The translations under genes were made by a program, and so were the position numbers. DNA of 64,000 nt, taken from the NCBI GenBank assembly GCA_043228905.1, contig JBHGNT010000008.1, forward strand, positions 186,001 through 250,000. Direction: 5' to 3'. The stretch is from Azolla caroliniana. Its lineage: Eukaryota; Plantae; Polypodiophyta. Within the stretch, counting starts at the first letter, position 1, and the number at the start of each line of letters is the position of its first letter. Positions 1-64,000 of this stretch are shown piece by piece. A model generated the notes under the pieces. The model was not told where the DNA came from and ran no database searches. It was given only the letters and a program-made list of their open reading frames with translations.

Positions 1-3000
1 GCTTCGATTCCCATGTTTGAACACTAAAATCCGATATCACATGGGCCAGGTATGAACATTTTAATTTACTCTCGGGCTCTTCTCTACTCCCTCCTCTAAT
101 TTGGTAATTTCTTCATGTCTCTCGACCTGAGTTTCAAAATCTTGATTTTTTAATTCCATATCATAGCTAGCATTGTTAGATTCGATTAGCCTGTTTGAAC
201 ACTAAAATCCGATATTCAATGGGCCAGTTATGAACATTTCAATTTACTCTCGGCCTCTTCTCTACTCCTTCCTCTAATTTGGTAATTTCTTCATGTCTTT
301 GGACATGAGTTTCAAAAGATTGATTTTTTAAGTCCATATCATAGGTAGCATTGTTAGCTTTGATTCGCATGTTTGAACACTAAAATCCGATATCACATGG
401 GCCAGGTATGAACATTTTAATTTACTCATGCGCTCTTCTCAATCCCTCCTTTAATTTGGTAATTTCTTCATGTCTCTCGACATGAGTTTCAAAATCTTGA
501 TTTTTTAATTCCATATCATAGGTAGCTTTGCTAGCTTCGATTCGCATGTTTGAACACTAAAATCCGATATCACATGGGCCAGGTATGAACATTTTAATTT
601 ACTCATGCGCTCTTCTCAATCCCTCCTTTAATTTGGTAATTTCTTCATGTCTCTCGACCTGAGTTTCAAAACATTGATTTTTTAATTCCATATCATATCT
701 AGCATTGTTAGCTTCGATTCCCATGTTTGAACACTAAAATCCGATATCACATGGGCCAGGTATGAACATTTTAATTTACTCTCGGGCTCTTCTCAATCCC
801 TCCTCTAATTTTGTAATTTCTTCATGTCTCTCGACCTGAGTTTCAAAATCTTGATTTTTTAATTCCATATCATAGCTAGCATTGTTAGATTCGATTCGCC
901 TGTTTGAACACTAAAATCCGATATTCAATGGGCCAGTTATGAACATTTTAATTTACTCTCGGCCTCTTCTCAATCCCTCCTTTAATTTGGTAATTTCTTC
1001 ATGTCTCTCGACCTGAGTTTCAAAACATTGATTTTTTAATTCCATATCATAGCTAGCATTGTTAGCTTCGATTCCCATGTTTGAACACTAAAATCCGATA
1101 TCACATGGGCCAGGTATGAACATTTTAATTTACTCTCGGGCTCTTCTCTACTCCCTCCTCTAATTTGGTAATTTCTTCATGTCTCTGGACCTGAGTTTCA
1201 AAATCTTGATTTTTTAATTCCATATCATAGCTAGCATTGTTAGATTCGATTAGCCTGTTTGAACACTAAAATCCGATATTCAATGAGCCAGTTATGAACA
1301 TTTCAATTTACTCTCGGCCTCTTCTCTACTCCTTCCTCTAATTTGGTAATTTCTTCATGTCTTTCGACATGAGTTTCAAAAGATTGATTTTTTAAGTCCA
1401 TATCATAGGTAGCATTGTTAGCTTTGATTCGCATGTTTGAACACTAAAATCCTATATCACATGGGCGAGGTATGAACATTTTAATTTACTCATGCGCTCT
1501 TCTCAATCCCTCCTTTAATTTGGTAATTTCTTCATGTCTCTCGACATGAGTTTCAAAATCTTGATTTTTTAATTCCATATCATAGCTACCGTTGTTAGCT
1601 TCGATTCGCATGTTTGAACACTAAAATCCGATATCACATGGACCAGGTATGAACATTTTAATTTACTCTCGGGCTCTTCTCAACTCCCTCCTCAACTTTG
1701 GTTATTTCTTCATGTCTCTCAACGTGAGTTTCAAAATTCTTATTTTTTACTTCCATATGATAGCTAACATTGTAAGCTTCGATTCAAATGTTTGAACACT
1801 AAAATCCGATATCACATGGGACAGCTATGAACATTTTAATTTGATCTCGGGCTCTTCTCAACTCCCTCCTCAAATTTGGTAATTTCTTCATGTCTCTCGA
1901 CCTGAGTTTCAAAAGCTTCATTTTTCAATTCCATATCATAGGTAGCATTGTTAGCTTCGATTCGCATGTTTGAACACAAAAATCCGATATCACATGGGCC
2001 AGGTATGAACATTTTAATTTACTCTCGGGCTCTTCTCAACTCCCTCCTCTAATTTGGTAATTTCTTCATATCTATCGACCTGAGTTTCCAAAGCTTGATT
2101 TTCTAATGCCATATCATAGCTAGCATTGTTAGCTTCGATTCGCATGTTTGAACACTCAAATCCGATATCACATGGGCCAGGTATGAACATTTTAATTTAC
2201 TCTCGGGCTCTTGTCAACTCCCTCCTCAAATTTGGTTATTTCTTCATGTCTCTTGACGTGAGTTTCAAAAGCTTGTTTTTTGAATTCCATATCATAGGTA
2301 GCTTTGCTAGCTTCGATTCGCAAGTTTGAACACTAAAATCCAATATCACATGGGACAGGTATGAACATTTTAATTTACTCTCGGGCTCTTCTCAACTCCC
2401 TCCTCAAATTTGGTAATTTTTCATGTCTCTCGACCTGAGTTTCGAAATCTTGATTTTTGATTTCCATAACATAGCTCGCATTGTTAGCTTCGATTCGCAT
2501 ATTTGAACACTAAAATCCGATATCACATGGGCCAGGTATGAACATTTTAATTTACTCTCGGCCTCTTCTCTACTTCCCTCCTCTAATTTGGTAATTTCTT
2601 CATGTCTCTCGACCTGAGTTTCAAAACCTTGATTTTTTAATTCGATATCATAGCTAGACTTCTTAGCTTCGATTCGTATGTTTGAACACTAAAATCCGAT
2701 ATCACATGGGGCAGGTATGAACATTTTAATTTACTCTCGGGCTCTTCTCTACTCCCTCCTCTAATTTTTGAATTTCTTCATGTCTCTCGACCTGAGTTTC
2801 AAAATCTTGATTTTTTAATTCCATAACATAGCTCGCATTGTTAGCTTCGATTCGCATATTTGAACACTAAAATCCGATATCACATGGGCCAGGTATGAAC
2901 ATTTTTATTTACTCTCGGCCTCTTCTCTACTCCCTCCTCTAATTTTGTAATTTCTTCATGTCTCTCGACCTGAGTTTCAAAACCTTGATTTTTTAATTGG

Positions 3001-6000
3001 ATATCATAGCTAGCCTTGTTAGCTTCGATTCGTATGCTTGAACACTAAAATCCGATATCACATGGGCCAGGTATGAACATTTTAATTTACTCTCGGGCTC
3101 TTCTCTACTCCCTCCTCTAATGTTGGAATTTCTTCATGTCTCTCGACCTGAGTTTGAAAATCTTGATTTTTTAATTCCATATCATAGCTAGCATTGTTAG
3201 ATTCGATTAGCCTATTTGAACACTAAAATCCGATATTCAATGGGCCAGTTATGAACATTTTAATTTACTCTCGGCCTCTTCTCGACTCCTTCCTCTAATT
3301 TGGTTATTTCTACATGTCTCTCGACCTGAGTTTCAAAAGCTTGATTTTTGAATTCCATATCATAGGTAGCTTTGCTAGCTTCGATTCGCATGTTTGAACA
3401 CTAAAATCCGATATCACATGGGCCAGGTATGAACATTTTAATTTACTCATGCGCTCTTCTCAATCCCTCCTTTAATTTGGTAATTTCTTCATGTCTCTCG
3501 ACATGAGTTTCAAAATCTTGATTTTTTAATTCCATAACATAGCTCGCATTGTTAGCTTCGATTCGCATGTTTGAACACTCAAATCCGATATAACATGGGC
3601 CAGGTATGAACATTTTAATTTACTCTCGGGCTCTTCTCAACTCCCTCCTCTAATTTGGTAATTTCTTCATATCTCTCGACCTGAGTTTCCAAAGCTTGAT
3701 TTTCTAATGCCATATCATAGCTAGCATTGTTAGCTTCGATTCGCATGTTTGAACACTCAAGTCCGATATCACATGGGCCAGGTATGAACATTATAATTTA
3801 CTCTCGGGCTCTTCTCAACTCCCTCCTGAAATTTGGTTATTTTTTCATGTCTCTTGACGTGAGTTTCAAAAGCTTGATTTTTGAATTCCATATCATAGGT
3901 AGCTGTGCTAGCTTCGATTCGCAAGTTTGAACACTAAAACCCGATATCACATGGGCCAGGTATGAACATTTTAATTTACTCTCGGGCTCTTCTCTACTCC
4001 CTCCTCTAATTTTGGAATTTCTTCATGTCTCTCGACCTGACTTTCAAAATCTTGATTTTTTAATTCCATAACATAGCTCGCATTGTTAGCTTCGATTCGC
4101 AAGTTTGAACACTAAAATCCGATATCACATGGGCCAGGTATGAACATTTTAATTTACTCTCGGGCTCTTCTCTACTCCCTCCTCTAATTTCGGAATTTCT
4201 TCATGTCTCTCGACCTGAGTTTCAAAATATTGATTTTTTGATTTCCATAACATAGCTCGCATTGTTAGCTTCGATTCGCATATTTGAACACTAAAATCCG
4301 ATATCACATGGGCCAGGTATGAACATTTTTATTTACTCTCGGCCTCTTCTCTACTCCCTCCTCTAATTTGGTAATTTCTTCATGTCTCTCGACCTGAGTT
4401 TCAAAACATTGATTTTTTAATTCCATATCATAGCTAGTATTGTTAGCTTCGATTCCCATGTTTGAACACTAAATTCCGATATCACATGGGCCAGGTATGA
4501 ACATTTTAATTTACTCTCGGGCTCTTCTCTACTCCCTCCTCTAATTTTGGAATTTCTTCATGTCTCTCGACCTGAGTTTGAAAATCTTGATTTTTTAATT
4601 CCATATCATAGCTAGCATTGTTAGATTCGATTAGCCTATTTGAACACTAAAATCCGATATTCAATGGGCCAGTTATGAACATTTTAATTTACTCTCGGCC
4701 TCTTCTCGACTCCTTCCTCTAATTTGGTAATTTCTTCATGTCTTTCGACATGAGTTTCAAAAGATTGATTTTTTAAGTCCATATCATAGGTAGCATTGTT
4801 AGCTTCGATTCGCATGTTTGAACACTAAAATCCGATATCGCTTGGGCCAGGTATGAACATTTTAATTTACTCATGCGCTCTTCTCAATCCCTCCTTTAAT
4901 TTGGTAATTTCTTCATGTCTCTCGACATGAGTTTCAAAATCTTGATTTTTTAATTCCATATCATAGCTACCGTTGTTAGCTTCCATTCGCATGTTTGAAC
5001 ACTAAAATCCGATATCACATGGGCCAGGTATGAACATTTTAATATACTCTCCGGCTCTTCTTAACTCCCTCCTCAAATTTGGTTATTTCTTCATGTCTCT
5101 CAATGTGAGTTTCAAAATTCTTATTTTGTACTTCCATATGATAGCTAACATTGTAAGCTTCGATTCAAATGTTTGAACACTAAAATCCAATATCACATGG
5201 GCCAGGTATGAACATTTTAATTTACTCATGCGCTCTTCTCAACTCCCTCCTCAAATTTGGTAATTTCTTAATGTCTCTCGACCTGAGTTTCAAAAGCTTC
5301 ATTTTTCAATTCCATATCATAGGTAGCATTGTTAGCTTCCATTCGCATGTTTGAACACAAAAATCCGATATCAAATGGGCCACGTATGAACATTTTAATT
5401 TACTCTCGGGCTCTTCTCAACTCCCTCCTCTAATTTGGTAATTTCTTCATATCTCTCGACCTGAGTTTCCAAAGCTTGATTTTCTAATGCTATATCATAG
5501 CTAGCATTGTTAGCTTCGATTCGCATGTTTGAACACTAAAATCCGATATCGCTTGGGCCAGGTATGAACATTTTAATTTACTCTCGGGCTCTTCTCAACT
5601 CCCTCCTCAAATTTGGTTATTTCTACATGTCTCTCGACCTGAGTTTCAAAAGCTTGATTTTTGAATTCCATATCATAGGTAGCTTTGCTAGCTTCGATTC
5701 GCATGTTTGAACACTAAAATCCGATATCACATTGGCCAGGTATGAACATTTTAATTTACTCATGCGCTCTTCTCAATCCCTCCTTTAATTTGGTAATTTC
5801 TTCATGTCTCTCGACATGAGTTTCAAAATCTTGATTTTTTAATTCCATAACATAGCTCGCATTGTTAGCTTCGATTCGCATATTTGAACACTAAAATCCG
5901 ATATCACATGGGCCAGGTATGAACATTTTAATTTACTCTCGGGCTCCTCTAAGTTGGTAATTTCTTAATATCTCTCGACCTGAGTTTGAAAATATTGATT

Positions 6001-6489
6001 TTTTAATTCCATATCATAGCTAGCTTTGCTAGCTTCGATTCGCATGTTTAAACACTAAAATCCGATATCACATGGGCTAGGTCTAAACATTTTAATTTAC
6101 TCTCGGGCTCTTCTCAACTCCCTCCTCTAATTTGGGAATTTCTTCATTTCTCTCGACCTGAGTTTCAAAATCTTGATTTTTTAATTCCATAACATAGCTC
6201 GCATTGTTAGCTTCGATTCGCATATTTAAACACTAAAATCCGATATCTCATGGGCCAGGTCTAAACATTTTAATTTACTCACGCGCTCTTCTCAACTCCC
6301 TCCTCAAATTTGGTAATTTCTTCATGTCTCTCGACCTGAGTTTGAAAATCTTGATTTTTTATTCCATATCATAGGTAGCTTTGTTAGCTTCCATTCGCAT
6401 ATTTAAACACTCAAATCCGATATCACATTGGCCAAGTCTAAACATTTTAATTAACTCTCGGGCTCTTCTCTACTCCCTCCTCTAATTTT

Positions 6490-9400
6490 GGAATTTCTTC
6501 ATCTCTCTCGACCTGAGTTTCAAAATCTAGATTTTTGATTTCCATAACATAGCTCGCATTGTTAGCTTCGATTCACATATTTGAACACTAAAATCCGATA
6601 TCATATGGGCCAGGTATGAACATTTTAATTTACTCTCGGCCTCTTCTCTACTCCCTCCTCTAATTTGGTAATTTCTTCATGTCTCTCGACCTGAGTTTCA
6701 AAACCTTGATTTTTTAATTCGATATCATAGCTAGACTTGTTAGCTTCGATTCGTATGTTTGAACACTAAAATCCGATATCACATGGGCCAGGTATGAACA
6801 TTTTAATTTACTCTCGGGCTCTTCTCTACTCCCTCCTCTAATTTTGGAATTTCTTCATGTCTCTCGACGTGGGTTTCCAAAGCTTGATTTTTTAATTCCA
6901 TATCATAGGTACCTTTGCTAGCTTCGATTCACATGTTTAAACACTAAAATCCGATATCACATGGGCCAGGTATGAACATTTTAATTTAATCTCGGGCTCT
7001 TCTCAACTACCTCCTCAAATTTGGTAATTTCTTCGTGTCTCTCGACCTGAGTTTCAAAAGCTTGATTTTTTAATGCCATATCATATCTAGCATTGTTAGC
7101 TTCGATTCGCCTATTTGAACACTAAAATCCGATCTTCAATGGGCCAGTTATGAACATTTTAATTTACTCTCGGCCTCTTCTCTACTCCTTCCTCTAATTA
7201 GGTAATTTCTTCATGTCTTTCGACATGAGTTTCAAAAGATTGATTTTTTAATTCGATATCATAGGTAGCATTGTTAGCTTCGATTCGCATGTTTGAACAC
7301 TAAAATCCTATATCACATGGGCCAGGTATAACATTTTAATTTACTCATGCGCTCTTCTCAATCCCTCCTTTAATTTGGTAATTTCATCATGTCTCTCGAC
7401 ATGAGTTTCAAAATCTTGATTTTTTAATTCCATATCATAGCTACCGTTGTTAGCTTCGATTCGCATGTTTGAACACTAAAATCCGATATCACATGGGCCA
7501 GGTATGAACATTTTAATTTACTCTCGGGCTCTTCTCAACTCCCTCCTCTAATTTGGTAATTTCTTCATATCTCTCGACCTGAGTTTCCAAAGCTTGATTT
7601 TCTAATGCCATATCATAGCTAGCATTGTTAGCTTCGATTCGCATGTTTGAACACTAAAGTCCGATATCACATGGGCCAGGTATGAACATTATAATTTACT
7701 CTCGGGCTCTTCTCAACTCCCTCCTGAAATTTGGTTATTTTTTCATGTCTCTTGACGTGAGTTTCAAAAGCTTGATTTTTGAATTCCATATCATAGGTAG
7801 CTGTGCTAGCTTCGATTCGCAAGTTTGAACACTAAAATCCGATATCACATGGGCCAGGTATGAACATTTTAATTTACTCTCGGGCTCTTCTCTACTCCCT
7901 CCTCTAATTTTGGAATTTCTTCATGTCTCTCGACCTGACTTTCAAAATCTTGATTTTTTAATTCCATAACATAGCTCGCATTGTTAGCTTCGATTCGCAA
8001 GTTTGAACACTAAAATCCGATATCACATGGGCCAGGTATGAACATTTTAATTTACTCTCGGGCTCTTCTCTACTCCCTCCTCTAATTTCGGAATTTCTTC
8101 ATGTCTCTCGACCTGAGTTTCAAAATCTTGATTTTTGATTTCCATAACATAGCTCGCATTGTTAGCTTCGATTCGCATATTTGAACACTAAAATCCGATA
8201 TCACATGGGCCAGGTATGAACATTTTAATTTACTCTCGGGCTCTTCTCAACTACCTCCTCAAATTTGGTAATTTCTTCGTGTCTCTCGACCTGAGTTTCA
8301 AAAGCTTGATTTTCTAATGCCATATCATATCTAGCATTGTTAGCTTCGATTCCCATGTTTGAACACTAAATTCCGATATCACATGGGCCAGGTATGAACA
8401 TTTTAATTTACTCTCGGGCTCTTCTCAATCCCTCCTCTAATTTGGTAATTTCTTCATGTCTCTCGACCTGAGTTTCAAAATCTTGATTTTTTAATTCCAT
8501 ATCATAGCTAGCATTGTTAGCTTCAATTCGCCTGTTTGAACACTAAAATCCGATATTCAATGGGCCAGTTATGAACATTTTAATTTACTCTCGGCCTCTT
8601 CTCTACTCCTTCCTCTAAATGGGTAATTTCTTCATGTCTTTCGACATGAGTTTCAAAAGATTGATTTTTTAAGTCCATATCATAGGTAGCATTGTTAGCT
8701 TCGATTCGCATGTTTGAACACTAAAATCCTATATCACATGGGCCAGGTATGAAGCTTTTAATTTACTCTCGGGCTCTTCTCAACTCCCTCCTCTAATTTG
8801 GTAATTTCTTCATATCTCTCGACCTGAGTTTCCAAAGCTTGATTTTCTAATGCCATATCATAGCTAGCATTGTTAGCTTCGATTCGCATGTTTGAACACT
8901 CAAGTCCGATATCACATGGGCCAGGTATGAACATTTTAATTTACTCTCGGGCTCTTCTCAACTCCCTCCTCAAATTTGGTTATTTCTTCATGTCTCTTGA
9001 CGTGAGTTTCAAAAGCTTGATTTTTTAATTCCATATCATAGGTAGCATTGTTAGCTTCGATTCGCATGTTTGAACACAAAAATCCGATATCACATGGGCC
9101 AGGGCTGAACATTTTAATTTACCCTCGGGCTCGTCTCAACTCCCTCCTCAAATTTGGTAATTTCTTCATGTCTCTCGACCTGAGTTTCAAAAGCTTCATT
9201 TTTTAATTCCATATCATAGGTAGCATTGTTAGCTTCAATTAGCATGTTTGAACACAAAAATCCGATATCACATGGGCCAGGTATGAACATTTTAATTTAC
9301 TCTCGGGCTCTTCTCAACTCCCTCGTCTAATTTGGTAATTTCTTCATATCTTTCGACCTGAGTTTCCAAAGATTGATTTTCTAATGCCATATCATAGCTA

Positions 9401-12400
9401 GCATTGTTAGCTTCGATTCGCATATTTGAACACTAAAATCCGATATCACATGGGCCAGGTATGAACATTTTAATTTACTCTAGGCCTCTTCTCTACTCCC
9501 TCCTCTAATTTGGTAATTTCTTCATGTCTCTCGACCTGAGTTTCAAAACATTGATTTTTTAATTCCATATCATAGCTAGCATTGTTAGCTTCGATTCCCA
9601 TGTTTGAACACTAAATTCTGATATCACATGGGCCAGGTATGAACATTTTAATTTACTCTCGGGCTCTTCTCAATCCCTCCTCTAATTTGGAATTTCTTCA
9701 TCTCTCTCGACCTGAGTTTCAAAAACTTGATTTTTGATTTCCATAACATAGCTCGCATTGTTAGCTTCGATTCGCATATTTGAACACTAAAATCCGATAT
9801 CATATGGGCCAGGTATGAACATTTTAATTTACTCTCGGCCTCTTCTCTACTCCCTCCTCTAATTTGGTAATTTCTTCATGTCTCTCGACCTGAGTTTCAA
9901 AACCTTGATTTTTTAATTCGATATCATAGCTAGACTTGTTAGCTTCGATTCGTATGTTTGAACACTAAAATCCGATATCACATGGGCCAGGTATGAACAT
10001 TTTAATTTACTCTCGGGCTCTTCTCTACTCCCTCCTCTAATTTTGGAATTTCTTCATGTCTCTCGACGTGGGTTTCCAAAGCTTGATTTTTTAATTCCAT
10101 ATCATAGGTACCTTTGCTAGCTTCGATTCACATGTTTAAACACTAAAATCCGATATCACATGGGCCAGGTATGAACATTTTAATTTAATCTCGGGCTCTT
10201 CTCAACTACCTCCTCAAATTTGGTAATTTCTTCGTGTCTCTCGACCTGAGTTTCAAAAGCTTGATTTTTTAATGCCATATCATATCTAGCATTGTTAGCT
10301 TCGATTCGCCTATTTGAACACTAAAATCCGATCTTCAATGGGCCAGTTATGAACATTTTAATTTACTCTCGGCCTCTTCTCTACTCCTTCCTCTAATTAG
10401 GTAATTTCTTCATGTCTTTCGACATGAGTTTCAAAAGATTGATTTTTTAATTCGATATCATAGGTAGCATTGTTAGCTTCGATTCGCATGTTTGAACACT
10501 AAAATCCTATATCACATGGGCCAGGTATAACATTTTAATTTACTCATGCGCTCTTCTCAATCCCTCCTTTAATTTGGTAATTTCATCATGTCTCTCGACA
10601 TGAGTTTCAAAATCTTGATTTTTTAATTCCATATCATAGCTACCGTTGTTAGCTTCGATTCGCATGTTTGAACACTAAAATCCGATATCACATGGGCCAG
10701 GTATGAACATTTTAATTTACTCTCGGGCTCTTCTCAACTCCCTCCTCTAATTTGGTAATTTCTTCATATCTCTCGACCTGAGTTTCCAAAGCTTGATTTT
10801 CTAATGCCATATCATAGCTAGCATTGTTAGCTTCGATTCGCATGTTTGAACACTAAAGTCCGATATCACATGGGCCAGGTATGAACATTATAATTTACTC
10901 TCGGGCTCTTCTCAACTCCCTCCTGAAATTTGGTTATTTTTTCATGTCTCTTGACGTGAGTTTCAAAAGCTTGATTTTTGAATTCCATATCATAGGTAGC
11001 TGTGCTAGCTTCGATTCGCAAGTTTGAACACTAAAATCCGATATCACATGGGCCAGGTATGAACATTTTAATTTACTCTCGGGCTCTTCTCTACTCCCTC
11101 CTCTAATTTTGGAATTTCTTCATGTCTCTCGACCTGACTTTCAAAATCTTGATTTTTTAATTCCATAACATAGCTCGCATTGTTAGCTTCGATTCGCAAG
11201 TTTGAACACTAAAATCCGATATCACATGGGCCAGGTATGAACATTTTAATTTACTCTCGGGCTCTTCTCTACTCCCTCCTCTAATTTCGGAATTTCTTCA
11301 TGTCTCTCGACCTGAGTTTCAAAATCTTGATTTTTGATTTCCATAACATAGCTCGCATTGTTAGCTTCGATTCGCATATTTGAACACTAAAATCCGATAT
11401 CACATGGGCCAGGTATGAACATTTTAATTTACTCTCGGGCTCTTCTCAACTACCTCCTCAAATTTGGTAATTTCTTCGTGTCTCTCGACCTGAGTTTCAA
11501 AAGCTTGATTTTCTAATGCCATATCATATCTAGCATTGTTAGCTTCGATTCCCATGTTTGAACACTAAATTCCGATATCACATGGGCCAGGTATGAACAT
11601 TTTAGTTTACTCTCGGGCTCTTCTCAATCCCTCCTCTAATTTGGTAATTTCTTCATGTCTCTCGACCTGAGTTTCAAAATCTTGATTTTTTAATTCCATA
11701 TCATAGCTAGCATTGTTAGCTTCAATTCGCCTGTTTGAACACTAAAATCCGATATTCAATGGGCCAGTTATGAACATTTTAATTTACTCTCGGCCTCTTC
11801 TCTACTCCTTCCTCTAAATGGGTAATTTCTTCATGTCTTTCGACATGAGTTTCAAAAGATTGATTTTTTAAGTCCATATCATAGGTAGCATTGTTAGCTT
11901 CGATTCGCATGTTTGAACACTAAAATCCTATATCACATGGGCCAGGTATGAACATTTTAATTTACTCTCGGGCTCTTCTCAACTCCCTCCTCTAATTTGG
12001 TAATTTCTTCATATCTCTCGACCTGAGTTTCCAAAGCTTGATTTTCTAATGCCATATCATAGCTAGCATTGTTAGCTTCGATTCGCATGTTTGAACACTC
12101 AAGTCCGATATCACATGGGCCAGGTATGAACATTTTAATTTACTCTCGGGCTCTTCTCAACTCCCTCCTCAAATTTGGTTATTTCTTCATGTCTCTTGAC
12201 GTGAGTTTCAAAAGCTTGATTTTTTAATTCCATATCATAGGTAGCATTGTTAGCTTCGATTCGCATGTTTGAACACAAAAATCCGATATCACATGGGCCA
12301 GGGCTGAACATTTTAATTTACCCTCGGGCTCGTCTCAACTCCCTCCTCAAATTTGGTAATTTCTTCATGTCTCTCGACCTGAGTTTCAAAAGCTTCATTT

Positions 12401-15400
12401 TTTAATTCCATATCATAGGTAGCATTGTTAGCTTCAATTAGCATGTTTGAACACAAAAATCCGATATCACATGGGCCAGGTATGAACATTTTAATTTACT
12501 CTCGGGCTCTTCTCAACTCCCTCGTCTAATTTGGTAATTTCTTCATATCTTTCGACCTGAGTTTCCAAAGATTGATTTTCTAATGCCATATCATAGCTAG
12601 CATTGTTAGCTTCGATTCGCATATTTGAACACTAAAATCCGATATCACATGGGCCAGGTATGAACATTTTAATTTACTCTAGGCCTCTTCTCTACTCCCT
12701 CCTCTAATTTGGTAATTTCTTCATGTCTCTCGACCTGAGTTTCAAAACATTGATTTTTTAATTCCATATCATAGCTAGCATTGTTAGCTTCGATTCCCAT
12801 GTTTGAACACTAAATTCTGATATCACATGGGCCAGGTATGAACATTTTAATTTACTCTCGGGCTCTTCTCAATCCCTCCTCTAATTTGGAATTTCTTCAT
12901 CTCTCTCGACCTGAGTTTCAAAAACTTGATTTTTGATTTCCATAACATAGCTCGCATTGTTAGCTTCGATTCGCATATTTGAACACTAAAATCCGATATC
13001 ATATGGGCCAGGTATGAACATTTTAATTTACTCTCGGCCTCTTCTCTACTCCCTCCTCTAATTTGGTAATTTCTTCATGTCTCTCGACCTGAGTTTCAAA
13101 ACCTTGATTTTTTAATTCGATATCATAGCTAGACTTGTTAGCTTCGATTCGTATGTTTGAACACTAAAATCCGATATCACATGGGCCAGGTATGAACATT
13201 TTAATTTACTCTCGGGCTCTTCTCTACTCCCTCCTCTAATTTTGGAATTTCTTCATGTCTCTCGACGTGGGTTTCCAAAGCTTGATTTTTTAATTCCATA
13301 TCATAGGTACCTTTGCTAGCTTCGATTCACATGTTTAAACACTAAAATCCGATATCACATGGGCCAGGTATGAACATTTTAATTTAATCTCGGGCTCTTC
13401 TCAACTACCTCCTCAAATTTGGTAATTTCTTCGTGTCTCTCGACCTGAGTTTCAAAAGCTTGATTTTTTAATGCCATATCATATCTAGCATTGTTAGCTT
13501 CGATTCGCCTATTTGAACACTAAAATCCGATCTTCAATGGGCCAGTTATGAACATTTTAATTTACTCTCGGCCTCTTCTCTACTCCTTCCTCTAATTAGG
13601 TAATTTCTTCATGTCTTTCGACATGAGTTTCAAAAGATTGATTTTTTAATTTGATATCATAGGTAGCATTGTTAGCTTCGATTCGCATGTTTGAACACTA
13701 AAATCCTATATCACATGGGCCAGGTATAACATTTTAATTTACTCATGCGCTCTTCTCAATCCCTCCTTTAATTTGGTAATTTCATCATGTCTCTCGACAT
13801 GAGTTTCAAAATCTTGATTTTTTAATTCCATATCATAGCTACCGTTGTTAGCTTCGATTCGCATGTTTGAACACTAACTTCCGATATCACATGGGCCAGG
13901 TATGAACATTTTAATTTACTCTCGGGCTCTTCTCAACTCCCTCCTCTAATTTGGTAATTTCTTCATATCTCTCGACCTGAGTTTCCAAAGCTTGATTTTC
14001 TAATGCCATATCATAGCTAGCATTGTTAGCTTCGATTCGCATGTTTGAACACTAAAGTCCGATATCACATGGGCCAGGTATGAACATTATAATTTACTCT
14101 CGGGCTCTTCTCAACTCCCTCCTGAAATTTGGTTATTTTTTCATGTCTCTTGACGTGAGTTTCAAAAGCTTGATTTTTGAATTCCATATCATAGGTAGCT
14201 GTGCTAGCTTCGATTCGCAAGTTTGAACACTAAAATCCGATATCACATGGGCCAGGTATGAACATTTTAATTTACTCTCGGGCTCTTCTCTACTCCCTCC
14301 TCTAATTTCGGAATTTCTTCATGTCTCTCGACCTGAGTTTCAAAATCTTGATTTTTGATTTCCATAACATAGCTCGCATTGTTAGCTTCGATTCGCATAT
14401 TTGAACACTAAAATCCGATATCACATGGGCCAGGTATGAACATTTTAATTTACTCTCGGGCTCTTCTCAACTACCTCCTCAAATTTGGTAATTTCTTCGT
14501 GTCTCTCGACCTGAGTTTCAAAAGCTTGATTTTTTAATGCCATATCATATCTAGCATTGTTAGCTTCGATTCCCATGTTTGAACACTAAATTCCGATATC
14601 ACATGGGCCAGGTATGAACATTTTAATTTACTCTCGGGCTCTTCTCAATCCCTCCTCTAATTTGGTAATTTCTTCATGTCTCTCGACCTGAGTTTCAAAA
14701 TCTTGATTTTTTAATTCCATATCATAGCTAGCATTGTTAGCTTCAATTCGCCTGTTTGAACACTAAAATCCGATATTCAATGGGCCAAATATGAACATTT
14801 TAATTTACTCTCGGCCTCTTCTCTACTCCTTCCTCTAAATGGGTAATTTCTTCATGTCTTTCGACATGAGTTTCAAAAGATTGATTTTTTAAGTCCATAT
14901 CATAGGTAGCATTGTTAGCTTCGATTCGCATGTTTGAACACTAAAATCCTATATCACATGGGCCAGGTATGAACATTTTAATTTACTCTCGGGCTCTTCT
15001 CAACTCCCTCCTCTAATTTGGTAATTTCTTCATATCTCTCGACCTGAGTTTCCAAAGCTTGATTTTCTAATGCCATATCATAGCTAGCATTGTTAGCTTC
15101 GATTCGCATGTTTGAACACTCAAGTCCGATATCACATGGGCCAGGTATGAACATTTTAATTTACTCTCGGGCTCTTCTCAACTCCCTCCTCAAATTTGGT
15201 TATTTCTTCATGTCTCTTGACGTGAGTTTCAAAAGCTTGATTTTTTAATTCCATATCATAGGTAGCATTGTTAGCTTCGATTCGCATGTTTGAACACAAA
15301 AATCCGATATCACATGGGCCAGGGCTGAACATTTTAATTTACTCTCGGGCTCGTCTCAACTCCCTCCTCAAATTTGGTAATTTCTTCATGTCTCTCGACC

Positions 15401-15909
15401 TGAGTTTCAAAAGCTTCATTTTTTAATTCCATATCATAGGTAGCATTGTTAGCTTCAATTAGCATGTTTGAACACAAAAATCCGATATCACATGGGCCAG
15501 GTATGAACATTTTAATTTACTCTCGGGCTCTTCTCAACTCCCTCCTCTAATTTGGTAATTTCTTCATATCTTTCGACCTGAGTTTCCAAAGATTGATTTT
15601 CTAATGCCATATCATAGCTAGCATTGTTAGCTTCGATTCGCATATTTGAACACTAAAATCCGATATCACATGGGCCAGGTATGAACATTTTAATTTACTC
15701 TAGGCCTCTTCTCTACTCCCTCCTCTAATTTGGTAATTTCTTCATGTCTCTCGACCTGAGTTTCAAAACATTGATTTTTTAATTCCATATCATAGCTAGC
15801 ATTGTTAGCTTCGATTCCCATGTTTGAACACTAAATTCTGATATCACATGGGCCAGGTATGAACATTTTAATTTACTCTCGGGCTCTTCTCAATCCCTCC
15901 TCTAATTTG
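6490..15909. repeat. Higher-order repeat: three tandem copies of a 3199-bp 18-mer (third copy is a 17-mer)
   Basis: Private variant GCCAGGTATAACATT occurs at 7321, 10520 and 13719 (period 3199). AGGGCTGAAC occurs at 9101, 12300 and 15321; the last interval is 3021, one monomer shorter. Confidence 0.9.
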
Positions 15910-18900
15910 GTAATTTCTTCATGTCTCTCGACCTGAGTTTCAAAATCTTGATTTTTTAATTCCATATCATAGGTAGCATTGTTAGATTCGATTCGCCTGT
16001 TTGAACACTAAAGTCCGATATTCAATGGGCCAGTTATGAACATTTTAATTTACTCTCGGGCTCTTCTCAATCCCTCCTCTAATTTGGTAATTTTTTCATG
16101 TCTCTCGACCTGAGTTTCAAAACCTTGATTTTTTAATTCCATATCATAGCTAGCATTGTTAGATTCGATTCGCCTGTTTGAACACTAAAATCCGATATTC
16201 AATGGGCCAGTTATGAACATTTTAATTTACTCTTGGCCTCTTGTCTACTCCTTCCTCTAATTTGGTAATTTCTTCATGTCTTTCGACATGAGTTTCAAAA
16301 GATTTATTTTTTAAGTCCATATCATAGGTAGCATTGTTAGCTTCGATTCGCATGTTTGAACACTAAAATCCTATATCACATGGGCCAGGTATGAACATTT
16401 TAATTTAATCATGCGCTCTTCTCAATCCCTCGTTTAATTTGGTAATTTCTTCATGTCTCTCGACCTGAGTTTCAAAACCTTGATTTTTTAATTCCATATC
16501 ATAGCTAGCCTTGTTAGCTTCGATTCGTATGTTTGAACACTAAAATCCGATATCACATGGGCCAGGTATGAACATTTTAATTTACTCTCGGGCTCTTCTC
16601 AATCCCTCCTCAAATTTGGTTATTTCTTCATGTCTCTCAACGTGACTTTCAAAATCTTGATTTTTTAATTCCATATCATAACTAGCATTGTTAGCTTCGA
16701 TTCGCATATTTGAACACTAAAATCGGATATCACATGGGCCAGGTATGAACATTTTAATTTACTCTCGGCCTCTTCTCTACTTCCCTCCTCAAATTTGGTT
16801 ATTTCTTCATGTCTCTCAACGTGACTTTCAAAATCCTTATTTTTTACTTCCGTATGATTGCTAACATTGTAACCTTCGATTCAAATGTTTGAACACTAAA
16901 ATCCGAAATCACATGGGACAGGTATGAACATTTTAATTTGATCTCGGGCTCTTCTCAACTCCCTCCTCAAATTTGGTAATTTCTTCATGTCTCTCGACCT
17001 GAGTTTCAAAAGCTTCATTTTTTAATTCCATATCATAGGTAGCATTGTTAGCTTCAATTCGCATGTTTGAACACAAAAATCCGATATCACATGGGCCAGG
17101 TATGAACATTTTAATTTACTCTCGGGCTCTTCTCAACTCCCTCCTCTAATTTGGTAATTTCTTCATATCTCTCGACCTGAGTTTCCAAAGCTTGATTTTC
17201 TAATGCCATATCATAGCTAGCATTGTTAGCTTCGATTCGCATGTTTGAACACTCAAATCCGATATCACATGGGCCAGGTATGAACATTTTAATTTACTCT
17301 TGGGCTCTTCTCAACTCCCTCCTCTAATTTGGTAATTTCTTCATATCTCTCGACGTGAGTTTCCAAAGCTTGATTTTTGAATTCCATATCATAGGTAGCT
17401 GTGCTAGCTTCGATTCGCAAGTTTGAACACTAAAATCCGATATCACATGGGCCAGGTATGAACATTTTAATTTACTCTCGGGCTCTTCTCTACTCCCTCC
17501 TCTAATTTTGGAATTTCTTCATGTCTCTCGACCTGACTTTCAGAAGCTTGATTTTTGAATTCCATATCATAGCTAGCATTGTTAGCTTCGATTCCCATGT
17601 TTGAACACTTAAATCCGATATCACATGGGCCAGGTATGAACATTTTAATTTACTCTCGGGCTCTTCTCAACTACCTCCTCAAATTTGGTAATTTCTTCGT
17701 GTCTCTCGACCTGAGTTTCAAAAGCTTGATTTTTTAATGCCATATCATATCTAGCATTGTTAGCTTCGATTCCCATGTTTGAACACTAAATTCCGATATC
17801 ACATGGGCCAGGTATGAACATTTTAATTTACTCTCGGGCTCTTCTCAATCCCTCCTCTAATTTGGTAATTTCTTCATGTCTCTCGACCTGAGTTTCAAAA
17901 TCTTGATTTTTTAATTCCATATCATAGCTAGCATTGTTAGCTTCAATTCGCCTATTTGAACACTAAAATCCGATATTCAATGGGCCAGTTATGAACATTT
18001 TAATTTACTCTCGGCCTCTTCTCTACTCCTTCCTCTAAATGGGTAATTTCTTCATGTCTTTCGACATGAGTTTCGAAAGATTGATTTTTTAAGTCCATAT
18101 CATAGGTAGCATTGTGAGCTTCGATTCGCATGTTTGAACACTAAAATCCTATATCACATGGGCCAGGTATGAACATTTTAATTTACTCTCGGGCTCTTCT
18201 CAACTCCCTCCTCTAATTTGGTAATTTCTTCATATCTCTCGACCTGAGTTTCCAAAGCTTGATTTTCTAATGCCATATCATAGCTAGCATTGTTAGCTTC
18301 GATTCGCATGTTTGAACACTCAAGTCCGATATCACATGGGCCAGGTATGAACATTTTAATTTACTCTCGGGCTCTTCTCAACTCCCTCCTCAAATTTGGT
18401 TATTTCTTCATGTCTCTTGACGTGAGTTTCAAAAGCTTGATTTTTTAATTCCATATCATAGGTAGCATTGTTAGCTTCGATTCGCATGTTTGAACACAAA
18501 AATCCGATATCACATGGGCCAGGGCTGAACATTTTAATTTACTCTCGGGCTCGTCTCAACTCCCTCCTCAAATTTGGTAATTTCTTCATGTCTCTCGACC
18601 TGAGTTTCAAAAGCTTCATTTTCTAATTCCATATCATAGGTAGCATTGTTAGCTTCAATTAGCATGTTTGAACACAAAAATCCGATATCACATGGGCCAG
18701 GTATGAACATTTTAATTTACTCTCGGGCTCTTCTCAACTCCCTCCTCTAATTTGGTAATTTCTTCCTATCTTTCGACCTGAGTTTCCAAAGATTGATTTT
18801 CTAATGCCATATCATAGCTAGCATTGTTAGCTTCGATTCGCATATTTGAACACTAAAATCCGATATCACATGGGCCAGGTATGAACATTTTAATTTACTC

Positions 18901-20840
18901 TAGGCCTCTTCTCTACTCCCTCCTCTAATTTGGTAATTTCTTCATGTCTCTCGACCTGAGTTTCAAAACATTGATTTTTTAATTCCATATCATAGCTAGC
19001 ATTGTTAGCTTCGATTCCCATGTTTGAACACTAAATTCTGATATCACATGGGCCAGGTATGAACATTTTAATTTACTCTCGGGCTCTTCTCAATCCCTCC
19101 TCTAATTTGGTAATTTCTTCATGTCTCTCGACCTGAGTTTCAAAATCTTGATTTTTTAATTCCATATCATAGGTAGCATTGTTAGATTCGATTCGCCTGT
19201 TTGAACACTAAAGTCCGATATTCAATGGGCCAGTTATGAACATTTTAATTTACTCTCGGGCTCTTCTCAATCCCTCCTCTAATTTGGTAATTTTTTCATG
19301 TCTCTCGACCTGAGTTTCAAAACCTTGATTTTTTAATTCCATATCATAGCTAGCATTGTTAGATTCGATTCGCCTGTTTGAACACTAAAATCCGATATTC
19401 AATGGGCCAGTTATGAACATTTTAATTTACTCTTGGCCTCTTGTCTACTCCTTCCTCTAATTTGGTAATTTCTTCATGTCTTTCGACATGAGTTTCAAAA
19501 GATTTATTTTTTAAGTCCATATCATAGGTAGCATTGTTAGCTTCGATTCGCATGTTTGAACACTAAAATCCTATATCACATGGGCCAGGTATGAACATTT
19601 TAATTTAATCATGCGCTCTTCTCAATCCCTCGTTTAATTTGGTAATTTCTTCATGTCTCTCGACCTGAGTTTCAAAACCTTGATTTTTTAATTCCATATC
19701 ATAGCTAGCCTTGTTAGCTTCGAATCGTATGTTTGAACACTAAAATCCGATATCACATGGGCCAGGTATGAACATTTTAATTTACTCTCGGGCTCTTCTC
19801 AATCCCTCCTCAAATTTGGTTATTTCTTCATGTCTCTCAACGTGACTTTCAAAATCTTGATTTTTTAATTCCATATCATAGCTAGCATTGTTAGCTTCGA
19901 TTCGCATATTTGAACACTAAAATCGGATATCACATGGGCCAGGTATGAACATTTTAATTTACTCTCGGCCTCTTCTCTACTTCCCTCCTCAAATTTGGTT
20001 ATTTCTTCATGTCTCTCAACGTGACTTTCAAAATCCTTATTTTTTACTTCCGTATGATTGCTAACATTGTAACCTTCGATTCAAATGTTTGAACACTAAA
20101 ATCCGAAATCACATGGGACAGGTATGAACATTTTAATTTGATCTCGGGCTCTTCTCAACTCCCTCCTCAAATTTGGTAATTTCTTCATGTCTCTCGACCT
20201 GAGTTTCAAAAGCTTCATTTTTTAATTCCATATCATAGGTAGCATTGTTAGCTTCCATTCGCATGTTTGAACACAAAAATCCGATATCACATGGGCTAGG
20301 TATGAACATTTTAATTTACTCTCGGGCTCTTCTCAACTCCCTCCTCTAATTTGGTAATTTCTTCATATCTCTCGACCTGAGTTTCCAAAGCTTTATTTTC
20401 TAATGCCATATCATAGCTAGCATTGTTAGCTTCGATTCGCATGTTTGAACACTCAAATCCGATATCACATGGGCCAGGTATGAACATTTTAATTTACTCT
20501 CGGGCTCTTCTCAACTCCCTCCTCTAATTTGGTAATTTCTTCATATCTCTCGACGTGAGTTTCCAAAGCTTGATTTTTGAATTCCATATCATAGGTAGCT
20601 GTGCTAGCTTCGATTCGCAAGTTTGAACACTAAAATCCGATATCACATGGGCCAGGTATGAACATTTTAATTTACTCTCGGGCTCTTCTCTACTCCCTCC
20701 TCTAATTTTGGAATTTCTTCATGTCTCTCGACCTGACTTTCAAAAGCTTGATTTTTGAATTCCATATCATAGCTAGCATTGTTAGCTTCGATTCCCATGT
20801 TTGAACACTAAAATCCGATATCACATGGGCCAGGTATGAA
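14400..20840. repeat. Higher-order repeat: two tandem copies of a different 3200-bp 18-mer
   Basis: TTGTCTACTC at 16241/19441, AATCGGATAT at 16721/19921, AGGGCTGAAC at 15321/18521 and CTACCTCCTC at 14471/17671 are all exactly 3200 bp apart. Confidence 0.9.
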
Positions 20841-23800
20841 CATTTTAATTTACTCTCGGGCTCTTCTCAATCCCTCCTCTAATTTGGTAATATCTTCATG
20901 TCTCTCGACCTGAGTTTCAAAATCTTGATTTTTTAATTCCATATCATAGCTAGCATTGTTAGCTTCGATTCGCATGTTTGAACACAAAAATCCGATATCA
21001 CATGGGCCAGGTATGAACATTTTAATTTACTCATGCGCTCTTCTCAATCCCTCCTTTATTTTGGTAATTTCTTCATGTCTCTCGACCTGAGTTTCAAAAG
21101 CTTCATTTTTTAATTCCATATCATAGGTAGCATTGTTAGCTTCGATTCGCATGTTTGAACACAAAAATCCGATATCACATGGCCTAGGTATGAAGATTTT
21201 AATTTACTCTCGGGCTCTTCTCAACTCCCTCCTCTAATTTGGTAATTTCTTCATATCTCTCGACCTGAGTTTCCAAAGCTTGATTTTCTAATGCCATATC
21301 ATAGCTAGCATTGTTAGCTTCGATTCGCATGTTTGAACACTCAAATCCGATATCACATGGGCCAGGTATGAACATTTTAATTTACTCTCGGGCTCTTCTC
21401 AACTCCCTCCTCAAATTTGGTTATTTCTTCATGTCTCTTGACGTGAGTTTCAAAAGCTTGATTTTTTAATTCCATATCATAGGTAGCATTGTTAGCTTCG
21501 ATTCGCATGTTTGACCACAAAAATCCGATATCACATGGGCCAGGGCTGAACATTTTAATTTACTCTCGAGCTCGTCTCAACTCCCTCCTCAAATTTGCTA
21601 ATTTCTTCAATGGGCCAGTTATGAACATTTTAATTTACTCTCGGCCTCTTCTCTACTCCTTCCTCTAATTAGGTAATTTCTTCATGTCTTTCGACATGAG
21701 TTTCAAAAGATTGATTTTTTAATTCGATATCATAGGTAGCATTGTTAGCTTCGATTCGCATGTTTGAACACTAAAATCCTATATCACATGGGCCAGGTAT
21801 AACATTTTAATTTACTCATGCGCTCTTCTCAATCCCTCCTTTAATTTGGTAATTTCATCATGTCTCTCGACATGAGTTTCAAAATCTTGATTTTTTAATT
21901 CCATATCATAGCTACCGTTGTTAGCTTCGATTCGCATGTTTGAACACTAAAATCCGATATCACATGGGCCAGGTATGAACATTTTAATTTACTCTCGGGC
22001 TCTTCTCAACTCCCTCCTCTAATTTGGTAATTTCTTCATATCTCTCGACCTGAGTTTCCAAAGCTTGATTTTCTAATGCCATATCATAGCTAGCATTGTT
22101 AGCTTCGATTCGCATGTTTGAACACTAAAGTCCGATATCACATGGGCCAGGTATGAACATTATAATTTACTCTCGGGCTCTTCTCAACTCCCTCCTGAAA
22201 TTTGGTTATTTTTTCATGTCTCTCGACCTGACTTTCAAAAGCTTGATTTTTGAATTCCATATCATAGCTAGCATTGTTAGCTTCGATTCCCATGTTTGAA
22301 CACTAAAATCCGATATCACATGGGCCAGGTATGAACATTTTAATTTTCTCTCGGGCTCTTCTCAATCCCTCCTCTAATTTGGTAATATCTTCATGTCTCT
22401 CGACCTGAGTTTCAAAATCTTGATTTTTTAATTCCATATCATAGCTAGCATTGTTAGCTTCGATTCGCATGTTTGAACACAAAAATCCGATATCACATGG
22501 GCCAGGTATAACATTTTAATTTACTCATGCGCTCTTCTCAATCCCTCCTTTAATTTGGTAATTTCTTCATGTCTCTCGACATGAGTTTCAAAATCTTGAT
22601 TTTTTAATTCGATATCATAGCTACCGTTGTTAGCTTCGATTCGCATGTTTGAACACTAAAATCCGATATCACATGGGCCAGGTATGAACATTTTAATTTA
22701 CTCTCGGGCTCTTATCAACTCCCTCCTCAAATTTGGTTATTTCTTCATGTCTCTCAACGTGACTTTCAAAATCCTTATTTTTTACTTCCATATGATAGCT
22801 AACATTGTAAGCTTCGATACAAATGTTTGAACACTAAAATCCGATATCAGATGGGACAGGTATGAACATTTTAATTTACTCTCGGGCTCTTCTCAACTCC
22901 CTCCTCAAATTTGGTAATTTCTTCATGTCTCTCGACCTGAGTTTCAAAAGCTTCATTTTTTAATTCCATATCATAGGTAGCATTGTTAGCTTCAATTAGC
23001 ATGTTTGAACACAAAAATCCGATATCACATGGGCCAGGTATGAACATTTTAATTTACTCTGGGGCTCTTCTCAACTCCCTCCTCTAATTTGGTAATTTCT
23101 TCATATCTCTCGACCTGAGTTTCCAAAGATTGATTTTCTAATGCCATATCATAGCTAGCCTTGTTAGCTTCGATTCGCATATTTGAACACTAAAATCCGA
23201 TATCACATGGGCCAGGTATGAACATTTTAATTTACTCTAGGCCTCTTCTCTACTCCCTCCTCTAATTTGGTAATTTCTTCATGTCTCTCGACCTGAGTTT
23301 CAAAACAATTATTTTTTAATTCCATATCATAGCTAGCATTGTTAGCTTCGATTCCCATGTTTGAACACTAAATTCCGATATCACATGGGCCAGGTATGAA
23401 CATTTTAATTTACTCTCGGGCTCTTCTCAATCCCTCCTCTAATTTGGTAATTTCTTCATGTCTCTCGACCTGAGTTTCAAAATCTTGATTTTTCAATTCC
23501 ATATCATAGGTAGCATTGTTAGATTCGATTCGCCTGTTTGAACACTAAAGTCCGATATTCAATGGGCCAGTTATGAACATTTTAATTTACTCTCGGGCTC
23601 TTCTCAATCCCTCCTCTAATCTGGTAGTTTCTTCATGTCTCTCGACCTGAGTTTCAAACTCTTGATTTTTTAATTCCATATCATAGCTAGCATTGTTAGA
23701 TTCGATTCGCCTGTTTGAACACTAAAATCCGATATTCAATGGGCCAGTTATGAACATTTTAATTTACTCTTGGCCTCTTCTCTACTCCTTCCTCTAATTT

Positions 23801-26800
23801 GGTAATTTCTTCATGTCTTTCGACATGAGTTTCAAAAGATTTATTTTTTAAGTCCATATCATAGGTAGCATTGTTAGCTTCGATTCGCATGTTTGAACAC
23901 TAAAATCCTATATCACATGGGCCAGGTATGAACATTTTAATTTAATCATGCGCTCTTCTCAATCCCTCCTTTAATTTGGTAATTTCTTCATGTCTCTCGA
24001 CCTGAGTTTCAAAACCTTGATTTTTAAATTCCATATCATAGCTAGCATTGTTAGATTCGATTCGCCTGTTTGAACACTAAAGTCCGATATTCAATGGGCC
24101 AGTTATGAACATTTTAATTTACTCTCGGGCTCTTCTCAATCCCTCCTCTAATTTGGTAATTTCTTCATGTCTCTCGACCTGAGTTTCAAAATCTTGATTT
24201 TTTAATTCCATATCATAGCTAGCATTGTTAGATTCGATTCGCCTGTTTGAACACTAAAATCCGATATTCAATGGGCCAGTTATGAACATTTTAATTTACT
24301 CTTGGCTTCTTCTCTACTCCTTCCTCTAATTTGGTAATTTCTTCATGTCTTTCGACATGAGTTTCAAAAGATTTATTTTTTAAGTCCATATCATAGGTAG
24401 CATTGTTAGCTTCGATTCGCATGTTTGAACACTAAAATCCTATATCACATGGGCCAGGTATGAACATTTTAATTTAATCATGCGCTCTTCTCAATCCCTC
24501 CTTTAATTTGGTAATTTCTTCATGTCTCTCGACCTGAGTTTCAAAACCTTGATTTTTTAATTCCATATCATAGCTAGCCTTGTTAGCTTCGAATCGTATG
24601 TTTGAACACTAAAATCCGATATCACATGGGCCAGGTATGAACATTTTCATTTACTCTCGGGCTCTTCTCAATCCCTCGTTTAATTTGGTAATTTCTTCAT
24701 GTCTCTCGACCTGAGTTTCAAAACCTTGATTTTTTAATTCCATATCATAGCTAGCCTTGTTAGCTTCGATTCGTATGTTTGAACACTAAAATCCGATATC
24801 ACATGGGCCAGGTATGAACATTTTAATTTACTCTCGGCCTCTTCTCTACTTCCCTCCTCAAATTTGGTTATTTCTTCATGTCTCTCAACGTGACTTTCAA
24901 AATCCTTATTTTTTACTTCCATATGATTGCTAACATTGTAACCTTCGATTCAAATGTTTGAACACTAAAATCCGAAATCACATGGGACAGGTATGAACAT
25001 TTTAATTTGATCTCGGGCTCTTCTCAACTCCCTCCTCAAATTTGGTAATTTCTTCATGTCTCTCGACCTGAGTTTCAAAAGCTTCATTTTTTAATTCCAT
25101 ATCATAGGTAGCATTGTTAGCTTCAATTCGCATGTTTGAACACAAAAATCCGATATCACATGGGCCAGGTATGAACATTTTAATTTACTCTCGGGCTCTT
25201 CTCAACTCCCTCCTCTAATTTGGTAATTTCTTCATATCTCTCGACCTGAGTTTCCAAAGCTTTATTTTCTAATGCCATATCATAGCTAGCATTGTTAGCT
25301 TCGATTCGCCTGTTTGAACACTAAAATCCGATATCACATGGGCCAGGTATGAACATTTTAATTTACTCTCGGGCTCTTCTCAACTCCCTCCTCTAATTTG
25401 GTAATTTCTTCATGTCTTTCGACATGAGTTTCAAAAGATTTATTTTTTAAGTCCATATCATAGGTAGCATTGTTAGCTTCGATTCGCATGTTTGAACACT
25501 AAAATCCTATATCACATGGGCCAGGTATGAACATTTTAATTTAATCATGCGCTCTTCTCAATCCCTCCTTTAATTTGGTAATTTCTTCATGTCTCTCGAC
25601 CTGAGTTTCAAAACCTTGATTTTTTCATTCCATATCATAGCTAGCCTTGTTAGCTTCGATTTGTATGTTTGAACACTAAAATCCGATATCACATGGGCCA
25701 GGTATGAACATTTTAATTTACTCTCGGGCTCTTCTCAATCCCTCCTCAAATTTGGTAATTTCTTCATGTCTCTCAACGTGACTTTCAAAATCTTGATTTT
25801 TTAATTCCATATCATAGCTAGCATTGTTAGCTTCGATTCGCATGTTTGAACACTAAAATCCGATATCACATGGGCCAGGTATGAACATTTTAATTTACTC
25901 TCGGCCTCTTCTCTACTTCCCTCCTCAAATTTGGTTATTTCTTCATGTCTCTCAACGTGACTTTCAAAATCCTTATTTTTTACTTCCATATGATTGCTAA
26001 CATTGTAACCTTCGATTCAAATGTTTGAACACTAAAATCCGAAATCACATGGGACAGGTATGAACATTTTAATTTGATCTCGGGCTCTTCTCAACTCCCT
26101 CCTCAAATTTGGTAATTTCTTCATGTCTCTCGACCTGAGTTTCAAAAGCTTCATTTTTTAATTCCATATCATAGGTAGCATTGTTAGCTTCAATTCGCAT
26201 GTTTGAACACAAAAATCCGATATCACATGGGCCAGGTATGAACATTTTAATTTACTCTCGGGCTCTTCTCAACTCCCTCCTCTAATTTGGTAATTTCTTC
26301 ATATCTCTCGACCTGAGTTTCCAAAGCTTGATTTTCTAATGCCATATCATAGCTAGCATTGTTAGCTTCGATTCGCATGTTTGAACACTCAAATCCGATA
26401 TCATATGGGCCAGGTATGAACATTTTAATTTACTCTCGGGCTCTTCTCAACTCCCTCCTCTAATTTGGTAATTTCTTCATATCTCTCGACGTGAGTTTCC
26501 AAAGCTTGATTTTTGAATTCCATATCATAGGTAGCTGTGCTAGCTTCGATTCGCAAGTTTGAACACTAAAATCCGATATCACATGGGCCAGGTATGAACA
26601 TTTTAATTTACTCTCGGGCTCTTCTCTACTCCCTCCTCTAATTTTGGAATTTCTTCATGTCTCTCGACCTGACTTTCAAAAGCTTGATTTTTGAATTCCA
26701 TATCATAGCTAGCATTGTTAGCTTCGATTCCCATGTTTGAACACTAAAATCCGATATCACATGGGCCAGGTATGAACATTTTAATTTTCTCTCGGGCTCT

Positions 26801-29800
26801 TCTCAATCCCTCCTCTAATTTGGTAATATCTTCATGTCTCTCGACCTGAGTTTCAAAATCTTGATTTTTTAATTCCATATCATAGCTAGCATTGTTAGCT
26901 TCGATTCGCATGTTTGAACACAAAAATCCGATATCACATGGGCCAGGTATGAACATTTTAATTTACTCATGCGCTCTTCTCAATCCCTCCTTTAATTTGG
27001 TAATTTCTTCATGTCTCTCGACATGAGTTTCAAAATCTTGATTTTTTAATTCGATATCATAGCTACCGTTGTTAGCTTCGATTCGCATGTTTGAACACTA
27101 AAATCCGATATCACATGGGCCAGGTATGAACATTTTAATTTACTCTCGGGCTCTTCTCAACTCCCTCCTCAAATTTGGTTATTTCTTCATGTCTCTCAAC
27201 GTGAGTTTCAAAATCCTTATTTTTTACTTCCATATGATAGCTAACATTGTAAGCTTCGATTCAAATGTTTGAACACTAAAATCCGATATAAGATGGGACA
27301 GGTATGAACATTTTAATTTACTCTCGGGCTCTTCTCAACTCCCTCCTCAAATTTGGTAATTTCTTCATGTCTCTCGACCTGAGTTTCAAAAGCTTCATTT
27401 TTTAATTCCATATCATAGGTAGCATTGTTAGCTTCGATTCGCATGTTTGAACACAAAAATCCGATATCACATGGCCTAGGTATGAAGATTTTAATTTACT
27501 CTCGGGCTCTTCTCAACTTTCCTCCTCTAATTTGGTAATTTCTTCATATCTCTCGACCTGAGTTTCCAAAGCTTGATTTTCTAATGCCATATCATAGCTA
27601 GCATTGTTAGCTTCGATTCGCATGTTTGAACACTCAAATCCGATATCACATGGGCCAGGTATGAACATTTTAATTTACTCTCGGGCTCTTCTCAACTCCC
27701 TCCTCAAATTTGGTTATTTCTTCATGTCTCTTGACGTGAGTTTCAAAAGCTTGATTTTTTAATTCCATATCATAGGTAGCATTGTTAGCTTCGATTCGCA
27801 TGTTTGACCACAAAAATCCGATATCACATGGGCCAGGGCTGAACATTTTAATTTACTCTCGAGCTCGTCTCAACTCCCTCCTCAAATTTGGTAATTTCTT
27901 CATGTCTCCTGACCTGAGTTTCAAAAGCTTCATTTTTTAATTCCATATCATAGGTAGCATTGTTAGCTTCAATTAGCATGTTTGAACACAAAAATCCGAT
28001 ATCACATGGGCCAGGTATGAACATTTTAATTTACTCTGGGGCTCTTCTCAACTCCCTCCTCTAATTTGGTAATTTCTTCATATCTCTCGACCTGAGTTTC
28101 CAAAGATTGATTTTCTAATGCCATATCATAGCTAGCCTTGTTAGCTTCGATTCGCATATTTGAACACTAAAATCCGATATCACATGGGCCAGGTATGAAC
28201 ATTTTAATTTACTCTAGGCCTCTTCTCTACTCCCTCCTCTAATTTGGTAATTTCTTCATGTCTCTCGACCTGAGTTTCAAAACAATTATTTTTTAATTTC
28301 ATATCATAGCTAGCATTGTTAGCTTCGATTCCCATGTTTGAACACTAAATTCCGATATCACATGGGCCAGGTATGAACATTTTAATTTACTCTCGGGCTC
28401 TTCTCAATCCCTCCTCTAATTTGGTAATTTCTTCATGTCTCTCGACCTGAGTTTCAAAATCTTGATTTTTCAATTCCATATCATAGGTAGCATTGTTAGA
28501 TTCGATTCGCCTATTTGAACACTAAAGTCCGATATTCAATGGGCCAGTTATGAACATTTTAATTTACTCTCGGGCTCTTCTCAATCCCTCCTCTAATCTG
28601 GTAATTTCTTCATGTCTCTCGACCTGAGTTTCAAAATCTTGATTTTTTAATTCCATATCATAGCTAGCATTGTTAGATTCGATTCGCCTGTTTGAACACT
28701 AAAATCCGATATTCGATGGGCCAGTTATGAACATTTTAATTTACTCTTGGCCTCTTCTCTACTCCTTCCTCTAATTTGGTAATTTCTTCATGTCTTTCGA
28801 CATGAGTTTCAAAAGATTTATTTTTTAAGTCCATATCATAGGTAGCATTGTTAGCTTCGATTCGCATGTTTGAACACTAAAATCCTATATCACATGGGCC
28901 AGGTATGAACATTTTAATTTAATCATGCGCTCTTCTCAATCCCTCCTTTAATTTGGTAATTTCTTCATGTCTCTCGACCTGAGTTTCAAAACCTTGATTT
29001 TTTAATTCCATATCATAGCTAGCATTGTTTGCTTCGATTCGTATGTTTGAACACTAAAATCCGATATCACATGGGCCAGGTATGAACATTTTAATTTACT
29101 CTCGGGCTCTTCTCAATCCCTCCTCAAATTTGGTTATTTCTTCATGTCTCTCAACGTGACTTTCAAAATCTTGATTTTTTAATTCCATATCATGGCTAGC
29201 ATTGTTAGCTTCGATTCGCATATTTGAACACTAAAATCCGATATCACATGGGCCAGGTATGAACATTTTAATTTACTCTCGGCCTCTTCTCTACTTCCCT
29301 CCTCAAATTTGGTTATTTCTTCATGTCTCTCAACGTGACTTTCAAAATCCTTATTTTTTACTTCCATATGATTGCTAACATTGTAACCTTCGATTCAAAT
29401 GTTTGAACACTAAAATCCGAAATCACATGGGACAGGTATGAACATTTTAATTTGATCTCGGGCTCTTCTCAACTCCCTCCTCAAATTTGGTAATTTCTTC
29501 ATGTCTCTCGACCTGAGTTTCAAAAGCTTCATTTTTTAATTCCATATCATAGGTAGCATTGTTAGCTTCAATTCGCATGTTTGAACACAAAAATCCGATA
29601 TCACATGGGCCAGGTATGAACATTTTAATTTACTCTCGGGCTCTTCTCAACTCCCTCCTCTAATTTGGTAATTTCTTCATATCTCTCGACCTGAGTTTCC
29701 AAAGCTTGATTTTCTAATGCCATATCATAGCTAGCATTGTTAGCTTCGATTCGCATGTTTGAACACTCAAATCCGATATCACATGGGCCAGGTATGAACA

Positions 29801-31679
29801 TTTTAATTTGCTCTCGGGCTCTTCTCAACTCCCTCCTCTAATCTGGTAATTTCTTCATATCTCTCGACGTGAGTTTCCAAAGCTTGATTTTCTAATGCCA
29901 TATCATAGCTAGCATTGTTAGCTTCGATTCACATGTTTGAACACTCAAATCCGATATCACATGGGCCAGGTATGAACATTTTAATTTACTCTCGGGCTCT
30001 TCTCAACTCCCTCCTCAAATTTGGTTATTTCTTCATGTCTCTTGACGTGAGTTTCAAAAGCTTGATTTTTGAATTCCATATCATAGGTAGCTTTGCTAGC
30101 TTCGATTCGCAAGTTTGAACACTAAAATCCGATATCACATGGGCCAGGTATGAACATTTTAATTTACTCTCGGGCTCTTCTCTACTCCCTCCTCTAATTT
30201 TGGAATTTCTTCATGTCTCTCGACCTGAGTTTCAAAATCTTGATTTTTGATTTCCATAACATAGCTCGCATTGTTAGCTTCGATTCGCATATTTGAACAC
30301 TAAAATCCGATATCACATGGGCCAGGTATGAACATTTTAATTTACTCTCGGCCTCTTCTCAACTCCCTCCTCTAATTTGGTAATTTCTTCATATCTCTCG
30401 ACCTGAGTTTCCAAAGATTGATTTTCTAATGCCATATCATAGCTAGCCTTGTTATCTTCGATTCGCATGTTTGAACACTCAAATCCGATATCACATGGGC
30501 CAGGTATGAACATTTTAATTTACTCTCGGGCTCTTCTCAACTCCCTCCTCAAATTTGGTTATTTCTTCCTGTCTCTTGACGTGAGTTTCAAAAGCTTGAT
30601 TTTTGAATTCCATATCATAGCTAGCATTGTTAGCTTCGATTCCCATGTTTGAACACTAAAATCCGATATCACATGGGCCAGGTATGAACATTTTAATTTA
30701 CTCTCGGGCTCTTCTCAATCCCTCTTCTAATTTGGTAATATCTTCATGTCTCTCGACCTGAGTTTCAAAATCTTGATTTTTTAATTCCATATCATAGCTA
30801 GCATTGTTAGCTTCGATTCGCATGTTTGAACACAAAAATCCGATATCACATGGGCCAGGTATGAACATTTTAATTTACTCATGCGCTCTTCTCAATCCCT
30901 CCTTTAATTTGGTAATTTCTTCATGTCTCTCGACATGAGTTTCAAAATCTTGATTTTTTAATTCGATATCATAGCTACCGTTGTTAGCTTCGATTCGCAT
31001 GTTTGAACACTAAAATCCGATATCACATGGGCCAGGTATGAACATTTTAATTTACTCTCGGGCTCTTCTCAACTCCCTCCTCAAATTTGGTAATTTCTTC
31101 ATGTCTCTCAACGTGAGTTTCAAAATCCTTATTTTTTACTTCCATATGATAGCTAACATTGTAAGCTTCGATTCAAATGTTTGAACACTAAAATCCGATA
31201 TCAGATGGGACAGGGATGAACATTTTAATTTACTCTCGGGCTCTTCTCAACTCCCTCCTCAAATTTGGTAATTTCTTCATGTCTCTCGACCTGAGTTTCA
31301 AAAGCTTCATTTTTTAATTCCATATCATAGGTAGCATTGTCAGCTTCGATTCGCATGTTTGAACACAAAAATCCGATATCACATGGCCTAGGTATGAAGA
31401 TTTTAATTTACTCTCGGGCTCTTCTCAACTTTCCTCCTTTAATTTGGTAATTTCTTCATATCTCTCGACCTGAGTTTCCAAAGCTTGATTTTCTAATGCC
31501 ATATCATAGCTAGCATTGTTAGCTTCGATTCGCATGTTTGAATACTCAAATCCGATATCACATGGGCCAGGTATGAACATTTTAATTTACTCTCGGGCTC
31601 TTCCTAACTCCCTCCTCAAATTTGGTTATTTCTTCATGTCTCTTGACCTGAGTTTCAAAAGCTTGATTTTTTATATTAA

Positions 31680-32045
31680 TAGACTATATAATGTCTTATA
31701 CGAGGAGTGCGGGCACGATACTTCTTTGGCTGTGATTAGTGTTATTTGGTTAACTATTTGAGGATTTAGGGTTTGGGTTTGAAGGTTTCAGGTATATGGG
31801 CTAACTGAGGTTTTTGGGTTAAATATCTTAAGGGTTTAGGGTTTTGTTCGGAGGGTTTAGGGCATATGGGTAAAATATCTGAGGGTTTAGGGTTTGGTAG
31901 ACTATATGATGTATTGCACGAGGAAAGCGGGCACGATACTTATTTAGGCTACGACTAGTGTTATTAGGTTAACTATTCTTAGGGTTTATGGGTTTGTTCT
32001 GAGGGTTTAGGGTATATGGGTTAAAATATTCTGAGGGTTTAGGGT
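31680..32045. repeat. Diverged direct duplication at the element's 3' end (unit starts 31680 and 31898, offset 218 bp)
   Basis: TAGACTATATAATGTCTTATACGAGGAGTGCGGGCACGATACTTCTTTGGCT...GGTTAACTATT aligns with TAGACTATATGATGTATTGCACGAGGAAAGCGGGCACGATACTTATTTAGGCT...GGTTAACTATT. Each is followed by GAGGGTTTAGGG-ATATGGG-AAAATAT-CTGAGGGTTTAGGG subunits. Confidence 0.88.
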
Positions 32046-32181
32046 AGTGTGTGCAAAAGTAAAGGTATTAAGGATTGGTAGGTTTAGGGTTTTAGTGGTA
32101 AGGGGAGATATGTTTGGAGAGGTATGATGATGAGGGTATGGGTTGGCGGGGATATAATGTGTTAGGGTTATTAGTTTAGGG
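31765..32181 (+). repeat. Cluster of interspersed plant-type telomere motifs (TTTAGGG on +; CCCTAAA on the element's sense strand)
   Basis: Exact TTTAGGG at 31765, 31835, 31856, 31886, 32006, 32038, 32083 and 32175. Five of these sit in the longer form AGGGTTTAGGG (31831, 31852, 31882, 32002, 32034). Confidence 0.85.
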
Positions 32182-32346
32182 TTGCGGGTATTGGGTAGGT
32201 TAAAGATTAAGGGAAAGAGGGGGGAGTGCCACGTTTTACTTAGTGGGAATGAAATAGCATATATATTATTGAAAGCACAACTAACCACAACATAAAAACA
32301 ATAGACACTTGAGAAGAAAATATATATTGATCAAATATATATTAAT

Positions 32347-32405
32347 ATGACCTATGTAGCAAACTAGTTTCGCTCATATATGGAGCTCATCAGTGCTTAG
32401 GTCAT
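32347..32405 (-). ncRNA. Minimal type I hammerhead ribozyme (PLE-associated)
   Basis: The minus strand reads AUGACCUA-AGCA-CUGAUGA-GCUC-CAUAUAU-GAGC-GAAAC-UA-GUU^UGCU-ACA-UAGGUCAU. It has an intact CUGAUGA/GAAA core, stem II GCUC/GAGC, stem I of 4 bp + 3-nt bulge + 8 bp, and a palindromic stem III (AAACUAGUUU). Predicted cleavage is after GUU, between 32362 and 32361. Confidence 0.93.
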
Positions 32406-32747
32406 TTTCGAGTACAAAGGTAAGTTTATATAGGTTTGTGGTAAGGGGGGTGTAAGATGAGTGGTGGACAAGAGTGATAAATGTGAAAAGAAGTGAGGAG
32501 TATGGGAGGGAGTGGTGTAACACGGTGATAAGGGGGCAAGATATGATTTTGTAAAGGGAGGGGGTGGGTATCATGAGTTTGATAGAGATAAGTGGGTAAC
32601 TAGAGGGTATAATAATGGTGATAAGTGGGTGACCGGAGGGTATGATAAGTGAGGGGAGGGGTGTGTATATGTGTGTGATGGTGGCTAGTACGAGGTAAAG
32701 ATGTGGGTGAAAAACTAGGGGAATACGAATTTAATAGTTATGGGGAA

Positions 32748-33122
32748 TGAGGAGAGAGAGAGAGAGAGATAGAGAGAGAAATTTAACTAATGAGAAGAGA
32801 GTGTGAATAAAGGTGAGAAAAAGAGAGAGGGAGAGAGAGAGAGAGAGAAAAGAAAAAAAAAGGAAAGAAAGAAAGAAGAGAGACATAGAGAAAAGAAAAG
32901 GTAGAGAGGGAGAAAAAAGGAAAAGAAAAAAGAGGTGAGTTTTAGAGTGTAGAGAGGGAGAAAAGTAAAGGTAGAGAGAGAGGAAAAAGAAATGATTTAG
33001 AGAGGGAGAAAGGTAAAGGTAGAGAGAGAAAGAGAAGGGGAGGGAAGGAGGAGATAGAGATAGAGAAAGGGAAAGTTAAGAGAGAAGAAATGTGAAGGTA
33101 GAGAGGGAGAAGATAGGGGGAG
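32748..33122 (+). repeat. Polypurine/(GA)n low-complexity tract (polypyrimidine in the element's 3' UTR)
   Basis: About 370 bp almost entirely G/A on the + strand, with (GA)n and (GAAA)n runs and a recurring GTAGAGAG(A/G)GAG module. Confidence 0.9.
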
Positions 33123-33192
33123 ATCCTCACGTGGTAAATATAGGGAGATAAAACTTGTGGTTTAAAAATAAATATAAAAATATGGAGAGGAG

Positions 33193-34326
33193 TTAGTGTG
33201 GATCTATAGTAATGTTTTTTGTGTTGACTAGTGAAGAGTGTAGATTTTTAGATTTAGTCCAACAAATTATTGGTTTGGGGATGTGTTGTAGTAGAGGGTC
33301 TTCTTGGAGGTTTAAGTGTAGGCTAGTAAGGGTTTCTTTTATTCCTAGATTAGGGGCTTGGTGTGTGAATTTTAGTTTAAAGATTATGGGTGTGGGGGTT
33401 TGGTTAATGGTTTTGTTTGAGAGGAGAGTTGGTCTAAGGGAATAGGGGTGTTTTTTGAATATATTGAGGATAAACTGTGTAGGGTATCCTCGTGCTCGTA
33501 GTCTCTTAAAAAATAGTTGTTGCATTTTTAAATAACCTTGGGCTGTACTTTCTCTAATAATGTATCTTTTAAGTTCGTTCGAGAGGAAGCTTTTTTTGAC
33601 GTGGATAGGATGTGTCGAGGTGAAGGGTATGTATTGGTAAGTATTAAGTTCTTTTTGAAAACAATTAAAGTTGAAATTATTATTAGCGAGGTTTATCCAA
33701 AGGTCGAGAAAAGGAAGTTTAGTGAGAGAGGTTTGGATGGTCAGTTTAATGGAGTTTTGAGTGGTAATACTATAGAAATTTAGGTAGTCTAAGAGTTGTG
33801 TTTTCGTACCGGTCCATACACCAAAGGCATCGTCAATATATCTCGTGAAATAAAATAAATGGGGAGATGGGTTGGAATTCTCGAGGTATGACAAAAGAAG
33901 GCAAGCATATACTACGGAAAAATTGCTTCCCATGGCTGTGCCTTTAATTTGTTGATAGATTTGGTTATTAAATTTAAGGAAGTGATATTCTAAGGTTAAG
34001 GCGCTGAGAGTATAGATGAGGTTGGCTTTTTGTTTTGAGAAATGGGGGGTAATTAGGTGTTTTAGGGCTAGTAGTCCTAGTTTTGGTGGAATACTCGGGT
34101 AGAGGGATTCTACGTCAAATGAAAAGATGAAGCTATTGGGTGGTGTCGTGAGGTTTTCTAGGGATTGTACTAAGGAGAATGAGTCTCTAAGGTATTGTTT
34201 TTGTTGTAGGAGTATGGGGAGGAGTTGGTGGTGTAGCCACTTAGAAGTTTGTTCAAATAACGAACCGTTGTAAGAACAAATAGGCCTATAGCCAATGGGT
34301 TCTTTGTGTACTTTGGGTAGGAAGTA
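33193..34326 (-). CDS. PLE reverse transcriptase (RT core + thumb), N-terminally truncated, 377 open codons
   Basis: Manual translation upstream of the track ORF (33193..33933) stays open to the satellite junction: YFLPKVHKEPIGYRPICSY (motifs 1/2), FSFDVESLYPSIP (motif A), YQQIKGTAMGSNFS (motif B'), RYIDD (motif C), LPFLDL (motif E), YQYIPFTSTHP and LRARGYP (PLE thumb), then SKNLHSSLV...DPH-stop. The track's Met is internal to motif B' (GTAMG), so it is not a real start. Confidence 0.93.
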   Translation of the reverse strand, partial: YFLPKVHKEPIGYRPICSYNGSLFEQTSKWLHHQLLPILLQQKQYLRDSFSLVQSLENLTTPPNSFIFSFDVESLYPSIPPKLGLLALKHLITPHFSKQKANLIYTLSALTLEYHFLKFNNQIYQQIKGTAMGSNFSVVYACLLLSYLENSNPSPHLFYFTRYIDDAFGVWTGTKTQLLDYLNFYSITTQNSIKLTIQTSLTKLPFLDLWINLANNNFNFNCFQKELNTYQYIPFTSTHPIHVKKSFLSNELKRYIIRESTAQGYLKMQQLFFKRLRARGYPTQFILNIFKKHPYSLRPTLLSNKTINQTPTPIIFKLKFTHQAPNLGIKETLTSLHLNLQEDPLLQHIPKPIICWTKSKNLHSSLVNTKNITIDPH

Positions 34327-36639
34327 TCATAGGTAGCTGTGCTAGCTTCGATTCGCAAGTTTGAACACTAAAATCCGATATCACATGGGCCAGGTATGAA
34401 CATTTTAATTTACTCTCGGGCTCTTCTCTACTCCCTCCTCTAATTTTGGAATTTCTTCATGTCTCTTGACCTGACTTTCAAAATCTTGATTTTTTAATTC
34501 CATAACATAGCTCGCATTGTTAGCTTCGATTCGCAAGTTTGAACACTAAAATCCGATATCACATGGGCCAGGTATGAACATTTTAATTTACTCTCGGGCT
34601 CTTCTCTACTCCCTCCTCTAATTTCGGAATTTCTTCATGTCTCTCGACCTGAGTTTCAAAATCTTGATTTTTGATTTCCATAACATAGCTCGCATTGTTA
34701 GCTTCGATTCGCATATTTGAACACTAAAATCCGATATCACATGGGCCAGGTATGAACATTTTAATTTACTCTGAACCTCTTCTCTACTCCCTCCTCTAAT
34801 TTGGTAATTTCTTCATGTCTCGCGACCTGAGTTTCAAAACATTGATTTTTTAATTCCATATCATAGCTAGCATTGTTAGCTTCGATTCCCATGTTTGAAC
34901 ACTAAATTCCGATATCACATGGGCCAGGTATGAACATTTTAATTTACTCTCGCGCTCTTCTCAATCCCTCCTCTAATTTGGTAATTTCTTCATGTCTCTC
35001 GACCTAAGTTTCAAAATCTTGATTTTTTAATTCCATATCATAGCAAGCATTGTTAGCTTCGATTCGCCTGTTTGAACACTAAAATCCGATATTCAATGGG
35101 CCAGTTATGAACATTTTAATTTACTCTCGGCCTCTTCTCTACTCCTTCCTCTAAATGGGTAATTTCTTCATGTCTTTCGACATGAGTTTCAAAAGATTGA
35201 TTTTTTAAGTCCATATCATAGGTAGCATTGTTAGCTTCGATTCGCATGTTTGAACACTAAAATCCTATATCACATGGGCCAGGTATGAACATTTTAATTT
35301 ACTCTCGGGCTCTTCTCAACTCCCTCCTCTAATTTGGTAATTTCTTCATATCTCTCGACCTGAGTTTCCAAAGCTTGATTTTCTAATGCCATATCATAGC
35401 TAGCATTGTTAGCTTCGATTCGCATGTTTGAACACTCAAGTCCGATATCACATGGGCCAGGTATGAACATTTTAATTTACTCTCGGGCTCTTCTCAACTC
35501 CCTCCTCAAATTTGGTTATTTCTTCATGTCTCTTGACGTGAGTTTCAAAAGCTTGATTTTTTAATTCCATATCATAGGTAGCATTGTTAGCTTCGATTCG
35601 CATGTTTGAACACAAAAATCCGATATCACATGGGCCAGGGCTGAACATTTTAATTTACTCTCGGGCTCGTCTCAACTCCCTCCTCAAATTTGGTAATTTC
35701 TTCATGTCTCTCGACCTGAGTTTCAAAAGCTTCATTTTTTAATTCCATATCATAGGTAGCATTGTTAGCTTCAATTAGCATGTTTGAACACAAAAATCCG
35801 ATATCACATGGGCCAGGTATGAACATTTTAATTTACTCTCAGGCTCTTCTCTACTCCCTCCTCTAATTTTGGAATTTCTTCATGTCTCTCGACCTGAGTT
35901 TCAAAATCTTGATTTTCTAATGCCATATCATAGCTAGCCTTGTTAGCTTCGATTCGCATATTTGAACACTAAAATCCGATATCACATGGGCCAGGTATGA
36001 ACATTTTAATTTACTCTAGGCCTCTTCTCTACTCCCTCCTCTAATTTGGTAATTTCTTCATGTCTCTCGACCTGAGTTTCAAAACATTGATTTTTTAATT
36101 CCATATCATAGCTAGCATTGTTAGCTTCGATTCCCATGTTTGAACACTAAATTCCGATATCACATGGGCTAGGTATGAACATTTTAATTTACTCTCGGGC
36201 TCTTCTCAATCCCTCCTCTAATTTGGTAATTTCTTCATGTCTCTCGACCTGAGTTTCAAAATCTTGATTTTTTAATTCCATATCATAGGTAGCATTGTTA
36301 GATTCGATTCGCCTGTTTGAACACTAAAGTCCGATATTCAATGGGCCAGTTATGAACATTTTAATTTACTCTCGGGCTCTTCTCAATCCCTCCTCTAATT
36401 TGGTAATTTCTTCATGTCTCTCGACCTGAGTTTCAAAATCTTGATTTTTTAATTCCATATCATAGCTAGCATTGTTAGATTCGATTCGCCTGTTTGAACA
36501 CTAAAATCCGATATTCAATGGGCCAGTTATGAACATTTTAATTTACTCTTGGCTTCTTCTCTACTCCTTCCTCTAATTTGGTAATTTCTTCATGTCTTTC
36601 GACATGAGTTTCAAAAGATTTATTTTTTAAGTCCATATC

Positions 36640-39600
36640 ATAGGTAGCATTGTTAGCTTCGATTCGCATGTTTGAACACTAAAATCCTATATCACATGGG
36701 CCAGGTATGAACATTTTAATTTAATCATGCGCTCTTCTCAATCCCTCCTTTAATTTGGTAATTTCTTCATGTCTCTCGACCTGAGTTTCAAAACCTTGAT
36801 TTTTTAATTCCATATCATAGCTAGCCTTGATAGCTTCGATTCATATGTTTGAACACTAAAATCCGATATCACATGGGCCAGGTATGAACATTTTAATTTA
36901 CTCTCGGGCTCTTCTCAATCCCTCCTCAAATTTGGTTATTTCTTCATGTCTCTCAACGTGACTTCCAAAATCTTGATTTTTTAATTCCATATCATAGCTA
37001 GCATTGTTAGCTTCGATTCGCATATTTGAACACTAAAATCCGATATCACATGGGCCAGGTATGAACATTTTAATTTACTCTCGGCCTCTTCTCTACTTCC
37101 CTCCTCAAATTTGGTTATTTCTTCATGTCTCTCAACGTGACTTTCAAAATCCTTATTTTTTACTTCCATATGATTGCTAACATTGTAACCTTCGATTCAA
37201 ATGTTCGAACACTAAAATCCGAAATCACATGGGACAGGTATGAACATTTTAATTTGATCTCGGGCTCTTCTCAACTCCTTCCTCAAATTTGGTAATTTCT
37301 TCATGTCTCTCGACCTGAGTTTCAAAAGCTTCATTTTTTAATTCCATATCATAGGTAGCATTGTTAGCTTCAATTCGCATGTTTGAACACAAAAATCCGA
37401 TATCACATGGGCCAGGTATGAACATTTTAATTTACTCTCGGGCTCTTCTCAACTCCCTCCTCTAATTTGGTAATTTCTTCATATCTCTCGACCTGAGTTT
37501 TCAAAGCTTGATTTTCTAATGCCATATCATAGCTAGCATTGTTAGCTTCGATTCGCATGTTTGAACACTAAAATCCTATATCACATGGGCCAGGTATGAA
37601 CATTTTAATTTACTCTCGGGCTCTTCTCAACTCCCTCCTCTAATTTGGTAATTTCTTCATATATCTCGACCTGAGTTTCCAAAGCTTGATTTTCTAATGC
37701 CATATCATAGCTAACATTGTTAGCTTCGATTCGCATGTTTGAACACTCAAATCCGATATCACATGGGCCAGGTATGAACATTTTAATTTACTCTCGGGCT
37801 CTTCTCAACTCCCTCCTCAAATTTGGTTATTTCTTCATGTCTCTTGACGTGAGTTTCAAAAGCTTGATTTTTGAATTCCATATCATAGGTAGCTTTGCTA
37901 GCTTCGATTCGCCTGGTTGAACACTAAAATCCGATATCACATGGGCCAGGTATGAACATTTTAATTTACTCTCGGGCTCTTCTCTACTCCCTCCTCTAAT
38001 TTTGGAATTTCTTCATGTCTCTCGACCTGAGTTTCAAAAGATTCATTTTTGATTTCCATAACATAGCTCGCATTGCTAGCTTCGATTCGCATGTTTGAAC
38101 ACTAAAATCCGATATCACATGGGCCAGGTATGAACATTTTAATTTACTCTCGGCCTCTTCTCAACTCCCTCCTCTAATTTGGTAATTTCTTCATATCTCT
38201 CGACCTGAGTTTCCAAAGATTAATTTTCTAATGCCATATCATAGCTAGCCTTGTTAGCTTCGATTCGCATGTTTGAACACTCAAATCCGATATCACATGG
38301 GCCAGGTATGAACATTTTAATTTACTCTCGGGCTCTTCTCAACTCCCTCCTCAAATTTGGTTATTTCTTCCTGTCTCTTGACGTGAGTTTCAAAAGCTTG
38401 ATTTTTGAATTCCATATCATAGGTAGCTTTGCTAGCTTCGATTCGCAAGATTGAACACTAAAATCCGATATCACATGGGCCAGGTATGAACATTTTAATT
38501 TACTCTCGGGCTCTTCTCAATCCCTCCTCTAATTTGGTAATATCTTCATGTCTCGCGACCTGAGTTTCAAAATCTTGATTTTTTAATTCCATATCATAGC
38601 TAGCATTGTTAGCTTCGATTCGCCTGTTTGAACACTAAAATCCGATATTCAATGGGCCAGTTATGAACATTTTAATTTACTCTCGGCCTCTTCTCTACTC
38701 CTTCCTCTAATTTGGTAATTTCTTCATGTCTTTCGACATGAGTTTCAAAAGATTTATTTTTTAAGTCCATATCGTAGGTAGCATTGTTAGCTTCGATTCG
38801 CATGTTTGAACACTAAAATCCTATATCACATGGGCCAGGTATGAACATTTTAATTTAATCATGCGCTCTTCTCAATCCCTCCTTTAATTTGGTAATTTCT
38901 TCATGTCTCTCGACCTGAGTTTCAAAACCTTGATTTTTTAATTCCATATCATAGCTAGCCTTGATAGCTTCGATTCGTATGTTTGAACACTAAAATCCGA
39001 TATCACATGGGCCAGGTATGAACATTTTAATTTACTCTCGGGCTCTTCTCAATCCCTCCTCAAATTTGGTTATTTCTTCATGTCTCTCAACGTGACTTCC
39101 AAAATCTTGATTTTTTAATTCCATATCATAGCTAGCATTGTTAGCTTCGATTCGCATATTTGAACACTAAAATCCGATATCACATGGGCCAGGTATGAAC
39201 ATTTTAATTTACTCTCGGCCTCTTCTCTACTTCCCTCCTCAAATTTGGTTATTTCTTCATGTCTCTCAACGTGACTTTCAAAATCCTTATTTTTTACTTC
39301 CATATGATTGCTAACATTGTAACCTTCGATTCAAATGTTCGAACACTAAAATCCGAAATCACATGGGACAGGTATGAACATTTTAATTTGATCTCGGGCT
39401 CTTCTCAACTCCCTCCTCAAATTTGGTAATTTCTTCATGTCTCTCGACCTGAGTTTCAAAAGCTTCATTTTTTAATTCCATATCATAGGTAGCATTGTTA
39501 GCTTCAATTCGCATGTTTGAACACAAAAATCCGATATCACATGGGCCAGGTATGAACATTTTAATTTACTCTCGGGCTCTTCTCAACTCCCTCCTCTAAT

Positions 39601-41050
39601 TTGGTAATTTCTTCATATCTCTCGACCTGAGTTTTCAAAGCTTGATTTTCTAATGCCATATCATAGCTAGCATTGTTAGCTTCGATTCGCATGTTTGAAC
39701 ACTAAAATCCTATATCACATGGGCCAGGTATGAACATTTTAATTTACTCTCGGGCTCTTCTCAACTCCCTCCTCTAATTTGGTAATTTCTTCATATATCT
39801 CGACCTGAGTTTCCAAAGCTTGATTTTCTAATGCCATATCATAGCTAACATTGTTAGCTTCGATTCGCATGTTTGAACACTCAAATCCGATATCACATGG
39901 GCCAGGTATGAACATTTTAATTTACTCTCGGGCTCTTCTCAACTCCCTCCTCAAATTTGGTTATTTCTTCATGTCTCTTGACGTGAGTTTCAAAAGCTTG
40001 ATTTTTGAATTCCATATCATAGGTAGCTTTGCTAGCTTCGATTCGCCTGGTTGAACACTAAAATCCGATATCACATGGGCCAGGTATGAACATTTTAATT
40101 TACTCTCGGGCTCTTCTCTACTCCCTCCTCTAATTTTGGAATTTCTTCATGTCTCTCGACCTGAGTTTCAAAAGATTCATTTTTGATTTCCATAACATAG
40201 CTCGCATTGCTAGCTTCGATTCGCATGTTTGAACACTAAAATCCGATATCACATGGGCCAGGTATGAACATTTTAATTTACTCTCGGCCTCTTCTCAACT
40301 CCCTCCTCTAATTTGGTAATTTCTTCATATCTCTCGACCTGAGTTTCCAAAGATTAATTTTCTAATGCCATATCATAGCTAGCCTTGTTAGCTTCGATTC
40401 GCATGTTTGAACACTCAAATCCGATATCACATGGGCCAGGTATGAACATTTTAATTTACTCTCGGGCTCTTCTCAACTCCCTCCTCAAATTTGGTTATTT
40501 CTTCCTGTCTCTTGACGTGAGTTTCAAAAGCTTGATTTTTGAATTCCATATCATAGGTAGCTTTGCTAGCTTCGATTCGCAAGATTGAACACTAAAATCC
40601 GATATCACATGGGCCAGGTATGAACATTTTAATTTACTCTCGGGCTCTTCTCAATCCCTCCTCTAATTTGGTAATATCTTCATGTCTCGCGACCTGAGTT
40701 TCAAAATCTTGATTTTTTAATTCCATATCATAGCTAGCATTGTTAGCTTCGATTCGCCTGTTTGAACACTAAAATCCGATATTCAATGGGCCAGTTATGA
40801 ACATTTTAATTTACTCTCGGCCTCTTCTCTACTCCTTCCTCTAATTTGGTAATTTCTTCATGTCTTTCGACATGAGTTTCAAAAGATTTATTTTTTAAGT
40901 CCATATCGTAGGTAGCATTGTTAGCTTCGATTCGCATGTTTGAACACTAAAATCCTATATCACATGGGCCAGGTATGAACATTTTAATTTAATCATGCGC
41001 TCTTCTCAATCCCTCCTTTAATTTGGTAATTTCTTCATGTCTCTCGACCT
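36640..41050. repeat. Higher-order repeat: near-identical tandem duplication of a 2134-bp 12-mer
   Basis: CCATATCGTAGG at 38767/40901. Identical satellite ORFs at 36981/39115, 37717/39851 and 38251/40385, all offset by 2134. Confidence 0.9.
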
Positions 41051-44000
41051 GAGATTCAAAACCTTGATTTTTTAATTCGATATCATAGCTAGCCTTGTTA
41101 GCTTCGATTCGTATGTTTGAACACTAAAATCCGATATCACATGGGCCAGGTATGAACATTTTAATTTACTCTCGGGCTCTTCTCAACTCCCTCCTCAAAT
41201 TTGGTTATTTCTTCATGTCTCTCAACGTGACTTTCAAAATCCTTATTTTCTACTTCCATATGATAGCTAACATTGTAAGCTTCGATTCAAATGTTTGAAC
41301 ACTAAAATCCGATATCACATGGGACAGGTATGAACATTTTAATTTGATCTCGGGCTCTTCTCAACTCCCTCCTCAAATTTGGTAATTTCTTCATGTCTCT
41401 CGACCTGAGTTTCAAAAGCTTCATTTTTTAATTCCATATCATAGGTAGCATTGTTAGCTTCAATTAGCATGTTTGAACACAAAAATCCGATATCACATGG
41501 GCCAGGTATGAACATTTTAATTTACTCTGGGGCTCTTCTCAACTCCCTCCTCTAATTTGGTAATTTCTTCATATCTCTCGACCTGAGTTTCCAAAGATTG
41601 ATTTTCTAATGCCATATCATAGCTAGCCTTGTTAGCTTCGATTCGCATGTTTGAACACTCAAATCCGATATCACATGGGCCAGGTATGAACATTTTAATT
41701 TATGCTCGGGCTCTTCTCAACTCCCTCCTCAAATTTGGTTATTTCTTCATGTCTCTTGATGTGAGTTTCAAAAGCTTGATTTTTGAATTCCATATCATAG
41801 GTAGCTTTGCTAGCTTCGATTCGCAAGATTGAACACTAAAATCCGATATCACATGGGCCAGGTATGAACATTTTAATTTACTCTCTGCCTCTTCTCTACT
41901 CCCTCCTCTAATTTCGTAATTTTTTCATGTCTTTCAACATGAGTTTCAAAAGATTTATTTTTTAAGTCCAAATCATAGGTAGCATTGTTAGCTTCGATTC
42001 GCATGTTTGAACACTAAAATCCTATATCACATGGGCCAGGTATGAACATTTTAATTTACTCATGCGCTCTTCTCAATCCCTCCTTTAATTTGGTAATTTC
42101 TTCATGTCTCTCGACCTGAGTTTCAAAACCTTGATTTTTTAATTCGATATCATAGCTAGCCTTGTTGGCTTCGATTGGTATGTTTGAACACTAAAATCCG
42201 ATATCACATGGGCCAGGTATGAACATTTTATTTTACTCTCGGGCTCTTCTCAATCCCTCCTCAAATTTGGTTATTTCTTCATGTCTCTCAACGTGACTTT
42301 CAAAATCTTGATTTTTTAATTCCATATCATAGCTAGCATTGTTAGCTTCGATTCGCATATTTGAACACTAAAATCCGATATCACATGGGCCAGGTATGAA
42401 CATTTTAATTTACTCTCGGCCTCTTCTCTACTTCCCTCCTCAAATTTGGTTATTTCTTCATGTCTCTCAACGTGACTTTCAAAATCCTTATTTTTTACTT
42501 CCATATGATTGCTAACATTGTAACCTTCGATTCAAATGTTTGAACACTAAAACCCGATATCACATGGGACAGGTATGAACATTTTAATTTGATCTCGGGC
42601 TCTTCTCAACTCCCTCCTCAAATTTGTTAATTTCTTCATGTCTCTCGACCTGAGTTTCAAAAGCTTCATTTTTTAATTCCATATCATAGGTAGCATTGTT
42701 AGCTTCAATTCGCATGTTTGAACACAAAAATCCGATATCACATGGGCCAGGTATGAACATTTTAATTTACTCTCGGGCTCTTCTCAACTCCCTCCTCTAA
42801 TTTGGTAATTTCTTCATATCTCTCGACCTGAGTTTCCAAAGCTTGATTTTCTAATGCCATATCATAGCTAGCCTTGTTAGCTTCGATTCGCATGTTTGAA
42901 CACTCAAATCCGATATCACATGGGCCAGGTATGAACATTTTAATTTACTCTCGGACTCTTCTCAACTCCCTCCTCAAATTTGGTTATTTCTTCATGTCTC
43001 TCGACCTGAGTTTCAAATCCGATATTCAATGGGCCAGTTATGAACATTTTAATTTACTCTCGGCCTCTTCTCTACTCCTTCCTCTAATTTGGTAATTTCT
43101 TCATGTCTCTCGACCTGAGTTTCAAAATCTTGATTTTTGATTTCCATAACATAGCTCGCATTGTTAGCTTCGATTCGCATATTTGAACACTAAAATCCGA
43201 TATCACATGGGCCAGGTATGAACATTTTAATTTACTCTCGGCCTCTTCTCAACTCCCTCCTCTAATTTGGTAATTTCTTCATATCTCTCGACCTGAGTTT
43301 CCAAAGATTGATTTTCTAATGCCATATCATAGCTACCCTTGTTAGCTTCGATTCGCATGTTTGAACACTCAAATCCGATATCACATGGGCCAGGTATGAA
43401 CATTTTAATTTACTCTCGGGCTCTTCTCAACTCCCTCCTCAAATTTGGTTATTTCTTCCTGTCTCTCGACGTGACTTTCAAAAGCTTGATTTTTGTATTC
43501 CATATCATAGCTAGCATTGTTAGCTTCGATTCCCATGTTTGAACACTAAAATCCGATATCACATGGGCCAGGTATGAACATTTTAATTTACTCTCGGGCT
43601 CTTCTCAATCCCTCCTCTAATTTGGTAATATCTTCATGTCTCTCGACCTGACTTTCAAAATCTTGATTTTTTAATTCCATATCATAGCTAGCATTGTTAG
43701 CTTCGATTCGCCTGTTTGAACACTAAAATCCGATATTCAATGGGCCAGTTATGAACATTTTAATTTACTCTCGGCCTCTTCTCTACTGCTTCCTCTAATT
43801 TGGTAATTTCTTCATGTCTTTCGACATGAGTTTCAAAAGATTGATTTTTTAAGTCCATATCATAGGTAGCATTGTTAGCTTCGATTCGCATGTTTGAACA
43901 CTAAAATCCTATATCACATGGGCCAGGTATGAACATTTTAATTTACTCATGCGCTCTTCTCAATCCCTCCTTTAATTTGGTAATTTCTTCATGTCTCTCG

Positions 44001-47000
44001 ACCTGAGATTCAAAACCTTGATTTTTTAATTCGATATCATAGCTAGCCTTGTTAGCTTCGATTCGTATGTTTGAACACTAAAATCCGATATCACATGGGC
44101 CAGGTATGAACATTTTAATTTACTCTCGGGCTCTTCTCAATCCCTCCTCAAATTTGGTTATTTCTTCATGTCTCTCAACGTGACTTTCAAAATCTTGATT
44201 TTTTAATTCCATATCATAGCTAGCATTGTTAGCTTCGATTCGCATATTTGAACACTAAAATCCGATATCATATGGGCCAGGTATGAACATTTTAATTTAC
44301 TCTCGGCCTCTTCACTACTTCCCTCCTCAAATTTGGTTATTTCTTCATGTCTCTCAACGTGACTTTCAAAATCCTTATTTTTTACTTCCATATGATTGCT
44401 AACATTGTAACCTTCGATTCAAATGTTTGAACACTAAAATCCGATATCACATGGGACAGGTATGAACATTTTAATTTGATCTCGGGCTCTTCTCAACTCC
44501 CTCCTCAAATTTGGTAATTTCTTCACAAAAATCCGATATCACATGGGCCAGATATGAACATTTTAATTTACTCTCGGGCTCTTCTCAACTCCCTCCTCTA
44601 ATTTGGTAATTTCTTCATATCTCTCGACCTGAGTTTCCAAAGCTTGATTTTCTAATGCCATATCATAGCTAGCATTGTTAGCTTGATTCGCATGTTTGAA
44701 CACTCAAATCCGATATCACATGGGCCAGGTATGAACATTTTAATTTACTCTCGGGCTCTTCTCAACTCCCTCCTCAAATTTGGTTATTTCTTCATGTCTC
44801 TTGACGTGAGTTTCAAAACCTTGATTTTTTAATTCCATATCATAGCTAGCATTGTTAGATTCGATTCGCCTGTTTGAACACTAAAATCCGATATTCAATG
44901 GGCCAGTTATGAACATTTTAATTTACTCTCGGCCTCTTCTCTACTCCTTCCTCTAAATTGGTAATTTCTTCATGTCTTTCGACATGAGTTTCAAAAGATT
45001 TATTTTTTAAATCCATATCATAGGTAGCATTGTTAGCTTCGATTCGCATGTTTGAACACTAAAATCCTATATCACATGGGCCAGGTATGAACATTTTAAT
45101 TTACTCATGCGCTCTTCTCAATCCCTCCTTTAATTTGGTAATTTCTTCATGTCTGTCGACCTGAGATTCAAAACCTTGATTTTCTAATGCCATATCATAG
45201 CTAGCCTTGTTAGCTTCGATTCGTATGTTTGAACACTAAAATCCGATATCACATGGGCCAGGTATGAAAATTTTATTTTACTCTCGGGCTCTTCTCAACT
45301 CCCTCCTCAAATTTGGTTATTTCTTCATGTCTCTCAACGTGACTTTCAAAATCCTTATTTTGTACGTCCATATGATAGCTAACATTGTAAGCTTCGATTC
45401 AAATGTTTGAACACTAAAATCCGATATCACATGGGACAGGTATGAACATTTTAATTTGATCTCGGGCTCGTCTCAACTCCCTCCTCAAATTTGGTAATTT
45501 CTTCATGTCTCTAGACCTGAGTTTCAAAAGCTTCATTTTTTAATTCCATATCATAGGTAGCATTGTTAGCTTCAATTAGCATGTTTGAACACAAAAATCC
45601 GATATCACATGGGCCAGGTATGAACATTTTAATTTACTCTCGGCCTCTTCTCAACTCCCTCCTCTAATTTGGTAATTTCTTCATATCTCTCGACCTGAGT
45701 TTCCAAAGATTGATTTTCTAATGCCATATCATAGCTAGCCTTGTTAGCTTCGATTCGTATGTTTGAACACTCAAATCCGATATCACATGGGCCAGGTATG
45801 AACATTTTAATTTACTCTCGGGCTCTTCTCAACTCCCTCCTCAAATTTGGTTATTTCTTCATGTCTCTTGACGTGAGTTTCAAAAGCTTGATTTTTGAAT
45901 TCCATATCATAGGTAGTTTTGCTAGCTTCGATTCGCAAGATTGAACACTAAAATCCGATATCACATGGGCCAGGTATGAACATTTTAATTTACTCTCGGG
46001 CTCTTCTCAATGCCTCCTCTAATTTGGTAATATCTTCATGTCTCTCGACCTGAGTTTCAAAATCTTGATTTTTTAATTCCATATCATAGCTAGCATTGTT
46101 AGCTTCGATTCGCCTGTTTGAACACTAAAATCCGATATTCAATGGGCCAGTTATGAACATTTTAATTTACTCTCGGCCTCTTCTCTACTCCTTCCTCTAA
46201 TTTGGTAATTTCTTCATGTCTTTCGACATGAGTTTCAAAAGATTGATTTTTTAAGTCCATATCATAGGTAGCATTGTTAGCTTCGATTCGCATGTTTGAA
46301 TACTTAAATCCTATATCACATGGGCCAGGTATGAACATTTTAATTTACTTATGCGCTCTTCTCAATCCCTCCTTTAATTTGGTAATTTCTTCATGTCTCT
46401 CGACCTGAGATTCAAAACCTTGATTTTTTAATTCGATATCATAGCTAGCCTTGTTAGCTTCGATTCGTATGTTTGAACACTAAAATCCGATATCACATGG
46501 GCCAGGTATGAACATTTTAATTTACTCTCGGGCTCTTCTCAACTCCCTCCTCAAATTTGGTTATTTCTTCATGTCTCTCAACGTGACTTTCAAAATCCTT
46601 ATTTTGTACTTCCATATGATAGCTAACATTGTAAGCTTCGATTCAAATGTTTGAACACTCAAATCCGATATCACATGGGCCAGGTATGAACATTTTAATT
46701 TGATCTCGGGCTCGTCTCAACTCCCTCCTCAAATTTGGTAATTTCTTCATGTCTCTGGACCTGAGTTTCAAAAGCTTCATTTTTTAATTCCATATCATAG
46801 GTAGCATTGTTAGCTTCGATTCGCCTGGTTGAACACTAAAATCCGATATTCAATGGGCCAGTTATGAACATTTTAATTTACTCTCGGCCTCTTCTCTACT
46901 CCTTCCTCTAATTAGGTAATTTCTTCATGTCTTTCGACATGAGTTTCAAAAGATTGATTTTTTAATTTGATATCATAGGTAGCATTGTTAGCTTCGATTC

Positions 47001-49499
47001 GTATGTTTGAACACTAAAATCCGATATCACATGGGCCAGGTATGAACATTTTAATTTACTCTCGGGCTCTTCTCAATCCCTCCTCAAATTTGGTTATTTC
47101 TTCATGTCTCTCAACGTGACTTTCAAAATCTTGATTTTTTAATTCCATATCATAGCTAGCATTGTTAGCTTCGATTCGCATATTTGAACACTAAAATCCG
47201 ATATCATATGGGCCAGGTATGAACATTTTAATTTACTCTCGGGCTCTTCTCTACTTCCCTCCTCAAATTTGGTTATTTCTTCATGTCTCTCAACGTGAGT
47301 TTCAAAATCCTTATTTTTTACTTCCATATGATTGCTAACATTGTAACCTTCGAGTCAAATGTTTGAACACTAAAATCCGATATCACATGGGACAGGTATG
47401 AACATTTTAATTTGATCTCGGGCTCTTCTCAACTCCCTCCTCAAATTTGGTAATTTCTTCACAAAAATCCGATATCACATGGGCCAGGTATGAACATTTT
47501 AATTTACTCTCGGGCTCTTCTCAACTCCCTCCTCTAATTTGGTAATTTCTTCATATCTCTCGACCTGAGTTTCCAAAGCTTGATTTTCTAATGCCATATC
47601 ATAGCTAGCATTGTTAGCTTGATTCGCATGTTTGAACACTCAGATCCGATATCACATGGGCCAGGTATGAACATTTTAATTTACTCTCGGGCTCTTCTCA
47701 ACTCCCTCCTCTAATTTGGTAATTTCTTCATATCTCTCGACCTGAGTTTCCAAAGCTTGATTTTCTAATGCCATATCATAGCTAGCATTGTTAGCTTCGA
47801 TTCGCATGTTTGAACACTCAAATCCGATATCACATGGGCCAGGTATGAACATTTTAATTTACTCTCGGGCTCTTCTCAACTCCCTCCTCAAATTTGGTTA
47901 TTTCTTCATGTCTCTCGACGTGAGTTTCAAAAGCTTGATTTTTTAATTCCATATCATAGCTAGCATTGTTAGATTCGATTCGCCTGTTTGAACACTAAAA
48001 TCCGATATTCAATGGGCCAGTTATGAACATTTTAATTTACTCTCAGCCTCTTCTCTACTCCTTCCTCTAAATTGGTAATTTCTTCATGTCTTTCGACATG
48101 AGTTTCAAAAGATTGATTTTTTAAGTCCATATCATAGGTAGCATTGTTAGCTTCGATTCGCATGTTTGAACACTAAAATCCTATATCACATGGGCCAGGT
48201 ATGAACATTTTAATTTACTCATGCGCTCTTCTCAATCCCTCCTTTAATTTGGTAATTTCTTCATGTCTCTCGACCTGAGTTTCAAAACCTTGATTTTTTA
48301 ATTTGATATCATAGCTAGCCTTGTTAGCTTCGATTCATATGTTTGAACACAAAAATCCGATATCACATGGGCCAGGTATGAACATTTTAATTTACTCTCG
48401 GGCTCTTCTCAACTCCCTCCTCAAATTTGGTTATTTCTTCATGTCTCTCAACGTGACTTTCAAAATCCTTATTTTTTACTTCCATATGATAGCTAACATT
48501 GTAAGCTTCGATTCAAATGTTTGAACACTAAAATCCGATATCACATGGGACAGGTAAGAACATTTTAATTTGATCTCGGGCTCTTCTCAACTCCCTCCTC
48601 AAATTTGGTAATTTTTTCATGTCTCTGGACCTGAGTTTCAAAAGCTTCATTTTTTAATTCGATATCATAGGTAGCATTTTTAGCTTCAATTCGCATGTTT
48701 GAACACAAAAATCCGATATTACATGGGCGAGGTATGAACATTTTAATTTACTCTTGGGCTCTTCTCAATCCCTCCTCTAATTTGGGAATTTCTTCATGTC
48801 TCTCGACCTGAGTTTCAAAATCTTAATTTTTTAATTCCATATCATAGCTAGCATTGTTAGCTTCGATTCGCCTGTTTGAACACTAAAATCCGATATTCAA
48901 TGGGCCAGTTATGAACATTTTAATTTACTCTCGGCCTCTTCTCTACTCCTTCCTCTAAATTGGTAATTTCTTCATGTCTTTCGACATGAGTTTCAAAAGA
49001 TTGATTTTTTAAGTCCATATCATAGGTAGCATTGTTAGCTTCGATTCGCATGTTTGAACACTAAAATCCTATATCACATGGGCCAGGTATGAACATTTTA
49101 CTTTACTCATGCGCTCTTCTCAATCCCTCCTTTAATTTGGTAATTTCTTCATGTCTCTCGACATGAGTTTCAAAATCTTGATTTTTTAATTCGATATCAT
49201 AGCTACCGTTGTTAGCTTCGATTCGCATGTTTGAACACTAAAATCCGATATCACATGGGCCAGGTATGAACATTTTAATTCACTCTCGGGCTCTTCTCAA
49301 CTCCCTCCTCAAATTTGGTTATTTCTTCATGTCTCTCAACGTGAGTTTCAAAATCCTTATTTTTTACTTCCATATGATAGCTAACATTGTAAGCTTCGAT
49401 TCAAATGTTTGAACACTAAAATTGGATATCACATGGGACAGGTATGAACATTTTAATTTACTCTCGGGCTCTTCTCTACTCCCTCCTCTAATTTGGCAA

Positions 49500-52400
49500 T
49501 TTCTTCATGTCTCTCGACCTGTGTTTGAAAACATTGATTTTTTAATTCCATAACATAGCTCGTATTGTTAGCTTCGATTCGCCTATTTGAACACTAAAAT
49601 CCGATATCACATGGGCCAGGTATGAACATTTTAATTTACTCTCGGCCTCTTCTCTACTTCCCTCCTTTAATTTGGTAATTTCTTCATGTCTCTCGACCTG
49701 AGTTTCAGAACATTGATTTTTTAATTCTATATCATAGCTAGCATTGTTAGCTTCGATTCCCATGTTTGAACACTACAATCCGATATCACATGGGCCAGGT
49801 ATGAACATTTTAATTTACTCTCGGCCTCTTCTCTACTCCCTCCTCTAATTTGGTAATTTCTTCATGTCTCTCGACCTGAGTTTCAAAACCTTGATTTTCT
49901 AATTCCATATCATAGCTAACATTCTTAGCTTCGATTCTCATGTTTGAACACTAAAATCCGATATCACATGGGCCAGGTATGAACATTTTAATTTACTCAT
50001 GCGCTCTTCTCAATCCCTCCTTTAATTTGGTAATTTCTTCATGTCTCTCGACATGAGTTTCAAAATCTTGATTTTTTAATTCCATATCATAGCTATCGTT
50101 GTTAGCTTCCATTTGCATGTTTGAACACTAATATCCGATATCACATGGGCCAGGTATGAACATTTTAATTTACTCTCGGGCTCTTCTCAACTCCCTCCTC
50201 AAATTTGGTTATTTCTTCATGTCTCTGAACGTGAGTTTCAAAATCCTTATTTTTTACTTCCATATGATAGCTAACATTTTAAGCTTAGATTCAAATGTTT
50301 GAACACTAAAATCCAATATCACATGGGACAGGTATGAACATTTTAATCTACTCTCGGGCTCTTCTCAACTCCCTCCTTTAATTTGGTAATTTCTTCATGT
50401 CTCTCGACCTGAGTTTCGAAAGCTTTATTTTTTAATTCCATATCATAAGTAGCATTGTTAGCTTCGATTCGCATGTTTGAACACAAAAATCCGATATCAC
50501 ATGGGCAAGGTATGAACATTTTAATTTACTCTCGGGCTCTTCTCAACTCCCTCCTCTAATTTGGTAATTTCTTCATATCTCTCGACCTGAGTTTCCAAAG
50601 CTTGATTTTCTAATGCCATATCATAGCTAGCATTGTTAGCTTCGATTCGCATGTTTGAACACTCAAATCCAATATCACATGGACCAGGTATGAACATTTT
50701 AATTTACTCTCGGGCTCTTCTCAACTCCCTCCTCTAATTTGGTAATTTCTTCATATCTCTCGACCTGAGTTTCCAGAGCTTGATTTTCTAATGCCATATC
50801 ATAGCTAGCATTGTTAGCTTCGATTCGCATGTTTGAACACTAAAATCCTATATCACATGGGCCAGGTATGAACATTTTAATTTACTCATGCGCTCTTCTC
50901 AATCCCTCCTTTAATTTGGTAATTTCTTCATGTCTCTCGACATGAGTTTCAAAATCTTGATTTTTTAATTCCATATCATAGCTATCGTTGTTAGCTTCCA
51001 TTCGCATGTTTCAACACTAAAATCCGATATCACATGGGCTAGGTATGAACATTTTAATTTACTCTCGGGCTCTTCTCAACTCCCTCCTCAAATTTGGTTA
51101 TTTCTTCATGTCTCTGAACGTGAGTTTCAAAATCCTTATTTTTTACTTTCATATGATAGCTAACATTTTAAGCTTAGATTCAAATGTTTGAACACTAAAA
51201 TCCAATATCACATGGGACAGGTATGAACATTTTAATTTACTCTCGGGCTCTTCTCAACTCCCTCCTCAAATTTGGTTATTTCTTCATGTCTCTGAACGTG
51301 AGTTTCAAAATCCTTATTTTTTACTTTCATATGATAGCTAACATTTTAAGCTTAGATTCATATGTTTGAACACTAAAATCCAATATCACATGGGACAGGT
51401 ATGAACATTTTAATCTACTCTCGGGCTCTTCTCAATCCCTCCTTTAATTTGGTAATTTCTTCATGTCTCTCGACATGAGTTTCAAAATCTTGATTTTTTA
51501 ATTCCATATCATAGCTATCGTTGTTAGCTTCCATTCGCATGTTTCAACACTAAAATCCGATATCACATGGGCCAGGTATGAACATTTTAATTTACTCTCG
51601 GGCTCTTCTCAACTCCCTCCTCAAATTTGGTAATTTCTTCATGTCTCCATAACATAGCTCGTATTGTTAGCTTCGATTCGCCTATTTGAACACTAAAATC
51701 CGATATCACATGGGCCAGGTATGAACATTTTAATTTACTCTCGGCCTCTTCTCTACTTCCCTCCTCTAATTTGGTAATTTCTTCATGTCTCTCGACCTGA
51801 GTTTCAGAACATTGATTTTTTAATTCTATATCATAGCTAGCATTGTTAGCTTCGATTCCCATGTTTGACCACTACAATCCGATATCACATGGGCAAGGTA
51901 TGAACATTTTAATTTACTCTCGGGCTCTTCTCAATCCCTCCTCTAATTTGGTAATTTGTTCATGTCTCTTGACCTGAGTTTCAAAAGCTTCATTTTTTAA
52001 TTCCATATCATAGCTAGCATTGTTAGCTTCGATTCGCCTGTTTGAACACTAAAATCCGATATTCAATGGGCCAGTTATGAACATTTCAATTTACTCTCGG
52101 CCTCTTCTCAATTCCTCCTCTAATTTGGTAATTTCTTCATGTCTCTCGACCTGAGTTTCAAAATCTTGATTTTTTAATTCCATATCATTGCTAGCATTGT
52201 TAGCTTCGATTCGCCTGTTTGAACACTAAAATCCGATCTCACATGGGCCAGTTATGAACATTTTAATTTACTCTTGGCCTCTTCTCTACTCCTTCCTCTA
52301 ATTTGGTAATTTCTTCATGTCTTTCGACATGAGTTTCAAAAGATTAATTTTTTAATTCCATATCATAGGTAGCATTGTTAGCTTCGATTCGCATGTTTGA

Positions 52401-55400
52401 ACACTAAAATCCTATATCACATGGGCCAGGTATGAACATTTTAATTTACTCATGCGCTCTTCTCAATCCCTCCTTTAATTTGGTAATTTCTTCATGTCTC
52501 TCGACATGAGTTTCAAAATCTTGATTTTTTAATTCCATATCATAGCTATCGTTGTTAGCTTCCATTCGCATGTTTGAACACTAATATCCGATATCACATG
52601 GGCCAGGTATGAACATTTTAATTTACTCTCGGGCTCTTCTCAACTCCCTCCTCAAATTTGGTTATTTCTTCATGTCTCTGAACGTGAGTTTCAAAATCCT
52701 TATTTTTTACTTCCATATGATAGCTAACATTTTAAGCTTAGATTCAAATGTTTGAACACTAAAATCCAATATCACATGGGACAGGTATGAACATTTTAAT
52801 CTACTCTCGGGCTCTTCTCAACTCCCTCCTCAAATTTGGTAATTTCTTCATGTCTCTCGACCTGAGTTTCGAAAGCTTTATTTTTTAATTCCATATCATA
52901 AGTAGCATTGTTAGCTTCGATTCGCATGTTTGAACACAAAAATCCGATATCACATGGGCAAGGTATGAACATTTTAATTTACTCTCGGGCTCTTCTCAAC
53001 TCCCTCCTCTAATTTGGTAATTTCTTTATATCTCTCGACCTGAGTTTCCAAAGCTTGATTTTCTAATGCCATATCATAGCTAGCATTGTTAGCTTCGATT
53101 CGCATGTTTGAACACTCAAATCCAATATCACATGGGCCAGGTATGAACATTTTAATTTACTCTCGGGCTCTTCTCAACTCCCTCCTCTAATTTGGTAATT
53201 TCTTCATATCTCTCGACCTGAGTTTCCAGAGCTTGATTTTCTAATGCCATATCATAGCTAGCATTGTTAGCTTCGATTTGCATGTTTGAACACTAAAATC
53301 CTATATCACATGGGCCAGGTATGAACATTTTAATTTACTCATGCGCTCTTCTCAATCCCTCCTTTAATTTGGTAATTTCTTCATGTCTCTCGACCTGAGT
53401 TTGAAAATCTTGATTTTTTAATTCCATGTCATAGCTATCGTTGTTAGCTTCCATTCGCATGTTTCAACACTAAAATCCGATATCACATGGGCCAGGTATG
53501 AATATTTTAATTTACTCTCGGGCTCTTCTCAACTCCCTCCTCAAATTTGGTTATTTCTTCATGTCTCTGAACGTGAGTTTCAAAATCCTTATTTTTTACT
53601 TCCATATGATAGCTAACATTTTAAGCTTAGATTCAAATGTTTGAACACTAAAATCCAATATCACATGGGACAGGTATGAACATTTTAATCTACTCTCGGG
53701 CTCTTCTCAACTCCCTCCTCAAATTTGGTAATTTCTTCATGTCTCTCGACCTGAGTTTCGAAAGCTTGATTTTTTAATTCCATATCATAAGTAGCATTGT
53801 TAGCTTCGATTGGCATGTTTGAACACAAAAATCCGATATCACATGGGCAAGGTATGAACATTTTAATTTACTCTCGGGCTCTTCTCAACTCCCTCCTCTA
53901 ATTTGGTAATTTCTTCATATCTCTCGACCTGAGTTTCAAAAGCTTGATTTTCTAATTCCATCTCATAGCTAGCATTCTTAGCTTCGATTCGCATGTTTGA
54001 ACACTCAAATCCGATATCACATGGGCCAGGTATGAACATTTTAATTTACTCTCGGGCTCTTCTCAACTCCCTCCTCAAATTTGGTTATTTCTTCATGTCT
54101 CTGAACGTGAGTTTCAAAATCCTTATTTTTTACTTCCATATGATAGGTAACATTTTAAGCTTAGATTCAAATGTTTCAACACTAAAATCCAATATCACAT
54201 GGGACAGGTATGAACATTTTAATCTACTCACGGGCTCTTCTCAACTCCCTCCTCAAATTTGGTAATTTCTTCATGTCTCTCGACCTGAGTTTCGAAAGCT
54301 TGATTTTTTAATTCCATATCATAAGTAGCATTGTTAGCTTCGATTCGCATGTTTGAACACAAAAATCCGATATCACATGGGCAAGGTATGAACATTTTAA
54401 TTTACTCTCGGGCTCTTCTCAACTCCCTCCTCTAATTTGCTAATTTCTTCATATCTCTCGACCTGAGTTTCCAAAGCTTGATTTTCTAATGCTATATCAT
54501 AGCTAGCATTGTTAGCTTCGATTCGCATGTTTGAACACTCAAATCCAATATCAGATGGGCCAGGTATGAACATTTTAATTTACTCTCGGGCTCTTCTCAA
54601 CTCCCTCCTCTAATTTGGTAATTTCTTCATATCTCTCGACCTGAGTTTCCAGAGCTTGATTTTCTAATGCCATATCATAGCTAGCATTGTTAGCTTCGAT
54701 TCGCATGTTTGAACACTAAAATCCTATATCACATGGGCCAGGTATGAACATTTTAATTTACTCATGCGCTCTTCTCAATCCCTCCTTTAATTTGGTAATT
54801 TCTTCATGTCTCTCGACATGAGTTTCAAAATCTTGATTTTTAATTCCATATCATAGCTATCGTTGTTAGCTTCCATTCGCATGTTTGAACACTAAAATCC
54901 GATATCACATGGGCCAGGTATGAACATTTTAATTTACTCTCGGGCTCTTCTCAACTCCCTCCTCAAATTTGGTTATTTCTTCATGTCTCTGAACGTGAGT
55001 TTCAAAATCCTTATTTTTTACTTCCATATGATAGCTAACATTTTAAACTTAGATTCAAATGTTTGAACACCAAAATCCAATATCACATGGGACAGGTATG
55101 AACATTTTAATCTACTCTCGGGCTCTTCTCAACTCCCTCCTCAAATTTGGTAATTTCTTCATGTCTCTCGACCTGAGTTTCGAAAGCTTGATTTTTTAAT
55201 TCCATATCATAAGTAGCATTGTTAGCTTCGATTGGCATGTTTGAACACAAAAATCCGATATCACATGGGCAAGGTATGAACATTTTAATTTACTCTCGGA
55301 CTCTTCTCAACTCCCTCCTCTAATTTGGTAATTTCTTCATATCTCTCGACCTGAGTTTCAAAAGCTTGATTTTCTAATTCCATATCATAGCTAGCATTGT

Positions 55401-58400
55401 TAGCTTCGATTCGCATGTTTGAACACTCAAATCCGATATCACATGGGCCAGGTATGAACATTTTAATTTTCTCTCGGGCTCTTCTCAACTCCCTCCTCAA
55501 ATTTGGTTATTTCTTCATGTCTCTTGACGTGAGTTTCAAAAGCTTGATTTTTGAATTCCATATCATGGTAGCTTTGCTAGCTTCGATTCGCATGTTTGAA
55601 CACAAAAATCCGATATCACATGCGCCAGGTATAAACATTTTAATTTACTCTCGGGCTCTTCTCTACTCCCTCCTCTAATTTTGGAATTTCTTCATGTCTC
55701 TCGACCTGAGTTTCAAAATCTTGATTTTTGATCTGCATAACATAGCTCGCATTGTTAGCTTCGGTTCGCATATTTGAACACTAAAATCCGATATCACATG
55801 GGCCAGGTATGAACATTTTAATTTACTCTCGGCCTCTTCTCTACTCCCTCCTCTAATTTGGTAATTTCTTCATGTCTCTCGACCTGAGTTTCAAAACCTT
55901 GATTTTTTAATTCCATATCATAGCTAACATTCTTAGCTTCGATTCTCATGTTTGAACACTAAAATCCGATATCACATGGGCCAGGTATGAACATTTTAAT
56001 TTACTCTCGGGCTCTTCTCAATCCCTCCTCTAATTTGGTAATTTGTTCATGTCTCTTGACCTGAGTTTCAAAAGCTTCATTTTTTAATTCCATATCATAG
56101 CTAGCATTGTTAGCTTCGATTCGCCTGTTTGAACACTAAAATCCGATATTCAATGGGCCAGTTATGAACATTTCAATTTACTCTCGGCCTCTTCTCAATT
56201 CCTCCTCTAATTTGGTAATTTCTTCATGTCTCTCGACCTGAGTTTCAAAATCTTGATTTTTTAATTCCATATCATTGCTAGCATTGTTAGCTTCGATTCG
56301 CCTGTTTGAACACTAAAATCCGATCTCACATGGGCCAGTTATGAACATTTTAATTTACTCTTGGCCTCTTCTCTACTCCTTCCTCTAATTTGGTAATTTC
56401 TTCATGTCTTTCGACATGAGTTTCAAAAGATTAATTTTTTAATTCCATATCATAGGTAGCATTGTTAGCTTCGATTCGCATGTTTGAACACTAAAATCCT
56501 ATATCACATGGGCCAGGTATGAACATTTTAATTTACTCATGCGCTCTTCTCAATCCCTCCTTTAATTTGGTAATTTCTTCATGTCTCTCGACATGAGTTT
56601 CAAAATCTTGATTTTTTAATTCCATATCATAGCTATCGTTGTTAGCTTCCATTCGCATGTTTGAACACTAATATCCGATATCACATGGGCCAGGTATGAA
56701 CATTTTAATTTACTCTCGGGCTCTTCTCAACTCCCTCCTCAAATTTGGTTATTTCTTCATGTCTCTGAACGTGAGTTTCAAAATCCTTATTTTTTACTTC
56801 CATATGATAGGTAACATTTTAAGCTTAGATTCAAATGTTTGAACACTAAAATCCAATATCACATGGGACAGGTATGAACATTTTAATCTACTCTCGGGCT
56901 CTTCTCAACTCCCTCCTCAAATTTGGTAATTTCTTCATGTCTCTCGACCTGAGTTTCGAAAGCTTTATTTTTTAATTCCATATCATAAGTAGCATTGTTA
57001 GCTTCGATTCGCATGTTTGAACACAAAAATCCGATATCACATGGGCAAGGTATGAACATTTTCATTTACTCTCGGGCTCTTCTCAACTCCCTCCTCTAAT
57101 TTGGTAATTTCTTTATATCTCTCGACCTGAGTTTCCAAAGCTTGATTTTCTAATGCCATATCATAGCTAGCATTGTTAGCTTCGATTCGCATGTTTGAAC
57201 ACTCAAATCCAATATCACATGGGCCAGGTATGAACATTTTAATTTACTCTCGGGCTCTTCTCAACTCCCTCCTCTAATTTGGTAATTTCTTCATATCTCT
57301 CGACCTGAGTTTCCAGAGCTTGATTTTCTAATGCCATATCATAGCTAGCATTGTTAGCTTCGATTTGCATGTTTGAACACTAAAATCCTATATCACATGG
57401 GCCAGGTATGAACATTTTAATTTACTCATGCGCTCTTCTCAATCCCTCCTTTAATTTGGTAATTTCTTCATGTCTCTCGACATGAGTTTCAAAATCTTGA
57501 TTTTTTAATTCCATATCATAGCTATCGTTGTTAGCTTCCATTCGCATGTTTCAACACTAAAATCCGATATCACATGGGCCAGGTATGAATATTTTAATTT
57601 ACTCTCGGGCTCTTCTCAACTCCCTCCTCAAATTTGGTTATTTCTTCATGTCTCTGAACGTGAGTTTCAAAATCCTTATTTTTTACTTCCATATGATAGC
57701 TAACATTTTAAGCTTAGATTCAAATGTTTGAACACTAAAATCCAATATCACATGGGACAGGTATGAACATTTTAATCTACTCTCGGGCTCTTCTCAACTC
57801 CCTCCTCAAATTTGGTAATTTCTTCATGTCTCTCGACCTGAGTTTCGAAAGCTTGATTTTTTAATTCCATATCATAAGTAGCATTGTTAGCTTCGATTGG
57901 CATGTTTGAACACAAAAATCCGATATCACATGGGCAAGGTATGAACATTTTAATTTACTCTCGGGCTCTTCTCAACTCCCTCCTCTAATTTGGTAATTTC
58001 TTCATATCTCTCGACCTGAGTTTCAAAAGCTTGATTTTCTAATTCCATATCATAGCTAGCATTGTTAGCTTCGATTCGCATGTTTGAACACTCAAATCCG
58101 ATATCACATGGGCCAGGTATGAACATTTTAATTTACTCTCGGGCTCTTCTCAACTCCCTCCTCAAATTTGGTTATTTCTTCATGTCTCTGAACGTGAGTT
58201 TCAAAATCCTTATTTTTTACTTCCATATGATAGGTAACATTTTAAGCTTAGATTCAAATGTTTCAACACTAAAATCCAATATCACATGGGACAGGTATGA
58301 ACATTTTAATCTACTCACGGGCTCTTCTCAACTCCCTCCTCAAATTTGGTAATTTCTTCATGTCTCTCGACCTGAGTTTCGAAAGCTTGATTTTTTAATT

Positions 58401-61400
58401 CCATATCATAAGTAGCATTGTTAGCTTCGATTCGCATGTTTGAACACAAAAATCCGATATCACATGGGCAAGGTATGAACATTTTAATTTACTCTCGGGC
58501 TCTTCTCAACTCCCTCCTCTAATTTGCTAATTTCTTCATATCTCTCGACCTGAGTTTCCAAAGCTTGATTTTCTAATGCTATATCATAGCTAGCATTGTT
58601 AGCTTCGATTCGCATGTTTGAACACTCAAATCCAATATCACATGGGCCAGGTATGAACATTTTAATTTACTCTCGGGCTCTTCTCAACTCCCTCCTCTAA
58701 TTTGGTAATTTCTTCATATCTCTCGACCTGAGTTTCCAGAGCTTGATTTTCTAATGCCATATCATAGCTAGCATTGTTAGCTTCGATTCGCATGTTTGAA
58801 CACTAAAATCCTATATCACATGGGCCAGGTATGAACATTTTAATTTACTCATGCGCTCTTCTCAATCCCTCCTTTAATTTGGTAATTTCTTCATGTCTCT
58901 CGACATGAGTTTCAAAATCTTGATTTTTAATTCCATATCATAGCTATCGTTGTTAGCTTCCATTCGCATGTTTGAACACTAAAATCCGATATCACATGGG
59001 CCAGGTATGAACATTTTAATTTACTCTCGGGCTCTTCTCAACTCCCTCCTCAAATTTGGTTATTTCTTCATGTCTCTGAACGTGAGTTTCAAAATCCTTA
59101 TTTTTTACTTCCATATGATAGCTAACATTTTAAACTTAGATTCAAATGTTTGAACACCAAAATCCAATATCACATGGGACAGGTATGAACATTTTAATCT
59201 ACTCTCGGGCTCTTCTCAACTCCCTCCTCAAATTTGGTAATTTCTTCATGTCTCTCGACCTGAGTTTCGAAAGCTTGATTTTTTAATTCCATATCATAAG
59301 TAGCATTGTTAGCTTCGATTGGCATGTTTGAACACAAAAATCCGATATCACATGGGCAAGGTATGAACATTTTAATTTACTCTCGGACTCTTCTCAACTC
59401 CCTCCTCTAATTTGGTAGTTTCTTCATATCTCTCGACCTGAGTTTCAAAAGCTTGATTTTCTAATTCCATATCATAGCTAGCATTGTTAGCTTCGATTCG
59501 CATGTTTGAACACTCAAATCCGATATCACATGGGCCAGGTATGAACATTTTAATTTTCTCTCGGGCTCTTCTCAACTCCCTCCTCAAATTTGGTTATTTC
59601 TTCATGTCTCTTGACGTGAGTTTCAAAAGCTTGATTTTTGAATTCCATATCATAGGTAGCTTTGCTAGCTTCGATTCGCATGTTTGAACACAAAAATCCG
59701 ATATCACATGCGCCAGGTATAAACATTTTAATTTACTCTCGGGCTCTTCTCTACTCCCTCCTCTAATTTTGGAATTTCTTCATGTCTCTCGACCTGAGTT
59801 TCAAAATCTTGATTTTTGATCTGCATAACATAGCTCGTATTGTTAGCTTCGGTTCGCATATTTGAACACTAAAATCCGATATCACATGGGCCAGGTATGA
59901 ACATTTTAATTTACTCTCGGCCTCTTCTCTACTCCCTCCTCTAATTTGGTAATTTCTTCATGTCTCTCGACCTGAGTTTCAAAACCTTGATTTTTTAATT
60001 CCATATCATAGCTAACATTCTTAGCTTCGATTCTCATGTTTGAACACTAAAATCCGATATCACATGGGCCAGGTATGAACATTTTAATTTACTCTCGGGC
60101 TCTTCTCAACTCCCTCCTCAAATTTGGTTATTTCTTCATGTCTCTGAACGTGAGTTTCAAAATCCTTATTTTTTACTTCCATATGATAGGTAACATTTTA
60201 AGCTTAGATTCAAATGTTTCAACACTAAAATCCAATATCACATGGGACAGGTATGAACATTTTAATCTACTCACGGGCTCTTCTCAACTCCCTCCTCAAA
60301 TTTGGTAATTTCTTCATGTCTCTCGACCTGAGTTTCGAAAGCTTGATTTTTTAATTCCATATCATAAGTAGCATTGTTAGCTTCGATTCGCATGTTTGAA
60401 CACAAAAATCCGATATCACATGGGCAAGGTATGAACATTTTAATTTACTCTCGGGCTCTTCTCAATCCCTCCTCTAATTTGGTAATTTGTTCATGTCTCT
60501 TGACCTGAGTTTCAAAAGCTTCATTTTTTAATTCCATATCATAGCTAGCATTGTTAGCTTCGATTCGCCTGTTTGAACACTAAAATCCGATATTCAATGG
60601 GCCAGTTATGAACATTTCAATTTACTCTCGGCCTCTTCTCAATTCCTCCTCTAATTTGGTAATTTCTTCATGTCTCTCGACCTGAGTTTCAAAATCTTGA
60701 TTTTTTAATTCCATATCATTGCTAGCATTGTTAGCTTCGATTCGCCTGTTTGAACACTAAAATCCGATCTCACATGGGCCAGTTATGAACATTTTAATTT
60801 ACTCTTGGCCTCTTCTCTACTCCTTCCTCTAATTTGGTAATTTCTTCATGTCTTTCGACATGAGTTTCAAAAGATTAATTTTTTAATTCCATATCATAGG
60901 TAGCATTGTTAGCTTCGATTCGCATGTTTGAACACTAAAATCCTATATCACATGGGCCAGGTATGAACATTTTAATTTACTCATGCGCTCTTCTCAATCC
61001 CTCCTTTAATTTGGTAATTTCTTCATGTCTCTCGACATGAGTTTCAAAATCTTGATTTTTTAATTCCATATCATAGCTATCGTTGTTAGCTTCCATTCGC
61101 ATGTTTGAACACTAATATCCGATATCACATGGGCCAGGTATGAACATTTTAATTTACTCTCGGGCTCTTCTCAACTCCCTCCTCAAATTTGGTTATTTCT
61201 TCATGTCTCTGAACGTGAGTTTCAAAATCCTTATTTTTTACTTCCATATGATAGGTAACATTTTAAGCTTAGATTCAAATGTTTGAACACTAAAATCCAA
61301 TATCACATGGGACAGGTATGAACATTTTAATCTACTCTCGGGCTCTTCTCAACTCCCTCCTCAAATTTGGTAATTTCTTCATGTCTCTCGACCTGAGTTT

Positions 61401-64000
61401 CGAAAGCTTTATTTTTTAATTCCATATCATAAGTAGCATTGTTAGCTTCGATTCGCATGTTTGAACACAAAAATCCGATATCACATGGGCAAGGTATGAA
61501 CATTTTCATTTACTCTCGGGCTCTTCTCAACTCCCTCCTCTAATTTGGTAATTTCTTAATATCTCTCGACCTGAGTTTCCAAAGCTTGATTTTCTAATGC
61601 CATATCATAGCTAGCATTGTTAGCTTCGATTCGCATGTTTGAACACTCAAATCCAATATCACATGGGCCAGGTATGAACATTTTAATTTACTCTCGGGCT
61701 CTTCTCAACTCCCTCCTCTAATTTGGTAATTTCTTCATATCTCTCGACCTGAGTTTCCAGAGCTTGATTTTCTAATGCCATATCATAGCTAGCATTGTTA
61801 GCTTCGATTTGCATGTTTGAACACTAAAATCCTATATCACATGGGCCAGGTATGAACATTTTAATTTACTCATGCGCTCTTCTCAATCCCTCCTTTAATT
61901 TGGTAATTTCTTCATGTCTCTCGACATGAGTTTCAAAATCTTGATTTTTTAATTCCATATCATAGCTATCGTTGTTAGCTTCCATTCGCATGTTTCAACA
62001 CTAAAATCCGATATCACATGGGCCAGGTATGAATATTTTAATTTACTCTCGGGCTCTTCTCAACTCCCTCCTCAAATTTGGTTATTTCTTCATGTCTCTG
62101 AACGTGAGTTTCAAAATCCTTATTTTTTACTTCCATATGATAGCTAACATTTTAAGCTTAGATTCAAATGTTTGAACACTAAAATCCAATATCACATGGG
62201 ACAGGTATGAACATTTTAATCTACTCTCGGGCTCTTCTCAACTCCCTCCTCAAATTTGGTAATTTCTTCATGTCTCTCGACCTGAGTTTCGAAAGCTTGA
62301 TTTTTTAATTCCATATCATAAGTAGCATTGTTAGCTTCGATTCGCATGTTTGAACACAAAAATCCGATATCACATGGGCAAGGTATGAACATTTTAATTT
62401 ACTCTCGGGCTCTTCTCAACTCCCTCCTCTAATTTGGTAATTTCTTCATATCTCTCGACCTGAGTTTCAAAAGCTTGATTTTCTAATTCCATATCATAGC
62501 TAGCATTGTTAGCTTCGATTCGCATGTTTGAACACTCAAATCCGATATCACATGGGCCAGGTATGAACATTTTAATTTACTCTCGGGCTCTTCTCAACTC
62601 CCTCCTCAAATTTGGTTATTTCTTCATGTCTCTGAACGTGAGTTTCAAAATCCTTATTTTTTACTTCCATATGATAGGTAACATTTTAAGCTTAGATTCA
62701 AATGTTTGAACACTAAAATCCAATATCACATGGGACAGGTATGAACATTTTAATCTACTCTCGGGCTCTTCTCAACTCCCTCCTCAAATTTGGTAATTTC
62801 TTCATGTCTCTCGACCTGAGTTTCGAAAGCTTGATTTTTTAATTCCATATCATAAGTAGCATTGTTAGCTTCGATTCGCATGTTTGAACACAAAAATCCG
62901 ATATCACATGGGCAAGGTATGAACATTTTAATTTACTCTCGGGCTCTTCTCAACTCCCTCCTCTAATTTGGTAATTTCTTCATATCTCTCGACCTGAGTT
63001 TCAAAAGCTTGATTTTCTAATTCCATATCATAGCTAGCATTGTTAGCTTCGATTCGCATGTTTGAACACTCAAATCCGATATCACATGGGCCAGGTATGA
63101 ACATTTTAATTTACTCTCGGGCTCTTCTCAACTCCCTCCTCAAATTTGGTTATTTCTTCATGTCTCTGAACGTGAGTTTCAAAATCCTTATTTTTTACTT
63201 CCATATGATAGGTAACATTTTAAGCTTAGATTCAAATGTTTCAACACTAAAATCCAATATCACATGGGACAGGTATGAACATTTTAATCTACTCACGGGC
63301 TCTTCTCAACTCCCTCCTCAAATTTGGTAATTTCTTCATGTCTCTCGACCTGAGTTTCGAAAGCTTGATTTTTTAATTCCATATCATAAGTAGCATTGTT
63401 AGCTTCGATTCGCATGTTTGAACACAAAAATCCGATATCACATGGGCAAGGTATGAACATTTTAATTTACTCTCGGGCTCTTCTCAATCCCTCCTCTAAT
63501 TTGGTAATTTGTTCATGTCTCTTGACCTGAGTTTCAAAAGCTTCATTTTTTAATTCCATATCATAGCTAGCATTGTTAGCTTCGATTCGCCTGTTTGAAC
63601 ACTAAAATCCGATATTCAATGGGCCAGTTATGAACATTTCAATTTACTCTCGGCCTCTTCTCAATTCCTCCTCTAATTTGGTAATTTCTTCATGTCTCTC
63701 GACCTGAGTTTCAAAATCTTGATTTTTTAATTCCATATCATTGCTAGCATTGTTAGCTTCGATTCGCCTGTTTGAACACTAAAATCCGATCTCACATGGG
63801 CCAGTTATGAACATTTTAATTTACTCTTGGCCTCTTCTCTACTCCTTCCTCTAATTTGGTAATTTCTTCATGTCTTTCGACATGAGTTTCAAAAGATTAA
63901 TTTTTTAATTCCATATCATAGGTAGCATTGTTAGCTTCGATTCGCATGTTTGAACACTAAAATCCTATATCACATGGGCCAGGTATGAACATTTTAATTT
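49500..64000. repeat. Distinct satellite subfamily domain: ~889-bp 5-mer core assembled into 23-, 25- and 17-mer HORs
   Basis: Diagnostic variants I did not see to the left: GCTATCGTTG, TCTCTGAACGTG, ACATTTTAAGCTTAGATTC, CATAAGTAGC, GGGCAAGGT, TTCCAGAGCT. Marker ATTTGTTCATG at 51954, 56041, 60485 and 63507 gives periods of 4087, 4444 and 3022. Confidence 0.85.

Follow-up and report, generated by a model that had tools for sequence, protein, structure and literature searches.

A Penelope-like insert within a satellite array

The window, meaning the whole 64-kb stretch of Azolla caroliniana DNA analysed here, is a 178-bp satellite array interrupted by one insert at 31673..34324 (sense strand minus; 1-2 nt ambiguity at each end). 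This insert, a 5'-truncated copy, retains the last 2.65 kb (3' part) of an endonuclease-less (EN-) Penelope-like element (PLE) of 6.1 kb, and is the sole non-satellite DNA of the array, a monomer BLAST leaving a single gap of at least 30 nt (31674-34345). Tandem Repeats Finder (TRF) placed 178-bp arrays at 1-31673 and 34325-64000 with 88-91% matches. The satellite adjoining the 3' end of the element (1..31672) also has a 356-bp dimer period by TRF, and the satellite beyond the truncated end (34325..64000) continues in unchanged phase relative to the other side, with ~6-8 nt (TGGAATT) of one monomer gone at the insertion site. Monomer size and array length suggest that the satellite may be centromere-like. 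The earlier note held PLEs to be unusual in centromeric satellites, which agrees with a 325-species centromere atlas noting Penelope in chordates only (bioRxiv 10.64898/2026.09.17.752431). The window copy is solo, with satellite on both sides, and matches contigs L001 (3556-6230), L002, L003 and L004 with 98.8-99.1% identity across ~2.68 kb.

From the truncation point the minus strand is open for 376 codons plus stop (33193..34323, starting FLPKVHKEPIGYRPI; stop codon at 33193-33195), the other two frames being riddled with stops. This frame contains reverse transcriptase (RT) motifs 1-7 and the thumb, including FDVESLYPSIP (34087-34119, minus strand), RYIDD (33823-33843, minus strand) and LPKVHK/YRPI, matches Pfam RVT_1 (E 5.8e-4), and ends without a GIY-YIG domain. 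It differs at two residues from the C-terminal 376 aa of P0001, a 99%-identical full-length protein of 636 aa with an LPADKNVG motif, for which the PLE domains DUF8422 and HTH_animal are listed together with RVT_1. Of the marks of a PLE-type RT, the thumb is present in the window copy and the N-terminal DKN in P0001, and the relatives include GIY-YIG-bearing PLEs (P0072). The GIY-YIG family PF01541 is absent from P0001 and from all subfamily ORF2s (620-636 aa), and was found in 3 of 120 relatives among the matches listed. C-terminal tails longer than 100 aa are rare among 203 relatives, and the nearest ones are nearly all plain RT-only proteins.

Between the RT stop and a promoter-like box lies a C/T-rich, nearly G-free spacer with low-complexity repeats (32434..33192, minus strand). 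The box itself, CTATATAAAC (32424..32433, minus strand), is a TATA box 39 nt upstream of the CUGAUGA core of a hammerhead ribozyme, and TATA(T/A)A recurs at -37 to -39 before the ribozyme core, although the flanks have diverged, in each of five host subfamilies compared (window/L004, L006, L012, L013 and L016). The hammerhead is of type I (32347..32406, minus strand; core 32367-32393), with stem I formed by AAUGACCU..GCA / UGC..AGGUCAU and a complete core consisting of CUGAUGA, a 4-bp stem II, GAAAC, a palindromic ACUAGU stem III and a GUU cleavage site, after which cleavage is predicted at 32362. Its match to Rfam HH9 (23.2 bits, E 0.013) is below the gathering score of 52; the fold has a z-score of -3.4, and both Cryptomeria and five diverged subfamilies retain the ribozyme, stems I and II showing compensatory pairs and stem III staying palindromic.

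Telomere-like C-strand motifs, namely CCCTAAACCCT and its variants, cluster next at 31761..32186 (minus strand), in repeat units spaced ~50-150 nt apart. Five exact and two one-mismatch occurrences of CCCTAAACCCT were found at 31761-32044, all on the minus strand, against an expectation of 0.52; seven were reached in 0 of 100 shuffles. Likewise, CCCTAA occurs ten times and TTAGGG not at all on the sense strand of 31771-32181. The seven CCCTAAACCCT-like motifs are dispersed 170-600 nt past the hammerhead cleavage site and form no terminal tract. The element ends with a 3'-terminal motif (31673..31721, minus strand) closing in ...TAGTCTATTAATAT, of which an internal copy, GTATCGTGCCCGC..CCTCGT..ATATAGTCTA, is present at 31897..31939 (minus strand; direct repeat D5, 85% identity, spacing 218). 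All four features reported by the earlier note, namely an RT without C-terminal endonuclease, a hammerhead, a telomere-like 3' module and a deep satellite site, were recovered on the minus strand at the coordinates given here. The sense strand is extremely G-poor and the cDNA strand hence G-rich, a composition reminiscent of the strand bias known from telomeric retrotransposons of insects.

The full-length family and its classification

The full unit of ~6.1 kb encodes an 875-aa ORF1 and a 636-aa RT without endonuclease (ORF2), followed by a 1.5-kb 3' region in the order C/T-rich spacer, TATA box, hammerhead, C-strand telomere-like motifs and conserved terminal motif. ORF1 has a helical N-terminal domain and an N/P-rich tail, and no Pfam domains were found in it. 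Units are arranged head-to-tail in L001-L004, L006, L007, L012, L016, L018 and L020, so each 3' region serves as the pseudo-LTR of the next unit. In tandem copies the ORF1 leader (ATGGAAAATCATGATTTTACT ATGGAGG) comes immediately after the 3'-terminal motif, which is homologous to GTCGCTCGCACTCCTTGTA... preceding ORF1 in L006 and L012. The full-length contigs come from public metagenome assemblies; since several of them close into graph cycles, with end overlaps of 55 nt, they do not give the tandem copy number. The family seems to have been active recently, judging from its 99% identical copies, intact ORFs 1 and 2 and many subfamilies.

Targets seen for the family are satellite, telomere seed and DNA beside a called ORF with a lectin domain. 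In L001 a (CCCTAAA)3 cap (615-637, CCCAAACCCTAAACCCTAAACCC) immediately precedes a copy truncated in ORF1, L015 has a telomere-like tract (3443-3564) upstream of TATA box, hammerhead and ORFs, and a Selaginella relative (L019) is flanked on both sides by CCCTAAA tracts in sense orientation. No telomere repeats are present at either junction of the window copy. A further 5'-truncated copy, in L002, adjoins the same satellite in the same element-to-satellite orientation as in the window.

In the RT tree (IQ-TREE, LG+C20) the window RT groups with P0034 of Selaginella moellendorffii and with Cryptomeria in a starred clade with 99% SH-aLRT support; next outward are P0122 (95*) and then a clade including Closterium. 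GIY-YIG and animal PLEs fall across the midpoint root, and FastTree agrees. The tree is made up of the relatives found, labelled Coprina, Athena and TERT references not being among them, and it joins the window RT to the telomere-flanked Selaginella element. We would place the window family in the plant branch of EN- Coprina-type PLEs, where "Coprina-type" draws on the Selaginella proxy and the literature. The earlier proposal of an endonuclease-less, telomere-associated PLE is borne out by the Selaginella clade, by head-to-tail relatives with hammerheads and by two contigs 5'-capped with C-strand telomere repeats, and the host telomere type fits the TTTAGGG host it envisaged. Its "undescribed PLE family" needs narrowing: family and host appear new, as judged without RepBase sequence comparison, but the kind is already catalogued in plants (PMC13159263, PMC4209133, PMC12477314). 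A LINE or other non-LTR element was rejected for want of an endonuclease, an A-tail (the end being ...TAGTCTATTAATAT) and a target-site duplication.

Junctions and a proposed route of insertion

Satellite phase is kept across the insert with a loss of ~7 nt, 295 of 300 monomers show the same spacing, and no target-site duplication was found at the insert. At the 3' junction the flanking satellite (31655..31672, minus strand) matches in register the leader that comes after the unit in tandem copies, with 12 of 18 positions identical, and the gap-free alignment with these copies extends 17 nt beyond the unit end. With both strands counted, there are about 360 monomer positions, and ~5 of them give a leader match of at least 11. 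Likeness between junction and satellite is confined to the subfamily of the window, whose score was reached in 6 of 300 shuffles versus 51-269 of 300 for other subfamilies; the homology is modest (p roughly 0.01-0.02) in AT-rich sequence, the antisense control giving 11 of 300 shuffles. At the 5' junction (34325..34334, minus strand) the satellite shares an exact 2-nt microhomology (TA) with the element just upstream of the truncation, within a wider imperfect match (ATGATA versus ATGTA).

The in-register match at the 3' flank suggests reverse transcription primed by annealing at a satellite DNA end, and satellite location and junctions together suggest that the element can prime on broken satellite DNA besides chromosome ends. 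Models for EN- PLEs are available in the literature (PMC8557442, PMC6431247, PMC13159263), and the element, being without a nuclease, would depend on a DNA 3' end that is already present. At chromosome ends, the C-rich motifs of the element RNA would pair with the G-overhang. Inside the satellite, an exposed 3' end may instead anneal to the RNA of a read-through (tandem) transcript at its satellite-like ORF1 leader (AAAAUCAUGAUUUU versus AAAATCAAGCTTTT). The RT would extend from the annealed satellite end until the cDNA stopped or broke at RT motif 1, after which the cDNA could be joined to the other satellite end via the 2-nt microhomology, with ~7 nt of target lost and no target-site duplication. 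The resulting solo copy would keep its TATA and ribozyme cassette facing outward into the satellite. The insert is probably a dead copy of recent origin, truncated at its 5' end, derived from an autonomous EN- (Coprina/Athena-type) PLE with two ORFs, of a lineage specific to streptophyte plants, and primed at a satellite DNA 3' end. The earlier suggestion that the family colonises or heals satellite arrays is not fully supported, resting on the window insertion and the L002 junction.

The missing target-site duplication, the ~7-nt deletion and the microhomology at both junctions are also the signature of passive capture by end joining at a double-strand break, in which free cDNA, an extrachromosomal circle or a copied piece of a tandem array is ligated or copied into a broken monomer by microhomology-mediated end joining or template switching with no priming on site. 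Several contigs are graph cycles, compatible with such circles. However, in-register 3' homology and the orientation shared with L002 are what primed synthesis predicts, and loss of the 5' part from a copy whose 3' end is intact is what abortive reverse transcription typically leaves; neither argument settles the matter, and we regard capture as an unlikely alternative. Considerably less probable is membership of the EN- "PLE-X" lineage, which arose inside the N-terminal-endonuclease Chlamys clade and is site-specific, so that the satellite would be a specific target reached by a protein-based mechanism. PLE-X elements of spike mosses, Chara and mosses do resemble the window family in their streptophyte hosts, missing endonuclease, canonical hammerheads and internal insertion sites (Craig et al. 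2021, PMC8557442). They nevertheless have a CxC motif, an N-terminal extension, a position nested in the Chlamys clade and a 28S rDNA target (PMC8557442), none of which characterizes the window family: P0001 is without CxC and has only five cysteines, its nearest relatives are almost all RT-only proteins, the Selaginella relative is flanked by telomere tracts and not 28S, and family copies are telomere-capped.

Telomere seeds in L001 and L015 could also point to a buried former chromosome end, with the element added at a telomere or healed break and later internalised by satellite expansion or rearrangement, but one and the same monomer on both sides with ~7 nt missing, and junctions free of telomere repeats, make this highly improbable. 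Satellite arrays are difficult to assemble, yet a PLE read mis-joined into a collapsed array is scarcely credible given that both junctions lie within one monomer with phase preserved and that independent runs contain ~0.8 of the sampled words of a 3-kb stretch including the junctions (a figure not specific to junction words).

Implications and comparison with known systems

Under priming at satellite ends, one subfamily might have gained another place to land, where its read-through RNA pairs through the leader with one set position in the 178-bp (possibly centromeric) satellite. Primed reverse transcription would then repeatedly "heal" breaks or replication ends, every time at the same monomer position and in the same orientation, each event leaving an outward TATA and ribozyme cassette that could transcribe satellite. 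We put this extension forward tentatively and consider it rather unlikely. The satellite junctions yield a direct prediction, namely that monomer position and orientation are fixed; the satellite-insertion reading is drawn from one insertion in the window and one further junction (L002). With copies both telomere-capped and inside a long satellite array, the family could show how a telomerase-related, nuclease-free retroelement uses any exposed DNA end, and could reveal whether such elements help to repair or remodel satellite arrays.

Endonuclease-independent L1 retrotransposition and the Drosophila telomeric elements HeT-A/TART also make use of pre-existing DNA ends, with insertions that show no target-site duplication, small target deletions and junction microhomology. 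HeT-A/TART have in addition a strand-asymmetric base composition (PMC12477314, PMC5537684). In contrast to the window family, L1 and HeT-A/TART have LINE RTs of an unrelated clade and no ribozyme. Athena/Terminons of bdelloid rotifers resemble the window family in being EN-deficient, with several ORFs including coiled-coil ORFs, head-to-tail chains, 5'-truncated copies with short telomere caps, and reverse-complement telomere repeats downstream of the hammerhead (PMC6431247). They differ in reaching up to 40 kb with many accessory genes, in having the telomere-complementary stretch directly after the ribozyme (PMC6431247), and probably in belonging to a different RT clade. Coprina-1_Alen of Ascochyta lentis is a Coprina-clade element with two ORFs, an ORF1 coil domain, a DKN-RT-thumb ORF2 and direct-repeat flanks; it is fungal, however, and all of its 13 copies lie strictly at chromosome ends between telomere repeats, with no satellite insertions reported (PMC13159263).

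Plants are described as having few telomere-associated retroelements, the only PLE case being that of Selaginella (PMC12477314). Coprina Sm1/Sm2 (RepBase) of S. moellendorffii are Coprina-type EN- PLEs already catalogued in plants (Gladyshev & Arkhipova 2007, as cited in PMC4209133, PMC12477314 and PMC13159263). Like them, the window family lives in a plant, encodes an RT with no GIY-YIG domain, bears a type-I hammerhead within its terminal repeat, carries telomere repeats of the C-strand and includes copies flanked by telomere repeats, P0034 (taken as proxy) falling in the same 99* clade. It differs in its RT (~40% identity), its large ORF1, its extremely G-poor sense strand, its telomere-like motifs, which are dispersed 1.5-repeat units and not a terminal tract, and the location of the window copy in satellite instead of telomere.

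The element and its open reading frames

The 178-bp satellite fills the window around the insert (88-91% matches), with a 356-bp dimer period also readable by TRF, and monomer BLAST leaves a single gap across the window, at 31674-34345. Local TRF periods of 75, 92, 109, 143, 269, 287 and 465 bp (window 21535-21684, 42550-43482, 44253-44794, 47189-47730 and 51503-51791) are phase shifts from partial-monomer deletions or duplications within the array. ORFs of 67-81 aa recur with the satellite (plus strand of window 29915-31761, and others) as a mechanical consequence of its repetition; among them, the ORF at 31516-31761 (plus strand) crosses the insert's 3' junction.

An earlier note described a real insert and correctly read it as an endonuclease-less, telomere-type Penelope-like element (PLE) with a reverse transcriptase (RT) and a hammerhead ribozyme. 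The minus-strand frame from 34323 has 376 open codons and a stop at 33193-33195, the remaining two frames being riddled with stops. It starts FLPKVHKEPIGYRPI, corresponding to RT motifs 1-2, carries FDVESLYPSIP and RYIDD further in, and matches Pfam RVT_1 weakly; a GIY-YIG domain is absent from this ORF, which terminates just past the thumb. The top database match is P0001, a protein of 636 aa (99% identical), from whose last 376 residues the window copy differs at two positions. Residues 1-260 of P0001, the ADKN motif among them, have no counterpart in the window copy, which therefore cannot be autonomous. P0001 alone found no match in PDB, and a 23-sequence profile matched only generic RTs there (group II intron and retron, best E 4.5e-6; TERT E 0.3). 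We know of no solved PLE RT structure for comparison.

Five metagenome-assembly contigs, L001-L004 and L020, encode P0001, and the insert aligns to L001 3556-6230 and the equivalent parts of L002-L004 at 98.8-99.1% identity. Comparison of these contigs with one another resolves one unit of about 6.1 kb, arranged head-to-tail, with ORF1 (L004 43-2670, 875 aa), ORF2 encoding the RT (L004 2730-4640, 636 aa) and a 1.5-kb 3' region. Among these contigs are some that form cycles in the assembly graph (end overlaps of 55 nt); in L001 and L002, however, the joins between a truncated copy and the unit after it are genuine. A JGI scan with the 3'-terminal motif yielded one extra tandem contig (L020) and no additional junctions. 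At least five more subfamilies (L005-L017) have the same plan, with RT identities of 65-86%. ORF1 comprises a conserved N-terminal domain of ~300 aa followed by a hypervariable N/P-rich tail; it has no meaningful match in Pfam, and an AlphaFold model of its first 300 residues, built from 6 sequences, contains long helices only, at low confidence (pLDDT 53).

A TATA-plus-ribozyme cassette and a G-poor sense strand

The 3' region has the same order in every host subfamily examined: the ORF2 stop is followed by a C/T-rich spacer, a TATA(T/A)A box, the hammerhead, (CT)n, a CCCTAA-type block, a terminal motif and the ATGGAGG of the next ORF1. On the minus strand of the window these are the TATA box at 32424-32433, the hammerhead at 32347-32406, the telomere-like block at 31761-32186, within which the terminal motif recurs as an internal copy (31897-31939), and the terminal motif itself at 31673-31721. 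The CCCTAA-type block varies between subfamilies, being absent in L006 and dense in L012, and the terminal motif is conserved. The TATA(T/A)A box is kept at -37 to -39 from CUGAUGA in the window, L006, L012, L013 and L016, with a conserved TTGTA after it. In the solo truncated copy this promoter-like cassette faces outward, toward the satellite.

The hammerhead matches the PLE-associated Rfam family HH9 at 23.2 bits, under the gathering score; no core nucleotide is missing, and folding gives a z-score of -3.4. Covariation was taken from individual folds rather than from alignment pair counts because MAFFT misaligned distal stem I. In this stem compensatory changes occur across subfamilies (AUGACCU/AGGUCAU, AGACCUU/AAGGUCU and GGUCUU/AAGACC). 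Stem II pairs as GCUC/GAGC, lengthened in L012 by a U-A pair, and in Cryptomeria as GGGG/CCCC. A 6-nt palindrome, ACUAGU or ACAUGU, makes up stem III throughout, and the predicted cleavage site is GUU in all (32362 in the window); a short palindromic helix III was taken by Cervera and De la Pena as a sign of action in dimers (PMC4209133). At L002 3549-3574 the hammerhead has undergone GCA>ACA (stem I) and GAGC>GAGU (stem II), so single copies decay even though the motif is conserved between subfamilies. In each unit of the Cryptomeria japonica relative (BSEH01000784.1, L018), the stretch separating the RT ORF from the hammerhead includes a segment resembling 5S rRNA (3767-3865 and 8106-8204); one of the two reaches 38.0 bits, exactly the gathering score, and the other 32.9.

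Plus-strand GC skew shifts from about -0.23 in the array to +0.67 in 31674-34345; the minus strand, which is the sense strand, is therefore extremely poor in G (G 185, C 833, A 793 and T 840 of 2651 nt; 7% G overall), and the first-strand cDNA is G-rich. Across the host subfamilies, including the L004 and L008 ORFs, ORF1 and ORF2 have 5-12% G at all three codon positions and about 35% A. In the host RT, taken from L004 ORF2, to which the window copy is 99% identical, the residues Gly, Ala, Val, Asp, Glu and Arg amount to about 2.5% each. The Cryptomeria and Selaginella relatives, at 16-23% G, lack this extreme G-poverty. The G-poverty is old, being common to host subfamilies 65% identical, and compatible with intact ORFs. 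It may stem from mutational bias or from selection, either for a C-rich RNA that stays unstructured or for a G-rich end.

Satellite junctions and copies with telomere repeats

The sequence of intact monomers is ...GCTA(G/C)CTATGATATGGAATTAAAAAATCAAGCTTTTGAAAC..., and its spacing does not vary in 295 of the 300 monomers; the interrupted monomer reads ...CCTATGATA, the element, then (T)AAAAAATCAAGC..., placing the insertion at ...CTATGATA^TGGAATT.... About 6-8 nt of target (TGGAATT) are missing at this site, and neither junction of the insert has a target-site duplication. On the 5' side, an exact TA and an imperfect ATG(A)TA are common to the satellite and to the element sequence preceding the truncation point. 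On the 3' side, alignment with tandem copies goes on without gaps for 17 nt into the flank, where TTAATAT is followed by AAAAAATCAAGCTTTTGA in the window versus GGAAAATCATGATTTTAC in tandem copies (12 of 18 in register). With both strands counted, roughly 5 of the 360 or so monomer positions score at least 11. Among four subfamilies, only that of the window has a satellite-like junction, its score being reached by 6 of 300 shuffles versus 51-269 of 300 elsewhere; the antisense control for the window's subfamily gave 11 of 300. A second copy, on L002, is truncated in ORF1 and abuts an 81%-identical satellite variant in the same relative orientation. We considered whether the ~20 nt beyond the end of the unit are a satellite remnant and rejected this, since other subfamilies have a homologous leader there.

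From this modest junction homology we infer that a satellite 3' end may have annealed here to read-through RNA at the ORF1 leader and would then have primed reverse transcription. End-joining capture of the element at a break would leave similar junctions and is a competing explanation for the same structure. Priming by satellite homology, as proposed here, is the interesting part of the finding.

Relatives of the window copy are associated with telomeric repeats. In L001, CCCAAACCCTAAACCCTAAACCC immediately precedes a copy truncated within ORF1, and on L015, which holds a 49%-identical relative, a 120-nt CCCTAAA / CCCTAAACCCTGAA tract lies upstream of that relative's TATA box, hammerhead and ORFs; at L015 3443-3520 a telomere-like array with the 14-nt unit CCCTAAACCCTGAA passes into canonical CCCTAAA repeats. 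Such sense-orientation C-strand repeats 5' of copies match what is predicted by a model of addition to G-strand ends followed by telomerase capping (PMC6431247; PMC13159263). L001 1-615, the DNA leading up to the (CCCTAAA)3 cap, is neither G-poor nor PLE-like, so the telomere seed there is interstitial. On L014, a copy of one subfamily adjoins a called ORF that encodes a SUEL-lectin domain (4629-4988, minus strand), and the 3' region of this copy stops near the TATA box, without a hammerhead; 3' ends of copies therefore vary, and the satellite is not the location of every copy.

Placement among Penelope-like elements

Few of the 203 relatives that cover the RT have a C-terminal tail of >100 aa, and GIY-YIG occurs in only 3 of the 120 matches listed. 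Trees from FastTree (196 sequences) and a quick IQ-TREE mixture model (51 sequences) are mutually consistent. The host subfamilies form a clade (SH-aLRT 100) nested in another (99) with Cryptomeria japonica proteins and Selaginella moellendorffii LOC112343723; further out lie P0122, a more distant relative (95), and a clade including a Closterium protein, with GIY-YIG-bearing and animal PLEs on the far side of the midpoint root. The Cryptomeria locus consists of tandem 4.3-kb units with a hammerhead in each, and at the Selaginella locus CCCTAAA tracts, read in the sense direction, lie on both sides (L019 1464-1709 and 8913-9060).

Membership of the endonuclease-less PLE-X lineage, nested in the Chlamys clade (Craig et al., PMC8557442), is disfavoured by the lack of a CxC motif in P0001 and by the telomere association, which does not fit PLE-X. 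The window element may instead be called Coprina-type by the proxy of its Selaginella relative, the Selaginella telomeric PLEs being assigned to Coprina in the literature (PMC13159263; PMC4209133). The note's description of an undescribed family appears to hold for the family itself and not for its kind, which is known, also from a plant. New details are the family as such, its plan of two ORFs combined with a TATA-plus-ribozyme cassette, the G-poverty of its sense strand and a location deep in a satellite array.
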